From the NCBI GenBank assembly GCA_973895155.1, contig OZ316897.1, positions 2,867,416 to 2,931,415 of the forward strand: a DNA stretch of 64,000 nt, given 5' to 3'. A program made the translations under genes and the position numbers. Source of the DNA: Marsupella aquatica. Its lineage: Eukaryota > Plantae > Marchantiophyta. Shown in pieces: positions 1 to 64,000 of the stretch. The notes beneath the pieces are model-generated. The model had not been told where the DNA came from, ran no database searches, and was given only the letters and a program-made list of their open reading frames with translations. The first letter of the stretch is position 1. Each line of letters starts with the position of its first letter.

Positions 1-3000
1 ATAACTGGATCTCTAGTAAACCATTAAAATCATCATTTCTGAGCTAAGCAAGCGATCTCTACCTTTCAGTGGCTGTGATGTACGATGTCCAAGAGCTACG
101 GTGTCGTTGTCACCGTTGTGTTTCACATCTGTTGGAACCATCATGGAGGCATTGGCATCGCCGGCAACGGCATTTTCAATCTCCATCGCATTGCACATTC
201 TGTTTACGTGTAGCTCTGCGATACAATGCATGACTTCGTTGGTTGACGAATTGCAGACATTAGGAACAATATGAGAGCTTTCCAAGCATTCAGAAGTCTT
301 CACGATTTCTGGAAGAGACTGATTCACTCTGCTATAGTGTCCCATCAGTAGGTTTTCCTGACCTCTGTTATTCTTCCCCATCCTTCTGGTTAGCTGGTAT
401 CAATAGTTAGACTTAGCAATAACCTACCTCTGTTATTATACTTTCCCATTCCCTCACCCAAAACAGGTTTTAACAGGCACGTCCCGAAGTTACAAAGATC
501 TCCGAGGCTGGAATGGTTCTACTTGGGACGAGTTTGTTGCTGTGTGGAAGCGGGTTGGGTGTAGGACAGAACGAACTTCAAAGACTGAAAGAAAGAGATC
601 GGAAAATATATAAACGTCGTTCGAATGTCTAGAGAAAAGAATGACAACCGTGGTTGTACGAGGAATCCTACCAAGAAATTATGATTGTTGTGAGTAAATT
701 ACAGTACCGGGCATTCTAGGACCAGGTTCGGGATAACTACAGAGCATTCAAAGTAACCTCACCATCTGGCAGATTCCGCGACAGTCTCAGAGCTGTCTGT
801 TGCCTTTATAGTAGTTATAAAGGAGAACACATCAGCCCTTACAGTCTTTCCCAGCTCGAATCCCTGCTGAAGCTTTAACCACTACGTTTCATGGATTTCG
901 GAGCACATCCTACAAACGACAGAACCCTAAATATACCGAACCCAGCAAGGACTCACCTTTATACCGAGCTCCAAATCTCCGCTGAATTTCGTCGGCATTC
1001 GAAGCCTAAGACGTCGGCTGGTCAGAGAAGTCTCGTAAGCTAGCTCTGCAGACGAATCAGCAAAGAAATGCGGACGGGTCATGGAGTCCCCTGAAGCGAC
1101 CCTGGAAGGCAACCGTCGTAAAATTCAAGAATTGTGGCAGACTGCACGGATCCCCATAGCTGTCCCTCAACGCTACTCCATCCACAACCTCGAGGAAAAC
1201 CCTCCCGTTCCCAGCTGCTGCTGCTGCCGGATGGAGTACCATCCTCCTCCCAACGCCTTATTTCACGCAGCAATCGTCTTCATCAACATCGCCATTACAG
1301 ATCCGTCCACTGGCAAGACTTTGTACGCTTCAATAGTAATACAAATTAGGTCTCCTCCGCCTACAAGTATTCGTCAGCTTGCTTTGTCTGGAGTCTGGAC
1401 CTCCCGCGACCGAGCGACGACCGCACCACGCGAAAGCATTCCGAGCCCGACGTAAGATAACATTAAATGAGGGCAATTGCGAATCGGACTTAAGCAACAA
1501 AAGCAATCAAGCGACTAATAAGTCAAGTTCCCTGCACCGATACACCACACCGCCCGTTGCGATCAGCAACGCCAGAGCTGGAATCATGCCCGTCGCTCGC
1601 GCATATCGAACTTCACGGAGTGTGTAGTACTCAGGCAGCTGCAATTGCCGTCGAATGAATCGATAATACTCTCGGCAAGAATCATTTAGCAGACCGAACG
1701 GAGCTTCCGCCAAGTACAGATTTAGCAAACCACATGATATCACCGAGGCAGAGGAAAGGGAATTCGGGCAATGTCTTTGGGTGCTTCAAAGTTAATCTCG
1801 ATGACACACAGTAGTAGTTCAAGTACCATAGCTCCGAATCCCACGGAGAGAGAGCATCACACAGAGAACAAATCGAGGTTGGAAATTGCATCAGGACAAC
1901 CATTTCAAATTTCAAATGCCGGCCGAGTGATAGGGGATTTGAACTGCCGTTAGGTTCGGGTTTTCGCTCGGCCTACGTTCGGCTTGCCGCCGGCGTACCG
2001 ACGGTAGCACTTTGCGTCAGGAATGGGTGATGTATCAGTGTTTAGCAGAGAGAGAGAGGGCGCCAAAGTTTGGTTTACTGGTGATTAGTTTGTAATAAAA
2101 AAGGAATTATTTTAATTTATCGATAAGGGCAAAAAACCAACAGGGTGACTATCAAACCTGTACTTGGTTTCTTTTTTTTTTCTTTTTTTTTTCTTTTTTT
2201 TAAGTGAATGAGCCAATGGCCAAAAACTTTATTCCAAAATAATGGGCAAAAAGAGCCAACAAATAGCCTGCCTGGGAGGAGGAGGCAGGGAAGAAAAGAG
2301 ACAATTAGGGGAGGCCAAAAGAAGGGGCACTCCCAGAGAAACGGGAGAATGAGACCAAACTGCCTGTAGGGGGGGAGGCAGAGCAAGGGGGGAAAGGAGG
2401 GACCTCGGAGAAATGAGAGAAAAGAGAACCAGACAATCAATGCCCCGTCCAAAGTCGGAAACTGCCTGGAACCAAACTGGGAAAGTGCCTCCACCGATCA
2501 ATCACTGGCTGGCAATGAACAGAACGCTAGTCACCTCTGCACTTGGCGTGGATTGCCGGAAACATTAATTTTTATTAGCCCACCAATGGTGTGTTGCATA
2601 CTTACGAGTGCAATAGTGTTGTTGTTGAAGTCAGATTATCATTGCGGTCGGATTGCTGTTACGAAACAGGTTTCTGACATTAAAACTATAACTTGGTCGA
2701 AGTGTCACCCTGCATTAAATACCACTTCCAATAGGGCGTCTCAGAGTAGAGGTCGGGCCCGTTAACACCGGTCCATAACTTGGAAGTTACGGACTACTCC
2801 ATAAGGGTTATGGGAGGCCAAAACCGGCTCCCGTAATTTTGTGTCGTGACCCTAAGACGTAACCCGTGAACTGTAGCTAACGGGAGGGATGGCCCAAGTT
2901 GAAGCGCGAACACTGTATGCTTTTTTGAAGATCGTTCAAACTATGACTGATGCGGGCGTGTCATGCTCGGATTTTCAGTACTCCCGATCTGCATCTTCGA

Positions 3001-3337
3001 CTTGGAACTTGGTTCACTCGATCGCTAACTTCGACTGGGAGTCTTGGTTCACTCGATTGCTCATTTCGAGAGCACAGACAGGGCTTTGGTGTGGACCTAG
3101 CTGGGAGACGTGGGTGCATCGATTCTGGAATCGGCAGGCGATCGAGCTTGTGCAGGCGATTGAGCTTACGCAATCCAGAAATCCAGCGGGGCTGCAAGGA
3201 GCCATACATGCAGTGCCAGGTGAAGTCTGTTTTCTGAAGCTTGTGTTGTTGGAATGCATTTCGATTACTCGCTCATTCTGGTATATTTGTGCGCCGTGTT
3301 TCAACTGAGTAGTGCTACTGCATTGCAGAGTTTGAGA

Positions 3338-4024
3338 ATGGTTTCATGGACTACACTAGGCGAAGTGGAGGAAAGAAGGGCCGCAGGAGCCAATGAAGTT
3401 TTCTCCCCTTCTCTAGTGTGGGTAGTGAACTATGTGGCAACTAATCCCCATCCTCGTAGATTCGTCTATTTAGCTTGTCCTTACAGACTGAAAACAGGCC
3501 GAATGTGTGCGAAATCCCTTGAATTGGGACCCAAGTGTGACCACATGCTTCCAGGGAGGTATGCTTTCAGATTTGGTGTACGCATCGTTGACGCAATTCA
3601 TGGGGACGTGAAACCTGTCACTGCTCAAGTCTGGGATGTTGCAGAAATTCTCCTAGATTGTGATGCAATAAACTTTTCGATGTGCACAGAGCATGCCCAG
3701 ATCGAGTTCTTGCATTCGATTATGCAGGAGTCACCGAGGGTTAAGATTTGGCTATCTGTTTATGATTTTCAAATCAAAGTCCAGCATTTGACATTCTTTG
3801 ACGAACGTCCTGTAGTGCATCTCCCTCCCACCCAGGCATGCTTTGTTTCTCCACAGTGTAATGTGAAGCACAAGGAGCGAGTCACTCCACATTCCCCTAT
3901 AGGAAGCCACGGCAGCACATCGGGTAGCACACCAAAGAAAACAGACAAAAAACCAGCAAAACCTGTTGGAGAAGCTATAGAGGACCTCGTTCGGTCTTTG
4001 AAGTTTTATGATTTGGATGGCTAG
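3338..4024 (+). CDS. RPA1 C-terminal-like zinc-binding OB-fold (ssDNA-binding) protein
   Basis: FVYLACP..C.K.L....C.H....RYAFRFGVRIVDA...AQVWDVAEILL follows the Rep_fac-A_C pattern (YxAC..C.K...C...RY.l...i.D.tg...v.fd..ae.ll). First in-frame ATG at 3338. Confidence 0.6.
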   Translation: MVSWTTLGEVEERRAAGANEVFSPSLVWVVNYVATNPHPRRFVYLACPYRLKTGRMCAKSLELGPKCDHMLPGRYAFRFGVRIVDAIHGDVKPVTAQVWDVAEILLDCDAINFSMCTEHAQIEFLHSIMQESPRVKIWLSVYDFQIKVQHLTFFDERPVVHLPPTQACFVSPQCNVKHKERVTPHSPIGSHGSTSGSTPKKTDKKPAKPVGEAIEDLVRSLKFYDLDG

Positions 4025-4339
4025 TGTGTGTTATGTGTGCATATTTGTTTTGTGCCCTTTGGTACATCCGTCATAGGGAAAAATGTAACAGATTTTTATC
4101 TAATAATTGATTTACATCTTCTATTCTTGTCACAACAACCTATATTTGCTTACGACAATGAATTGCTCTCTGTCATTGGAATGTGATATATGTTTATTGT
4201 TGATGTTACTCTCTGTGTCATTTCATTATGCATGGATTCTTTTTATTCCAGAATTGGTATGAATTCATCTGACATGTTGCCTACTTCTCTAGTGTTCACG
4301 ATAGAACAATTCATTCCAACAACTCCTTGTGGAGAGACG

Positions 4340-5843
4340 ATGCCTCGACAATCATACCGACAGAAAGAATTGCAGGCTGTGCGTGATAAGTTGGTCTTGA
4401 ACATTCTTCTGGAAAGCTCAGATGATGACTTGCAAACCTCAGGTAGCGATGTGGACTCCCTAGATGAGTTCAGACTATCTAATTTGGATTCAGACCATGA
4501 TCTCTATTCATCAGATGACTCTGAGGACGAGGCCGACATTCTTGAATTGGAGGGGGCTCCACATGACCTGATGGAGACTTTGTATGCCATCATGGAGAGC
4601 ACCAGGTTTTTTGTTGACAAGAAAGTAACAAGTAAATCAAGGGAGTTTGCTTTACAGTATTTTGACAAGCTCCCTCCATTAATTTTTCGACAGATGACTC
4701 GGATGGACAAGGCATCCTTCTTTGCACTAGTTCACCTGATTGACCAGCACCCTGTTTTCTACAGCGACTCACAAAACCAACAGGCCCCCGTGGAGTGGCA
4801 ACTTGCTGTTATGCTTGATCGGTTGGGCCATGAAGGAAACGGTTCCTGCCTTAATCGATTGATTCCAACCTGGGGCGTAAGTAATGGTTCTCTATGCAAC
4901 TTCACAAATCATTGTTTCCATGCCCTGGAGGATGCACTGAAGGAATCCCTGACATGGCCTGCAAGTGCTGAACGCAAAGCAATTGCTCAAGAGTTTTCCA
5001 CAAAAGGTTTTCCAGGCTGTGTTGGGCTCATTGACGGTACCTTAATTCCTCTTTCTCAGCGGCCAGCAAACTCTGGGGAATGCTACTTTGATAGAAAGTG
5101 CCGCTACTCAATCAATGCCCAGGTGGTTTGTGACTACAAGCGAAAGATCTTATACTTATTCACTGGTAAGATGCTTTTAACATCTGACCTCATTCTCAAG
5201 GCTGCCGGTATTTTTGTATACCCTAGAGGTTTTATGTTTAGCAAACTAAGCTATGTTCACATGGGTTTGGTGTCTTGCAGGATTGCCCGGGTCCGTGTCT
5301 GATCTGACATGCTACAAAAGGTCATCGTTGTATCGCAATCAAGCTCAAAGGCATTTATTTAGCCGTGGTCAATATCTTTTGGGTGATAGTGGATATGAGC
5401 CCATGGATCACATGGTTTTTGCATACAAAAGAGCAGATACCAGCCAGGAGCGGGAGGACTTCAACATGTGTGTAGCAAAGTGTAGGGTAACCAATGAGCA
5501 TTGCATTGGTGTTTTGAAATCTAGGTGGCATTCCCTCAGAGAGATGCGTACCCAACTGAGATCCAAGAAGGAGATTGCCTGGCTAATTCGATGGATTATC
5601 ATGTGTGCACGATTGCACAATTTTGTCATTACACGTAATGACATGTGGACCGAAGAAGATTCCAAAATTCTTCTGGACAATGACTCAGATAGCGATGCAG
5701 AACGGGAGGAGCAACCTACTTTGCCAAACATTCGAAGAAGGCGTCCTTTACCACCTCGAACAACCTTGCAAACCATTATTATGGAATATGCACTTCAATT
5801 TCACAAGCAGCCAGGGGGCTGCTTGAATATGCGTAGCAACTAA
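4340..5843 (+). CDS. PIF/Harbinger DDE transposase (HARBI1/DDE_Tnp_4-like), 2 exons (4340-5165, 5281-5843), ~462 aa
   Basis: FRQMTRMDKASF, FPGCVGLIDGTLIP, YSINAQVVCD, GLPGSVSD (across the phase-1 GT-AG intron 5166-5280), YLLGDSGY, RVTNEHCIGVLKSRW, CARLHNF. DDE triad intact. Confidence 0.93.
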
Positions 5844-6455
5844 GTTCCACATTAGTGTAGAAGTATTACATTCTACCTCCCGAATCAATTATTTTGTAGT
5901 ACATAGCACTTGGCTCATCCAATCGATGACCTGGTGCTATCTTTGTATGTGGGAAATCTTCTGCAAATTGTTATAAATAAATCAGGAACTAGTGAGTTCC
6001 TTTGTATCTTGTCAAAAAACATGTGTTGTGCCAATTAAATTTTGTAACTGTGGTCTGCTCCACAATTGTTTTATACAAACTTGTAGCCAACAATCGCTGC
6101 ACTACTCAACTTCAATTTTTCCAACAACACTTTTAATTTCTTGCATGAACAAGGGATTGGGTGTACTTCTGCAAATTTTGGGGAGTTCATTTAGACAATC
6201 ATCTATCTAGTACGTAGGACATCAATCTGAATTACAGTTTAGAGTGTAGCCCATTATGCCTGGATTTACGTGTGTATGTGTTCAGAAGTTTCTTGTATGC
6301 ACAAATATGCTCCATAGTCCCTTCGGGTGCAAAATTATGTCATTCATACTTGTGCAAAACCGTGTCATTTATTGAAGATCAAGAATAATGATTGTGACAT
6401 TTATAGGAACCCACCATGTGACAACAATTACTCTAAGCTACATGTTATCCTGCAT

Positions 6456-7951
6456 CTACTCTACGTCTACAATGGGCAGCAATGTCCTAATCTCGTCAGG
6501 AGTCTTGGAGCTGCCAAAGAGTGTAGTCAACAATGCCATACGTTGAGCCGATTTTGACATCTCGACTGCATGATCTTGCTCAGCCTTAACCTTTTTAAGG
6601 GCATTTTCAGATGCAACCTGCTGTAGTACAAGCTCATGCTTCCGATCGAGACGTCGCTTTAGGAGAGCTTCTTGACGAGCCTCCAATCTAGCAGCACGAC
6701 GTTCTTCAAGGTCCTGCAGTTTCCACTTGTCTCTAGAGTGGATTAACTCTTTTCGATAGTCTGATTTTTGGGCGATCCTATCTGCATAGATTGCTGAGAA
6801 TGATGGTTTCCTGTTCTCTTGGGCACTCTTTTGCTGCCTATGCTGCTGTCTTGGTACCCTTCGGAGTTGGTGGCGGTCTCAGTGGAGTGGCTTGGACATT
6901 GTCCTTGCGAGGCTGCAAGGGATTGTGAGCACCAGTTGCACTGCCAGTGGGCAGAGGCCTAGTCTCCCCACTGTCCACATTCACATAATTCTTGCACTGG
7001 TGGCACTGACATGTATCAGAAACAATGTGGATGTTGTGTGCAGCAATACCCTCTAGGTGTTGCCAGAAATTCTCACGAGAGGGCGGGTTCCTGAGGGTGT
7101 CAGGCGTCGGTACATCTAGGGGACTGGTGTGCATCGATTCTACTTCTGATTGCACAGGTGTATCTGGAGCAAGGCAATCATGGAAGGAGTATTACTTTAA
7201 GCAAGGATATCATGATTCTAAAAGAACAAATGTCGCTCGCACATATTATGAATTGAGAAGCGAGTGGAAATGTCATTACAAGTAACATGTACGTCACATC
7301 TTCATTGCAACTAAGGCCACACTTTCTTACCTTCAAGGATGATAGTAGGGGTGTGAGCTGGGATAACATCTGGGTAAAGGAGTTCCTCGCCATATTGCGA
7401 GTATCCCTCGGTGTCACCTGACTCCTCCAGCAGGACCAGGTCAGTCTCATAAATTCCAACATCTCCAAGGACTTCTGGAGCAACATTGGGCCTCTCTCCG
7501 TAGAGGGTATGCATGCGCTCAAAGTATGGACAGAGTCGGTTCAACTTGTCCTCCAATGTAAGGCCCATTCTGAGGTCATCTTCGGTGAGGCCTCCACCCG
7601 ACTGGAACTTCACGTCTCTGGCATCCTTGTAACGCTTCACAATCGTTGAAATCTTTTTGTCAAATTGGGTGCAGTTATCTCTCGCGGAAATCCATGGTGT
7701 TGCAATGCAGCCAACATCTGACGGAAAATAGTGGCCTTGCTCTGATACTTGCCTCCCACCCTCGTCTTCTTGCCTGCACCGTGAATGGCATTGAAATTTT
7801 CTGGAATTTCCAAGTAGCTGACAATGAGCTCGTAGTCTTGGTCTTTCAGACGAAATTTGTCTGCCGTCTCCTTGCCCCTAGTTGGAACAGGTCATGGAGC
7901 ATTGAATGTTCCTCGACCTCTAACATATCCAGCGCTACCTGAATTTGCCAT
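6456..7951 (-). pseudogene. Harbinger partner (Myb/SANT-like DNA-binding protein with coiled-coil C-terminus), disrupted
   Basis: Convergent with the transposase. ATG at 7951; YLEIPENFNAIHGAG...KRYKDARD..SGGGLTEDD..LEDKLNRLCPYFERMHTLYGERPNV. In-frame TGA at 7892-7894, frameshift near 7642, intron 7164-7330, and another frame change near 6840. Confidence 0.75.
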
Positions 7952-9009
7952 GTGAGCTGAGAGGAATCGGTGAGCAGGAGGCGCAATCTGTTGAGCACTT
8001 GGACTCCAAGGCTGAAAATTGTAAAAAATCCCTAGCGAGATTGCTAAGCCCGTCACTGAATGCGAAGGTGCTGGAAAGCCAGAATCATCCTCAGAACACG
8101 ATTTCGGACCGACCGAGAAGTGTGTCGGAGTTCTCGTTTAGCCCGATCCCGTTTTTTTTCTAAGGCAATGCAATGACCGATAAAACTGGCAAAAACTCTC
8201 CGAAACGCCACTTTCCTCCATTGCATCGCCGCGGGAATGCAGGGAGCGATACGTGCATCGGGTTTTACATTCCGTCAGTGAAAAAGTCCGAACTGTGAGT
8301 AACTTGGTCCGAACCGCGTAATCCAGGAACGACCACGCACTAACCCAGGTAAAAGGGGAACTTAACCATGGTTAAGGGGAAATTAACCATGGTTTAGAGC
8401 GTCTCCTATATAAAGAGGAGCGGGCTGCCCATAAAATGTTTGCTTTCACCAGAGCAAATATCTCCTGACTGAGAGCAAATACCAAACTCCCATCAAGTCT
8501 TACATTCCTCCCAAGCGATTCAACTCTTTCTACCGAAAACCCGATAAATTTATCGGAACAGCCATTCCTGTTCAAGTTCTCCATGTAAGACTAACTAGTC
8601 ATTTAGTGTAAAATGTCCAGATCCGAGCGGACTGCGATAAATTTATCGCATTTTGCATTGCTCTGTTGCAATCATTTGATCCAGTGTGTTTAGAGAGGTG
8701 TTGCCTTCATTCCCATAAATTTATCGGAGTCTCCATTCCTTTCATGGAAAGAGGAGTAATTGAGAATCCGATAAATTTATCGGAGTTGTCATTTTTGTGA
8801 AAGATTGAATTCAGGGCTTAGGTGTTTGAGGAAGTCATATTTTCAATTCGAATGCGGAGTGCGATAAACTTATCGCATCCTCCTGTGAGAATCATTTTCC
8901 TTTGTTTTGTTTGGAGACTCATCTTCATCTTTGATGTCGCAGTGTTGTCGGGTTTAGGAGGCACAACGGAAGGTCAATTGCACTCCGTGGACAACAGGTA
9001 TTGTGACAA

Positions 9010-9339
9010 ATGGCTGTCTTCCTTGAAAATCATGTCAAACGTGCACGCCGGTTGTACAAGAGACTCGTGCGACTCAAAGTTCTCCCCATCGGTATAGGAG
9101 CATTGTGGATGGGTGGTACTGATCCTGGAGATAGGCAGAATCCTCTCCGCATTGAATTCTACGGAATGAATGATGTAGGAGTTCCAATTCGTTCGAGGTT
9201 GATGTTAACGGCGTGTTTACATTCTTTGGAGTTTTCTTGTAACTATTGTTGTCGTCGTCTTGATAACAAGTACCACAAACAGGCTCACTTCTGTTGTAAG
9301 ATTTGGAACGAAGACCCTTGGGTGAACCTTTCACGATGA
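9010..9339 (+). CDS. Small Cys/His-rich orphan protein (109 aa)
   Basis: ATG-initiated ORF in the TE cargo cassette with CNYCC and HFCC motifs. No recognisable family. Confidence 0.4.
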   Translation: MAVFLENHVKRARRLYKRLVRLKVLPIGIGALWMGGTDPGDRQNPLRIEFYGMNDVGVPIRSRLMLTACLHSLEFSCNYCCRRLDNKYHKQAHFCCKIWNEDPWVNLSR

Positions 9340-9527
9340 GTGTTTCGACCTTTTCATTGAGGCGCATCTTGGAAGGACATATTTAAATAAACAAGTCCTA
9401 CCCTTGCGCAGCGAATATAATACGTCACGAGTCCTAATCGTTAAACTGTCATGCAGGGTTGGTACTGTGTTTGGTTACACCTGGTGATTGAAGGTATTTT
9501 TATTGGTGGTTTTGGTAGCTCTGCTTC

Positions 9528-10076
9528 ATGGCTGCATCGGAGAATCTAATCGTTGCAAAGATGGGATCCGTTTTAGCCCACGAGCGTAGGAAATATATTC
9601 GAGGAAAAGTACCCGGTGTGGAATGCGGAAGTTTGTTGAATGGACTTCCCGATGAACTCGTTGAATCTCACATTTGGCCCCTCCTAGCCTTGTCTTGCAC
9701 ACAAGATGAACACCTTGGCCTTGACCTAAAACTTCTACCAGAAGAACGACTGACTCGAATGAGAACAATCATTTGTCTTGGAGCCACCTCGAAGAAATGG
9801 AACCATCTTGTTGTTGGTACACGATTTTGGGCGCTATTGAAATATGCAGTCCGTGAGATCAATGACATAAACAAAATGCTCGCAAGCATTCCTAATGCCG
9901 TCCTTCTCTCAAACCTACATATTGCTAGGGTCTTCCGAGAGGAAACTCATTTCCTCCCTCCCATAGATATGCTTGGGTGCTTCTCGTATGACCGATTAGA
10001 TGCATTTCTTAGAGTTTGGGTAAATCTTGGAGAAAGCGGGAAGCGGACAATTCTTGCATGGCATGGACGAGTCTGA
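9528..10076 (+). CDS. F-box-like protein (182 aa)
   Basis: LLNGLPDELVESHIWPLL...IICLGATSKKWNHLV matches the F-box consensus LPxEl..Il..L...l..l..vsK.W..l, with an insertion. Confidence 0.6.
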   Translation: MAASENLIVAKMGSVLAHERRKYIRGKVPGVECGSLLNGLPDELVESHIWPLLALSCTQDEHLGLDLKLLPEERLTRMRTIICLGATSKKWNHLVVGTRFWALLKYAVREINDINKMLASIPNAVLLSNLHIARVFREETHFLPPIDMLGCFSYDRLDAFLRVWVNLGESGKRTILAWHGRV

Positions 10077-10368
10077 GTGGATGAGGCATTGCAGCGAACA
10101 TCCGATAAATTTATCGCACTCCTCATTCCTCTAGTCGATTTTGGGTGCTTGTAAAGAAACACTTTGAATATAATTGACTCTGCCTCCCCTGACTTCGGGT
10201 TGTGTGGTCCAGAGTGTATTTTTTTGCGCCTCTTCGGACGATTAGCTGACAAGTGCATTGGCTTCACAGCCCGTTATACAAGGTACTGTAAAGTTGGATG
10301 AAACTTGTAGAATTGTAATTAGTATGTTCTCCAAAATTTATTCCTGATTTCTATTCGGTGATCAGGCC

Positions 10369-11082
10369 ATGCTCGAGCGACGCATTTTTGTACCCTTCCC
10401 GGATCCTCCAGAATGGGGGAATGGAGCCATGCTGGACCAGCTAAGGAGGCTGGATGAGTCACTAATTTTAAAGATATGCAGGCTGGTAGTAAAACCATTT
10501 TACCATAACGCATTTCACTTCTACGTAGATCAGGTAGGGGGAGAAATTTATATTCGGTGGGATAGATATGTTGGATTTTCTAGAAGAGTTATCCTACTCT
10601 TTCTGAAAACTGGTGCAGTAAGACATTTTATACTCCACTATTGTCATGTTGTGAAGGGCAATCCTGCTTATGAGCCCGAATTCTATGTCGACAACAGACG
10701 TAGAGCATTCGATGAGATTCAAGATGTGATTGACGAGCTGGACAATCCTCTTGCCACCGAGTTTTTTATTGACACTGGTGGGAAACTATATTCATACAAG
10801 ATTCGTCAACTCCCCCCCCAGCCGGTCTGTGGGCTCTTTAACTTGATCTATGTAAGTTGCCTGTGGACGAACGTCCTTGCCAATGGTGAGATCTGTCCAT
10901 GAAGAATAAATGCTTGTTGTGACATTCCGTCACGCCGGTATTCAGTAGCAGTAGTGAATCCTGAGACTGGTGAAGTTGATTTCCATTGGCTGTGGGCTTA
11001 TGATCATTGCGTCACTCATATTCCCCAATGGCCCAAGAAGCGGATCGAACGCTTCGCTCTGGCGAGGTTCAACTATGATTAG
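10369..11082 (+). pseudogene. Orphan protein (~237 aa) with one in-frame TGA
   Basis: ORF 10369-10902 continues open in the same frame after TGA 10900-10902 (RINACCDIP...FALARFNYD) to TAG 11080-11082. Confidence 0.55.
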
Positions 11083-11302
11083 GGTTTAGGTTTAGGGGTT
11101 AAGGTTTTGGATTTAGGGTTCCGTAGCTGATTCTTCGACCTGTACACTCGGCCGTCAATTTAAAGAAGGCTCACTTTTGCGATAATTTTATCGGTCTCTT
11201 TGTCCTTGTGTGATGAGATGTCGTGTCCACATGTGCTATGAGATTGGCGGCGATAATTTTATCACTCTTTGCATTGGAATTTGTTTATTTACAGACTTTT
11301 CC

Positions 11303-14300
11303 ATGGCTGCTAGTGGAAAGAGTGGATCTGCTGAGGCAGAAAGTCTCATGACAAGCCTCACCAATGCAATTTGGACAAGTGAAGACATTTGTGAAGAGAT
11401 CAAGTGTATCAAGAAGTCATGGTACTTCCATGACGCCAGATTACAGTCCACGGGTTTCGAAGACTGTGTTACCCCAATCCTTTGGGTCCAGTTGCAAAAA
11501 TTGGTGAAGGTTAATGTTTCGTATGGCCCTGTCATTGCTATTGCCGTCGTCGAGTTCATGGTTGGCCACGGGGAGGGAAAAGTGTTGACAGAGGGCCTTA
11601 GTTTCTTGACAATGTGTGGGCGCAAGGGTTTCACATCTCTCATTGTTACTCTCGATAACTTTGATGAGAAATCGATGGACAGTTATCCAGAAGATCCCCT
11701 TGTTGCCGATGTTCGGGCAACAAGAGAGATGAATGTTATGGGTTCGGCTTGGATCAGCCAGTATGTGCAAGATTGTGATGCCATCATGCTTCCAAGGGTG
11801 AACGCAGAGTACAAGAGACTTGTGGGTGAAGAGTTCAAACCTGTCCGCAAAATTGTTTTCAAGAAACCAGGTTCAAGTGGAAGCGGTGGTTCTAATGCCG
11901 ATAAAATATCGGGGCGGAAAGAACCATTGCAATCCTCTACACATATTGACGTGGACGAACCTACAACTTCTGGTCGGGTTTCGGGAAGTGGAAAAGGGAA
12001 AGGGAGAGGTAGCGGCAGGGGAGATGCCGCGGGAACCTCTGACGGTGGGAAGAAGAGCCAGGAAACTAGCGGTAGTGGGAGAGGCCGGGGCAACCATCGA
12101 GGACCATCCGTTAAACCAAGCGAAAGTAAAGGATCCGAGGGATCCGGGCCATCTGGTTCTGGACTTAGCACAAAGAGGAAGAGGACTGGCTGGACTGAGA
12201 CGGTGGCTGCAGAAGTAGATAGAGCTCCGTCAATTCCATCAGTTCTAGTCGCGGTTCCTACGGCGCCATTGGTAAGTACTACGTCGTTGTACTGTTTAAC
12301 AAACATGAAATCCGATAAAAATCTCCCTGTTTATTTCCTGAATTGCGGATTGTGGAGTTATGTTGAACAAATGCGAACTCCGATAAAAATCTCGCAGTTT
12401 CTTTCCTTAATTGAATTTGCAACGCTTTTGTAGGCTGATCAGGAGGAGGAGACGGCTCTTTCGATGTATGAGACGGACGCGATCAAGGCAGAGCTCAGTC
12501 TTCTAATGCAACGAAGGGTGCAAAGGACAACTGTGCTTCTGCATGTCGACAATCTCATATTTGATGAGGAGGGGGATTTGACAACTTTGATTAGACCAGT
12601 GGATAGATTGCATGTGGAAAATATCAAGATACTTCTCATGAAAAACCCCACCAACTTCAGTGCCCCGTTCGTGCTGTGTGTGGATCCGAAGGATTGTCCC
12701 ACAACCGCAGATTGGGACATCCTGAAGTCAAGGGTATGGAAGTATAGAATTATTGGAGGGAATCATGGTGCTCGGGCAAAGTCCGAGTTGTTTAAAATGT
12801 ATGGGAAGCAAATATATGGTGAGCTGGAAGCTTGGGTTTATGCTGGGCTTACGAGATCCGAGGTCCGAAAGTTAGGCTTCCAGCATAACTATGACCAGGA
12901 GTATCGGAAGAACATGACTAAAATTGACCAAGTTCGCGCTTGTCACAATATTTTCCTTGAAATGGGTGTGGGCTCGACTAAAGATGTCCGCGAAGCATGT
13001 TGTCAAGAATGCATGATGGAGTACACGTCAGGAGTTCGTGACTCCATGGCCAAACATGATCCGGCTTTCCAAATTGCTTTCCGAACAGGTGAAATTTGGG
13101 ATCTTCAGGAGCAGATTTTCCAGATGTGGGAGAAAGGTATTGTCTTAGGACAACCCAAAAAAATTGTGGCAACGACGAACGCAAAGGGAAAGGTGAAACC
13201 TTTGACGGTAAGGGAGATTAAAATGAATAAACTTGCTGGTGACCTCAACTTAAATTCATTTCGAGGTCTCCAAGGACTGTCAAATAAGGAGCATGTCAAG
13301 CGTCTCTTGAATAGGGTTATCAGGAAGGTGATCACTTTGGATCAAATGCACAAGGAAGGTGAGAAGTTGAAAAAGCTTGCCAAGGTGAAGAAACTATTTT
13401 TGCAGATATCTGGTCAGCCAGATTGGGCAACATGCAGAGAAATGTTTCCCAACAAAACAGATGTCTCGGTCCTTGGCATATGGGCGGAGAAATTGAGTGA
13501 CGCGGTAAGCATTCCTCTCACAGCATGCTCTATCGCGAGATTTTTATCGGCTTTAGCATTCCTTTGTTGGTTTCTAAGCGATTGCATCTATCAGCTAGCG
13601 TGCTCCATCGCGAGATTTTTATCGGCTTTAGCATTCCTTTGTTGGTTTCTAAGCGATTCCATTTATTGGCTAGCGTGCTCCATCGTGAGATTTTTATCGG
13701 CCTTAGCATTCATCTCACGCTATTCTAACTGTAGATGTGTCTGACATTCTTACAGCTGAAGATTAATTCAAAAAGGAAAAGCAAAGTGGTTCCGGCTGTC
13801 ACTTATAATTCTGCGGGGGAGGTTATTGTTCCCTCAGCTGAAATCCCTTATGTGTTTAATAATTTTGTGCTTGCTGCAATCGATAAGTACAATCGGCTGA
13901 GGTCCTTAGGCGAGGGCACAGCAGAAGTGTTTGAACAAACATGGAAAAATGCAGACGGGGATTCTTTTCCCTACTATCTCCATGTTGGTGATGTTTGAAT
14001 TTTGGATTCTTTTGTTCAGCCAAGGGCTTACACCCTTGCGGTTGCGGATATTCCGTATGGTTTTAATGCTCCTGGTTCGGAGTTTGATGAAGTGGCCTTC
14101 ACAGAAAAGGACATTTTAGACATGTTGACAAGTTTCTCAAAGATGACGACCGCTAAGCAGTGGAGGTTTGTTGTGATCCATTCACTACAACAAACGCATA
14201 TGGTGATGTCTGCACTGGAGAGTGTATGCAACTGTGGGGTCGAGGCTGGAATCTGGGAGAAGACTAACATTCATGAGCGTCCCGTTGGAGCTCGATTGGC

Positions 14301-14868
14301 ATGGGGTTTTGAGAACTGGTCGATAGGTTTCTATAGCGAGGAAGGCATTTGGAACATGAACATGTACAATTTCCAACCGGATGAGTCTCGCGTCAATATC
14401 ATCAAGGTTCCATGTGTAACCAAGAAGTCCGTTGATCCGTTGGGATTTGTTGTGAACCCATATCAGAAGCCTGTTGGTTTAGGGGCTTGGTTTGTTTCCC
14501 ATTTCTCTAAGAAAGAGGATTGGATTATTGATCTTTGTTGTGGAACCGGATTGACATTAGCTGCTACGCTCCTCAATTCTCGCCAGGGTTGTGCTGTTGA
14601 TAAGAGTTCTGCGCAGATTGGTTTTGTAAAATCTCGGATCATGATTCTGGAGTCAAACTGGAATTTATATGAAGAATCCCTGATTGAAGGGCACGGCGTT
14701 GAAGGTCATGAGATTCAACCACCAATTGCAGGCCAATTGGGTGTACTCGGGACATCGACTTACGTAGTTGAGGTCGTGAAGGAGACCAAAGAGGAACAAG
14801 AAGAAACTGAGGAAGAGCCTCCCAGAACACCAAATGAGGATGATCTCAACGACATGTTATTAGATTAG
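11303..14868 (+). pseudogene. ParB/Srx-like domain + beta-class amino DNA methyltransferase (N6_N4_Mtase-like) fusion, 3 exons (11303-12271, 12434-13504, 13756-14868), ~1050 aa, one premature TGA
   Basis: Two phase-0 GT-AG introns join the ORFs in frame. ParB signature IRPVD..HV..I...P.V....YRIIGGNHGARA. MTase motif IV ADIPYG is followed by PYQKPVGL..FSKKEDWIIDLCCGTGLTLAATL..RQGCAVDKS (motifs X/I). In-frame TGA at 13996-13998 in GDV*IL. Confidence 0.85.
13520..13715. repeat. Intronic 75-bp tandem repeat (~2.6 units), each unit with a GCGAGATTTTTATCGG palindrome variant
   Basis: Motif copies at 13535, 13610 and 13685 inside intron 2 of the ParB-MTase gene. Confidence 0.9.
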
Positions 14869-15104
14869 TTGCGTGTGCTCGTTAGGATAATGTCAATCAC
14901 CAATGAAGTTGTCGATAAATTTATCGACTTCTATATTCCATGAGGAAGAACCTTTGTCACATTTATTAATGCGATAAATTTATCGGACTTTGCATATATC
15001 GGACTGTCGCGGTGTTCCTGCTGGGGGAATGGAGTTGTCGATAATCTTATCGGACAGCATTGTATTCTCTAACTGGTTTGTCATTGCAATTATTTAAAAA
15101 AAAA

Positions 15105-15430
15105 CACTAGTACATATTAAGCTGATTTCCGATGCTCAATTTTTGCGAACAATCGGCGTCCGATTCTTTTAGCATCGGAAATTCCGATTATCAAAAAATG
15201 GCAATATGCCATACTCTCGGCTTTGGATATCTTCATTTCCGATATAATTGACAACGGAACCTTTCCGATGCGTTAAAAAACAGATCATATCCGTTAGAAA
15301 ACACATCGGATCCCTCAACAGAAACTTTGATTGATATGTCTGATGTTTTTTGTAACGAAAATGATGTGCGTTACAATATTGATCGGAAACTTTCCGTAGT
15401 TAATAATAACGGATATTATATCTGATTGTG
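15105..15430 (+). mobile_element. Possible CACTA element left end with TCCGAT subterminal repeats (truncated)
   Basis: CACTAGTAC at 15105 followed by many TTCCGAT/ATCGGA motifs. No matching right end found. Confidence 0.4.
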
Positions 15431-15435
15431 CTAAC

Positions 15436-15615
15436 ATGGCAAAGTCCGATGTTGGGAGAATGGGAAAGTCCGATGCTGGGAGTATGGGAAAGTCCGATGC
15501 TAGAAGAATGGGAAAGTCCGATGCTGGAAGAATGGGAAAGTCCGATGCTGGGAGTATGGGAAAGTCCGATGCTAGAAGAATGGGAAAGTCCGATGCTGGG
15601 AGTATGGGAAAGTCT
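15436..15615. repeat. 24-bp tandem minisatellite (~7.5 copies, ATGGGAAAGTCCGATGCTRGRAGW)
   Basis: Directly visible periodic array. Confidence 0.95.
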
Positions 15616-16137
15616 GGTTATGACAAAAAGAAAATTTTTGATTGTGTTAGAATGAAAAGTTTTGATGTGTTAGATGGGGTATGTGGTTGCACCGACATAC
15701 TCTTCCCAAAAGATGCAATCATTCTTGCATGCATGAATAACTTCATACTTGAGGCAAATGGACTTGAGTGTTGTTTTTGCCTCATTCCAAGACCCAACAT
15801 ATTGTTCCCTTACGAAAATATGTGCTCAACATGCCAAGTCCAAAATACATCATCTAGAAGGAGGTTGCTTGTCCCATGTAGTCTTTGTTGCAAGTCCAAC
15901 AACAACATAGTTGATAAAAGATGAGACAATCAGGAGCCATTGACGCTGAGGCTTTGGAAGGACCAAAATATCATCCATAACTAATAAGCCATAATTATCC
16001 CATATCAAATCTAATGAAGGAGGGCTTTACTATCGATGAATGACCCCTGCCAGATTTCTATTGGTTTCTCCTAGGGGAATGTAATAGGGTAACTAGAATA
16101 GGTCACTTGATGCAAAGATCTAATCTCATGGCCGACT

Positions 16138-18250
16138 TCAATGCCATTTGTGGTGCGACCCAATGTACCGAACAAAATCCACCGTCTCCCCCCAATCGAT
16201 TGTCATTGAAAGATGTTTGGCATGGAATACGGACCGAGCACTTCCATCTTCGAGTACTCTAGTAATCCGAAATTGTTTTTGGGCACTTATGCCGTGGAGA
16301 GTACGTAGAACCTGACCATCCATATCCTTGTCATTTGCTTGATCCTTGTCTGACACAAATTTCTTGAAATCGGCAACCTCGTCGACGAAAAATATCTTTG
16401 TCGTAGGATTGTAGGATTCCTCTATGATTGCTGAAAGAGTGTCCAACCGGAAAGCTTTCCGCTTGTTCAATTTTGAAGAAAACTTGCTAAACATTTGATC
16501 AATTTGATCATGGGTGTGCCCCACCAATAGGAAACCAACCTTTATTTTCTGGAAAACACCTATCTCCACCAACATATTCAAATATGCCATAAGATATTTA
16601 TTCTTGTTTTCCCAAGCTGTGTTATCAAGCTGGAGGTAAAGCACTAGAGGGAGCATACCTTCCCAGGTATTCAGAATATGCTGGATAACGTGGATGGTCA
16701 GGTTGCTATCATTGTGAATATTTGGATAGTTCAAAAAAACATTTGAACTTAATTGTTTGTTGAAGATCAAACAACCCACTACGTGTACGGGGATGAAATA
16801 CTTTTCATCCATATTCTTCGGACATCGAATGAAATGAGGTAACTCTATCTTCTTTTGATCCATTCCATCAATACAGATGCCCAAATATTTCTCCGGACTC
16901 TTGTAACATTTGCTCCGGTGCTTTGCTAACTTCTCCCTCTCGACTGCTTGTGCCTTCCGATGCTCGTTTAGCAATGTTGAGAATTTTCCTACAACAATAA
17001 AAATTTTTAGGACAAAACATGATAACCGCAATGTTGAACCCTGATAGCGATAAATTTATCGGGTTCAGTATTCAAACACGAGACCGTAATGATAAACCCT
17101 GACAACGATAAATTTATCGGGTTCAGTATTCAAACACAAGACCGTAATGAAAAACTATGACAGCGATAAATTTATCAGGTTCAGTATTCAAACTGTTCAA
17201 ACGATATATTCACTCACATGGCCAAAGAAGAAGCACATGAATACTCAACCCGATAAAATTATCGGGAGTAACACACAGGTTTAGAAATTTACTCTTTTCT
17301 GCTTCGAGTGTTGCCTTGTCACAGAGTGCTTTGAATTCAGTACACGGGGCGCAGGTGGAGAAACGGCTCCTTTTGGGGATGCGCACGTGAGGAAACTCCT
17401 TGTTCCAAATGCGAACAAACCATGAATATGTCATGCCTTGTTCTTGGCGCATTAGAGTTTCGGACTGGAAGGCATCAAAAACTTCTATTTTTGTCCAATT
17501 ATCACGTAAATGAAAGATATCCTTGTTGGGGAGACTCTCGACATTTGTGGAAAAAAAATCATCCAGCCATTGGACGAGACCAAGATGTGCGGGTGATTTT
17601 TCTCGACAAACTGTACCAATCTGTATCCGAGAAAACATGTTCTGCGAGATTTTTTGGAGACGATTATTTCCCAATGAAAATAATTTCTTAAAACCACTTC
17701 GACAAAAGGATCTACCGCTAACTGAGTAACCACTTGCACCAGCATGCCCACCCTTCACACATCCTCTTAGAAGGACGTTCTTCTCTGGGTAGGATAGCCC
17801 ATAGTAATAAGTGAGTTGTTTCGTCACGGCTAGCAGACCCAAATTCCGCAGACAGTAATTATCACAACACGAATACTTATGAATTTCTCTCATTTTGTTT
17901 CTATTCAATTTGTCATTTATCACATTGTCTTTCCTAGTAATTCGGTCCCTATCTTTTTTACTAGGCTCATTTGACTTCTCTACAACCTGAAATCCGTTCA
18001 TAACATTGGCATTTTCGGGTCCTTCAAGTGCCTCGCGAATAGATGCATCACTCTCTGCTGAGCTACCATCCTCTATAGATCTCCTTGACGCATTTAGAGG
18101 GGCACTGAATAGACGACTATAGCTATTCTCTTCGACAGCTCCTTCTAAACATTCAGACACAACTTGTGCTATTATATCGGATTCTCTATCTCCTTCCTCA
18201 TCTTCGTCCTCCGATGCACTCGACTCATTTGAAACACAATTGGACTCCAT
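16138..18250 (-). CDS. Sola-type (DUF7869-like) DDD transposase-like protein, 2 exons (18250-17293, 16988-16138); possibly 3'-truncated and with an upstream exon
   Basis: CCDNYCL, FCRSGFKKLF, FSTCAPC, ICIDGMDQ, LYLQLDNTAWENKN, FLLVGHTHDQIDQMFS. The phase-1 intron 16989-17292 joins EAEK-R-KFSTLL. Confidence 0.78.
17033..17195. repeat. Intronic 58-bp tandem repeat x3, each unit with CGATAAATTTATCG or a 1-mismatch variant
   Basis: Motif copies at 17047, 17105 and 17163 inside the Sola-like gene intron. Confidence 0.9.
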
Positions 18251-18939
18251 GGCTCTCTATACATAACCCGAACGCCACTAAGACCTCTCCTCGATACTTG
18301 GAGCTTGGAACCAATGACAGTCCGCCCTTGAGAACTTGGAGATTCTGGATTCGCACGTGCAGTCCCAACGACTCCGCGAGCTGCTGGAAAATTGAGCACT
18401 TGTTCACCACGATTCCCACGGACCATTCGAGAAAGGGCCAAGTCTGGACTTCACAGTCCGATTCCCTCACTTGCTCGCACATCCAGTCCAGGCAATGCAA
18501 AGACCGATCGCCGTATCGGTCTTTGTACTTCTGTGTCCCGATCCTCACTCGGAGACTGAAAGATCCATCGTTGAACTTGTGTTGAATGTGGCAACTTGAA
18601 TGCCGACTGCGATACACGTATCGGTCGCCGGATACCCTCTCCATAACCCGGGATGGATGGCCTGAAGCGACGTCTCGGACCTAAACCTGGGATTGAAAGT
18701 TTCTCATTTCTTGGCGATGGAACGCTCAAGAGACGACGCTTCTCAGGTTTACTAGGCGACACATAGTAAGCACTGGGCTCAGGACCAGAACTTGCATCAG
18801 AATCTGAGTCAGAGATTTCGGGCACTATTTGCTGTGAGAGAGGTAGAGCTTTAAGTATGCGACTTGGAAAACAGCGAGCGACAAGATTAGGAGAGGATTC
18901 AACTGAACTGGAAGGTGAATCTGTGTCTGATTGAGACAT
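18172..18939 (-). pseudogene. Ser/Pro/Arg-rich low-complexity ORF, possibly a 5' exon of the Sola-like gene, with one in-frame TGA
   Basis: The MSQSDTDSPSSS... frame continues through TGA 18451-18453 into ORF 18172-18441. Confidence 0.35.
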
Positions 18940-21900
18940 GGCTATCCGAGACACTATGGGGCTTTGCATTCCTCCCACAATCAGGGAAAACGAAAGGCTC
19001 AACGGACAGAATGTTGCTCCAAGAACACAACTCCCAAAACTCTACTCTCGATAATGACACCAAAAACTTATCGGCGGTGGCCCTTTTATAGTGTCTGTTG
19101 AGGGGTTGGCCCACGTGTCCACTTTTGATTGGCTGTCACCCTAAACGACAAAATAGCAGAAAAGGGTATATTTCTTGGATTTCCAATTTCATTCTCACAC
19201 GTGCATCGTGGCAAAATTATATAGTTTTGAAATTGAAGCGATAAATTTATCTGATGTTGGTATTGCAAAAGTGGTTCCTTCATATGGAAGTTGCAATTTT
19301 GAAATTGAAGCGATAAATTTATCTGATGTTGGTATTGCGAAGAGTTTTCTTCATATGGATAGGAATTTTGAAATTTAACCGATGAACCGAAGGATCTTAG
19401 TATTGTCGACTAGTATTTTTGTCGCCCGTAGTTTTCGCGATAATTTTATCGGACTGCGCATTGCTGTTGAAAGAATGGCATGTTGACTATGGTCACTTGC
19501 GGAGGTAACTGGTCAATTGCGGAGGTAATTGCAAGGTAAATTTGATGAACCGTGCAGTAATTCTTATCGACTGTGATGTAAAATATTTTTGGTAAATATC
19601 CAAAAACTGAGAAACTTGAGATTGGGTCGGAGTTTTTGTGGCTCAAATCCGGAGTCCGATACAGTTATCGCACTTGGCTCGAAACATGGATATGGATTTA
19701 TAGATAAGACCTTTCATATATCTTCGGAGAGCGTGAATATGAGGTCGAGGAGAAAGTTTTTCGGATCTAATTGTTCCTTGGTAATATGAATGTTTGTTAG
19801 CATGAATTTCATTGGTTTTGATCATTATTAAATTTGTTGTTTCAATCCGAACTCCGATACGAATTACATTATTTCCCCAAAAACGCGTTTTTGATGAAAA
19901 AAACTGCCGATTTCGCGAGATTCGGCGGAAAATAAAAATACACTTCTCGTTTAGAGGAAATAGTTCTCGTTCGGTCCAAAATCGTGTTTCAGGCTTATAT
20001 GTTGGAGCAGCGGGGCTATCTGGAGCCATCGTCATCACAGGTAATTTTGTGCTTCAATCTGTGATTGCCTTATCTTCGACGCACAACGATCTCTGGACAT
20101 AAATTTCTTGAGCTTTGCAATGCTGAAATCAGGGCTCCATGAAGTACATAGGACGCACCAGTTTGAATTCATTTTAAAGTTTGGTTTGAACTCCATCATA
20201 TTCGGGATGTGCAATGGAGGGCATCAGTTGCTTTGGACTTAGAACGGCCAAGAATCGGGAGGACGTGGCTTCTACAAAAGCCTCCTGACAGCCCGTGGTC
20301 CGAGAGGGAAGGTAAGGGCGCTCAGCTTTGAGCGGGTATTAACCCGTAAGTCAAGCCTAACGGAGCGGGTCAAAGCTGCCGCCCTGCCCAAGTTGGAACC
20401 CGTAACTTCATTTACGGGATGAGCAGTAATACCGCAACTTTTTGCCGTCCCGCTACTTTGAGACGCCCTAATGAAGTAAATGGTTGCAATGTGAGAGCAT
20501 CAGAGCAAGGTGTAGAAGGTGTAAATGGACAGGGAACAGTTGGGCCAAGAGTTGGGCCAAGAGCTGAAGTGAGAGCTAGACCGAGGCTGATTTAGACTAC
20601 GGGAACACGGTGTGCATAGTATGGGGCGTAAAGACAATGACACATGTGGCTGACAAGGAGGGGAGGGGGGGCAGGAGGGGGGGAAGAGGAGGGGAAGGTA
20701 AGAAAGGAGCATGGTTGGGGAGGCTGGGAAGAAAAAACAATTAAAATGAAAAGGGGGAAGAAAGAAGGGTTCACTGTTTTATTATTATTTTCTGCCCAAT
20801 ATAAGTTTTTTGCAAGGTGTTGTTGATGGGGAAGGCTTAGATAGAACACCTGTCCAAATCTTATGAGAAAAAAACTGTCTAGTAGTGCCATTTTGGTTGC
20901 AAAGAACATTAAGCCAAGGGGCAATGCAAATATAAATCAATAATGAAACAAAAACAAAAAAAAGGTCCATGCAAACAAGAGAAATAGGTCAGATGGTGAA
21001 TAGAAAATATAATAGCATGCATGCAGGCAAGGATAAGTAAAGTTGAAATGAGAGCCAAAAAGAAGCTACTCTAATTATGTGATATTGTTTCTAGTCTGAG
21101 CAAATTGAACATTTTGTTGCATCAATTAAAGATTGGGCAGTCTACTCAATTCAAAGTCTATCAATCCATAAATTGCTCTATTCTAAAGCTTATAAAGCTA
21201 TATCAATTTGGCTGATGACTTATGAAATGCAATAAAATTTCACCCTACTTGATTTTGGATTCCAATGACAAGTCCACGATAAGGCCTATGATTGCATTAC
21301 ATCAGTGATTTTTGTCACAAACACAAACAATGATATTTACAATGGCAAATACACATCATAGTTTGTGATTATTGCAACAAAACAGTTAGATCTAGGAATG
21401 GTGTAAACTTATGGCAATTGGAAATCAACATGCCAACTAACGAAGAGCACTGGCACAAAAATAACCTCTTGTAGTTACCATTTTTATTTGCATTTTGAAT
21501 TACAATTTAAATTATATCTTTATACTAGTAAACTCATTCACTTGAAAATAAACAACGACTACCTGTAGTCATTGGATTTTATTGATTGGTTGATGCACTT
21601 CCTGATGCACTTGAGCAATCAATGGTAACAAACTAAGAAGATGGTAAATGACAATGCAAAATGGTCACAAGAAAATATTCATGTCATTGGATTTTATATT
21701 GTGACAAATGAGATCAAATCCTTATAATTAACAATGACAGTAAACACATACTTGGATTTCATAGAGTGATGGATGAGATCAAATCTTGATAATTAATGGT
21801 GACCATGTGCACTTTAAACCAACCATACTTTAAGTTTTCCTTTAAGTTTGTCTTTCTTTTTATAATTTTTATGATATTGTTTTAATGCTACTCAAGTAAG

Positions 21901-22167
21901 TCTGAAGCAAGTTTTTTGGTTAAATAACAAGGAGGAAGTTTAGCATCTGTAAATGCATAAAATAAATATAGCCACTTTTCTTGTCTCACTTGAGCTTGTT
22001 TGGATTGAGAGTTTTTTTGATGTTGCGTCCTAGCTTGGGGATGTACTTAAAACATAAAATTTGAAGACAATTTGTCCCAAAACTTTCTCAAGTCCCTCAT
22101 CAAACCAATTAGATAAAAGAGACTGAAGGGGAACAATGCCCAAAACAATGAAGGAAAAACTGAATAA

Positions 22168-24776
22168 TGTTATGTGACAAACTATATCATAACTCAAAGT
22201 ACACTTCAATCACCACACACTTCATAGATCTGCATTTTTGGATTGGGCTATTTCTTGTGTGTAGCACATTAGGATGTGTATGGACTGAAGGTCCATTTGG
22301 ACTGTTCTGCACTTTGAAATCCTCTGTAGGAGCGATTTGGTTAATTCCAGATTGTAGATCTGGGTCTAGACTTTGTGTTTTCTCCCCCTGAACATGGAAT
22401 TCTATTCTCTTTAGCGATTCCGGGGGGGCTTTTATGTAAATCTTTGTGTCCAATATTCCATACAGATATGCTGTGACAACGTCCATCAGGTGCATTGCCG
22501 ATTGTGTTTTTCACAATTATGTGGTACATGTTTGTGCCTGGGTGGCCAAGTCGATTATGCCATATAACAGTCAGGTTTTGGGCTATAGTTTCTGTGTGGA
22601 GTATATATGATCTGTGTAATGTATATACCCGGGGGTATACTGGAAGTATCTCCTTTACTACGTGAATCCATGTTTAGTCTTCTGGATGATGTGGAGGGCC
22701 TCATGTTTCTCACTTTTAATTGTATACATATGTGTGCAAGTGATTATCTAGGATATCTCTGAAGCTTATGAGATCTTCCAAGTTGCTTTTGGTGCATATA
22801 TAGCTGATGCTATATTAATAATTGTTCCTCTTGGGAACATTACAGTATCCGGGCCATGCCCCTCTTCTATCTGGTTTTGGCCAGTAATTGTTGTCATTAC
22901 TCTGTTTGAGGGAGTAATCTCGATGAAGTATTTTTCATCACGAAGAACGGAGTGTGAAGTTCCACTGTCTACGTACTATACAATTAATGGATTTCTCTGA
23001 GGTTTTAGCATCTGTGAAGATTGTTATAGTATGTGTCTCAGGTGAAACAGGGGCTTGGGTAAATTCTGTAATGTTATCATTCAGTTCTAGGAAGTTGCCT
23101 TGGAATGATGTAGAGGGTTTATTCAGGCGTTCTTGGTATAGCTTGACTAAATGGCTAGGCGCCCTACATTCATTTTGTAAGTGTCCTTTGGTGCCACAGC
23201 AAAAACATTGGGGAAAGTTGGGGTTCTTGTCTCTTTGAGAATTGAAGTTACTTCGACGTAGGCCGCGTCCTCTGCTACGACCCCGACCGTTTCCACAACT
23301 CCAGGTTTGTGTATCTTGCCATGTATTTGATGGAGAGTTGCCAAATTTGGAAGGTCTGCTTGCTCCTCTTCCAAATGAGTTTTGGTGGCTTCCTCTTGAA
23401 GATGAACGCCCTCTATACCCTCTGTTGCCACATCCTCTATAGTTTCCTCGTCTGCTATCATCAAAACTGTTAAAGTTGATTTCAGTTTGTTGTGGTGGTG
23501 GTGCAGTCCCAAGGGGTCTCGACTTCAAGTTTTCCAGCAATAAGATTTGGTATTTTTTGGCCAAGAGCATGTGCGCGATTAATTTGGAGTACTTTGTAAA
23601 GTTCATATTGCGATATTGTGATGATAGGATCAAATTAGTGGCATGAAAGGTAGATAAAGTTTTCTCTATCTGTTCATCATCTCCAACTGGTTTCAGACCG
23701 CATATATACAACTAGTTGTGATACAATTTGGAACAAGTTGGCAATGGTCGTATGGTCTTGAACTTGTAAATTTATCCAATCATGGCGTGCTGCAGGTAGT
23801 GAGATTTTTCTCATGTGATCATATCTCAATTTCAATTCTTCCCATAAGATACGAGGGTTAAGTTCATGTAGGTATTGGGTTTTCAAGGGTTCTACTAGAT
23901 GATGGCAAATTAAGACTATCGCTTTCGCCTTGTCTTGCAGGGTTACACCAACATCTATAAGGATTGCATCGTGTAGGTTTTTGGATGCTAAGTGATCCTC
24001 AATGTCCAGTGACCACGTGAGGTAGTTTGACCCATCGATGCAAAGTGCTTTGAAATTAAATTTTTGGATGGAGTTATTCATTTCTGTTCTTCAGAATGGA
24101 AAGTGTATGACAACTTGTTTGTGTACTGAATTGGTGCATGTAGGGGAGAAGATACTTAGGTGTTGGGTGGTCGATTGCTGGAGTTAGATGATGTTAGTGA
24201 GTGAGTAGGAAAAAAAAGGAAAGTATATGAGGGGAAGTTGGACTTCTGTGTTGGGCCTCCTTCTTCCAATTGATGGATTTGACAATTGACCCTCCAGTTC
24301 ACACAAATTCATCTCCAATTGATTTCCAAAATTGGACGATCTGGCATTGTTGTGCTTGTCTTGAAAGAAAAAGTCGTTGTTGAGTAGTCTGTCACCAACA
24401 ATCTGCCCTCATATCATCAACATTTTGCCATGTGTAAAAATTGGAAAATCCACTTCGATTGAGTTGCTTTGTGAATAGAGTAAAGTGTGATCGATCGTAT
24501 GAAATTAATGGAAGGATCGAGACCTCAGAGTTAACCTAGTCCCCCCCAAAACAAATTCCAATAGGCTTGTGCTGATAACGTGTTATGTGACAAACTATAT
24601 CATAACTCAGAGTACACTTCAATCGCCACACACTTCATAGAATCAAAATAGTGAATAAGATGTACATGATTGTCTATCTATATATAGATGGAGTATTGAT
24701 GGTTATGTAACTGCCTCTAAGTGTTTCTAAGGTTAGGTTTAGTCTCTTAAGTAGGGTTAGTGTTTTTCTCATAACA
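22168..24776 (-). mobile_element. Internally deleted Ty1/copia (Bianca-like) LTR retrotransposon
   Basis: AATAA TSD at 22163-22167 and 24777-24781. 5' LTR 24581-24776; 3' LTR remnant 22168-22228. PBS CGTTATCAGCAC. Gag FKALCIDGSNYLTW, zinc knuckle CFCCGTKGHLQNEC, WHNRLGHP, RT fragment MDVVTAYLYG. Confidence 0.9.
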
Positions 24777-26026
24777 AATAAATATTTGGAGACAAAAAAA
24801 CAACCTGGTGGTTTGGATGGGTTGAGAGGGGAAAGGCCCGGGTACGCTTGGGGGTTAATTCACTTTCACAAAAAGAGCACATCACATGCGGTGAAGGATA
24901 GTCATTTTATTGGTTCTAAGGGGAAACTCAATAATTTTCTCAGAAAAACAATAGGATCTTTTAAATTCAATTTTGAGACTTATAAAAAGATTAGTGTCTT
25001 TTTGATTTAAATTTGGGGAGTTATAGGGGTTTAAAACTAGTTTTTTTCTGATATTTTAGAGGGTCTAAGGCCTAAAAACAAAGGGGGAGGCCCCATTTAG
25101 TGAGACCCCTAGGGGCTCATTTGTGCAAAGGCAATGAAGGACAAAGTAATTGTTATGGAGAGCAATGCATCTTCATGTAGTAATATCACATCCTTATGTA
25201 CAACGTTATGTTATGGGAAGAGAAGTGGATTTAATAGTGTGAATGAGAAGTGGAGAGATGCTTTAGGATTTGACATTGATCACAACCATATACACTAACC
25301 ACCATTAAGGTACAGAGGTTATATAGAGCTTATTTAAATATCTTAGAAGGTTATATAACAAATATTTTTATTAAATCTTCCACCAAATTCTCAATATTAT
25401 ATAATATTTCAATTCAAACTTACATTATTGCAAGTAGATCATGCAATTTGACATCAAGAAATATTATTTACCTTGACTGAATTCTTACGGTTTGTTCAAA
25501 CAAACTATTGTAAATTAATGAATAATTTACCTTGTAGTTCTTATATTTTTCCCAGCAGAGAAGGAATGAGATTTGGTAGACTCTCTAGTACATAAATAGC
25601 ATAATATCTCTATCAAAGGTATTTGCAGCAAAGTTTTTAGGAATAATCTATGATAGAAATGTCAATCCATAGCTTATGCTAGTTTTGTGATACTCAAATT
25701 AGTTCGTGGACCCCTGACTACTGCCAATCAGTTTGAAGCTTAGAGGAAACTTTGTTGTCTGAACATTTTGACCTCCGATGCTCTCTAATTGGATAACCCG
25801 GAAAAGTGATCTCATCACAAATTCCACCCATCCATGCAATAGCAGCAACTCACTCAGATTCCAGTGCATAGCCTACATCAAGATTGATTCTATGTAACCT
25901 TCGTCTCCTCTCATTTTCTCCACTGGCTGCCTCGATACGCTAATAAATGATACCAGATTGACCACTGACCATATCATGACGCTCTGATTAAATTCAGATA
26001 ATCTATGAAGCTCTGCACCTTGTCTT

Positions 26027-26028
<2 letters not shown>

Positions 26029-26074
<46 letters not shown>
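26029..26074. repeat. (CT)n microsatellite
   Basis: Visible dinucleotide run. Confidence 0.95.
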
Positions 26075-26079
<5 letters not shown>

Positions 26080-26379
26080 TGAACCCAACCCAAACATTCC
26101 AATACGGGAATGTCATTTCTCGATTCTTTTTTTCATTTCTTCAAATACTTTATTGTCAGTAACTTTGAAGTTTGAGTCCAAATGGCTCTCAACCCATTTC
26201 TCAACTTATAAGAACCAATTGGGTCATGATCTCGTTTGTAATGAAAAATCTGCCAAAGTTAGATTCATTCTCAATGTTATGATTTTCTAAAATGCACATA
26301 AGGTTCATTGAGAGATGAGTGAGAAATTAAATCATGATTTTCTGAATTTCTGTTGCTTTTGAGTGAGCATCACATTGGT

Positions 26380-26915
26380 ACATTTTGTCAAGTATCAATT
26401 AAATCATGAGTTAATTAAATACCAAATTTTCTAGGTTTCCAATGAGCTTTAGATTGACAAATTTTGTCAAATTCCAAATTTGTTTTTGAATTTCTCTATC
26501 TTTCCAATGAATGCAACAGTAAGAAATTTTGATCCTGATTTCATGAATTCTTTTAGCTTTTCAACATTGAGTCTTGACAAATTTTATGTCAGATTTTGTC
26601 ATGGTATTAACGAGATCACGAGGTTTTCAATCTCTAGCTCTAGCTTTCTAATGCGTGACATTGGGAGTATTCGTTAAGAATTAGAGAGATCATGAGTATT
26701 CAAATTTCTCTAGCTTTCCAATGAACCTAACATTGATAGATTTTTTCAAGTACCAAGGAGAGGATGAATTTCTAAGTTTGCTCTAGCTTTCCAATGAGTG
26801 TGACATTGAGAGATTTTATCAACATTTAAGTACTAAAAGGTCACGAGTTTTTAAATCTTGATGTTGAGCTTTCCAATGAATCTAACATTGACAGATTTCA
26901 TCAAGTACCGAGGAG
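26380..26915. repeat. Degenerate tandem array (CTAGCTTTCCAATGA..ATTGACAGATTT core)
   Basis: Core recurs several times at roughly 60-80 bp spacing. Confidence 0.6.
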
Positions 26916-29853
26916 ATTGATTATTTAGTTTTACAATGTGGAGCCAAAGGCGGGGCCAAAGGGATTCTAACTATGTACATTTCTATCGACTGGTTTTAGA
27001 AACATCAGAATGGTAACTTTAGTTTACTAAATGACATATGTTCCTTTATATTCTGTTTTTTACGCTTAATACTTACGGCATGGCGCCCCATAATTTACAC
27101 AAATATAAACACAAACATGACAAGGACCTTTTTGTTTTCCAAAAAACTTGCTCTGTCCTGTTGTGACCACACATCCTAGTGCCAGGGAATTTGCAAGGGA
27201 CCCCTCATGGGGGTCCATAATTAAAAACACACCTCAGTAACTCAAATCGTATACAAAAGCACACTTGATTTGAAGAAATATGCTTTAAAGTTTTCTACTC
27301 ATATTTAGTCCATCAAAGTTGCCTTGAATGACCCATTTCCTTCTTTTTATCCATCCCCTTCAAGTATCTTGAGCCACCACATAAATATATTGTCACTATG
27401 ACTACTTCCAAAAATTAAAAAAAGAACATACATTTTCACGATGACTATTTTTTTAGAGAAAATAATAATCCTGTTAAAAGATGTCCTCCACAAGTGCCTA
27501 CTCGATATCCCAAAGGAGAAGCAATCTAAGGGATTCAATAAGCACTCTCTAGAAAGATACAAAAAATTAGATACACCCCCTCATCTAGTTTTGTCCCATG
27601 CTGTAGTACATGTCAAGACATTAAGAAGCATCTAGTTTTGTCCCATGCTGTAATACATGTCAATACATCAAACCACAATTGCCCCTATAAAGGGCTTAGT
27701 AGCTCTCATGATTGTAAAGTGCACAGGTTCAGAAATGGGCTTTGAGAAACCTTTATTTGGCAAGTGCTCCACAAAAGCTGCTGAGTGTTCCACTTTTTAT
27801 GGTGAGTAGTGAGAATGGGGCTCTTATAGTGGCAAGTGTGAAACTGGCATTATACCAGTAAAAAGTACTTAGTTTGAGGTTTTTACTCCAAGGTTTTATT
27901 GGGTTTTACTTGGCATATACAAGTAAAGTATTCAATTCAAGAGTAAACAAAATGAGAGTATATTCTTCTCCTCAATGTAAGTACTAATGAAAATAAGTGG
28001 GGCCAAGTTATAACAAGACAAAACATGACAAACCAAAGTATGGAGACAAATAATTATTTTGTGACAAAGATATCTTGGGGGACAAATATTTCTGACAAAG
28101 ATATCTTGGGGCCTTTTTTGGGCCCATGAGTGTATTTTTAATTATTATTTTTGTTTTTAGCATGTGTGGCAAATGTGAGTCCTCTAAGGTAGGGGAAACT
28201 AGGAATACTCTTTACCACTTTTTCATGGATTAGACCATGTCATCAGATTCCCTAGATTACTAAAGACCATTATATTCCGGCAAATGGGGTCCAATGATTT
28301 GGTAGGCTAATAGCATACAAAGAATCCAGCCAAAAGTGACAAAAACATTTTGGGGAGGTGGAATTTGGCAAAATTTGCACCTAAAAAATATGCTGGCCCC
28401 ATGACAACTTCAGCCAATTATAAGTACTTAATTAGTTCAGCAGGTAATTAAACCACAACTGCCCCTATAAAGTGCTCCTGCCCCTATGAAGGGCTACGGG
28501 TTACTCTTAGCTCTCATTGTAAAGTACACAGGTTCATGAATGGGCTTTGAGCTCAACAAGAAGTGGTGAGTGGAAAACTTTTATTGGCTCAACTGAAAGC
28601 TTAGTTATATTGTGTGATGGAGTGTAGAACCCTTATTGGCTGAACTGAATACTACTTGTTGGGCAAATAGGTCTCACTAAATGGGGCCTCCTAATTAAGC
28701 AAATTTAGTGAGAGCCACCTAAATATGCCCCATTTAGTGAGATCCACCTAATTTATTGAGTGAGAGTATTGTGACCCAAGTATATTTCTGTGCCTCTATA
28801 AGTATGCGGAGAAAACTATATGAGGAGAACATACTTTGGAGGCATTTTTTAGGTGGCCCCATTTAGTGAGACGTATATCTAATTAAGCAAAAGGTGGGTT
28901 GCAAGCAACACTTATTGTGTCCCATGCCCCAGCTGATGCCTTGGAGTCCGCTTTGGCAAAAGAAAGGAAAACAAAAAAGTAGATGAAGAATGAAAAGGAA
29001 AGAACATCTAGAAGTGAGGAGAATGAATTGTGAGAATGGAATGCCCTACTCTTGTAGGGCTCAGGGTTCTTCCTCTCGTGAGACCCGGAATACATGGCAC
29101 TACACTTGTCAAGTGGCTGCCTGGTACACTGATGCAAAATTACTTTCTTGAGGACCCAAGTTTTGAACCCAAGACATTTTCCTCGTCAGGATGATCATGT
29201 ATTGGTGACAAGAATTAAATACTCAAAATTTCATATAAAAAGAAATTAAGCTTTTGTGACCACCCTTTGGCAGGTGTCATTTTTTTGGCAAGTGCTCCAT
29301 AAAAGGTGATGAGAGTGTTCACCTTTTTATGGTGATTAGTGAGAGATGGAATTAATGGGGCTTTTATAGTGGCCGGAAATGGACAGTGTTTTAACTACCA
29401 ATGAATGACAGCGGCTTCCCAAAGAGATGAGCAGAAGGTCAAAAGTAGACGCAATTTTTCTTACGACAAATTAAAGCACCATGAAGACAATACATAGATA
29501 TCTAGAGATTTTAATTCACAAACTACCAGCAAACAGAAAATAAGCTTTTGGCAATGTCAACTCGAATATAGTGTGGATTTTGATCCAGCCAAAGATTATT
29601 GTGATCGAGGCAAAGTAAGTATACAACACAGGGAAACGTGCACTGTATTGAAGTGGGCAGGGCAAGAGACCTAGCAAGAGACAAAGGTGATCATTGAATT
29701 GATGCCAAATGAGCTATTTAATCATCAGACCCTCTTCAGTTGTAGGTTACGTCCGTTCAGTAGAAGGCCTTTCTTCTACCCTGTTCAGCAACACGGTGGC
29801 CAAATATGGATTATGTGCAAAGACGTTTAGAATTTGTTACAAGACGTAGCCAT

Positions 29854-30148
29854 TGTTGAGTATTGCTCTTAGTCTTGTAACTCTAGGGCTAACCATAGTT
29901 AGGCTAACTCAAGTTAGGACTTAGCATAGGTTAGCAGTGACGCTGTATCCTGTATGTAACCAGGGCTGATGCTAGCCTCTGGTGGATCTTTAGTTCATTG
30001 TTGGAATGGAGCAAGAGAGAAGTAAAGGTCTCTTGTTTTCCCGTGGACAGAGCCTCAGTCGTGAGGTGAACCATGTACTCGTTGTGTTGACTACTTTGTG
30101 TGGTGTTTCCATGTGCATGGTGTCTCGGGATAAGGATTATCCCCAATA
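29854..30148 (+). mobile_element. Solo LTR related to the copia LTR at 54516-54934
   Basis: TGTTG...CCCCAATA termini, near-TSD GCCAT/GCGAT, and a shared TTCCCGTGGA..GCCTC..GAGGTGAACCA..TTGTGTYGACTACTT block with 54745-54810. Confidence 0.7.
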
Positions 30149-30981
30149 GCGATACATACTACACTCTTTATAATATTTAGTCTCACACACTCTAATTACT
30201 ATGAGGTTAGATTTGAGGTAAGTGACGGTAATATATTAAGGTGTGCGACACTAATTGTGGTCACAAGTCAAAGAGTGTCACACACACTTAAGTTAAAAAA
30301 ATAGAATGGACAATAGTCAAAATTTGCTTATAAAAATTAAAAACTGTGCACAATATTTGATTACAATTTACAAAATTTACTACTGAGACAAAAACTTCAG
30401 AAATTTATAGCTCCTTCCATATTATACTACTCAAACATTGAGTAAACTTCAAAAATTTATAACTTTCTCACATAGCACAAAATATATTGCAGTTTGGGGT
30501 ACTCAACAATAGTGAGCAAACAAGATCTGTTCAATTTACTTCTATCAACTATGAATAACACATGCGGTTTCACATAAGCTACAACCTATCCCATGTGTCT
30601 CATCCTTGCAAGACGGCATACAGCCCCAAGAGAAGTGGGTTGAGTTGACTCTTCACCTGGTTCACCAACATCAGGAGCCTCAATATTAGCATCAATGTCA
30701 AGGTCAACTCGATTCCCTTCAAAATTCACTTGATACTTTGCTATGATATTCTGAAACTCAGGTGTAAGTTGATTTTCAGACTATACACCATTGATATTTA
30801 GAGACAAATCGGTGTTTGACATTGAATTTTTGTGCATAAGACATGCAATGTCTGTCAATAAAATTGTTCAATAAAACTGTTCACCTCAATTACAGTGTCC
30901 CTTGCCACCCTTGCCAATGTTAAAAACCAATATTTGCTTGGATTTATCAATTTCCCAGATGTGCCCCGTGTTCTAATCCCC

Positions 30982-33900
30982 TGTTATGAGGTAACTAGTC
31001 CTAGACCAGACTAGGAGGTTACCTTTACCATGGTTACCTCAAGACACTATATATACACCCGGTTGATCCCCAACCGAGTGATTCATTCATTCATTCATAC
31101 ATTCATTAATACATTCATTCAATCTCTCTCCCTCTCCAACTATGTATGAATCCTATATCACAACACGTTATCAGCACAACTCTAGGAGGCTGAGCACTTG
31201 AATTTTTTTTAGGGATTCGACAAGTGACAAAAATTAGACACTTGAGGGAATCCCAAGACAAAATCCCTTCAAGGAAACCTTCATTTGAGAGTCCATGTCA
31301 ACCTGGCGTTGGAAATTGATGGAGTATCCTCTGTGAGAAGCTGACTCCCAAGAAATTAGAAGAAACAAAATCAGAAGGAGAGGCTGATCAGACAAAGAGT
31401 CGAACCCCTGGATTGACCCTTATGGGATCATTAATAAAAGCTTTAGAGGAATTGATTCTGAAATGCAAGATTGAAAGTACGCAACATGATTTATGGAAGG
31501 AGGAGAAGAAACACTGCAGCGCAAAGTCCATAGAGAAACCAGGATAAAGCTTGGGCTAGAGTCAATCAATCCAATCAAAGAGACTTGATTGAATAGAGGT
31601 AGAGCACAATCAACAAAATTTCAATCAAGGTGAGATCTGAAAAGGCACCACACCCTATAGAGAACGAATGTTGCATTAGGGCTCAACAACCGGAGGGTGA
31701 AAAGGACTGAAGGAAATTTGAGGGATGGAAGCCTCATGAGAAGACAACACAGTGATCACGGACGCAGCCGCGAAGCCATGCAAAAGGGGGAGAATCGATG
31801 CACAAGCCCAAAATGGCAAAATTTGGACCAGGCTTTTCGAGAAACCATCGACAAAACTTGATAAGTTTAAAACCCCCATACTTGCAACTCATTATAAAGA
31901 GTATATTTACTTACAAAAGAATCAGATCACTTAAAGCATATTTTTCAAAGCTTTTAAATCACTTTAAGATACATGTGTAATCCTTAACATAAACCTAAAT
32001 CACAAGCTTACACTCTCATTTTACAAATGTGAATACTGTGTCTTTACACATTACCTACCAATACACATGTTGAGTTTACAAGCATTTATACACATTGAAT
32101 ACATATAACATGGTTGTTACACCATTAATATCACTTTCCACCATAGGGGGAGGAAAGCACATTGTACCCACAACTATCTCCCACCTCCTAATGTCATTTT
32201 GGTTCATTCACCTTCTAGTACCATTTGAACTTATACACCTTTTGGTATCATTTGATCTCATAAGATCCAAACGGACTCAGATAAGGGACTTTCCATGACT
32301 AACAAAGGTAAAGGTAGAGATGATTTGATAATGGGCAAAGCCCCTAATCTCATCTATACATGAGTTAATGAGGAGTTAATATGGGCAAAGCCCGTAATCT
32401 AACCCCTACATTCTTTTGATCAGTGGGCATTCCTATCGGACCTTACCTATAGATGAGTTTCAAATTTCAGAGATATTCCTCACACTCACAATTTCAAGAG
32501 AAAATAATATACATTTTATGCAGATCAATGGGAAGAAACTTCATTGTCTCTAACTTATCTACTCAAAAACTTAAACCAAACTCATACACTACAATGGAAA
32601 GTACCTATGTACTTGGCCATACACATAGTGATTAAGACCCAAAACCAGAATCTTATACTTTGATTAAAGTTTTATACACTTTTAGCATGCATGCCTTTAC
32701 AACTTGTACAAAAGTAAGACCACAAACCTCATCCCTTTGGACCTAGGATCATGTTCACCAGACAAAATGAAAACACTTACTCTAAGACACTGGACTAGGA
32801 TAAGGGAATTAGAAAACTAACAATGTTCAAGGTATGGTACAGACTCGGGGGGTTGACTATCAACAATCTTAGGAACCACGTGCGATCCAGAATAAGTATT
32901 TTTTATATAAATTAGCTAAATTTTTAAAAAGCATAGGAAACAAAAGAAGGTATTATAAACCTATATTTGTAGAATATTCTCTAATATATACCTTTTATAA
33001 AGTAAAATAGGTCATTAGTATTGAAAATAGAAAATATTTTTAGAATATTCCCATTATAAAATAGGTGTGTTTATATTAGGCTAGGATCGCACGTGGTACC
33101 CCAAAATATACACTAAGTTAACTCCCCGAGGGTATAGATGTTTGGATTATGGGCAAAGCCCCTAATCTCATCTAGTCAAGACCCAATGTGGGGTTAATAT
33201 GGGCAAAGCCCGTAATCTACCTTGATACACTCTTCATTTTGGGGAACAGAATAACATCGCGGACCAATGACACATTCACCTTTGTGTATTACTATTAAAC
33301 AAATCTCTTAGATTGAAACTAAAATTAAGACAATTTTCATCCCCACACCCAACATAGAATTAACGGGAAAACAAAATGAATTAAAGATGCAGACCAAGGG
33401 AAAGAAACTCAATTCTCTCAAAACTTATCTATTGAAGAACTTGAGCCCACCTACACCACAATTGTACGTACAACTAGTACTTGGAAACTAAACAGAGACT
33501 ATCCTCATATATCTCCGTACGAGGAGCCAAATAGTTTAGGGGGAGCATCTTATCTCCACATGTTACTCTAACTTCAAATCTCCCTACATGGCTATTCTAT
33601 GTCTCAATAATATTTTGAATCTACTTACATGGCCTACTACCCCATGTCTTGACACACTTGTCAAATTACCCCGTGATATTTGCAGACGTGCAGGTAGACG
33701 TGCCACTGACGGGAGACCTAACTTAACTGACACCCTCTGGTGTGATTCTGGTTCATACACCCTCTGGTGTAGCTTGAGACCTAACACCCTCTGGTGTCAA
33801 CAACCCTGTGTCCACTAGCACCTCTGTGCCTCCTGACACCTTCGTGTCCATCAGCACCACTATACTCTCAAATGAGCTTATTGCCATAGACTCTCCCATG

Positions 33901-34882
33901 ATAACATTGCCCCATCCTACCCACATATGGGTCTTTTATCTTGACTCTGGGTATTTCTAAATATGGTACTTGTACCATACCAAACTAGGACTTTTCTATT
34001 ATTTTTATAATAATACATGATTAGCATCCGTTGATGCAACATGTCTACTCCACACTTTGGAAAACTCTCATTTAGCAATTGGGCTAATTAGCACCTTCGG
34101 TATCAATCCAATGATCTGAAACATATAGGATAATGCCACTGCATCCCCACACAACCCACATTAATTGTCTTAATACCCCATGGTATTAGATAGCATAAGC
34201 CATACTAAAACATGACATAATTCCTCCAGCTACTAACCAAATTACTAATTATTTGGAACTTAGATTGTTTATTTGATGCAAGGCCATACAGGTGACCCAA
34301 ATTTCAAATGCGGAGAACTAGACAAAGTTTTTCATGAAGGCATTGACCCCTCCTGTCCACAGACACCACTGCCATGCAATTGAACTCCGAAGCTTACACC
34401 GCCTGATTACTACTGATTGACACATGATTGACACACACCACCACCGCGGTTCAACTCTCACATCTCACCAAGAGGACCAACTGGCTGTACTCTTTTTCCT
34501 TTAGGGTCATATATTTTATTTTTTCTCTACTACCCTGGTAGAGTTGTTTTTACCTCAATCTAGCACCGCTAAAGGTTTTAACGAGGCAGTCCACCTCTTT
34601 GGTCAATCAAACATACAAGTCTATAAGCATGGTGATAGATTTTCCTTACCTAGTTCTAGGACTAGTCTAGATTGTCTCCATAACTCCCATTATGTAGCCA
34701 AGGGGGAGTGTTATGAGGTAACTAGTCCTAGACCAGACTAGGAGGCTACCTTTACCATGGTTACCTCAAGACATTATATATACACCCGGTTGATCCCCAA
34801 CCGAGTGAATCATTCATTCATTCATACATTCATTCAATCTCTCTCTCTCTCTCCAACTATGTATGAATCTTATATCACAATA
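30982..34882 (+). mobile_element. Non-autonomous Bianca-type LTR retroelement (LARD/TRIM-like), 3.9 kb
   Basis: LTRs 30982-31165 and 34709-34882 are near identical. TCCCC TSD, PBS CGTTATCAGCAC 31166-31177, PPT AAGGGGGAG. No gag/pol ORF recognised. Confidence 0.9.
32844..33130. mobile_element. MITE with 8-bp TSD nested in the LTR element
   Basis: TIR CTCGGGGGGTTGACT / AGTTAACTCCCCGAG, inner CCACGTGCGATCC inverted pair, TSD GGTACAGA/GGTATAGA. Confidence 0.8.
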
Positions 34883-35008
34883 TCCCCACATTTTTTGGGT
34901 CTTCATTTATCATTTTTTGAAGAGCAATGAGGATAAGCCAAAGGAGATGCAGATTAATTACCAGACACTAACATTTTGAGATAGTCTTGATTCTCTTTCC
35001 CTTGCTCT

Positions 35009-35275
35009 AGCAAATCCATTCTAGCCAATCCATTCTCTCCATGTTATCAATATGTCAACCTCTTTTCACGAAGATTGATATTAAGTTAAAACATAAAGAA
35101 ACTTTCTAAGAATATACACACAAAGAGAGATGTTGTTGGTAGCCAATCCATTCTAGCCAATCCATTCTCTCCATGTTATCAATATGTCAACCTCTTTTCA
35201 CGAAGATTGATATTAAGTTAAAACATAAAGAAACTTTCTAAGAATATACACACAAAGAGAGATGTTGTTGGTAGC
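35009..35275. repeat. 132-bp direct tandem duplication
   Basis: CTAGCCAATCCATTCTCTCCATG...GATGTTGTTGGTAGCC occurs twice (35021, 35153). Confidence 0.9.
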
Positions 35276-37153
35276 CTGACAAACTTTGGAGTGGGTCCAG
35301 TTTAGAGTTATCACCAATAACATTGTCACCCCTAATTATCAATATTTTTTAATATATTAAAATTTATTTTTCAAATTAAGGGTGGCTGTAAGTAATGTCA
35401 CTTGGCTGAAAACCAAGGGCTACCCTAATTAGTGTGTGTGAGACTAATTGTTTCACCACACTAAATAGTGTAAAGAGCGTAGGTGGAGCGCCTAGTTAAT
35501 TCCGGTTTCCACTTTCATCCTGGTCGACGTGAAAGTTGGTGAGTCTTTGATTGAAGTTCGATTTCCCACCCACCCGCTCAACACCAACGTTGTAAGAGAA
35601 GATCGAAACGATTGAGAGCTCAGCAATCTCGTTGATAGCACTCTCAAAATTTCTAGCCTATCATAAGGTCTCCATGTTGTAGTCGTCCGGCCACTTGATA
35701 TATTGGCAATGCATTTTTCGGGCCAGTATATCTAGGCTTCCACTATCGATCATTCGCAGCGTATGTGACAGCTACAGTAGATCTCGCATGCGACAGCTAG
35801 ATCTCAGCCGACCGTTATAGAAGAATTGAAGCTCATCGATGGACGGAACGAGTGGAAAGCTAGTAGGAGCCGGTATGTTGATGAGCAACTGCAAAGATTA
35901 ACGAAAATTGAATTTGCAAAGTTGTGACTCAAAAAGCAGACGTCCGATTTTGACTCTGACGTGTGCCGGGTGACTACGGATCATATCAAAACAATTCCAC
36001 GTTCAATAGATTTCTGGCCCTGTCATTATTTTGGTTCATGTTCGATGAAGTAGTAGTTCCGGAGCTTCGCGATCCGTTGGACTACGGTAGCAAAACCAGA
36101 TCGATCGCCGCTCATATTCAACAGTGTGCTAGAAACGCCTTGCGTGTTCTTTCTTGATTGGTAGGGTGTTTCTTCCACGCAGACTTTGAGTGGGCTGTTT
36201 TGTCTTGAAATTTTACACCCTAGCGTTGGATATCAAAGCAGTTAGTTGCATGTACCGGTCCTAGATAAATACCGACTGAATCGCTTGTCCACGCATATAT
36301 GACGCGCGACCTTGCTCAATCATTCTATCTAGTGAACATGGTCAAAATATGTAAAGCAGCAAATTGTTGAACATCGTACTCTCATTCAAGACGACCTTGC
36401 TCAATCATTCTATCTAGTGAACATGGTCATAATATATAAAGCAGCAAATTGTTGAACATCCTACCCTCAAGAACTTACTGCAGTTGAAATGCACCGCTAT
36501 GGAACTCACAGAAGTCGTACGGAAAAATATAATCGAGCAGATCATCAGTAGATTTATTCTAAGTTCAAATCTGGGGGTTACAAGTGCAGATCAGTAACTC
36601 CTTTTAGTGGGTTTACTGATATGTTCACAACGGTAGGCAGTGCCTCACTTACGACACTTTCTGCAACTTCCTGTTTACCAAAGGACCTTCTCACCTCTAC
36701 ACATACTGCCCAGCGGCTTACAGCCTCGATCAGAGCAACGGCAATAACAGAATCATGGTATTCCACATTGTCGGACCGGCCGGCCTCCCTCTACGAATGC
36801 GCTGGCCCATGCATGATGCAGTAAGTGCCGCTTTTATCAACCCTTCGTACACGTACATTCATTCTAGGACGATACGTATTTCGGATTGAGCTGCCTATCT
36901 CTCGGAGCCCTAATACCATCGCTGTTCTAGGACGAAGACATCTATCTATGTGCAGAGTGAATATACAAGTCTGGCGAAACAACTGTTTACTCGGTTAAAC
37001 ACTCGGTCGTACATCGAACAAGTGTTACAAATATGTTCGGCCGGCAACGAAAATTGGTAGTGACAAAGAAAAAGCTGCGAGATGCATCTGAAATTGAATC
37101 GGAGTCGAAGAGGCGCTCTCTTGACAGAATATTTGAATTCGTAAGCCAATCTC

Positions 37154-38610
37154 TCAGGAAGTAGCTTTAAGAGATTGGAGGTGGGTAACGCTGTTCTTCT
37201 GCATCTTGGTCACAAAGAAATCGAGATACGAAAATGGCACATATGTGGCCGGGGTTTCCTTCGTGATGAGCGGAGCGATCGGTTTGATGATATAGTCAGC
37301 CTCAAAACCAGGTGCCGGAAAGCAGAAATAGGCCAATGACATACGACCGGTGTCGTGGTTACTGGTCACTCGGTGAAGAATACTTTTGAATCTACCATTT
37401 GACCAAGCCTACACAATCAACGCCGGGTTAAGTAAGTTGAGAATTATATACGCGTCATCATTTCCAAAATCCGCTAGAACTTGCTGTATTCCGACATATC
37501 TCCTGTGCAAGAGTAAGCTGAAACGCAATCATTACTAACGAGCTAAGAAACCAGCGCAGACATCAATGGGTTCACCAATATCAAAGTTTAACGCGGCGAG
37601 TTCCACTCAGGATACTACATTAGTCTTCGATACCAACTAAGTTCAACGTACCATGTATGTCTACAACTATCAGTAGAACATATGGTGCCTAGTCAATAGG
37701 TTTGCATCTATGCTTGCAACTCAGATGAAGTAGTCAGGCTTGCTCATCTCAACACAGAGATAGCAACGCACCGGGCAATGCACAAAAATAGATAACATAA
37801 TTAGATAAGTACCTGGAGGATGTCTCCAACATTCACAATGAATCCTCCTCTCTGCGGCATGACAGGAATCCATTCTCCGTCCGGATTGATTTCAAGCCCC
37901 TTTTGGCCGTCGCACTGGGTGACGATAGTGAACACACTTGAGTCTTTGTGTGCGTTGAGACCTGTTTCCTCAACTGCGGGCCTCGTACTCTTGGGATAAT
38001 GATGAAAGTTCAAATATCGAGGAACTGTCGCATTTCTGTGGTGTTTCAACCGGATATGTGAGGGTGGAAGTCCAAGACTCTCCGAGAAGACGTCAAGCAA
38101 GTCGTCACCGAATTTACCAAGCTCCGACTTAAGACGTTCCACCCTTTCTCGGTAGCTGACGGGATTGACTGGCCACCAGTTCTTCGTGGAATCGACTTGT
38201 CCGTTGTAGCCATTAGAGTAAGTATCTTCTGGGCGATCTCGGGGTTTCAAATGATAGTCCCGAAACACGATCTCCTCCATTCGGTTCTCTGTGCTCCGGA
38301 GAACGGGAAAGTGCTTGTAGCCTAGCTGGAAGGGGACCAGGAGCTTCTTGTTCTCGTTATCGACCCTCAAACTCAATTTCTCCTCCATGGGGAGGTCGAA
38401 GAACTCCCGATTAGCGGCAAATGCATCGTCCACTACTTCCACAGGTACTCTGGAATTTATGACCTCAAAGAACCCCAGTGTCTCACTTGCTTGTGCTACT
38501 TGTGCACAGATGAAGGAGCGTATGATAGGATCATTTAGCCCACTAAAATCGATAACAGGCACCTTGGAAAACGTCTTGCGTCTTTTCACTGACTCCTCCA
38601 TGACCACCAT
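37154..38610 (-). CDS. 2-oxoglutarate/Fe(II)-dependent dioxygenase (DOXC class), 2 exons (38610-37813, 37408-37154), ~350 aa
   Basis: VPVIDFS, LGFFEVIN, FFDLPMEEK, HxD (AHKDSS), FIVNVGDILQ|AWSNGRFKSILHRV, RMSLAYF. Phase-0 intron at the usual DOXC position. Confidence 0.95.
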
Positions 38611-38847
38611 TTTCAAGAAAGAGACTGTATGAAGAAGAATTGAAGATCGGAGCCGAATCTTGCTGAAACGTTGAAGTCCAACTCGAACGACTGGTGATCG
38701 AGCTCTAATCAGTAGAGGAGCAAATGATTTCACTCTAACTGATCCAGCTGAAGAGAAGCGTGAGCTGCGTTTATAATCACAAGTCGGGAACTTATAGAGT
38801 CACTCCAGCTGAACCACTACTGTAGATTGCACACTTTATTTTGTAAG

Positions 38848-39178
38848 GTGGACTGTAGCACGTTGTCCACCATGGAATCAACGCTTCGATCTCGCAAGGA
38901 ATCGAGAGACTAACTTACAATCCTGGGGACGTTTATGATTTTGTAGTACATGAGCCCAAATACAGTATGTGCGTCACGAGGTATACCTTCGACAGTGCCG
39001 TCTTCGTTTTGGCTAAACTCAAAGTACAGTTTTGGGGTGGGGACCCAAAAATGGGATGTCGGACCCCAAAGGCCCTATTTGTCCCACAAGATTCTATACT
39101 GTCTTTGAATAATACTCAGTATTCTTTGTGTTTGTATACTGTACTGTATCGCAATTTTCTCTTGTTAAGAAGAGGGCA
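38848..39178. promoter_or_regulatory. Upstream block of the 2OGD gene, homologous (inverted) to 49676-49954 upstream of the BAHD gene
   Basis: GTGGACTGTAGCACGTTGTCC..GGAATCAACGCTTCGATCTC..GAGACTAACTTACAATCC..ATGAGCCCAAATACAGTATGTG..AGTGCCGTCTTC aligns with the reverse complement of 49790-49954. Regulatory role is inferred only. Confidence 0.6.
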
Positions 39179-39245
39179 TAAAATGTATAATTGTGAAATA
39201 ATATGTATTTTATATACACATAATATATATCTACATTGTAATTAG

Positions 39246-39890
39246 TAAATTAGTGTGACTAACAGTAATTGGAGGGCGTAAATTTTCAGGGTCAAGTCAC
39301 ACTAATCTTATGCTAACACTATTTGTGCACATGAATTAGTTAGTTTGGACTCAAAGTCATCCAATTTTTACAGTGGAAAAAATTACATTTACATGAATTA
39401 GTTACTTTGTACTCAAGATCATCCAATTTTTACAGTGAAAAACATTATTTTGAAACATGCCAAAAATTAGTGTGACTTGGACTCAAAATTATCTTTAATA
39501 AAGCTAATTTTAATAACACTACACCGTTCACTGTAATTAGTGTTGTGCAAGAATTAGTGTTAGTACAAAATTAATATTACTAACATTAATTTTGGTAAAA
39601 ATAATTTTGAGTCCAAGTAACACTAATTTTTGTCGGTTTTCAAAATGGATTTTTTTCACTTTAGTTTAAATTGCTTGTAAAAAATGTATAATATTTAGTC
39701 CAAAGTAACACTAATTGTTATGTATTTTTCAAAATATTTTTTTTTCTCCATTTTGCCACTCTTAAGACCATAGTAACACTAATTCATGCGCGCAAAAATA
39801 GTGCTAGCACAAAATTAGTGTGACTAACACTAATTGGCAAGTAGACCCTGAAAATGGGCGCTCTCAAATTAGTGTTAGTGACACTAATTA
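39246..39890. mobile_element. Foldback/MITE-like element with long imperfect TIRs
   Basis: AATTAGTGTGACTAACAGTAATTGGAGGGCG..TTTTCAGGGTC mirrors GACCCTGAAAATGGGCGCTCTCAAATTAGTGTTAGTGACACTAATT. Internal ACACTAATT repeats. Confidence 0.75.
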
Positions 39891-41769
39891 CGTTATCATT
39901 CTTGCATAACACTTATTACTGTGAAGAATGTAGGTCAGTTCATAATAAATTATTGTGGGAGAGAAAATTACAACTGAATGTGACATCATTTAATTTCTTT
40001 GTTTCTCATGCTCTTTGTATTCTTTTGCTTTTTTGTGAATTTCTGTTTGGGAGGCGTAGGGACACTAACCTAGGTCAGGAGGACAACTTCTTTGAATGGA
40101 CTTGTTTTACTAATTTTAGAGTGGAGTATTAAGGGTACTTCAAAGGGAGGGATAAAAAAATACAAGCCTATTGGTTTTTGAGAATTTAAATTTATATTTT
40201 CTTTCCTCCTTGTTGGGTGGGCTGGGCTGGTAGATTAAGGGTATTTAACAGGATGTTCAAAAAACACAGGAAGAGGGTTTGTTTTAGAAATCTTTATTTA
40301 TTTAAGATTATGTTTATTTTTTCTTTACATTCTTGGAAGAGGGAGCGGACACAGGTAGATAAATATAAGTCCAAATTTGTTTGCGGACCCTAATCTCCTG
40401 ACTCCCTTTAGCTGTTCTTCAATTCAATAGGAGAGATGGGTCATTGGAAATATCTTAAGTTCTCTCGTCTCCAAATGACTGCCTAACTATCAACCTAGGG
40501 CCATTTCACTTTGGGGACCGAGTTTGTCTGAAAATGACGTTAGGTTTGAATGTTGCCTTGTTTGAATATTGGCCAATGTGAGATGACCAATTCATCATTT
40601 TTGTACCTTTTGTACTAAATGTATGACAGGTTAACAGTCAAAACCAAAGACAACGTCCACAACCAGAATGCCATGGTGTTCTGTTTGGATGAAGACAGTT
40701 GGTCCAGGCAGACTTTACTGTCAGATATATGGACTATTGGTACACTTTATAGACAATATTTAGGTCTCAAGATGACCCTTACTTGGGGAGAGAATTGGAG
40801 AGATAAAGTTGTAACACAACGGGGCAAAAAGAAATGAGGGGAGCATTGAGTTCCTTTTTCTGGAGAGAGGGATTATTTAATTTGTTTTTTGTTGTTTGTT
40901 TCTGGTAGCTAGGGCGGGGGAATGGGCAGGGGAATGGGTCTAGCAATATTGGACTTTTAGTGTCAGTGATTAGTTTTAATTTTTTTCCTCCTTTTAGAGT
41001 GGAGTATTAAGGGTGTTTTCAATGAGAGTGACACAAAAGGACTCGGGAGAGGAGCCATTTTGCTTTAATTTTCCCCTTTTTCTTGGGAGAGGGGGCAGGT
41101 ACTGATGAACTATATCTTTAATGCGTGCTTTAATGGGATGATTTTTTAGTGTGTCCTTTAAGGGGAAATTTTTAAGTAAATATGAAAGGGGATTATTCTT
41201 AATTTCCCTACCAAGTCGTCAGTTGTGTATCAAATAGGTAATCATTTATCTCATTGTCGGGTATGAGGCTCAAGGATCCTTTTCTGAGTAAGCAAATGAC
41301 CTTGAGACTAGAAATACGCCCAACATTGTAATCTAGCAAAAGTATTAGAACTACTTTTCTTCTTAACACAACCAGGTGTGTTATGGGGTGCATCACTAGG
41401 TTCAGATTACCCTGCACTAACCACCTAGGTCAAGGTTGGGGTACATTGGCAAGAGTACATAAAGATGAAAATTGTTCCCAATAAATCAAACCCAAAATGT
41501 TCAAACTAAGGTAAAGTTCATGGGTATGATCAATGTGAAATCCCAAGCATTTCTCTGTGCCTCATCCACACTAAATATACTTCTTTGCCCAATAGATACA
41601 TGAACACAAAACGATTTAGTGTTGCTACTACATGATGGCACACCCTTAGACTCCACAACAAATTAGTTTGTCCTTTTTTATTTATATTTTTTAAAATTCT
41701 CATCCACCCTTCCTTTCAGGTAACAAACTATGGAATAATACCGTCCAGTAGTACTATATGGGTTAACAT

Positions 41770-43402
41770 AGAGAGTGATCTGGGAAATTTTGGCATCGTG
41801 GGACTATATGCTTCAAATGAGTTGGCTATTGGTTCTTGCCTTTGGCCAGCGCTGTTGCTATCACTAAGAGGCACTAATTGGATAATCTCAGGTGAATATT
41901 ATATGACTGAAAAGGAGAATGACTCTGTTGCTAGCCACTCCTCCCTACTCTCAGCTTCTGAATTAGTAGCGTGGAGGGACCTCAAATGAAGATTTGACTT
42001 ATATGATGTTCTAAAGATATAACCAATTCTTTCTATGGCACCAATTCTTTCTATGGCTCCCGGTTCACTTGGCGGAGAGATAGTACCCTCAATGGCGTCC
42101 TACAGTCGAGGCTAGACAAATTTTATCTGAGCAATCGGGGGTCCTGGATGGATCAAGTTATATCTCTTGTCCACCATCACGACCGGCCTCTCTCTGATCA
42201 CTGCCCAGTATCAATGTCTTGTTTTGTAAACAAAGTAAATAACAATCATAGTCTGGTTAACAGGTTCTCTTATTTCAAAGCTAACGGTCCACCGGTACTG
42301 CGGAACGAACACAACCTTCTACTCTTAGAACAGGCATGGCAGAATCACTCACCAGACACCACAGATCCAATCACTTCTTTCTTCTTGGCGAGCAAGAGGC
42401 TTCGTAAAAAATACCAACTCAGTCAATCTAGACAAACAGCAAAACAAATATCTACAAACTAAGGCACTCTGGTTGAAAAGTTGTCCTGAAAGTTGTCTCT
42501 TAGAATGTTAGCTGACGTGTCTAATCCCAGTACCCCCTCACTGATTTACAGGAAGCTGAAACTGCTCTTTGAGACTCGGAGTTTCATGATGCTATCGACT
42601 CACGTAGGAAGTCCCGGATCTGCTGGCTCGGGATAGGGGAGGCTTCCACCAAATTTTTCGTTCAAATTATCAAGATATAGCAGCAACAGGACACTATTTC
42701 TAACCTAAGACTGCAGGATGGCTCTTATACTTCTGATCGCAATCAGATTCTTATCGAGGTAGGCAATTTTTACCGGTCGCTATACTCCCCTGACGCTCCG
42801 GAAGCTGAGATAAACATAATAGCCCAGAGGAAAATTCTTGGATTCACGTCCTCTCATCTATCTACCTCTGACTCTCTATTCTTAGATTCCACACCGTCTA
42901 TCGCAGAACTTCTTAGTGCAGCACAACATGTTCAGAAAAACAAGGCCTCGGGTATCAACGGCCTCACCATTGAGGTGTTTTGGGGATACTGGGACTTCAT
43001 CACTCTAGGTTTCCATGCTATATATGCTCGTATCATTCTGGCAGGATGGGATCTCTGGGCCCTCAGTCTTAACTAATACATGGAGGACGTGCGAACACTC
43101 GAAGGGTAGTTTTTATTCATTTTGAACTAATAATTATAATTATTACCGGTAATAAGAGAACTTTTAATAGTAAAATGAAAATAACAAGGAGTAAACACAA
43201 AAAGGGCCCGATCACAGGGAGGTCCACTTCTTTTACACAGAGTGAGGGCCTAGGGGATGGGATCGTGCTGCCCAGATTTCTAGAAGGAGTTATCAAACTT
43301 GTCCCTAAATCCAATGACAAATCATTGTTGTCCAACTGGCGGCCGATTACTCTCCTCAACATTTCATACAAAATTGTTGCTAAACTAATAGCCAGCCGGA
43401 CT
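41770..43402 (+). pseudogene. Degenerate non-LTR retrotransposon (L1/Tx1-like) ORF2: APE endonuclease and start of RT
   Basis: FTWRR..SRLDKFY..SDHCPV, NKASGINGLTIE, EGVIKLVPK..NWRPITLLNISYKIVAK. Many stops and frameshifts. Confidence 0.85.
43053..43255. mobile_element. 203-bp MITE inserted in the LINE RT
   Basis: TIR CTCTGGGCCCTCA / TGAGGGCCTAGGG, perfect 8-bp TSD GATGGGAT. Confidence 0.85.
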
Positions 43403-46400
43403 GGTAAGTTTCTCCCTGTCGTCCAGGTGGAGCATAGGGAAGCAACATTCAAACCCAAGCCAGTATGTATCCGGACCAGTCTTCTCCCTTGATGAGTGCT
43501 GTGTTTGGTTTAAGAGGAGTAGATTACACTTTAGAACTAGTTAACTATCATCTTTCAAGGGAACCTTTCTATAGCCCTGGGTTACAAGGCCTTACACAAA
43601 TAAAGACATTTGCACATCAATGTAACTGAATAATGTCCCCCCATCACTTTGGACCAGGGGTTTAAATACTTACAATCTGTCCTAAGAATGGGGCAATGGC
43701 CGCCATGATCCTAACGAGCTACTCTCTTCTTCCCAACCTAGTCCTATTCATCAATCCTTCCACCTCCTTGTAAAACAGGCGGCAACCCTAATTCTCTTTC
43801 GTGCATGGCCTCCCACTCGGTTATCTCTGCGTCCCTTGCTGCCACTGCTTCAATGCGACGGCGAGCCAGCGCTGGCGAGACCTTTCATTTTGCTGTCTTA
43901 GACGTCATTCTTCCCTTTCCCCCAGCGTCTCGCCCGCTATCACCCACCAGTTGTGGTATTCTTCCTAAATGGTAGGACTTAATTGAAGTAGTGGATCAAT
44001 CCAGACGAGCAGGCGAGGTTGACGTAGATCTTAATGGGGAAATTAATGAAGTGTAAAGGTATGATTATGTGGAAGCTGTTTAGCTGGGCAGGACCAGCAG
44101 CCGCTCGAATGTACAACCTATTAATTGATGGCGAGTTCTTGAAAGGGGAGGACCCCATAATTAGATGCAGAGGACCACCAGCGCCAACTCAAACGTATCT
44201 TATGGTGTACACCCAACCCTGACACCGTGGATGAGGGGATTGAGCTTGAGGACGAAGAAAAAAACTTTTCTAGCATGAGGGCAGGAAAACGCCCCCGTTC
44301 ACCATCTATATCCTCTCCCTTTCAGGAACCCATGCATGGCAGGTTTCAGGTGTGAACACTGACTTCTCAAATATCACTTTTGACAACTCACTATATCTAC
44401 TATCTTCTTTTATCTTTAGACTTAAGTCTATCTCAACCTGTTCTAGACACCAGATGTATTATCATTCTTATCTCTTAAATCACATCATGACATGTTAACC
44501 ACTATATAATAAGGGACCCCACCAAATCACTCCCCTTGCCTATTTACAAAATTGAAACAGTAGTGAACAAGACATCTAGCAGATAATTATATTAATTTTC
44601 AGAGTAGTTTGAAATTCTTGGACCAGCCAAAAATATATGGGTGCCCAAAGTGATGTCATTGCTTCTACACTAGGGTACAAGTTTGTTATTAATACTACGC
44701 GCATATACTTAAAATTATACTTAACCTCTTTAACAAGGGATCATGCCTATTCCATCCTACTGTCTCTTTACAAACTTGAAAGGGCTGTCTGTTTACAAAC
44801 TTGAAGGGCCACTATGCAGTCTGATGTTTTCCACTGAGGCATTTTGACTTTTTTTTAGATTGCCGGCAAAAGGATACTCAAGGGGATATACTTGCTTTTA
44901 AAGTAACTAAGATATAAGTACAGATGCTTGTTCAACTATATATATAGCTTGATGCTTAGTGTGTTGGAGATCCCTGATTGTCAAGGTGAGTCATAGAATT
45001 GCACATGAGGCAACTGAAGGAAGTTGTTGAGAATCTGTGTTATTGCGGCCATGCATGTTGTCATTGCAACCATGTTGTCGGTAATGTAAGTTTAGTGTCT
45101 GAAAAATATGCATTGAATCTGAATATAAGTCAACCATCATCAGAATCATCACAACTAATTGGGGAATGAATACATAACCGATGAGATGTTCCCGAGGAGA
45201 TGCTTAAGTAAAGATATGAGTACAATTTTGTACCCTGTTCAATGCGAATGATGGGATCCAAACATTCATTACTCTTAAAGGCCTGCTTAAAGGGTTTAGT
45301 TATACTTAATTACTTATATAGCCCAATGCCCATGTGTTGCACAATGGTCATTGTGCCCATGTACGTAGTCACTAGTGTGACAATGCTTGTCAATTATGCA
45401 CAAATGTCAATGGCAAAAATATAGATTGGAGGCAAGGAAATATATGGTGTCATTCCAGCTGTTATCTATGCAACCGAAGTATCATTGCTTTGGTAGCTTG
45501 GGGGGGGTGGGGGGAATCACTTTATGGAGGACCATACATCACATACAATGTTTTAGGGCTTGACCCCCTAACTTTAAAGAAAATATTTTTTACAATTAAA
45601 TAGCCTGTGTGTTTTTTAAAGCCAACCCAGTCAATAAAACATGCCCTATGTGTTCTTCCACAAAACTTTGGAAGTCTTTCGCCACACACATTTAAATGGG
45701 CCTATACTTTGTTGCATGGGATGTGCCACTTCCATGGAAGTGACCCCCCCCAGTTTGGTAGGGTGATTGTTGTTGCGATCAGAGCGATTGTTTTTAGTTA
45801 ATGTTGTTGCTGAAAAGTGAGCGATGCACGGTGAATTGGGAGGGCAAGAGCAGGGGCGTGGAGGACAGGGGATCGATGCAAGGCAGGGAACAACATTTGG
45901 ATAGGCATGAACATGGGGTCCAGGCTCCTAGCCAGGCTCATGAATCTCACTTCTGCAAAACCAGCATATATCATGTGCTAGAAGCCTATGGTTGTTTATT
46001 TGATTTGGAGGGAAAACTTAAGAAAATTGTTTAAGAAAATCAGGGTCTTTTAAGTAGTTTGTGGACCCTAACTTGCTTTAAAGCTTATGAGAAAACTTAT
46101 AAATGCACGTCTAGCTCAAGCACCACCCTTGTCTAAGCTAAGCAAACCTCTTTTCCTACCTTATTAAGCAGGCCTTGATGTCATTGTTAGCAATTGAATG
46201 TAGTCTCTTGCACCCTCTGACCTTCCAGCTATTTTTCCCCAATCCCATCTCACATTTTTCTCTTTTCTTGAATCAATTCCCTTCAATTCTTCTATGCATT
46301 GATTATAGTGTAGGGTCATTGGCAAGTTTTGGGAAATCCACTTTTTGTCAAATTTAAGGGGGTCCCAAAGCTAGGAAACATATGTACAATGTAAAAAACT

Positions 46401-49400
46401 CCCAAATAGACTTGAGACAAATAAATCATCATGGCTATAAAATACTTTGGTGCATTTTCAAATGCTAATGTACATTGGTAGCACAGAAACAACATCATTA
46501 AATCCCCAAAAGAACACCAGGAAGAACAAATGACCAACTTACAGTCATTTAAAGTGCACACCGTCATGGTTAATCGATAATAATTATTTTCATTTGTTAA
46601 TCTGAGAAATAGAATAACATGTATCTTTTCTTGTGACCATTGTCAACCATACTTTTTGTTAGCAAATGATCAGTGACAAGCATCACTCAATCGACAGATG
46701 AAACGGCTAAAGTTAGTCATCATTGTTTGATCCTCCTCCCACCCCCCTCTATTTGTTATTTGACATGTTAATTCCCCTTTTCCTAACTAAGTTCTTATTA
46801 CCACTAGGTTAACTGTTTTTGCTGGCGTTGTAACAAACATAAATTGTGTTTGAATGTTTGTTGCATTCTTGTGGCGGAAATCACTTAGTGGCACAACCAC
46901 AAGAAAGGGATTTTGCAACAGCTACTGTAGACTTGTCATGGGCTAGGTAAATACAATTTCGAGAGTTTAAAGGAAAGATAGGGTTTAAAACCCAAATTTT
47001 GGAAAATTCCAAATTAAGAGGGGTAAACCAATTCAGAATATTTTTTCTTAAGTTGGGGCTGTACCCAACATAAAGGCATGGCAGGTATTGTGGGGGCTCC
47101 ATATATGAGACCCCATGCCAAGGTCTAGCCGGAGCTGTGCAATGCTATATAGAGGGAGAACATTTTCACTTTCTTTTGCTTCTTACTTTCCCCCCATCAT
47201 CAATTTGTTTCCTACCACTCTCCCTTGCTCTCCCTCCCTCACCCTCCCTCTTTTTCTTTCCTCAAACACGATTAGAAAAGAGAAGAGAAAAAGTTGGGAA
47301 GAAAAGACAAAATCAATCCTCAACACACGAAAAATCTCTTCTTAAGAACAAAAGCCAACAATCATTTATCTCATGTCAATCTACTTCCCCTAGCTCCATG
47401 CCAAAAATCCCAGATCAATCCGTTTCACTCTAATCCCTGATGCCAAAAAGTACTCTATGCATTGGTTACAGTGTAGCCAGCACAGTTATGTACCTTGTAC
47501 CCTAGCACATGCATTGTACCTTCCATTCTACTAAAAACAATCTTAGGTACCCACTCTTCAATCAATCCAAGAATGTCAAATAACCCTGGACAACATTTGA
47601 CGATAGAGAAGTGTCCCTTCCTTTTTTGATTTTATTAGCAGACCATGAGAAATGATTTGGCCGAATCCCTTATTATAAATGGTCCGTTGATACCAATATA
47701 GACTAACTTCTCGCTATATGCCAGTACATAGTTGACTTTGTAGTGAATACATGGAAAGTACGTTGGCATGAAATGATTTTGGTAGGTTTTTGGCTTTTTG
47801 CTATGGAGGAGGGGAATTTTCGTTTTTGGGGTGATCGATGTCCTCCCATTTCTTTCTCCTTTTCTTAATTGTGTGCCCGATTGAGTGTGGGAAGAAAAGG
47901 GGGAGGGAGAGGGACTGGCAAGCCAGAGAGGGTGAGGGAGGGAAAGCAGGAGAAGAGAAAGGACCCATGATACCCCAGCTGCCGTTCCCTTTATTGTATA
48001 TTATAAATCTCAGTTTAAGCTAAGGGGGTAAGTATCAAAATTAAATTAAATCCAAGAAATACAAGAGATGCACCCGTACTATAGCATGTTCTCCCAGAAC
48101 ATGCCTCATGTTTTGTCTTATTGTGATATATAATTAGTCTAACAAATTATGACAAACAAAGAGAGGTTAGAGAGTTATTGTAGAATACTTGCCAAGAATA
48201 TAATCTTTCTTAATTAAGAGTGAGTGAAATAATACTCAAAACATATATACACATGCAAAGAAAAGCATACAATGATCACCAAAGTACAAAGGTAATGAAG
48301 AGTTGTGCACGTGAGTTCTCACGTGCTTCGAGGTAATAATCGTCAACTCAATTAAAACCATAAATTTTGCAAAAGAAACGAGGAGGGGAAGTAAATAGAC
48401 CAGATGTGCACATTAATTATCCAAAAATATTTCTTTCATTCTCATGAGAAAGGATAGAAATTACTAAGGAGTTATTGAAAAGGAAAGATGAAAGATGAGG
48501 GGAGCCAAAATAAATTCAAAATACTCTAAGGTAACTAAAATTAAAAGGGGTCCAAAAATTAAGTCAAATATTATTCATACGAATGATTCACCTTGTTAAG
48601 GTGCATATATTAAAACTAAAATACTAGACACAAAATCTGAATAAGACAAAAACATGAAAGTTAGATTCACAATATATGTCAAAATTGTGTGGAGGAGAAG
48701 ATGTTAGAAAAATCTATTATCAAAAATATATACTATGTTAATTTATTACAACAGCCCTCTAATGGGGTCTGTAGCTAGGAGGTACTAATTCCAATGGTAC
48801 CCCATTAGAGGTACTGTAAATAATTGGCCCACTTCTCGGGCAGCAAGTTGCCAGCCATAGAAGAGATATAGAAGAACAACACTCCTATTATAAGCCATAG
48901 AAGGTGAGCCAAAGATGACATATACAAGGACCAACACTCACTGTTATAAAAGAACAATCTGATTTATGGTTAAACCTGTGGTCACTTGCAAAGCAGCACA
49001 ATATGCGGCGGCACTCGCCTCCCCCAACTTCAATGCTGTGTGTGCCTTTAGCTCTTAAACCATTTTGACTGGCTTCTTCACTTTACACTCAATGGAGCTT
49101 GAGCAAACCCTCCAATTGCATGAATAATTACAATCCAAAGCGAGCTTCCGGGTAACAGCTTTGGGATTTGGGACGGGCAGGATATGGGACCCCAAGCAGG
49201 GAACGTGAATGTTCTGTTGATTTAACCCAATATATTATAACCATCCTGAGATGACCTACAATAGGTATTTAACCCAATATACAATTATAACCAATTATGA
49301 GCTAATCTACAATATACACTTTACATATTATGTATATACAATACATGATATTTCATTGACAATATATTTGGCTGAACTATGTTCAGCTATGTGATGGGGG

Positions 49401-49675
49401 CCCGAAAAAAGCCCCCAAGATACTTTTGTAAAAAATACATACGAACTACAATACTCGATTACAATACTGGACTTCTATACAAATTCCCTTGTTCTAAAGA
49501 GATAAAAACAAAATACAATGTATTGTATACAGTTTGCATTCAGGCAACCAATATCATGATGGCTTACTTAGGCAGAGAAAAGAGATGTCTTTGGTCTTTC
49601 CTTCATTCTTTTGTTCTTTTTCACTTTGTCCTTCCTAATGTGACCAAACCGTCTTTGGTCAGGAGCCTCGTTTAT

Positions 49676-49954
49676 GTCTCTTCCTAACAAGAGAAAGTGT
49701 AATATAGTACGGTAGTCACAAAGAATATTGTGTATTCTTCAAAGACCGTATAAAAAATTTGGACCTATTTTTGGCCAGAAAACGCCAAAAAGAAGACGGC
49801 ACTAAGGTACACGTAATGGAGCACATACTGTATTTGGGCTCATGCATTACAAAATTATAAACGCCCCCTGGATTGTAAGTTAGTCTCTCGATTGAGTCGA
49901 TTCCTTGTGAGATCGAAGCGTTGATTCCAAGGCGGACAACGTGCTACAGTCCAC
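49676..49954. promoter_or_regulatory. Upstream block of the BAHD gene, inverted homolog of 38848-39178
   Basis: Direct alignment with the 2OGD upstream block. It ends ~117 bp before the BAHD ATG. Confidence 0.6.
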
Positions 49955-50070
49955 GATCTCTTGGCTGCTCATTCGTCAGGGCAAACTGTTATGCAACGAA
50001 GACTTGTCGGGGAACACAATGACGACGGTATGATTGTCTGAGAAGACCTCGTTCGACATTTCACTCTGAA

Positions 50071-51672
50071 ATGTCGTCGCGAATGGAGCTCAACCAGGAA
50101 CTGTCTCAGCGAAGAACGAGCCTTCGGAGCCTGCTTGATGACGAGTCGTCATCCGGTGTTTCATCTTCTCGTCGCCGTCGACCTCGTTCAAAGGTCACGG
50201 TGAAACCCAAGTACGAAAATTCAAGTTTCCCCGGGTCGAAAACCCACCATCATCCGGAATGGCTACCACTGACGAATCTCGACAGGGTGGTGAATCCTAC
50301 TTTTATCAGTGTGATCTTCTTCTACGAGTATGTCTTAAGCAACGAAGGCAGCGATGCAAAGACGTTTCAAGATGTTACGGCCTCTCTCAAGGCTTCCTTG
50401 GCCAAGGTGCTGGTCGAATTCTACCCTCTAGCAGGGCGGCTGACGCTGAAGGAGGACGGACTTGTCGATCTCCACTGCAATGACGCCGGTGCCATCTTTG
50501 TTGAGACGTCGGTGAACTACGAGCTTTCGCAGCTGGGAGGACCTCAGCCCATGCCCCTGCTCTCGGGCATGGACGTAATGGACCACGTTGCCAGGATGGG
50601 TTCCGGTCACTTGTACATCCCGGATGAGCTCAACCCAGAAATTCCAGTGCTTGTGATCGCTGTGACAAGATTCGCCTGTGGTTCCATTGCTGTAGCCGCG
50701 AATTGGCACCACACGGTTGCAGATGGCTTCTCAGGCTGCCATTTCATGAGGTCTTGGGGGCAAGTTACCACTGGGCAAGGGCTCTCTCTTCTTCCCTCCC
50801 ATGACCGGCATCTCCTCAAGCCGAGATCGCCTCCAGATGCATCCCTCGTACAGGCCCTCGTACATAGTCGCAACTACGGTTCACGTCGAAAGTCCGAGCA
50901 CGTTCAGGTTCCAGTCAGAGAAGATTCTCCGTCAGGGCTGCCTTACCCAGTGACCTTGAAGTCGTTCATTCTAACAAAGGATACCGTTCAAAGGCTCAAG
51001 GAGCAAGTCAATAGTAATACAGAGATCGGTGAGAAGCGGCCATTCACATCCACTGAGACGGTGTCCGCCGAACTTTGGAGGCTGATGACTAAGGCGAGAT
51101 CAGCCGACGGCGAAGAACGTCGTCGAGATATGTCAAGGTTTTTCATGTTTGTCGACGGCAGGAAAAGGTTAGGTCTGCCGACGGGGTACTTTGGCAATGT
51201 TGTGTGTAGCGCATGCGCTGAGAGTCCGCAGGATGAGCTTTTGAGGAGGCCTCTCTCGTACGCCGCTAGTCTGATCTCGAACGCAACGAGAGCTATCGAT
51301 AAGGAGTACTTCCGGTCTCTCATCGATTGGGTGGAAGACACGAGACTCACGTCGTCACAAGGCTGTCAGTCGGAGCACGTATACTCCACTGGTCTCGACG
51401 TGGCCGCCACTTTCTGGACCTTCTTCCCTCTCTATGAAATTAATTTCGGTTGGGGTAAGCCGGTACTGAGCGTCAGGAACGCTCCTCCCAGAAAATCCAT
51501 TGATGGTATTGCTATGATGCCGGGTCCAGATGACAAGGGGAACATTGTGGCATTGCTCAATCTGCATACAGATCGCATGGACAAGCTCGAGAGAGATCCA
51601 GGGTTCAAAACAACTGCTGAGCCGTTACACATGAAGACATCTTGTCTTGACTACAAAGCTCGTTGTGACTAA
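50071..51672 (+). CDS. BAHD acyl-CoA-dependent acyltransferase, intronless, 533 aa
   Basis: LPLTNLD, LKASLAKVLVEFYPLAGRL, CNDAGAIFVE, VTRFACG, HHTVADG (HxxxD), GYFGN, NFGWG (DFGWG variant). Confidence 0.96.
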   Translation: MSSRMELNQELSQRRTSLRSLLDDESSSGVSSSRRRRPRSKVTVKPKYENSSFPGSKTHHHPEWLPLTNLDRVVNPTFISVIFFYEYVLSNEGSDAKTFQDVTASLKASLAKVLVEFYPLAGRLTLKEDGLVDLHCNDAGAIFVETSVNYELSQLGGPQPMPLLSGMDVMDHVARMGSGHLYIPDELNPEIPVLVIAVTRFACGSIAVAANWHHTVADGFSGCHFMRSWGQVTTGQGLSLLPSHDRHLLKPRSPPDASLVQALVHSRNYGSRRKSEHVQVPVREDSPSGLPYPVTLKSFILTKDTVQRLKEQVNSNTEIGEKRPFTSTETVSAELWRLMTKARSADGEERRRDMSRFFMFVDGRKRLGLPTGYFGNVVCSACAESPQDELLRRPLSYAASLISNATRAIDKEYFRSLIDWVEDTRLTSSQGCQSEHVYSTGLDVAATFWTFFPLYEINFGWGKPVLSVRNAPPRKSIDGIAMMPGPDDKGNIVALLNLHTDRMDKLERDPGFKTTAEPLHMKTSCLDYKARCD

Positions 51673-53106
51673 GTAGTTGTTGCGTGCTAATCACGATCAT
51701 ATATGTCGCGAATAATGATGGCAATCGCACAGCTACGTTCTTCGTCGCTCAGGAGTCAAGTACGATCATTAGTTGCGCAATATGATCACGACAGTAGGTG
51801 CAGAATGCGTCTAGCGATCAGATAGTTGTAAAGTATGAGTAGGTCTCGAATGAATGTAGATATCAGATTCTTGTATCGTAACAGTAGCTCGAGAATCATC
51901 TAGCTTTCACATTATTGTACAGGAGCTCATATTTTAGACATGCGTTCCCCTAAAACCAACGAGGGATATTAATTCGCATGTACAGTAGATCAACTTTTGC
52001 GCAGATTGACAATATCAAAATTTTGATCATTCGCAATCTACTGAGTGTCAAAGATTCGGCTTTCATCGACCGAATCCATATTCATGACAGCTACATACCT
52101 ATGGTGGTAGGATTTATCCCATTTACATAAATTTATTGTAAGATGATGCTCTTTTTAAGCGACGAGCATAAGTCCAATTTAACTCTGACGCGATCTACGT
52201 GCGTGTCAATGCATTACTATTACGTCGGAAACCTGCAGATGTCTCTTATAAACCAGGGGCCATCTGAAATCAAAATTTTCAACGAAGCAACGATAGCCAT
52301 CTTGAATCGACCTTTCAACGAAGCCAAGAGGGCCACAGAGTCCCACAAACGGCTTTGAACACATTCTCTATCTAGAGTGGAACAAGTCGGAAACAAGTTT
52401 ATGTTCATGAATTGTTTTTTCATTTTTCCCCCAAAGCGGGGAAAAACACCCGAACACACACCAACAACAACCCAGAGGGACAAAAGCTGCCAGGGGAGCA
52501 CCGACCGCCTCCAACGGCAGCCACACAAACAGAACAACACTACTCAGCCCCACGGGTAGGGGGCAGACCCCAATGTTGGGCTTCCCAGTTGTCCAAACTC
52601 CAATTACTAACCTGACTATCCCTATTTTCCTAGAGTGGTTCGCAAAGTACTGATTGAACCCAAACCGGGGCTCCTACGAGATCCGGTTAGTCCTGTTATG
52701 CTGATTCGATCCTTCAGGGTTTGGAGCAGACAAAGACGACCGTCTAGCCACCAGAGGGCAATGCTTCGGGGAGGCCGCAGCAGCAGGGTCTGGCCAGCAC
52801 CAAAGTCGTCGATCCACGTTCTTACTCTCAACATTAGCGCTAAGCGAGATGTGACTGTACGTATGCTCCCAGGTGTGAGAAAAATTTTCAATTGTTCCAA
52901 GGGTGCTGTTTGTTTTAGTAGCAAAATTACAAGTAGTAAAGAATTTCGTGACTTTTCTCTTTCAATTTTTGAGTGCATTAATTCTGCATAATGCACTCTT
53001 TTTTTAGGAGTGGATTATACAAAACACCATAAATATAATAAAAATAAAAATTAAATATAATTTTACCTTATAAAACAAAATAATAAATTGTATTCAAGAT
53101 CTCAAG

Positions 53107-54934
53107 ATGATATCAGGTACTTGAAAGGTACCGTGGATCATGGTCTTTTGTTTGATGCGAATACAAAGAATGCTAGATCATTGATTTGCTATGTAGATTC
53201 TGACTATGGACAAGATCTGGACCAAAGGAGATCAACAACAGGGTACGTGTTCAAACTTGGCGGTGGATGCATAAGTTGGAGGTCTACTTTGCAGAAGTGT
53301 ATTGCTCCCTGGGCCCCCAGCATTATTAATAATGGGTTGGACGTGCGAACGGATGAAGGGTGCAAAAAATCTGATTTGAGATTAATTTTTATAATTGGCT
53401 TAGAAATATCAAGGGATGGTTTTATTCAAAGAACCCTTTCTAACTAATATAGGCTTATATAAATGTTGCCCAAGTTAATATGCTTCAAGAGGTGATGTAA
53501 TATGGATGTGACACGCGTCACAATAGGATTGGTCCTTGTGGCCACCCTTTATTGGAACATGTGTATATGACATATAATTATGCTTGCAATATCTATGATT
53601 CAGAGTAGTTTAGGACTTTGGAGCTTTTGAACCCTGACTACCCTGCCGTGTGGTTCAAAAATGCCCCAAAGTTGAAGTTTGGGGTTAAAGGGTCACGAAC
53701 ACAAAAATGTATGTACCCAAAACCCTTCCAAAACACTCCCGTCAGTTTTAGAACCGTGTGCAAATGATGAATTTATAACTTTTCAAGGCTTTCATAAATG
53801 GTGTAAAATGTGAAATTATAATATCTCAAAGGGGCAAATTTATTCTCCAAAATTAAGTTTTTAAGAATAACAAGAGAAATTTTTATAGGCTTCCAAAAAT
53901 AATAAGGGGTACTAAGGAGGGGGGTGTACGCACGTATACCTCTTTAGTTTACAAAGGTTGGGGGCCCAGGGGTATTGCTCAGTCTACTACAAAAGCGGAA
54001 TATGTTATAGCAGCGAAAGCAACGAAGGAAGCGATTTGGTTCCAGGATAGACTTATCATTGAAATGGGATTGTCATAAGGGAATGTGAAGCCCGATGTGA
54101 AGCTCCATTGTGATAGTCAAAGTGCGCTCCACCTTGCTGTGAACCAGATGATGGACAGTAGAGTGAAGCACATAGACGTCAGGTACCATTTTATCAGGCA
54201 GGTTGTGTTTGATAATTTGTTTGAGCTAGTCAAAATAGACAGTAAACTCAACCCAGCTGATGCATTTACCAAAGTGATTCCTTTGGAAAGTTTCTCTAAA
54301 CAACATGACGTGCTTCAGGTTTTGCAATTGCGTCACAAGTAATTACTGATCATATATGCTCTTCTTCACTCCTAGTAATAGGCTACAGCTTAGTTAGACT
54401 AGTTTGCTCTACTTAGAGAGGGGAAACCGTTTTGGTTTTCGTCCAGAACTTCCCGCTGAGGAATCATATAGGTTAGCAATATTACCCTCCCCTAGACCAA
54501 AGTCAAGGGGGAGATTGTTAGGTATTTACTCAAGGTCTAGGGTTACGATATGTAACCGTAATTAGGCTAATCATAGTCGGAGACATGGTTAGGTTAACTA
54601 GAATGCACACTATATGCCAAGCGGTGTTTGCTTGGATAAGTGGAACTTAGACTCATTGTTATGGAGCCACTTGAGAGATGAAGAGAGCTTACACTATGGA
54701 GACTTGGTATAGCCGATGAGCTTAGAGTTCAGTATAGTTCTCTTGTGTGTTCCCGTGGAGGTAGCCTCGAGGAGGTGAACCACATATCTCTTGTGTCGAC
54801 TACTTGCGAGTTGGATGTGTCATGTGCTTACTGTTGCAATTGTTGTCTATGCTCAACATCTATGGTGAAATCTTATATTGTATTGAATATTTTTTCTTTG
54901 AAATTATTTTTTCATTATTTTGGTAACCCCAACA
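53107..54934 (+). mobile_element. 5'-truncated Ty1/copia: RT end/RNase H, PPT and 3' LTR (54516-54934)
   Basis: RYLKGT, YVDSDY..DLDQRRSTTGYVF, ISWRS.LQKCIA|QSTTKAEY, CDSQSA, RVKHIDVRYHFIR, NPADAFTK, then AAGGGGGAGAT|TGTTA...CCCCAACA. Confidence 0.88.
53307..53971. mobile_element. 665-bp non-autonomous DNA element inserted in the copia RNase H
   Basis: Perfect 13-bp TIR CCCTGGGCCCCCA, perfect 8-bp TSD GTATTGCT. Removing it restores CIAQSTTKAEY. Confidence 0.92.
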
Positions 54935-56983
54935 CAACCTGGTCCATCATAGCCTTAATTTCCATTTGAACCCATGGACAAACATTTAGTTAATTTTTTG
55001 TATACTAAAAATGTATATATAATATATGCTACACCTGTTCTCAACCAAATTTGGTTAAGCTTTCATGAAATATGATCAATTATACTAACTATGTTTAATA
55101 ACAACTATGGTTGGGAGGTCAGACAAGCTTTCACTATGATAATTAGTAAATATGTTTAATAATAACTATGATTTCAGGAAATTGCAGAATTGAAACATTA
55201 TATAATAAGTCAAAGAATATAGACCATATCAGCCACAGAATAATGAGATTTCCTCCAACTTAGTGGAAGTCATTCCACCCCCCCGAACATTTTGTGGACA
55301 GGTGAACTAATAATATATTCATCTTACAATGAATCTACCTCACAAATTGTTCTCCACTTCTAAACATTTTCACCGAATATTAGTACTACATAGTATCAAA
55401 ATCAAACCATATGTCACTAAATTTATTAGTAGACACCATTTAGCCAATAAATTAATGTTCAAGATTATCTTTTGAATAGAAGATGTCTATGTTGATCTTT
55501 GTTTCTTTCACCTTTTTCATGTTAAAGAACCTATGGATCAGACAAAGAGAAATAATTATTCCAAGTTATAGTTATAAGTTGACTTTTGAAGTAACATAAA
55601 CAACATTCAAGCGCTCATAGTCTAGCACAAAAACTACTGACAATCATTGGGAAGGAATGACACACTCGGGGACACACTCTCACAAAAAATCATCAAATTG
55701 GTCTCCCGGGGTCCTCACTTCTTTTCTTTCAACCCATCACGCATGAATAAGTATAAGGTTTTTTATTGGGTTTAGTGAAATACTTTAAATTTTTGTTTAA
55801 GAACATTAGGGTTATTTTAATCCAATTTGAGAATTATAAGAATCATAGGATTTTTTATTATCAAATATATTCTTTTGATCTAAGTTGTTTTTCTCATCTT
55901 TTTCATATTAAAGAACTCATGAAATTAACGAATGTACAGAAAAAATTATCTATTAAATTTGCAATTGTAAATTGGCATTCTACCATCAACAATATTAAAG
56001 TGCTCCCTACATAATACAACAACTACTAACAATCATTGGGAAGGAAAAACATACCTAACAAATTATCATTGATCTAAGAGAGTCTCCACCTCCAACTTAG
56101 TCTTGTTGGGACATGTGATACCCCCACAATGTATCCTTGTAATTGTACATACAAAAGGATAGTACAATGTTATCGCCTAAACATGTCCTTAAATCAAAGA
56201 GGCTTGGGCCCGCTTGGGGCTTGGGACTTAGAGCAACCACATAGGTTTTCTTGATCTTTTCAAGCTACCTTGATTCATACATTGATTCAAGCATCCTTGG
56301 TGGAGTCTGGTATAGAGCCCGATTTATCTGACAAGTAACAAATCCAACCAAGCTAGTACTTTGATCAATACAAGCCCCAGTTATCAATTGACTAGCAACA
56401 AACAAACCAGACTACCTTGATGCATACAAGTAACCAATATTAACTGACTATTATTTAATGAGCCCAAGCAAACTAACTTGATCCATGCAAGCAACTCAAT
56501 GTAAAAAAATTCTCAAGATTGTTTGTCATGTATTTTGATTTCAATACATGTCTTGTATAATTCAGATTTTAAATTCTTTTGGCCCTCAATTTTTTCTATC
56601 TTGCTATCCTAGAGATCTCCTTTCCCACCACTTACATTTAGTTTTCAAAACAGCGCATTCACCCTCTATGACAGATTTTATAAAATTTATGTTTGGGTGA
56701 ATGAGAGAGATTGGAATGATACTTTGAGATGTGGAGACCTCTTGCTTTAAATTCTCCTCATAGTTTTTATTGCTAAGCATATGGTTTGTCTTGTCATTAC
56801 CTAAGGCAAGGGAGAGTCTTATGTAAGTTATGTGCACAATTTTTAATTGATTTGAGTGTCCTTAGAGCAAGTGAGAATCTGTATCCTATGTAAACAGTTT
56901 TTCAATTCTTGTGCACTTGTAAAAACGTACGGCACATTTTATTTGGCATGCGCAGTTTTTCTCCCACTCAATCCTATCAAATA

Positions 56984-57140
56984 ACAGGCAATAGTCATTT
57001 ACACATCACTACACGACAAAGATGAAGCATGTTCCACAGGCAATAGTCATTTACACATCACTACACGACAAAGATGAAGCATGTTCCACAGGCAATAGTC
57101 ATTTACTTATCACACAGAAAACATGAAGCATGTTCCAAGA
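56984..57140. repeat. ~52-bp tandem repeat x~3
   Basis: ACAGGCAATAGTCATTTACACATCACTACACGACAAAGATGAAGCATGTTCC repeated. Confidence 0.9.
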
Positions 57141-57493
57141 TTGTTCCAAGATGAACATGCACTATGTGGGACACCAAGGAGAAACATGCTAAAATAGGCT
57201 AGTGTTAACAATCAGCATTCTCTGCAGGTCCACTTCAAGTTGTATGCTGACCACAAATGTGCACATTCACGCGACCGTTTCCCACGATAAACCAAGTACA
57301 GTATGAAAGATACCATATAATTACGTGTTGAAGAAAGTGGTATACAGTAAGCTAACATACCACGGAATTAAATCGTGGAGATAGTGTACTCCAAGCGGAA
57401 GAAAGCGATTAAATGAAGTGTTGCATAAGGGATCCAATGTCCATTCTACCAGTTGAGAAGGCCCGTGTTGTGTCAAAAATGTTTTCGTATGCG

Positions 57494-57652
57494 TTCATGT
57501 GAACGCCCAGTATTCACTGCCATTGAGGCGAGCATTCAGGCACACTCGAGCATCGACTAAATTTAATCAATGTTGATTCATGTGAACGCCTAGTATTCAC
57601 TGTAATTCAGGCGAGCATTCAGGCACACTCGAGCATCGACTAAATTTGATCA
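57494..57652. repeat. ~83-bp tandem duplication upstream of the second 2OGD
   Basis: TTCATGTGAACGCC.AGTATTCACTG...GGCGAGCATTCAGGCACACTCGAGCATCGACTAAATTT occurs twice. Confidence 0.85.
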
Positions 57653-58188
57653 ACAGCAGTCACCGCCAAGAATGTATGCACGTGCGGTTCCAGACTTTCA
57701 TGCCAGACAGTGGCCAAAGTTAAAATGAACTAGTTTTGAGTATACGACTCTGATAACCGGAATATTTTCCTGTGATGCAGACTTAATGGCCAGTATTTCA
57801 CTACCATTCAGGTACCTAAAGCCCGAACTAATTTTAACTTTGGTATTCTGAAGACCCCCAAGCACGAATGGACTACTTTTCAGCTGGCCACTTATGATTG
57901 GCCAGTATTCACGACCATTCAGATTATATTAGGACGACTAGCTACACCCGGCCTTGGATCTTGGAAATTTTGAACGATTGTCATCAATGCAGTATGATTC
58001 TGTCATGGGGCATCGTAGCCGCAGCATTGACTGGTGTCGATCGATATATATATATAGTTTTTACACACGTTAATTGTTATGTACGCACACATTCGAACTC
58101 AGTCTGAGGAATGAATGAAAAGTGGCTAGGAATCGCACATTTGCACAAGTGTTGAAGAGTCTGTGTGCAGCTTATCAATAACTCCATC

Positions 58189-59244
58189 ATGGAGTCCCTG
58201 CATCTGCAGAAGAAGTATTTTTTCCTTTCAGTTTCTTCCATCCTTTTTTACGTCCTTGGTTTCTTCCAACGAGTTTTTCCCTTCTTCTTCTTCTCTGCTT
58301 TCAGTTATGGTATTTCTAAAATTGCAGTCGTAGCGAACCTACCCAATTTTCACGAGTCGCAGCAGCAGCAACCAAGGAAAGAGGAAAACCCAGCACCTCT
58401 GAGCTACAATGGTACATTGAAAGAAATGGTGCGGCAGTACGACGGAGCTCTTGCTGCTACAGACATTCCAGAATGCTTTGTGCTTCCACCACACCTGCAG
58501 CCAGGACTTTCTGCGAAGGGCGATCCCAAAGCTGCGAATCTTCCTCTAATTGACATGACTGGTGTCTGTGACAACCCGGAGCGAAGAAAGCAAGTTGCTG
58601 AGTCCATCGCCGAAGCTTGTAGAACTTGGGGCTTCTTCCAGGTCGTTGGCCATGGCGTGCCAAGCCCGAGCTCTACAGGGACACGGCGACGGAGTACAGT
58701 CCTTGCAACGAAGAATTTGGCAACCACTATTTTCGAGCTGATAGCCGAGGGGTTGAATCTGAAGGGCCAGCAATTTTATGATGTCCTCGGAGGGGCGGAT
58801 CAGATGGAGTACCATTTGATGCTCGGCTTTTACCCGCAATGTCTACAGCCTGAGAAGGCGCTGGGACTCATTGGCCACACCGACCCCAACCTCATAACTC
58901 TCCTCGTCCAGGACGAGCCTGGGCTGGAAGTTTTGAAAGATGGCCTGTGGATTCCTGTGGAACCCGCCAGGAATGGATTCGTCATCAATATCGGCGATTC
59001 ATTACAGATTATGAGCAACGACATGTACAAGAGCAATGAGCATCGAGTTCTAGCAAGCAAAAGGCGGGACAGGATGTCTGCCATGATACTTGTTACGCCT
59101 AAGGCTGAAGTCAATTTGAGTGTGGTTCGCGAACTCGTGCCTAGCAACGCAACTGCTGTTTACAATGATATACCGTGGGGTAGCTATCTTAACTTTGCGA
59201 GACAGGGGCTCGACACTAAATTGACCAAACTTGCTTTGAAGTAA
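58189..59244 (+). CDS. DOXC 2OGD (DMR6/FNS-I/F6H-like), internally deleted; probable pseudogene or altered enzyme; start uncertain
   Basis: IPECFVLP, LPLIDM, ACRTWGFFQVVGHGVP, FYPQCLQPEKALGLIGHTDPN, INIGDSLQIMSND.YKSNEHRV, RMS. The segment between GHGVP and the central helix is missing. Confidence 0.8.
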   Translation: MESLHLQKKYFFLSVSSILFYVLGFFQRVFPFFFFSAFSYGISKIAVVANLPNFHESQQQQPRKEENPAPLSYNGTLKEMVRQYDGALAATDIPECFVLPPHLQPGLSAKGDPKAANLPLIDMTGVCDNPERRKQVAESIAEACRTWGFFQVVGHGVPSPSSTGTRRRSTVLATKNLATTIFELIAEGLNLKGQQFYDVLGGADQMEYHLMLGFYPQCLQPEKALGLIGHTDPNLITLLVQDEPGLEVLKDGLWIPVEPARNGFVINIGDSLQIMSNDMYKSNEHRVLASKRRDRMSAMILVTPKAEVNLSVVRELVPSNATAVYNDIPWGSYLNFARQGLDTKLTKLALK

Positions 59245-60099
59245 ATAGTGACATGCAACGATGAACATCAATAACTATAATACAAGGTTGCGCCTTTTTA
59301 TGCAGTGGTCAACTATAATACAAGGTTGCGCCTTTTTATGCAGTGGTGGTCTTTCAAATTTGGAGTAGCTTTTGGGGTGAAAAAAACAGAAACTGCAAAA
59401 AGTGGAAGCAATAAAGAACAAATGAATTATATTTAGTGTGAATGAAAAGTGAATGCAAGTGTCCCCAAAACGACAAAGTCTTCTCTTTAACATCCATGTA
59501 TACAAATTATATGCTCTTCCCTCTACTATCCACGTTTACCATGTCCCTCCCTCTACCATCCATGCTACCTCTTAACTCCTTCTACCATCTATGCAATACC
59601 ATGCTCCTCCCTCTACCATCCATGCATAGGGGCTACATAATGATAGACATTAGTTTAATTGCAAATATCACATAGTCAATCAAGTAGGGCATAATCTAAT
59701 CAATGAGAGAAAAAGAGACCAAAAAGTAATAAAACAGAGGGAACCAAAGGGGGGGTGGGGGTTGGTTGGTTGGTTGAAAGGGAAAAAATGACAAAAGCAA
59801 AGAGAAAAATCATTGTCACTGTGTTGTACTTTGGTGGTTGATGTGGCCTCTCTTTTGAGTCATGATATCTTTTACTCAACAACATCTTTTATGCATTGAG
59901 ATCTTTTTAACAAACAAAATCTTTTACTCAAGCTATCTTTAGCAACATGGTAATTTTTCTCAACTACATCATTAGCACAACCTCATGTGTTATGCATTCA
60001 CATCTTTCCACAAACAATAGCGTTTAGTAAATAAAATGCAAGGGCATTTTGGGTACAAAACAAAACAAAGAAAAAGACTTGCTCCTTCTCTCCTTGACT

Positions 60100-60678
60100 T
60101 TTTACTTCATAACATCTTTCCCATAACGACAACTTGGGTGAAACGACACCTTTTTTCTTATAACATCTTTTACTTCACGATATCTTTGGCAAAATGACAC
60201 CTTTTTCTTATCACCATCTTTCACATAATGGCATCTTTGGCAAAATTACTTCTTTTTACTTAACAACATCTTTTTATTTCATGACATCTTTCACATAACA
60301 ACATCTTGAGCAACACAACATCTTTTGTGCAATGCACGGGTATTTTCCCTCAACAATGTCTTGGCCGACACGACATCTTTTCTCTCAATGACGTCTTTGC
60401 CAACACGACATCTTTTTCTCAATGACATCTTGGCCAACATGACAATTTTTTTCTCAAACAACTTCTTGGCCGACACCACACATTGTTTCTCAACGACCTC
60501 TTGGCCGACACGACACCTTTTTTCCTCAACGACCTCTTGGTTGTCACGACATCTTTTCTCTCCACGACCTCTTGGCCGATATGACATATTTTCTCTCAAT
60601 GACCTCTGAAATGACATTTTTTTAACGACATTTTGGCCGACTTGACTTCTTTTGTGCAACGCACGGGTATTGAGCTAG
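60100..60678 (+). mobile_element. Helitron-like 3' region: degenerate ~32-bp array ending in hairpin + CTAG
   Basis: TTTGTGCAACGCACGGGTATTGAGCTAG|T (60651-60679) matches the Helitron 3' hairpin/CTRR end. A second hairpin copy lies near 60324. Confidence 0.7.
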
Positions 60679-62261
60679 TCTACATAAAAGAGGGTGTCGA
60701 GGTTGTCTGAGACGCAATCCTAGCCATTCAAGGGCGTGCCATTCGAAGGCCAAAGTCTACTTACATGAACTTTGGGGACAGAATAGCCAGCCGTTAGTGA
60801 CCGTACAGTACTCATGCGCTAGTGGGTCCCATTTTCTCTAATGTGTCCATCCCGTTTTATCAAAATCTCAAACTACCTTTTCACCTTTGTTTAAAGCTCG
60901 AATGCACAGATTGATCCATTTCAGTGATCTTGCATTGATTTTATTCAAACTTGCCACTGAGCTTGACGTATTTTGGATAAGGTTTCTATGTTTGCCCTGG
61001 GTTTGCAATTATTTTACCCTAACGTACCCATCATTCATGCTGGGTTTGCAATTATGTTATTCTGACCCATCATGCAGGAACAAGTATAGGGTTTTGGAGT
61101 TTAGAGTAAGGCCTATAAATTTTTGGGGAAGAACTTTAGAAGCCTTTTAATGAAATTTTGAGTACTTCCACTAAACACATGGCTCCTAAAACTAATTACA
61201 AGCTACTCCTAGAAATTATAAAGTATACATACCATGATCTACATAACTCACTCTAATAATTTCATGGTGTCTAGGTTTCAAAAGTGAAGAGTCTATACCT
61301 TGACTCTAGGGCTCCACGTACCAGAATCTGTGGTTTCAAAAGTGAAGAGTCAAGACCTTGACTCTAGGGCTCCACATCAGCATTTTTAGTGGCAAAAATT
61401 AGCTAGATTCCACCTCCCCCAAAATCCTTAGCCACTTTTGGCTAAAATTAGCTACTATTTTGCTGGCTCATTAGATAGTGTTTCACCTAATCCCAGGTGC
61501 CATTAACCAGAATCTAGCGGTCGGCCTTAAATCTAGGGAGATCTGATGGTCAGGAAAATAATTGAATAGTGAATCTTCTGAGCATCTTCTCCCTCACACA
61601 CTTTACATTGGCCACTCTGGCTAAAAAGTGAAATCCTTAAAAAATACGCTGCTCCACGTACCAGAATCTGTGTAGATGGAAAAAAGATGAACATCATTAT
61701 GTATCTCTAAATAATGATTAAGTTTTATTATTATTCAATGAATATGCCTTCAGGCTAGTGAATATGTTTTATAATATATATATATAATTTTAGAGTTTAG
61801 GGCTTTAATGCTTTCTGCTTCAAAAACATTCACTGTAGCTAAAATAACGAGCAAGACTGGATGTTCGGTTGGGTGGAAGTGGCTTATTCCTTGTTGGGGG
61901 ACATGTCCGTTGTCCCTGTATTTGTCTTTTGTTCCTCTTACAATAAAGATTCAATTCACATCGTCTGCTTACATATCGCCAATATTAGAGATATTTGTAA
62001 AGTGACAAATATTGGGGCTACTCGCCTAGGGTTGAAGTTAACTAAGGATGAGCCGGTAGAAGTGGAACTCCGGTTAAGCGTTTCCATTACAAAGCAAACA
62101 AAAACAGGATGATAAGTTTTTCTTGAGGGAAACGCTCAAAAAAACTTTCCCGTCCCGAATTGATTTTCGACAAGCTGGGCAGTCGAAAGGCAAAATGTGC
62201 GGGCAGACATTGAACGTAGCTCAGTCACTTGCACTCACTGGCCATGCAGTCAGTGGAAAAC

Positions 62262-63803
62262 ATGGCAGAGAAGCAGCTCCGATCGCGATCAATACCCCTT
62301 GGTGAATCAAGAATGGAGGGCGCGGAGAAGGGAGGATCTGGCGCTGTAGGAAAGAAGGATTTAGTTTCTGCTATTTGCTTGCGCAAGAAAGCCAGAGCAG
62401 TTCGACCTTCATGCTACTCGAGCCCAGCAATAGGGGCGAACACCCCTGTACTAGTCCTTCAAAAGATTGATGGCCGAGAAAGATTAAGGGAAGACCAGGC
62501 ATTAGAGAAGCTCATAGAGAAGGGGTCTGCATCGCGGAAGGAAGACCATCGGAATGGTACAACTTCATTTCAGCTATTTGATTATCATTCTATTCAGGGT
62601 GTACGTGCTCTACGCATTTCTTCTATTAATTTAAGTTATTTGATTCTCTAAGTGGTCACGCTATGCTCTGCGCATTTCTATCAAGAACCACTTCTAGGAT
62701 TTGTTCATTTGATTGTTAATTATGCATCTAATAGAGATTGGTGTGCAGTGAGATCTTGTCGTGTCATTCTTGATTGGCTACTGTGTATGTTCAGTGGATT
62801 TTTGGAATGAGAAACTGAAGATTTTCGAGAAGCAATCAATCGAAGATAGGGATTCTGCAGCAGATTTCTCTCCAATAGCCCGACCAGAATCGTTGAAGGC
62901 AGGGGCTGGGAATATAATTTACGAGAGCCCTGAGCAGGTTATGTTGAGCTCTGACAGTAGTAGCAATAGTGGGAATACAAAGCAGTCTAGCTCGATGGAT
63001 TCCAGTTCTGACTCCGATAGCTCTAGTAATGCTAATGTTGAGGAGGTGCAGCGTAAAGGCCACAAGAAGCGACATCACAAGCACCATGATGATGGGAAGC
63101 AAAAGTCAAAGAAGAAAGTGAAGGGGAGACGAGTGGTGGATAATAATCACATAGGGACTCTAGTGCAAGCGTATTGGGACCATTTTCAGAAATTCAGCCA
63201 GGGCAGAAAGCAGAAAACAAAGCAGCTCGTTCCAAAGAAAGTATGGGGCCCAACGTTTATTTGGATTACAGGAAGGAGTTTCCTAATTCACCATTTGAAG
63301 AGGAGACCCTAAAGGAGCACCTGAGAGACAGCGTTATAGATATGAAGTCTGGGGTGAATAATCCTGAGGGAGGCGTAGGAGCTACATTACAGGACACCAC
63401 ACTTATGAAAAAGCTCATGGAAACGCCATCATGGAAGGCTCGAAGTATTCTGAAAATCAGGGAAGATGCAATGCATGGTAACAGCCAAGTCACCAATCAA
63501 GAAGGATCAGGATCTGTTGCTCCACCTCGGCCCCTTGTAGCAACAGCCAGCAATGATCCAGCCCTGCCCAAGCCCCTCACCAAGAAGGACAGTCTCAAAC
63601 ATGCCGGCGAAAGTATTGTTGAGATGTTGACTGAGTTCAAGAGCATGAAGTCGGACAGACAACAGGTGGTCGATTCTAGATCAGTTGAATCAGAGGCCAG
63701 GAGCATTATGGCCAAAGTTGTGTTTTTGGAGAAGCAGAGGACATTGGATTTGATCACAGAAGCAGAGTTTAAACTAAAGTGCAAGGAAGCTTTCGGAATA
63801 TAG
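62262..63803 (+). pseudogene. Probable TE accessory gene (Ser-rich, Myb/SANT-like core, SHOCT-like C-terminus), 2 exons (62262-62556, 62795-63803), one frameshift
   Basis: The phase-1 GT-AG intron joins the ORFs. Frame switches near 63250 (KKVW.. to NVYLDYRKEFP..EETLKEHLRD). C-terminus FLEKQRTLDLITEAEFKLKCKEAF. Confidence 0.55.
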
Positions 63804-64000
63804 AATCCACTTAGAGATGTATGGGCAGTAGGCAACATTTTGTTTCAGTTGAGACCCCATGCTGATGAAAATACTGCGTCAATCGTGTCGTGCGGCAAAT
63901 ATGCTCTAAGCAGATAGATGGTTTCAATGTACATGATTTTCATGAACAAGATTGTGTCCAAGATGTTATTTCCCGTTCGGATCCTTTGAACTGTTTATTT

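Follow-up and report, generated by a model that had tools for sequence, protein, structure and literature searches.

The liverwort Marsupella aquatica carries a 17.7-kb stretch of DNA that a first-pass annotation had taken for one giant, cargo-laden transposon of the PIF/Harbinger superfamily. Is this a single element, or did the genes between its ends arrive there by another route? We analyzed a 64-kb window around the stretch (64,000 nucleotides of contig OZ316897.1; all positions are counted from the first letter of the window). We are confident that the stretch combines two transposons, a Pangu-type Harbinger of about 5.8 kb and an 11.9-kb Sola-like element that was later inserted into it. 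Both are cut-and-paste transposons of known kinds, nested in the usual manner.

The left outer terminal inverted repeat (TIR) occupies positions 2733–2749 on the plus strand (AGGGCGTCTCAGAGTAG) and begins with AG (AGGGCG...). It matches, at 16 of 17 positions, the right TIR at 20453–20469 on the minus strand (reverse complement AGGGCGTCTCAAAGTAG), which ends with CT. Directly outside the two repeats, AAT can be read at 2730–2732 and again at 20470–20472, giving the superfamily feature of short TIRs with a 3-bp target site duplication (TSD; AAT|AAT). CCGTAA/TTACGG motifs lie on the left side at 2787 and 2831 (2787–2836) and on the right side at 20344, 20400, and 20412, within a right subterminal region (19993–20452) that the insertion severed from the remainder of the Harbinger. 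Allowing up to three mismatches, the outer TIR has two sites in the whole window, compared with 0.17 expected by chance, and two sites were reached in none of 100 shuffles of the window; the subterminal motif has 13 copies in the window, five of them less than 200 bp from the outer ends. Given these site counts, the shuffles, and the motif positions, the outer ends, the AAT duplication, and the subterminal motifs are real and non-random.

Subtracting the insert and one copy of its TSD leaves an outer Harbinger of 5,839 bp with three genes. Its DDE transposase gene (4190–5843, plus strand) has exons at approximately 4340–5212 and 5274–5828, which match the Pfam family DDE_Tnp_4 (PF13359) with E-values of 1.2e-5 and 2.5e-19, respectively. 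The encoded protein is collinear, without a break, with residues 1–497 of the 499-aa protein P0002, and its relatives in Calypogeia fissa and Riccia (58–66% identity) carry PF13359, PF04827, and PF01609. The partner gene, or second ORF (6838–7867, minus strand), comprises several exons and contains no known domain and no Pfam family; tblastn and blastn recovered its counterparts in two C. fissa elements, L001 and L002, on the minus strand and in the matching relative position. The third ORF (3254–4024, plus strand) is rich in cysteine and shares 52% amino acid identity with an ORF that occupies the corresponding place ahead of the transposase in L001; its conserved part is about 3338–3760. This third ORF had been proposed to encode an RPA-like, ssDNA-binding cargo protein. 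It has no match in Pfam, PDB, or the atlas, leaving that label unconfirmed, and it lies outside the inner module, as a gene of the Harbinger itself.

Among known groups, the outer element most resembles Pangu, a group of PHIS (PIF/Harbinger-ISL2EU-Spy) described by Han et al. 2015 (PMC4482050). Pangu elements have a 5'-ANT-3' TSD and TIRs of 11–40 bp starting with AG or GG, and autonomous copies average about 3.5 kb (PMC4482050). The second ORF of Pangu is reported to be without known motifs (PMC4482050). The second gene of a classical Harbinger encodes a DNA-binding partner with a Myb/SANT or MADF domain. The element described here shares with Pangu the DDE_Tnp_4-type transposase, the ANT TSD (AAT), a TIR of 17 bp whose first letters are AG, and the motif-less second ORF; it differs in being larger than the Pangu average, at 5.8 kb, and in having the conserved third ORF upstream of the transposase. 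The DDE_Tnp_4 match, the TSD, and the TIR support its assignment to the PIF/Harbinger superfamily as a transposon with Pangu-like features. In this respect the first-pass annotation, which had described the AG..CT repeats, the exact AAT duplication, the shared CCGTAA motifs, and Pangu-like termini, was accurate.

The C. fissa relatives indicate what such an element looks like elsewhere. L001 has TIRs that match at 16 of 17 positions and start with AGGGGG, flanked by ATT|ATT. Its genes are ordered third ORF, transposase, partner gene, and in L002 the transposase is likewise followed by the partner gene. L001 spans 12.3 kb, including 7 kb of unexplained DNA between the transposase and the partner gene, and large Harbingers therefore exist in liverworts. 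None of the three C. fissa Harbinger relatives (L001–L003) gave a tblastn match to the proteins of the inner element. In L001, 797 bp separate the two blocks that flank the insertion site; in our window the distance is now 12.4 kb and would be 534 bp after excision of the insert. To the right of the insert, positions 20299–20401 of the window match the right subterminal region of L001. Since the Harbinger relatives share only about 60% protein identity, there is no base-by-base homology across the insertion site.

Inside the outer ends lies a second complete transposon of 11,894 bp (8095–19988). Its left TIR (8095–8126, plus strand) matches the reverse complement of its right TIR (19957–19988, minus strand) at 27 of 32 positions, its termini read AACACG...CGTGTT, and identical copies of TCAG stand directly outside the repeats at 8091–8094 and 19989–19992. 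Within 2733–20469, no other pair of arms separated by 3 kb or more matches at 27 or more of 32 positions. A score of 27 was reached in none of 30 dinucleotide shuffles, the shuffle maximum being 25. The first-pass annotation had overlooked this second TIR/TSD pair; it had also named a one-off nested insertion as the first scenario that would overturn its own reading. Both TIR/TSD pairs, as well as the domain and fold assignments given here, are results of this analysis.

The inner element holds the small ORFs, a ParB-methyltransferase gene, a transposase gene, and an array of palindromes. The three small, co-oriented ORFs (9010–10902, plus strand; 9010–9339, 9528–10076, and 10369–10902 in the ORF list) have no Pfam family. 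One of them (9528–10076) matches F-box-like clusters of the atlas at only 0.83–0.84, which we regard as a lead only. The ParB-like/DNA-methyltransferase accessory gene (11210–14868, plus strand) is represented by an N-terminal ORF (11210–12433), a ParB ORF (12464–13744), and a methylase ORF (14002–14868). At locus L006, a homologue of the N-terminal ORF (28% identity) lies upstream of the ParB ORF, and a single Riccia protein (P0127) aligns collinearly with both the ParB and the methylase part. Pfam and PDB sequence searches alone did not detect the ParB domain. For the AF2 model (pLDDT 73.6), the top Foldseek matches were all ParB, Noc, KorB, or Spo0J proteins (E 1.4e-5, TM up to 0.62, approximately 280 aligned columns), and this model supports a predicted ParB fold for the accessory protein. 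The methylase ORF matches N6_N4_Mtase (PF01555) at 9.8e-5 and 22.8 bits, below the Pfam cut-off of 26.7, and its motif IV reads DIPY where the canonical motif is DPPY; the relatives P0127, P0110, and P0122 exceed the PF01555 cut-off.

The inner transposase gene (16138–18250, minus strand) is convergent with the ParB-methylase gene. It consists of a DUF7869 exon (16138–17031) and an N-terminal exon (17210–18250), both of which match Riccia DUF7869 genes. Pfam assigns it to DUF7869 only (3.5e-48), with 82 homologues at up to 90% identity, and none of the papers in the literature collection searched mentions DUF7869. The 14-bp palindrome CGATAAATTTATCG occurs 19 times between 8542 and 19670 with up to two mismatches, in spacers and introns, against 0.23 copies expected in the 64-kb window. 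All 19 copies fall inside 8095–19988, making the palindrome system strictly a property of the inner element. The ParB-like protein would bind these palindromes.

These results redraw the first-pass picture of the cargo. Its count of about nine genes between the outer ends is roughly right at the level of ORFs, and the second transposase gene that it reported is present, in the inner element. The ParB half of its ParB-methyltransferase label stands by fold, and the methyltransferase half is weak here and clear in relatives. Its F-box label was not confirmed. The block had been taken as cargo genes lacking transposon ends of their own, in one giant 17.7-kb element; instead, the module at 8.1–20 kb has separate TIRs and a separate TSD (TCAG) at its borders and encodes its own DUF7869 transposase. 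Because it has its own ends and its own TSD, the cargo is a property of the inner element.

Transposons of the Sola superfamily are characterized by a 4-bp TSD (PMC10741241, PMC3627910); they are present in moss and reach more than 15 kb (PMC10741241). The TCAG duplication agrees with this, and the 32-nt TIR lies inside the Sola range (11 bp to over 1 kb). The closest published comparison is Sola1-1_Ec32, reported from Ectocarpus in 2025, a 21.5-kb element in which the transposase and a ParB-like and DNA methyltransferase gene lie on opposite strands (PMC12477816). Transposon-borne proteins of this type in Ectocarpus and in green and red algae have a ParB-like domain that is present here too. 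Both the Ectocarpus element and ours are giant TIR transposons (11.9 kb here). Our element differs in its host, a land plant, and in a methylase motif IV that departs from the canonical DPPY (DIPY); a dense, private 14-bp palindrome array is absent from the text of PMC12477816. Sola1 transposases are of the DDD type, and for the transposase here Pfam gives DUF7869 alone. Based on the TSD and the Ectocarpus architecture, we infer that the inner element probably belongs to Sola1.

Two Riccia sorocarpa loci (L009 and L010; GCA_046195345.1) provide a further parallel. Each combines a DUF7869 transposase (42–48% identity to ours), a ParB-methylase protein (27–30%), and private, element-specific palindromes, and neither contains any Harbinger homology. 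Unlike in the inner element, the two genes are divergent rather than convergent, and each Riccia locus has a palindrome sequence of its own. A TIR search at the two Riccia loci was dominated by palindrome copies. We base the independence of the inner element on its own TIR/TSD and on the architecture in other species, rather than on further insertions of the same family.

We infer the following order of events. The Pangu-type Harbinger would have inserted first, at an AAT site, and the Sola-like element (8095–19988) would then have inserted into it, duplicating TCAG. The insertion point lies upstream of the partner gene, about 230 bp from its first mapped coding exon. Nested transposons generally show what is found here: an inner element with intact TIRs and TSD interrupts an outer one, and with the insert taken out, the two halves of the outer element line up with its relatives. 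Compared with nested insertions in general, nothing is unusual except that both partners come from rarely annotated groups of plant DNA transposons.

The best surviving alternative is movement of the composite as a unit: the Sola-like element would have landed in a Harbinger copy elsewhere, and the Harbinger transposase would then have carried the whole 17.7-kb nest to the present AAT site. Such a composite would amount to a giant Harbinger that gained its cargo through nesting. Both outer TIRs (16/17) and the AAT TSD are preserved, and the reading frame of the Harbinger transposase is unbroken. In the giant transposons of Ectocarpus, nested insertions are reported to be often fixed among multiple copies, indicating transposition after nesting (PMC12477816). 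Against this, autonomous Pangu elements average only about 3.5 kb (PMC4482050), and the partner gene is cut off by the insertion from the terminal region upstream of it. Self-BLAST found no second copy of the 17.7-kb unit, or of either element, within the 64-kb window, and two exact-pattern scans of metagenome contigs contained no second copy of either element. We consider movement as a unit unlikely, and slightly less likely still that the composite stayed mobile under the Harbinger transposase and so spread a ParB-methylase/palindrome self-recognition module together with a second transposase. Even if the composite does move as a unit, its cargo still began as an independent transposon.

Much less probable is true capture, in which the 8.1–20 kb module would be integral to a family of giant Harbingers, with the inner repeat and its TCAG flanks being coincidental or regulatory. 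It is true that a single outer TIR pair, with a perfect TSD, encloses all the genes, and L001 is also large. However, a 27/32 repeat flanked by matching 4-bp sequences far exceeds what chance would give, the module encodes a transposase from another superfamily, and the Harbinger relatives lack any module gene, while this type of module stands alone in Riccia. A chance origin of the match between the outer ends, or their derivation from two different Harbinger copies, is scarcely credible: only a single copy was seen and a 17-bp TIR is short, but the excess of sites over expectation, their inverted orientation, the identical AAT flanks, the common CCGTAA motifs, and a gene order matching that of L001, itself equipped with a 16/17 TIR and an ATT TSD, all argue against it.

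Reading the locus as a nest of two transposons is mainly a correction of annotation, as a single element would imply a Harbinger of record size with extraordinary cargo. The locus also shows that a liverwort genome harbors a Harbinger of the Pangu type, with an ANT TSD and a third ORF that is conserved; no bryophyte is named among the Pangu hosts in the text of PMC4482050. The ParB-methylase/palindrome module, published so far for algae, is found here in a liverwort, in a DUF7869/Sola-like element that now has base-exact ends and a 4-bp TSD, and the confinement of the palindromes to that element sharpens any test of ParB–palindrome self-recognition. Should the composite move as a unit, it would represent a route by which a small transposon grows into a giant and takes on epigenetic machinery borrowed from another element.

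The locus is very probably a nested pair of transposons of known kinds, a Pangu-type PIF/Harbinger element (2733–20469) that encloses a Sola-like element (8095–19988). The first-pass annotation had read it as a single giant Harbinger with Pangu-like termini, and the outer ends that it claimed are indeed real. The terminal inverted repeat (TIR) AGGGCGTCTCAGAGTAG (2733–2749) and the reverse complement of 20453–20469 are identical at 16 of 17 positions, AAT directly flanks the element on either side, and the two ends enclose 17,737 bp. A scan of the whole window allowing up to three mismatches recovered only these two sites (0.17 expected), an outcome that no shuffle reached. In addition, the motif CCGTAA/TTACGG clusters at the termini, with 5 of its 13 occurrences in the 64 kb lying within 200 bp of the outer ends.

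The gene content also identifies the outer element as a Harbinger. A Pfam match to the Harbinger-type DDE_Tnp_4 transposase is split over two ORFs (4190–5302 and 5253–5843), which form an unbroken two-exon gene collinear with residues 1–497 of a 499-aa relative. Its nearest relatives, at 58–66% identity, are proteins of two liverworts, Calypogeia fissa and Riccia. An ANT target-site duplication (TSD) and TIRs of 11–40 bp, usually starting with AG or GG, define the Pangu group; its members have a mean size of ~3.5 kb and carry two ORFs, of which the second contains no recognized motif (PMC4482050). The outer element agrees with Pangu in each of the features tested, an assignment by features rather than by clade. 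The Cys-rich ORF at 3254–4024, for which ssDNA-binding/RPA-like is a putative label, matched nothing in Pfam or the atlas or by phmmer against PDB; the pLDDT of its AF2 model was 33, too low for a fold search.

Most of the genes between the outer ends very probably belong to a separate element. A repeat search detected an inverted repeat at 8095–8126 and 19957–19988, identical at 27 of 32 positions; no other pair inside the outer element whose arms are separated by more than 3 kb scores 27/32 or better. Among 30 dinucleotide-preserving shuffles the maximum was 25, and none reached 27. The repeat is bordered on both sides by TCAG (8091–8094 and 19989–19992). This TIR pair and its TCAG flanks mark out a second element of 11,894 bp that has a 4-bp TSD. 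Short subterminal repeats, ACGAGAA(C/G)T, adjoin the TIR in both orientations at both inner ends (8095–8160 and 19925–19988); the transposase of the Sola-like element may bind there.

Every gene previously proposed as cargo, except the Cys-rich ORF, sits between these inner ends: three small ORFs (9010–10902), the ParB/methylase ORFs (11210–14868), a repeat-bearing ORF (15436–15924), and a DUF7869 transposase on the minus strand, with a strong Pfam match within 16138–17031 (3.5e-48). The genes at 8.1–20 kb are thus enclosed by their own TIRs and TSD rather than carried as Harbinger cargo, so that of the original proposal the Pangu-type Harbinger stands and the giant cargo carrier does not. Excising 8095–19992 restores a Harbinger of 5,839 bp, in which the Cys-rich ORF (+) and the transposase (+) are followed by a partner gene (−) without a known domain. 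The ORF at 9528–10076, formerly labeled F-box, had no Pfam match, and atlas F-box clusters scored only 0.83–0.84, under the level that counts. The ORF at 15436–15924 contains a 24-bp tandem repeat (15436–15614; 7.5 copies, 90% matches) encoding MGKSDAG(R/S) repeats.

The inner element also has a private palindrome. The 14-bp CGATAAATTTATCG matches 19 times in the window, against 0.23 expected, and all 19 matches fall between 8542 and 19670, within the inner ends; none was found in the Harbinger arms or the remaining 46 kb of the window. Units bearing the palindrome are tandemly duplicated at 13522–13711 (75 bp), 17025–17193 (58 bp), and 19225–19386 (~72 bp).

Relatives of the outer Harbinger at three C. 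fissa loci (L001–L003) lack the inner module: tblastn with the inner-element proteins gave no match for any of them at any of the three. L001 has the same order of Cys-rich ORF, transposase, and partner gene as the excised window Harbinger. It is bounded by its own TIR (AGGGGGTGTCAAAGC..., 16/17) with ATT on both flanks, which is a second ANT duplication in the lineage. Blocks homologous to window 7621–7867 and 20299–20401 are separated by 797 bp in L001; in the window they lie 12.4 kb apart as found and 534 bp apart after excision. Over the insertion site, only a coding block and a subterminal block aligned at base level; divergence of the spacer prevented alignment there, so that the evidence is one of collinearity, not of an exact empty site. 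The L001 Harbinger itself (CBCUJL010000001.1, 8190–20486; TIR 16/17, TSD ATT) spans 12.3 kb, and ~7 kb separates its transposase from its partner gene. This interval, which may be either a nested insert or genuine cargo, contains a 467-aa ORF (13569–14972) with no Pfam family.

Self-BLAST revealed no second copy of either element in the window, and the flanks have no repeat in common from which a paralogous empty site might be read. Neither the inner TIR nor the reconstructed empty junction (8083–8094 joined to 19993–20004) had a match when JGI metagenome contigs were scanned for the exact patterns. A Harbinger at ~62 kb was rejected as a close relative, as the available 2 kb (62000–64000) had no tblastn similarity to the element's proteins. 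A search for sequencing runs with 31-mers sampled from the Harbinger arm (2601–8600) returned five DNA runs from three studies: 79–81% of the 31-mers were present in runs of one coded organism and 21–54% in runs of a second. A second taxon or accession may therefore hold a near-identical copy or allele.

That the composite moved as one unit is a minority reading, which draws on the finding that copies of a giant transposon often have their nested insertions in common (PMC12477816). A module of the inner type stands alone in Riccia sorocarpa. At each of two loci, L009 and L010, a DUF7869 transposase gene occurs together with a single ParB-methylase gene, to which both the ParB ORF and the methylase ORF of the window are collinear, and with many locus-specific palindromes; Harbinger homology is absent from both. 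The palindromes differ (TGTATGCGCGCATACA in L009, GGCAACYCATGCGNCGCATGRGTTGCC in L010). TIR and TSD candidates for these Riccia elements were all artefacts of palindrome copies. The palindrome GACGTCCATGANNCTCATGGACGTC surrounds the DUF7869 transposase gene both in L009 (18064–22101) and in L004 (8310–13077), a R. sorocarpa locus on a different chromosome. As L004 has no ParB or methylase match within 10 kb, palindrome arrays may accompany the transposase and not ParB alone.

Sola elements, which are present in moss and may be longer than 15 kb, encode DDD transposases and generate 4-bp TSDs (PMC10741241; PMC3627910). The inner element fits their TSD and TIR features and is Sola-like by its ends; the literature searched contained no mention of DUF7869. 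Its architecture is that of the 21.5-kb Sola1-1_Ec32 of Ectocarpus, in which a ParB-like and DNA-methyltransferase gene lies on the strand opposite the transposase, and similar proteins are cited from green and red algal transposons (PMC12477816).

The ParB label given to the cargo gene is supported by predicted structure. Sequence searches of Pfam and PDB missed a ParB domain. The AlphaFold model (16-sequence alignment, mean pLDDT 73.6) retrieved exclusively ParB-family proteins (ParB, Noc, KorB, Spo0J) as top PDB structure matches, with an E-value of 1.4e-5, ~280 aligned columns, and TM ≤0.62, and on these fold matches the label holds. The ORF's family has 157 representatives at E ≤0.001, including R. 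sorocarpa and Chara braunii proteins. In family alignment A1 (window 12464–13744), GGNHGARA is invariant at the place of the canonical ParB arginine-rich CTP-binding box. The N6_N4 DNA-methylase match (14002–14868) is weak, falling under the Pfam cut-off in the window ORF and over it in relatives; motif IV reads DIPY in the window ORF. The best protein relatives reach 78% identity for ParB and 90% for DUF7869, on mostly short contigs that yielded no termini.

Judging from its family, the Harbinger transposase, probably with the partner protein, would recognize the AG...CT TIRs and CCGTAA subterminal repeats and insert at ANT. The inner element has AACACG...CGTGTT ends and a 4-bp TSD, at which the DUF7869 transposase would cut and paste it, making cuts staggered by 4 bp. 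The private palindromes are probably bound by the element's ParB-like/methylase-like protein, as suggested by its ParB and HTH fold, the strict co-location of gene and palindrome, and the distinct palindrome of each related locus. The insertion point lies ~230 bp upstream of the first mapped coding exon of the partner gene, and the insertion probably parts this gene from its upstream region.

Follow-up and report, generated by a model that had tools for sequence, protein, structure and literature searches.

The ParB-like plus methylase gene found in a 64,000-nucleotide stretch of land-plant DNA (the window, from whose first letter all coordinates are counted) is probably, at odds that we put near 0.7, a pseudogenised accessory gene belonging to a cut-and-paste DNA transposon of DUF7869 type (Sola1-like), with self-marking proposed for intact copies. 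As read from sequence comparison and structural models, the intact family protein is about 1050 aa long, with a predicted arrangement of family-specific N-terminal domain, Gly/Ser/Arg-rich linker, ParB/Noc-like N-domain plus helix-turn-helix, helical spacer and beta-class SAM-dependent amino-methyltransferase. This gene design was already reported in 2025 for a transposon of a brown alga, and what we describe is a land-plant example of it, not a new system. The observation made in a preliminary description of the locus is confirmed and its interpretation is upheld in part: the spliced gene, the ParB/Srx fold, the methylase and the transposon all stand, while read-through of an in-frame stop codon does not, and kinship with writers of 4mC is weak.

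Gene structure and the N-terminal exon

The gene occupies positions 11303-14868 on the plus strand. Its three exons (1050 codons) are separated by two GT..AG introns, both of phase 0, and contain one TGA in frame. Exon 1 (11303-12271, 323 codons, delimited from ORF and sequence) is separated by intron 1 (12272-12433, GTAAGT..TAG) from exon 2 (12434-13504, 357 codons), and intron 2 (13505-13755, GTAAGC..CAG) leads into exon 3 (13756-14865), which has the TGA in frame at 13996-13998 and is closed by a TAG stop at 14866-14868. The two phase-0 introns and the single frame of about 1050 aa are those that had been described before. Intron 1 holds two copies of a 53-nt repeat bearing CCGATAAAAATCTC, and intron 2 a 75-nt tandem repeat present three times (13522-13746) and bearing GAGATTTTTATCGG.

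The splice junctions were read from the sequence, and their support is indirect, by way of homologues. Across 16 homologue ORFs, likeness is lost directly behind KLxDQ, where V mostly follows, as would be expected of a GT donor, and in several homologues the Q expected of a CAG acceptor directly precedes the start of exon 2. On contig L001 the equivalents of exons 1, 2 and 3a are joined without introns; at the position of intron 2 there is an intron-sized gap in contig L002 and none in L001. The ParB-like part and the methylase lie in one unbroken ORF in Chara and in two metagenome relatives. Contigs from four DNA runs cross the exon/intron borders and show no joint at 12271/12434 or 13504/13756. 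Searches and folds were run exon by exon, and separately on the pieces either side of the TGA.

Exon 1 encodes a conserved N-terminal domain of about 190 aa followed by a Gly/Ser/Arg/Lys-rich linker, in keeping with the N-terminal domain and Gly/Ser linker first described; a KRKR stretch in this linker is a possible nuclear localisation signal. In L001, the ORF that precedes the ParB part shares 31-33% identity with this exon, which has no match in Pfam. A word-based search for its homologues gave none among the 8000 candidates listed, which were probably dominated by the low-complexity linker, and an Atlas search with the N-terminal domain returned scores of at most 0.88, to plant-transposon protein clusters, which serve as leads only.

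The carrier transposon

The gene lies within an element of 11.9 kb (8095-19988) bounded by 25-bp terminal inverted repeats (8095-8119 and 19964-19988; 23 of 25 bases complementary) and flanked by a TCAG target-site duplication (8091-8094 and 19989-19992), so that its description as cargo of a plant transposon holds. The TCAG of the carrier would agree with the 4-bp target-site duplication attributed to Sola1 elements. The putative transposase gene (16138-19002, minus strand; ORF pieces 18451-19002, 17210-18250 and 16138-17031) matches DUF7869 in Pfam at 3.5e-48 and is convergent with the ParB-methylase gene. The carrier itself appears to have inserted into an outer Harbinger-like element (2729-20473) with 24-bp inverted ends (2729-2752 and 20450-20473) and DDE_Tnp_4 ORFs at 4190-5843. 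Our literature search found no paper naming DUF7869 and none describing a ParB-methylase gene in land plants.

The introns, the eukaryotic-style linker and the KRKR stretch would all suit a domesticated or captured host gene that merely sits near transposons. We give that reading next to no credence: inverted repeats and a target-site duplication bound the element in which the gene is found, it is paired with the DUF7869 gene on five contigs (the window, L002, L004, L006 and L007), and it exists in many copies. The last point follows from very high word depth and many variant contigs in four DNA runs, which indicate that the element is multi-copy.

Decay of the window copy

The preliminary description had assumed read-through of the TGA at 13996-13998, which lies just ahead of the methylase core. 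L006 has CGA at the aligned position, and P0036, P0011 and L002 have R; the comparison identifies the TGA as a CGA-to-TGA nonsense mutation that has replaced an Arg codon, in an element that is aged and multi-copy. The window copy departs from the majority of copies mainly at sites where it has A in place of G or T in place of C. Its DUF7869 gene lacks a C-terminal part of about 250 aa (by tblastn, the window covers only residues 16-298 of the 545-aa ORF of L002), and this truncation of the neighbouring transposase gene likewise marks the copy as dead. Given the nonsense codon, the truncated transposase gene and the C-to-T decay signature, the locus is unlikely to be the source of methylation that it had been suggested to be.

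That this particular copy still functions, by read-through of the TGA or by a cryptic in-frame acceptor, seems to us very improbable. No other stop interrupts the 1050 codons, and a pyrimidine-rich stretch followed by a CAG ending at 14019 could serve as acceptor, with position 14020 in frame with both exons, and would splice exon 2 straight to codon 8 of the methylase part. However, the 80-codon segment ahead of the methylase core (13756-13995, plus strand), which would then be skipped, is kept in P0036, P0011 and L002, the CAG falls at an ordinary Gln/Glu codon position in relatives, and both the decay signature and the truncated transposase gene speak against a working copy. We know of no selenocysteine decoding in land plants.

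Distribution of the family and selection

Members of the family occur in Chara, a fern, Ginkgo and plankton metagenomes, and the fusion is found in single ORFs in Chara P0042 (3e-34), P0088 (981 aa), P0073 and P0187 (1059 aa). Sequence comparison indicates that the ParB-methylase family is under purifying selection (dN/dS about 0.13 between the window copy and L006), with the catalytic and SAM-binding motifs kept. The value of the dead copy in the window is in the description of this family and not as an active source of methylation.

The methylase domain and its likely target

Exon 3 downstream of the TGA (13999-14868, plus strand) encodes what sequence and model support as a beta-class, prokaryote-type amino-methyltransferase, and an acidic C-terminal tail that ends in a conserved DDLNDMLLD. 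Motif IV, the catalytic loop, reads D-I-P-Y (14047-14058, at residue 17 of the piece) and aligns to the DPPY of M.BceJIV; a Q-K-P motif typical of beta-class enzymes (14464-14472) aligns to TQKP of the same enzyme and has a nearly invariant K157; and motif I, the SAM-binding loop, reads D-L-C-C-G-T-G (14530-14550), with G182 and G184 of the piece nearly invariant. All three lie on the plus strand. Motif IV precedes motif I, which is the beta order; the arrangement reported earlier is thereby confirmed by the sequence, and a Rossmann-type methylase fold is backed by an AF2 model of the piece (pLDDT 88.6, pTM 0.80) and by the Foldseek match of that model to CcrM (E 6.6e-13, TM 0.61). The family profile matched M.BceJIV in the PDB at 5.5e-20, and also RsrI, DpnA, CcrM and MboIIA. 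Of the two Pfam families proposed for an HMM check, N6_N4_Mtase (PF01555) is found in relatives at 33-66 bits (P0047 65.7, P0163 56.7, P0088 54.5), above the cut-off of 26.7, and in the window copy below it (22.8 bits); ParBc, the other, is not found.

The window copy has Ile in place of the first Pro of the canonical (D/N/S)-P-P-(Y/F/W), and we know of no D-I-P-Y enzyme that has been assayed. The norm for motif IV in the family is D-x-P-Y (DPPY in distant members, SPPY in one distant match only, P0163). This unusual substitution and the sub-threshold Pfam score are what might be expected of an inactive reader of DNA or SAM, in which case the protein would merely bind DNA. We consider this unlikely, however: motif IV keeps its Asp, Pro and Tyr, the Q-K-P and the G-x-G loop are intact, strand 2 is still followed by an acidic residue (AVDKS), and all of these are conserved in the relatives from Chara, the fern, Ginkgo and the metagenomes. 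D-x-P-Y, Q-K-P and D-x-x-x-G-x-G are conserved in the methylase family, and the low dN/dS of 0.13 points the same way.

The target base had been described as unreadable from sequence, and a kinship with the 4mC writers DN4MT1 and N4CMT had been suggested. Neither statement fits the comparison well. The family profile matches N6-adenine enzymes at E values of 1e-20 to 1e-14 and N4-cytosine enzymes more weakly (N4CMT 1.5e-6, PvuII 3.4e-5), so that, together with the D-x-P-Y motif, the sequence leans to adenine; judged by its Asp-type motif and its closest structural matches, the family methylase most likely targets adenine-N6. A writer of N4-cytosine methylation, akin to DN4MT1 of Marchantia or N4CMT of rotifers, would have the Pfam family and beta-class fold in common with our gene, and Foldseek does also find N4CMT and M.PvuII (E 6e-10 to 5e-9). 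We nevertheless regard such a writer as improbable, because motif IV begins with Asp and not with Ser, which has been linked at this first position to N4C (Iyer et al., PMC4738411) and is present in the TSPPY of MpDN4MT1 (bioRxiv 10.1101/2021.02.12.428880), and because the N4C profile matches lie so far below those to N6A enzymes.

The ParB-like domain

Exon 2 carries, as its model supports, a domain of the ParB/Srx fold, followed by a putative ParB/Noc-type helix-turn-helix region and a helical tail. Although the AF2 model is of moderate confidence (pLDDT 65), its top Foldseek matches are all ParB, Noc, KorB, PadC or Srx (E 1.2e-4, probability 1.0). VIA aligns it to PadC (Z 9.7, rmsd 2.6 over 100 aa) and to Noc 7nfu_B (Z 8.6 over 204 aa), the latter spanning both domains with the Noc DNA-binding domain aligned; the values against Caulobacter ParB and sulfiredoxin are Z 9.0 (rmsd 2.7 over 98 aa) and Z 6.8. 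Sequence profiles are fainter: the best PDB match of the exon 2 family profile is the Spo0J helix-turn-helix, at a weak E of 0.095 (profile positions 262-302 against residues 152-192 of 6sdk, which places the stretch at approximately 13232-13348, plus strand), Pfam HTH_ParB gave faint matches in 3 of 17 sequences (best E 0.043), and Pfam ParBc had no match at E up to 1 in exon 2 and 16 homologues.

A GGNHGARA motif (12755-12778, plus strand), nearly invariant in 17 homologues, occupies the site of GERRxRA in ParB and of GGCHR in sulfiredoxin. In an alignment to ParB made by eye, the GERRxR arginine patch that binds CTP is not conserved, as GGNHGAR keeps only its last Arg and is closer to the sulfiredoxin GGCHR than to the ParB GERRxR. 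Binding of CTP or another nucleotide stays putative, since two of the three arginines are absent, and of the ParB/Srx nucleotide-binding domain described at the outset it is the fold that is borne out.

Palindromes and a possible self-marking system

The non-coding DNA of the carrier contains 19 copies of the 14-bp palindrome CGATAAATTTATCG (up to two mismatches; 8542-19670) against 0.23 expected, and none occurs outside the carrier within the 64 kb. They cluster at 8542-8875, 10103, 11180-11264, 14913-15052, 17048-17264 and 19239-19670, that is, directly upstream and downstream of the ParB-methylase gene, whose introns hold half-site variants, and also near the two element ends and within the intron and promoter of the DUF7869 gene. 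In L006 an exact CGATAAATTTATCG at the same position is the sole conserved block of the 3' spacer. The motif was not found in L001, L002, L004, L007 and L008; the distant relative L004 has 15 copies of another AT-rich motif in its spacers. On the 6 kb of L002, a relative with 52-55% identity, no such palindrome is present.

Co-occurrence is what links the ParB-like domain to these palindromes, which equally could be transposase-binding sites. In an account on those lines, they would be subterminal or internal repeats bound by the DUF7869 transposase during transposition, and the ParB-methylase protein, not recognising them, would act elsewhere; the DNA of the host might be its target, or it might counter silencing by the host. 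Arrays of transposase-binding repeats are common in DNA transposons, the motifs do gather near both element ends and in the intron and promoter of the transposase gene, and L002 retains the gene with no such motif on its 6 kb, so that this account is a serious one, even if we think it somewhat unlikely. Set against it are the position of the motifs immediately beside the ParB-methylase gene, whose introns contain half-site variants, the fact that palindromes are typical targets of the ParB family, and a parallel in red algae, where the same idea was put forward for accessory proteins that have a ParB domain and arrays of inverted repeats next to them (bioRxiv 10.1101/2025.02.11.637652).

For intact copies we propose that the ParB-like part would recognise the element's own 14-bp palindromes in promoters, introns and spacers, and that this recognition would hold the methylase on the element. 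The methylase might then mark element DNA, most likely at adenine N6, and the mark could serve to discriminate self from non-self or to regulate expression or transposition of the element. In its full form, with intact members acting in land plants as a self-marking system whose ParB-like domain reads CGATAAATTTATCG and brings a still-active adenine-N6 methylase to its own DNA, the proposal is tentative and we hold it to be doubtful. If true, embryophyte transposons would possess a private, non-5mC mark that steers how they are expressed or transposed, or that protects them against silencing by the host.

Transposon proteins with ParB-like and DNA methylase domains have until now been mentioned only briefly, for algae. 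The module is also present in streptophytes, being found in Chara, in a fern, in Ginkgo and in the land plant described here. It is under purifying selection and travels with a DUF7869 transposase and element-specific palindromes, one of them conserved between diverged relatives. The protein domains and the 14-bp candidate site provide reagents with which to ask whether plant transposons self-write 6mA or 4mC.

Comparison with known systems

CcrM, M.BceJIV, M.RsrI, DpnA/M1.HpyAVI and M.MboIIA have the fold, the IV-then-I order, the Q-K-P and the G-x-G SAM loop in common with exon 3. Identity to these bacterial beta-class N6-adenine enzymes is only 13-20%, however, their motif IV is DPPY as against D-I-P-Y here, and, unlike them, the methylase described here comes from a spliced gene and is joined to regions of ParB-like and eukaryote-style character. 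A tblastn search of 50,697 phage records with exon 2 and the methylase piece gave no match, and no phage or bacterium can be named as the direct donor. With the CTP-dependent ParB family (ParB/Spo0J, Noc, KorB and PadC), the exon 2 model has in common an N-domain fold, followed by a putative helix-turn-helix region; the palindromic site of that family has as its counterpart a candidate palindrome repeated in the carrier, while the C-terminal dimerisation domain of ParB is not recognised and a helical spacer and the methylase stand in its place.

Among eukaryotes, MpDN4MT1a/b of Marchantia and N4CMT of bdelloid rotifers likewise represent a prokaryotic-type N6_N4 methylase ancestry, but those are host genes with a Ser-type motif IV and no ParB domain reported, whereas ours is an Asp-type transposon gene. 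Nearer in setting are the Plavaka accessory genes PAG2/PAG3 of the red alga Bostrychia moritziana, with a ParB-like protein, inverted-repeat arrays beside the gene and an N6-adenine methylase-like domain, for which self-binding and self-modification have been proposed (bioRxiv 10.1101/2025.02.11.637652; Curr Biol 2025). There, the functions are divided between separate proteins (PAG3, ParB-like plus 2OG-oxygenase; PAG2, methylase plus SET), in contrast to the fusion of ParB-like part and methylase here, and the transposons belong to another superfamily (Plavaka/KDZ-EnSpm type) than our carrier. Sola1-1_Ec32 of Ectocarpus, a 21.5-kb Sola-1 transposon, has a 1104-aa ParB-plus-methylase accessory gene on the strand opposite its transposase, and its authors propose that the product binds and modifies its own element (Genome Biol 2025;26:320, PMC12477816). 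As far as the published description of domains, size and strand layout goes, the likeness takes in both domains and their order; in our case the gene has 1050 codons and the element, with its DUF7869 gene in convergent orientation, measures 11.9 kb; the host there is a brown alga, while here a broken copy lies in a land plant, in a carrier with element-specific 14-bp palindromes.

Gene structure and unity of the fusion

As modelled from the sequence and the ORF list, the ParB-methylase gene comprises three forward-strand exons, namely exon 1 (11303-12271; 323 codons), exon 2 (12434-13504; 357 codons) and exon 3 (13756-14865; 370 codons including one in-frame TGA at 13996-13998), the last closed by a TAG stop codon at 14866-14868. 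Between them, on the same strand, lie two phase-0 introns, intron 1 at 12272-12433 (GTAAGT..TAG) and intron 2 at 13505-13755 (GTAAGC..CAG), and the sum of 323 + 357 + 370 = 1050 codons matches the preliminary description exactly. Four DNA runs cover the gene, and their contigs span the exon/intron borders.

Exons 1 and 2 and the pieces on each side of the TGA served as separate search queries. Among the 16 ORFs of about exon length that make up the exon 2 homologue set (50-79% identity), likeness ends directly after KLxDQ, where the following residue is mostly V, in agreement with a GT donor, and several have Q (a CAG acceptor) immediately ahead of the exon 2 start. In contig L001, the counterparts of exons 1, 2 and 3a (the conserved 80-codon stretch ahead of the TGA, 13756-13995) follow one another with no introns between them, and contig L002 has an intron-sized gap at the intron 2 position. 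In more distant relatives, the ParB-like part and the methylase share one unbroken ORF: P0088 (981 aa) on contig L004, P0187 (1059 aa) on the Tara marine metagenome contig L007, P0073 (902 aa), and the units of a Chara braunii protein (P0042). Together, the exon 2 borders, the layout of L001 and L002 and the single-ORF relatives argue, at the level of sequence comparison, that the fusion is real and old.

Two of these relatives have peculiarities of their own. Within the intronless exons 1-3a of L001 (Logan SRR6371231, 3117 nt), a stop codon interrupts the frame at a position that is Lys in relatives, and similarity to the methylase extends over 60 residues only; the contig would derive either from a spliced pseudogene transcript or from an intronless lineage. 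P0042 (1825 aa; L003, BFEA01000570.1, gene model 10001-39538) merges two ParB-methylase units, at about 10262-12025 and 36145-38211 and ∼26 kb apart, and is probably an annotation fusing two transposon copies.

Domains of the predicted protein

Exon 1 encodes a conserved domain 31-33% identical to its counterpart in L001, followed by a linker rich in Gly/Ser/Arg/Lys with a KRKR stretch. At the other end of the protein, an acidic conserved tail (14839-14865) ends DDLNDMLLD, with counterparts EEDLNELLLD in P0036 and ELNDMIGN in L002; its slight resemblance to plant EAR-type (DLNxx/LxLxL) co-repressor-binding motifs is speculation only.

The ParB/Srx domain of the preliminary description, which falls in exon 2, drew no ParBc match in a Pfam search of the window exon and its homologues, and its support comes from the fold. 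A structure model built from 17 sequences (pLDDT 65) matched solely ParB-family structures in Foldseek (ParB, Noc, KorB, PadC and sulfiredoxin; best E 1.2e-4), and VIA comparisons gave Z 9.7 with PadC (rmsd 2.6 over 100 aa), 9.0 with Caulobacter ParB and 8.6 with Noc, the last over 204 residues spanning the N-domain and the DNA-binding domain. The best match of the exon 2 family profile in the PDB was the Spo0J helix-turn-helix region (E 0.095). The motif GGNHGARA is nearly invariant and lies at the position of ParB GERRxRA, of which the last arginine alone is retained; CTP binding by the ParB-like domain should not be assumed from this motif.

Past the TGA, exon 3 encodes a beta-class amino-methyltransferase, with motif IV (DIPY, 14047-14058) upstream of motif I (DLCCGTG, 14530-14550), as had been proposed. 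The window piece itself scores slightly below the Pfam cut-off (22.8 vs. 26.7 bits) and relatives pass. A family profile of 37 sequences matched M.BceJIV at 5.5e-20, as well as M.RsrI, DpnA, CcrM and M.MboIIA, and a structure model (pLDDT 88.6, pTM 0.80) found CcrM as its best structural match (E 6.6e-13, TM 0.61). Over 150 matches, motif IV reads D-x-P-Y as a rule, with almost no variation in Q-K-P and G-x-G. By comparison, the profile matched the N4C enzymes N4CMT and M.PvuII at only 1.5e-6 and 3.4e-5, respectively, and the corresponding motif of MpDN4MT1 is TSPPY (bioRxiv 10.1101/2021.02.12.428880). The Asp-type motif and this ranking thus speak against the suggested kinship with the 4mC writers DN4MT1 and N4CMT; the predicted target leans towards adenine N6, and the family is probably adenine-type rather than cytosine-N4-type.

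A nested carrier element

The gene had been described as transposon-borne, and its carrier can now be delimited. Inner inverted repeats (8095-8119 and 19964-19988; 25 bp, 23/25 bases matched), flanked on either side by a TCAG target-site duplication (8091-8119 and 19964-19992 with the repeats included), bound an element of 11,894 bp. Within it lie the ParB-methylase gene, the putative transposase gene DUF7869 (16138-19002, reverse strand), two small ORFs and every palindrome copy discussed below. A Harbinger-like element, about 5.9 kb long and with 24-bp outer inverted ends (2729-2752 and 20450-20473) and DDE_Tnp_4 ORFs at 4190-5843, appears to enclose it. A reading of the ParB-methylase gene as cargo of the Harbinger-like element as such was rejected; the 17.7 kb between the outer ends more probably represent two elements than one cargo-laden Harbinger. 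The ParB-methylase gene adjoins an opposite-strand DUF7869 gene in the window, L002, L004, L006 and L007, a recurrence which indicates that the two genes belong together.

The two small ORFs, upstream of the ParB-methylase gene at 9528-10076 and 10369-10902, are intronless, and one of them has a faint F-box-like match (E 0.052). Elsewhere in the window are three host-type ORFs (37801-38733, reverse; 50071-51672 and 58165-59244, forward), two of them 2OG-Fe(II) dioxygenases and one a BAHD acyltransferase (Pfam Transferase, 3.7e-81), genes in keeping with a land-plant genome.

Candidate palindromic sites

The 14-bp palindrome CGATAAATTTATCG occurs in 19 copies with up to two mismatches, vs. 0.23 expected, all within 8542-19670 in promoters, introns and spacers. 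A half-site variant, CCGATAAAAATCTC, lies twice in intron 1 (12293-12413), and intron 2 (13522-13746) has it three times as the reverse complement, in each case within duplicated blocks; both introns of this gene thus contain site-like sequences, in opposing orientations. The methylase of L006 is 68-73% identical, and in the 140-nt spacer past its stop codon the sole conserved block is an exact copy of the palindrome. The palindrome is absent from L002 across its 6 kb, and the distant L004 has another AT-rich motif, GTAAAATATTTTCG, in 15 spacer copies. As a sequence pattern, this fits sites co-evolving with an element-encoded DNA-binding protein, whether the ParB-like domain or the transposase.

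A decayed copy of a constrained family

Opposite the TGA, which the preliminary description took as a read-through codon, L006 has CGA (Arg), and P0036, P0011 and L002 have R; this marks the TGA as a nonsense mutation, a CpG having lost its C to T directly ahead of the methylase core. Word depth of hundreds to thousands in the four DNA runs, with many variant contigs, indicates that the element is multi-copy. Compared with the majority of copies in run X1, the window copy differs chiefly by A in place of G (29 positions) and T in place of C (21 positions), as decay in a repeat that is methylated and silenced would be expected to produce. The neighbouring DUF7869 gene is without ∼250 C-terminal residues. 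The family as a whole is under constraint: exon 3 compared with L006 gives a dN/dS of 0.13, a value only approximate because dS (1.58) is near saturation.

Unrelated DNA at 15105-16137 takes the place of the 3' part of the DUF7869 gene; it includes 24-nt tandem repeats at 15397-15660, one frame of which reads as ∼8-residue repeats. Many contigs of other copies part from the window sequence exactly at 15104/15105.

Distribution and comparison with known systems

Named relatives occur in Chara braunii (e.g. GBG75370.1), the fern Adiantum nelumboides (MCO5606960.1) and Ginkgo biloba (Gb_37443), and the remainder are metagenomic, of soil, freshwater-type and marine origin. What the preliminary description observed is confirmed; of its interpretation, the fusion, the fold, the methylase class and the transposon carrier find support, the 4mC kinship is weak and the read-through is not supported. 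The window gene belongs, as a decayed land-plant copy, to a class of transposon accessory genes that came to notice recently, and the interest lies in the ParB-methylase family, not in the window copy.

Our literature search found no land-plant description of this gene type, and the ParB-linked clades given in a 2016 survey of adenine methylases in eukaryotes do not include this one (PMC4738411). Plavaka elements of red algae encode a ParB-2OG-oxygenase as well as an N6-methylase-SET protein and have arrays of inverted repeats close by (bioRxiv 10.1101/2025.02.11.637652). The nearest published counterpart is an accessory gene of Ectocarpus Sola1-1_Ec32 that encodes a ParB-plus-methylase protein of 1104 aa; the authors of that study propose that proteins of this type bind the transposon encoding them and modify it (PMC12477816). 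A putative self-targeting mechanism of this kind, in which the element-encoded protein would bind and modify its own element, is plausible here as well.
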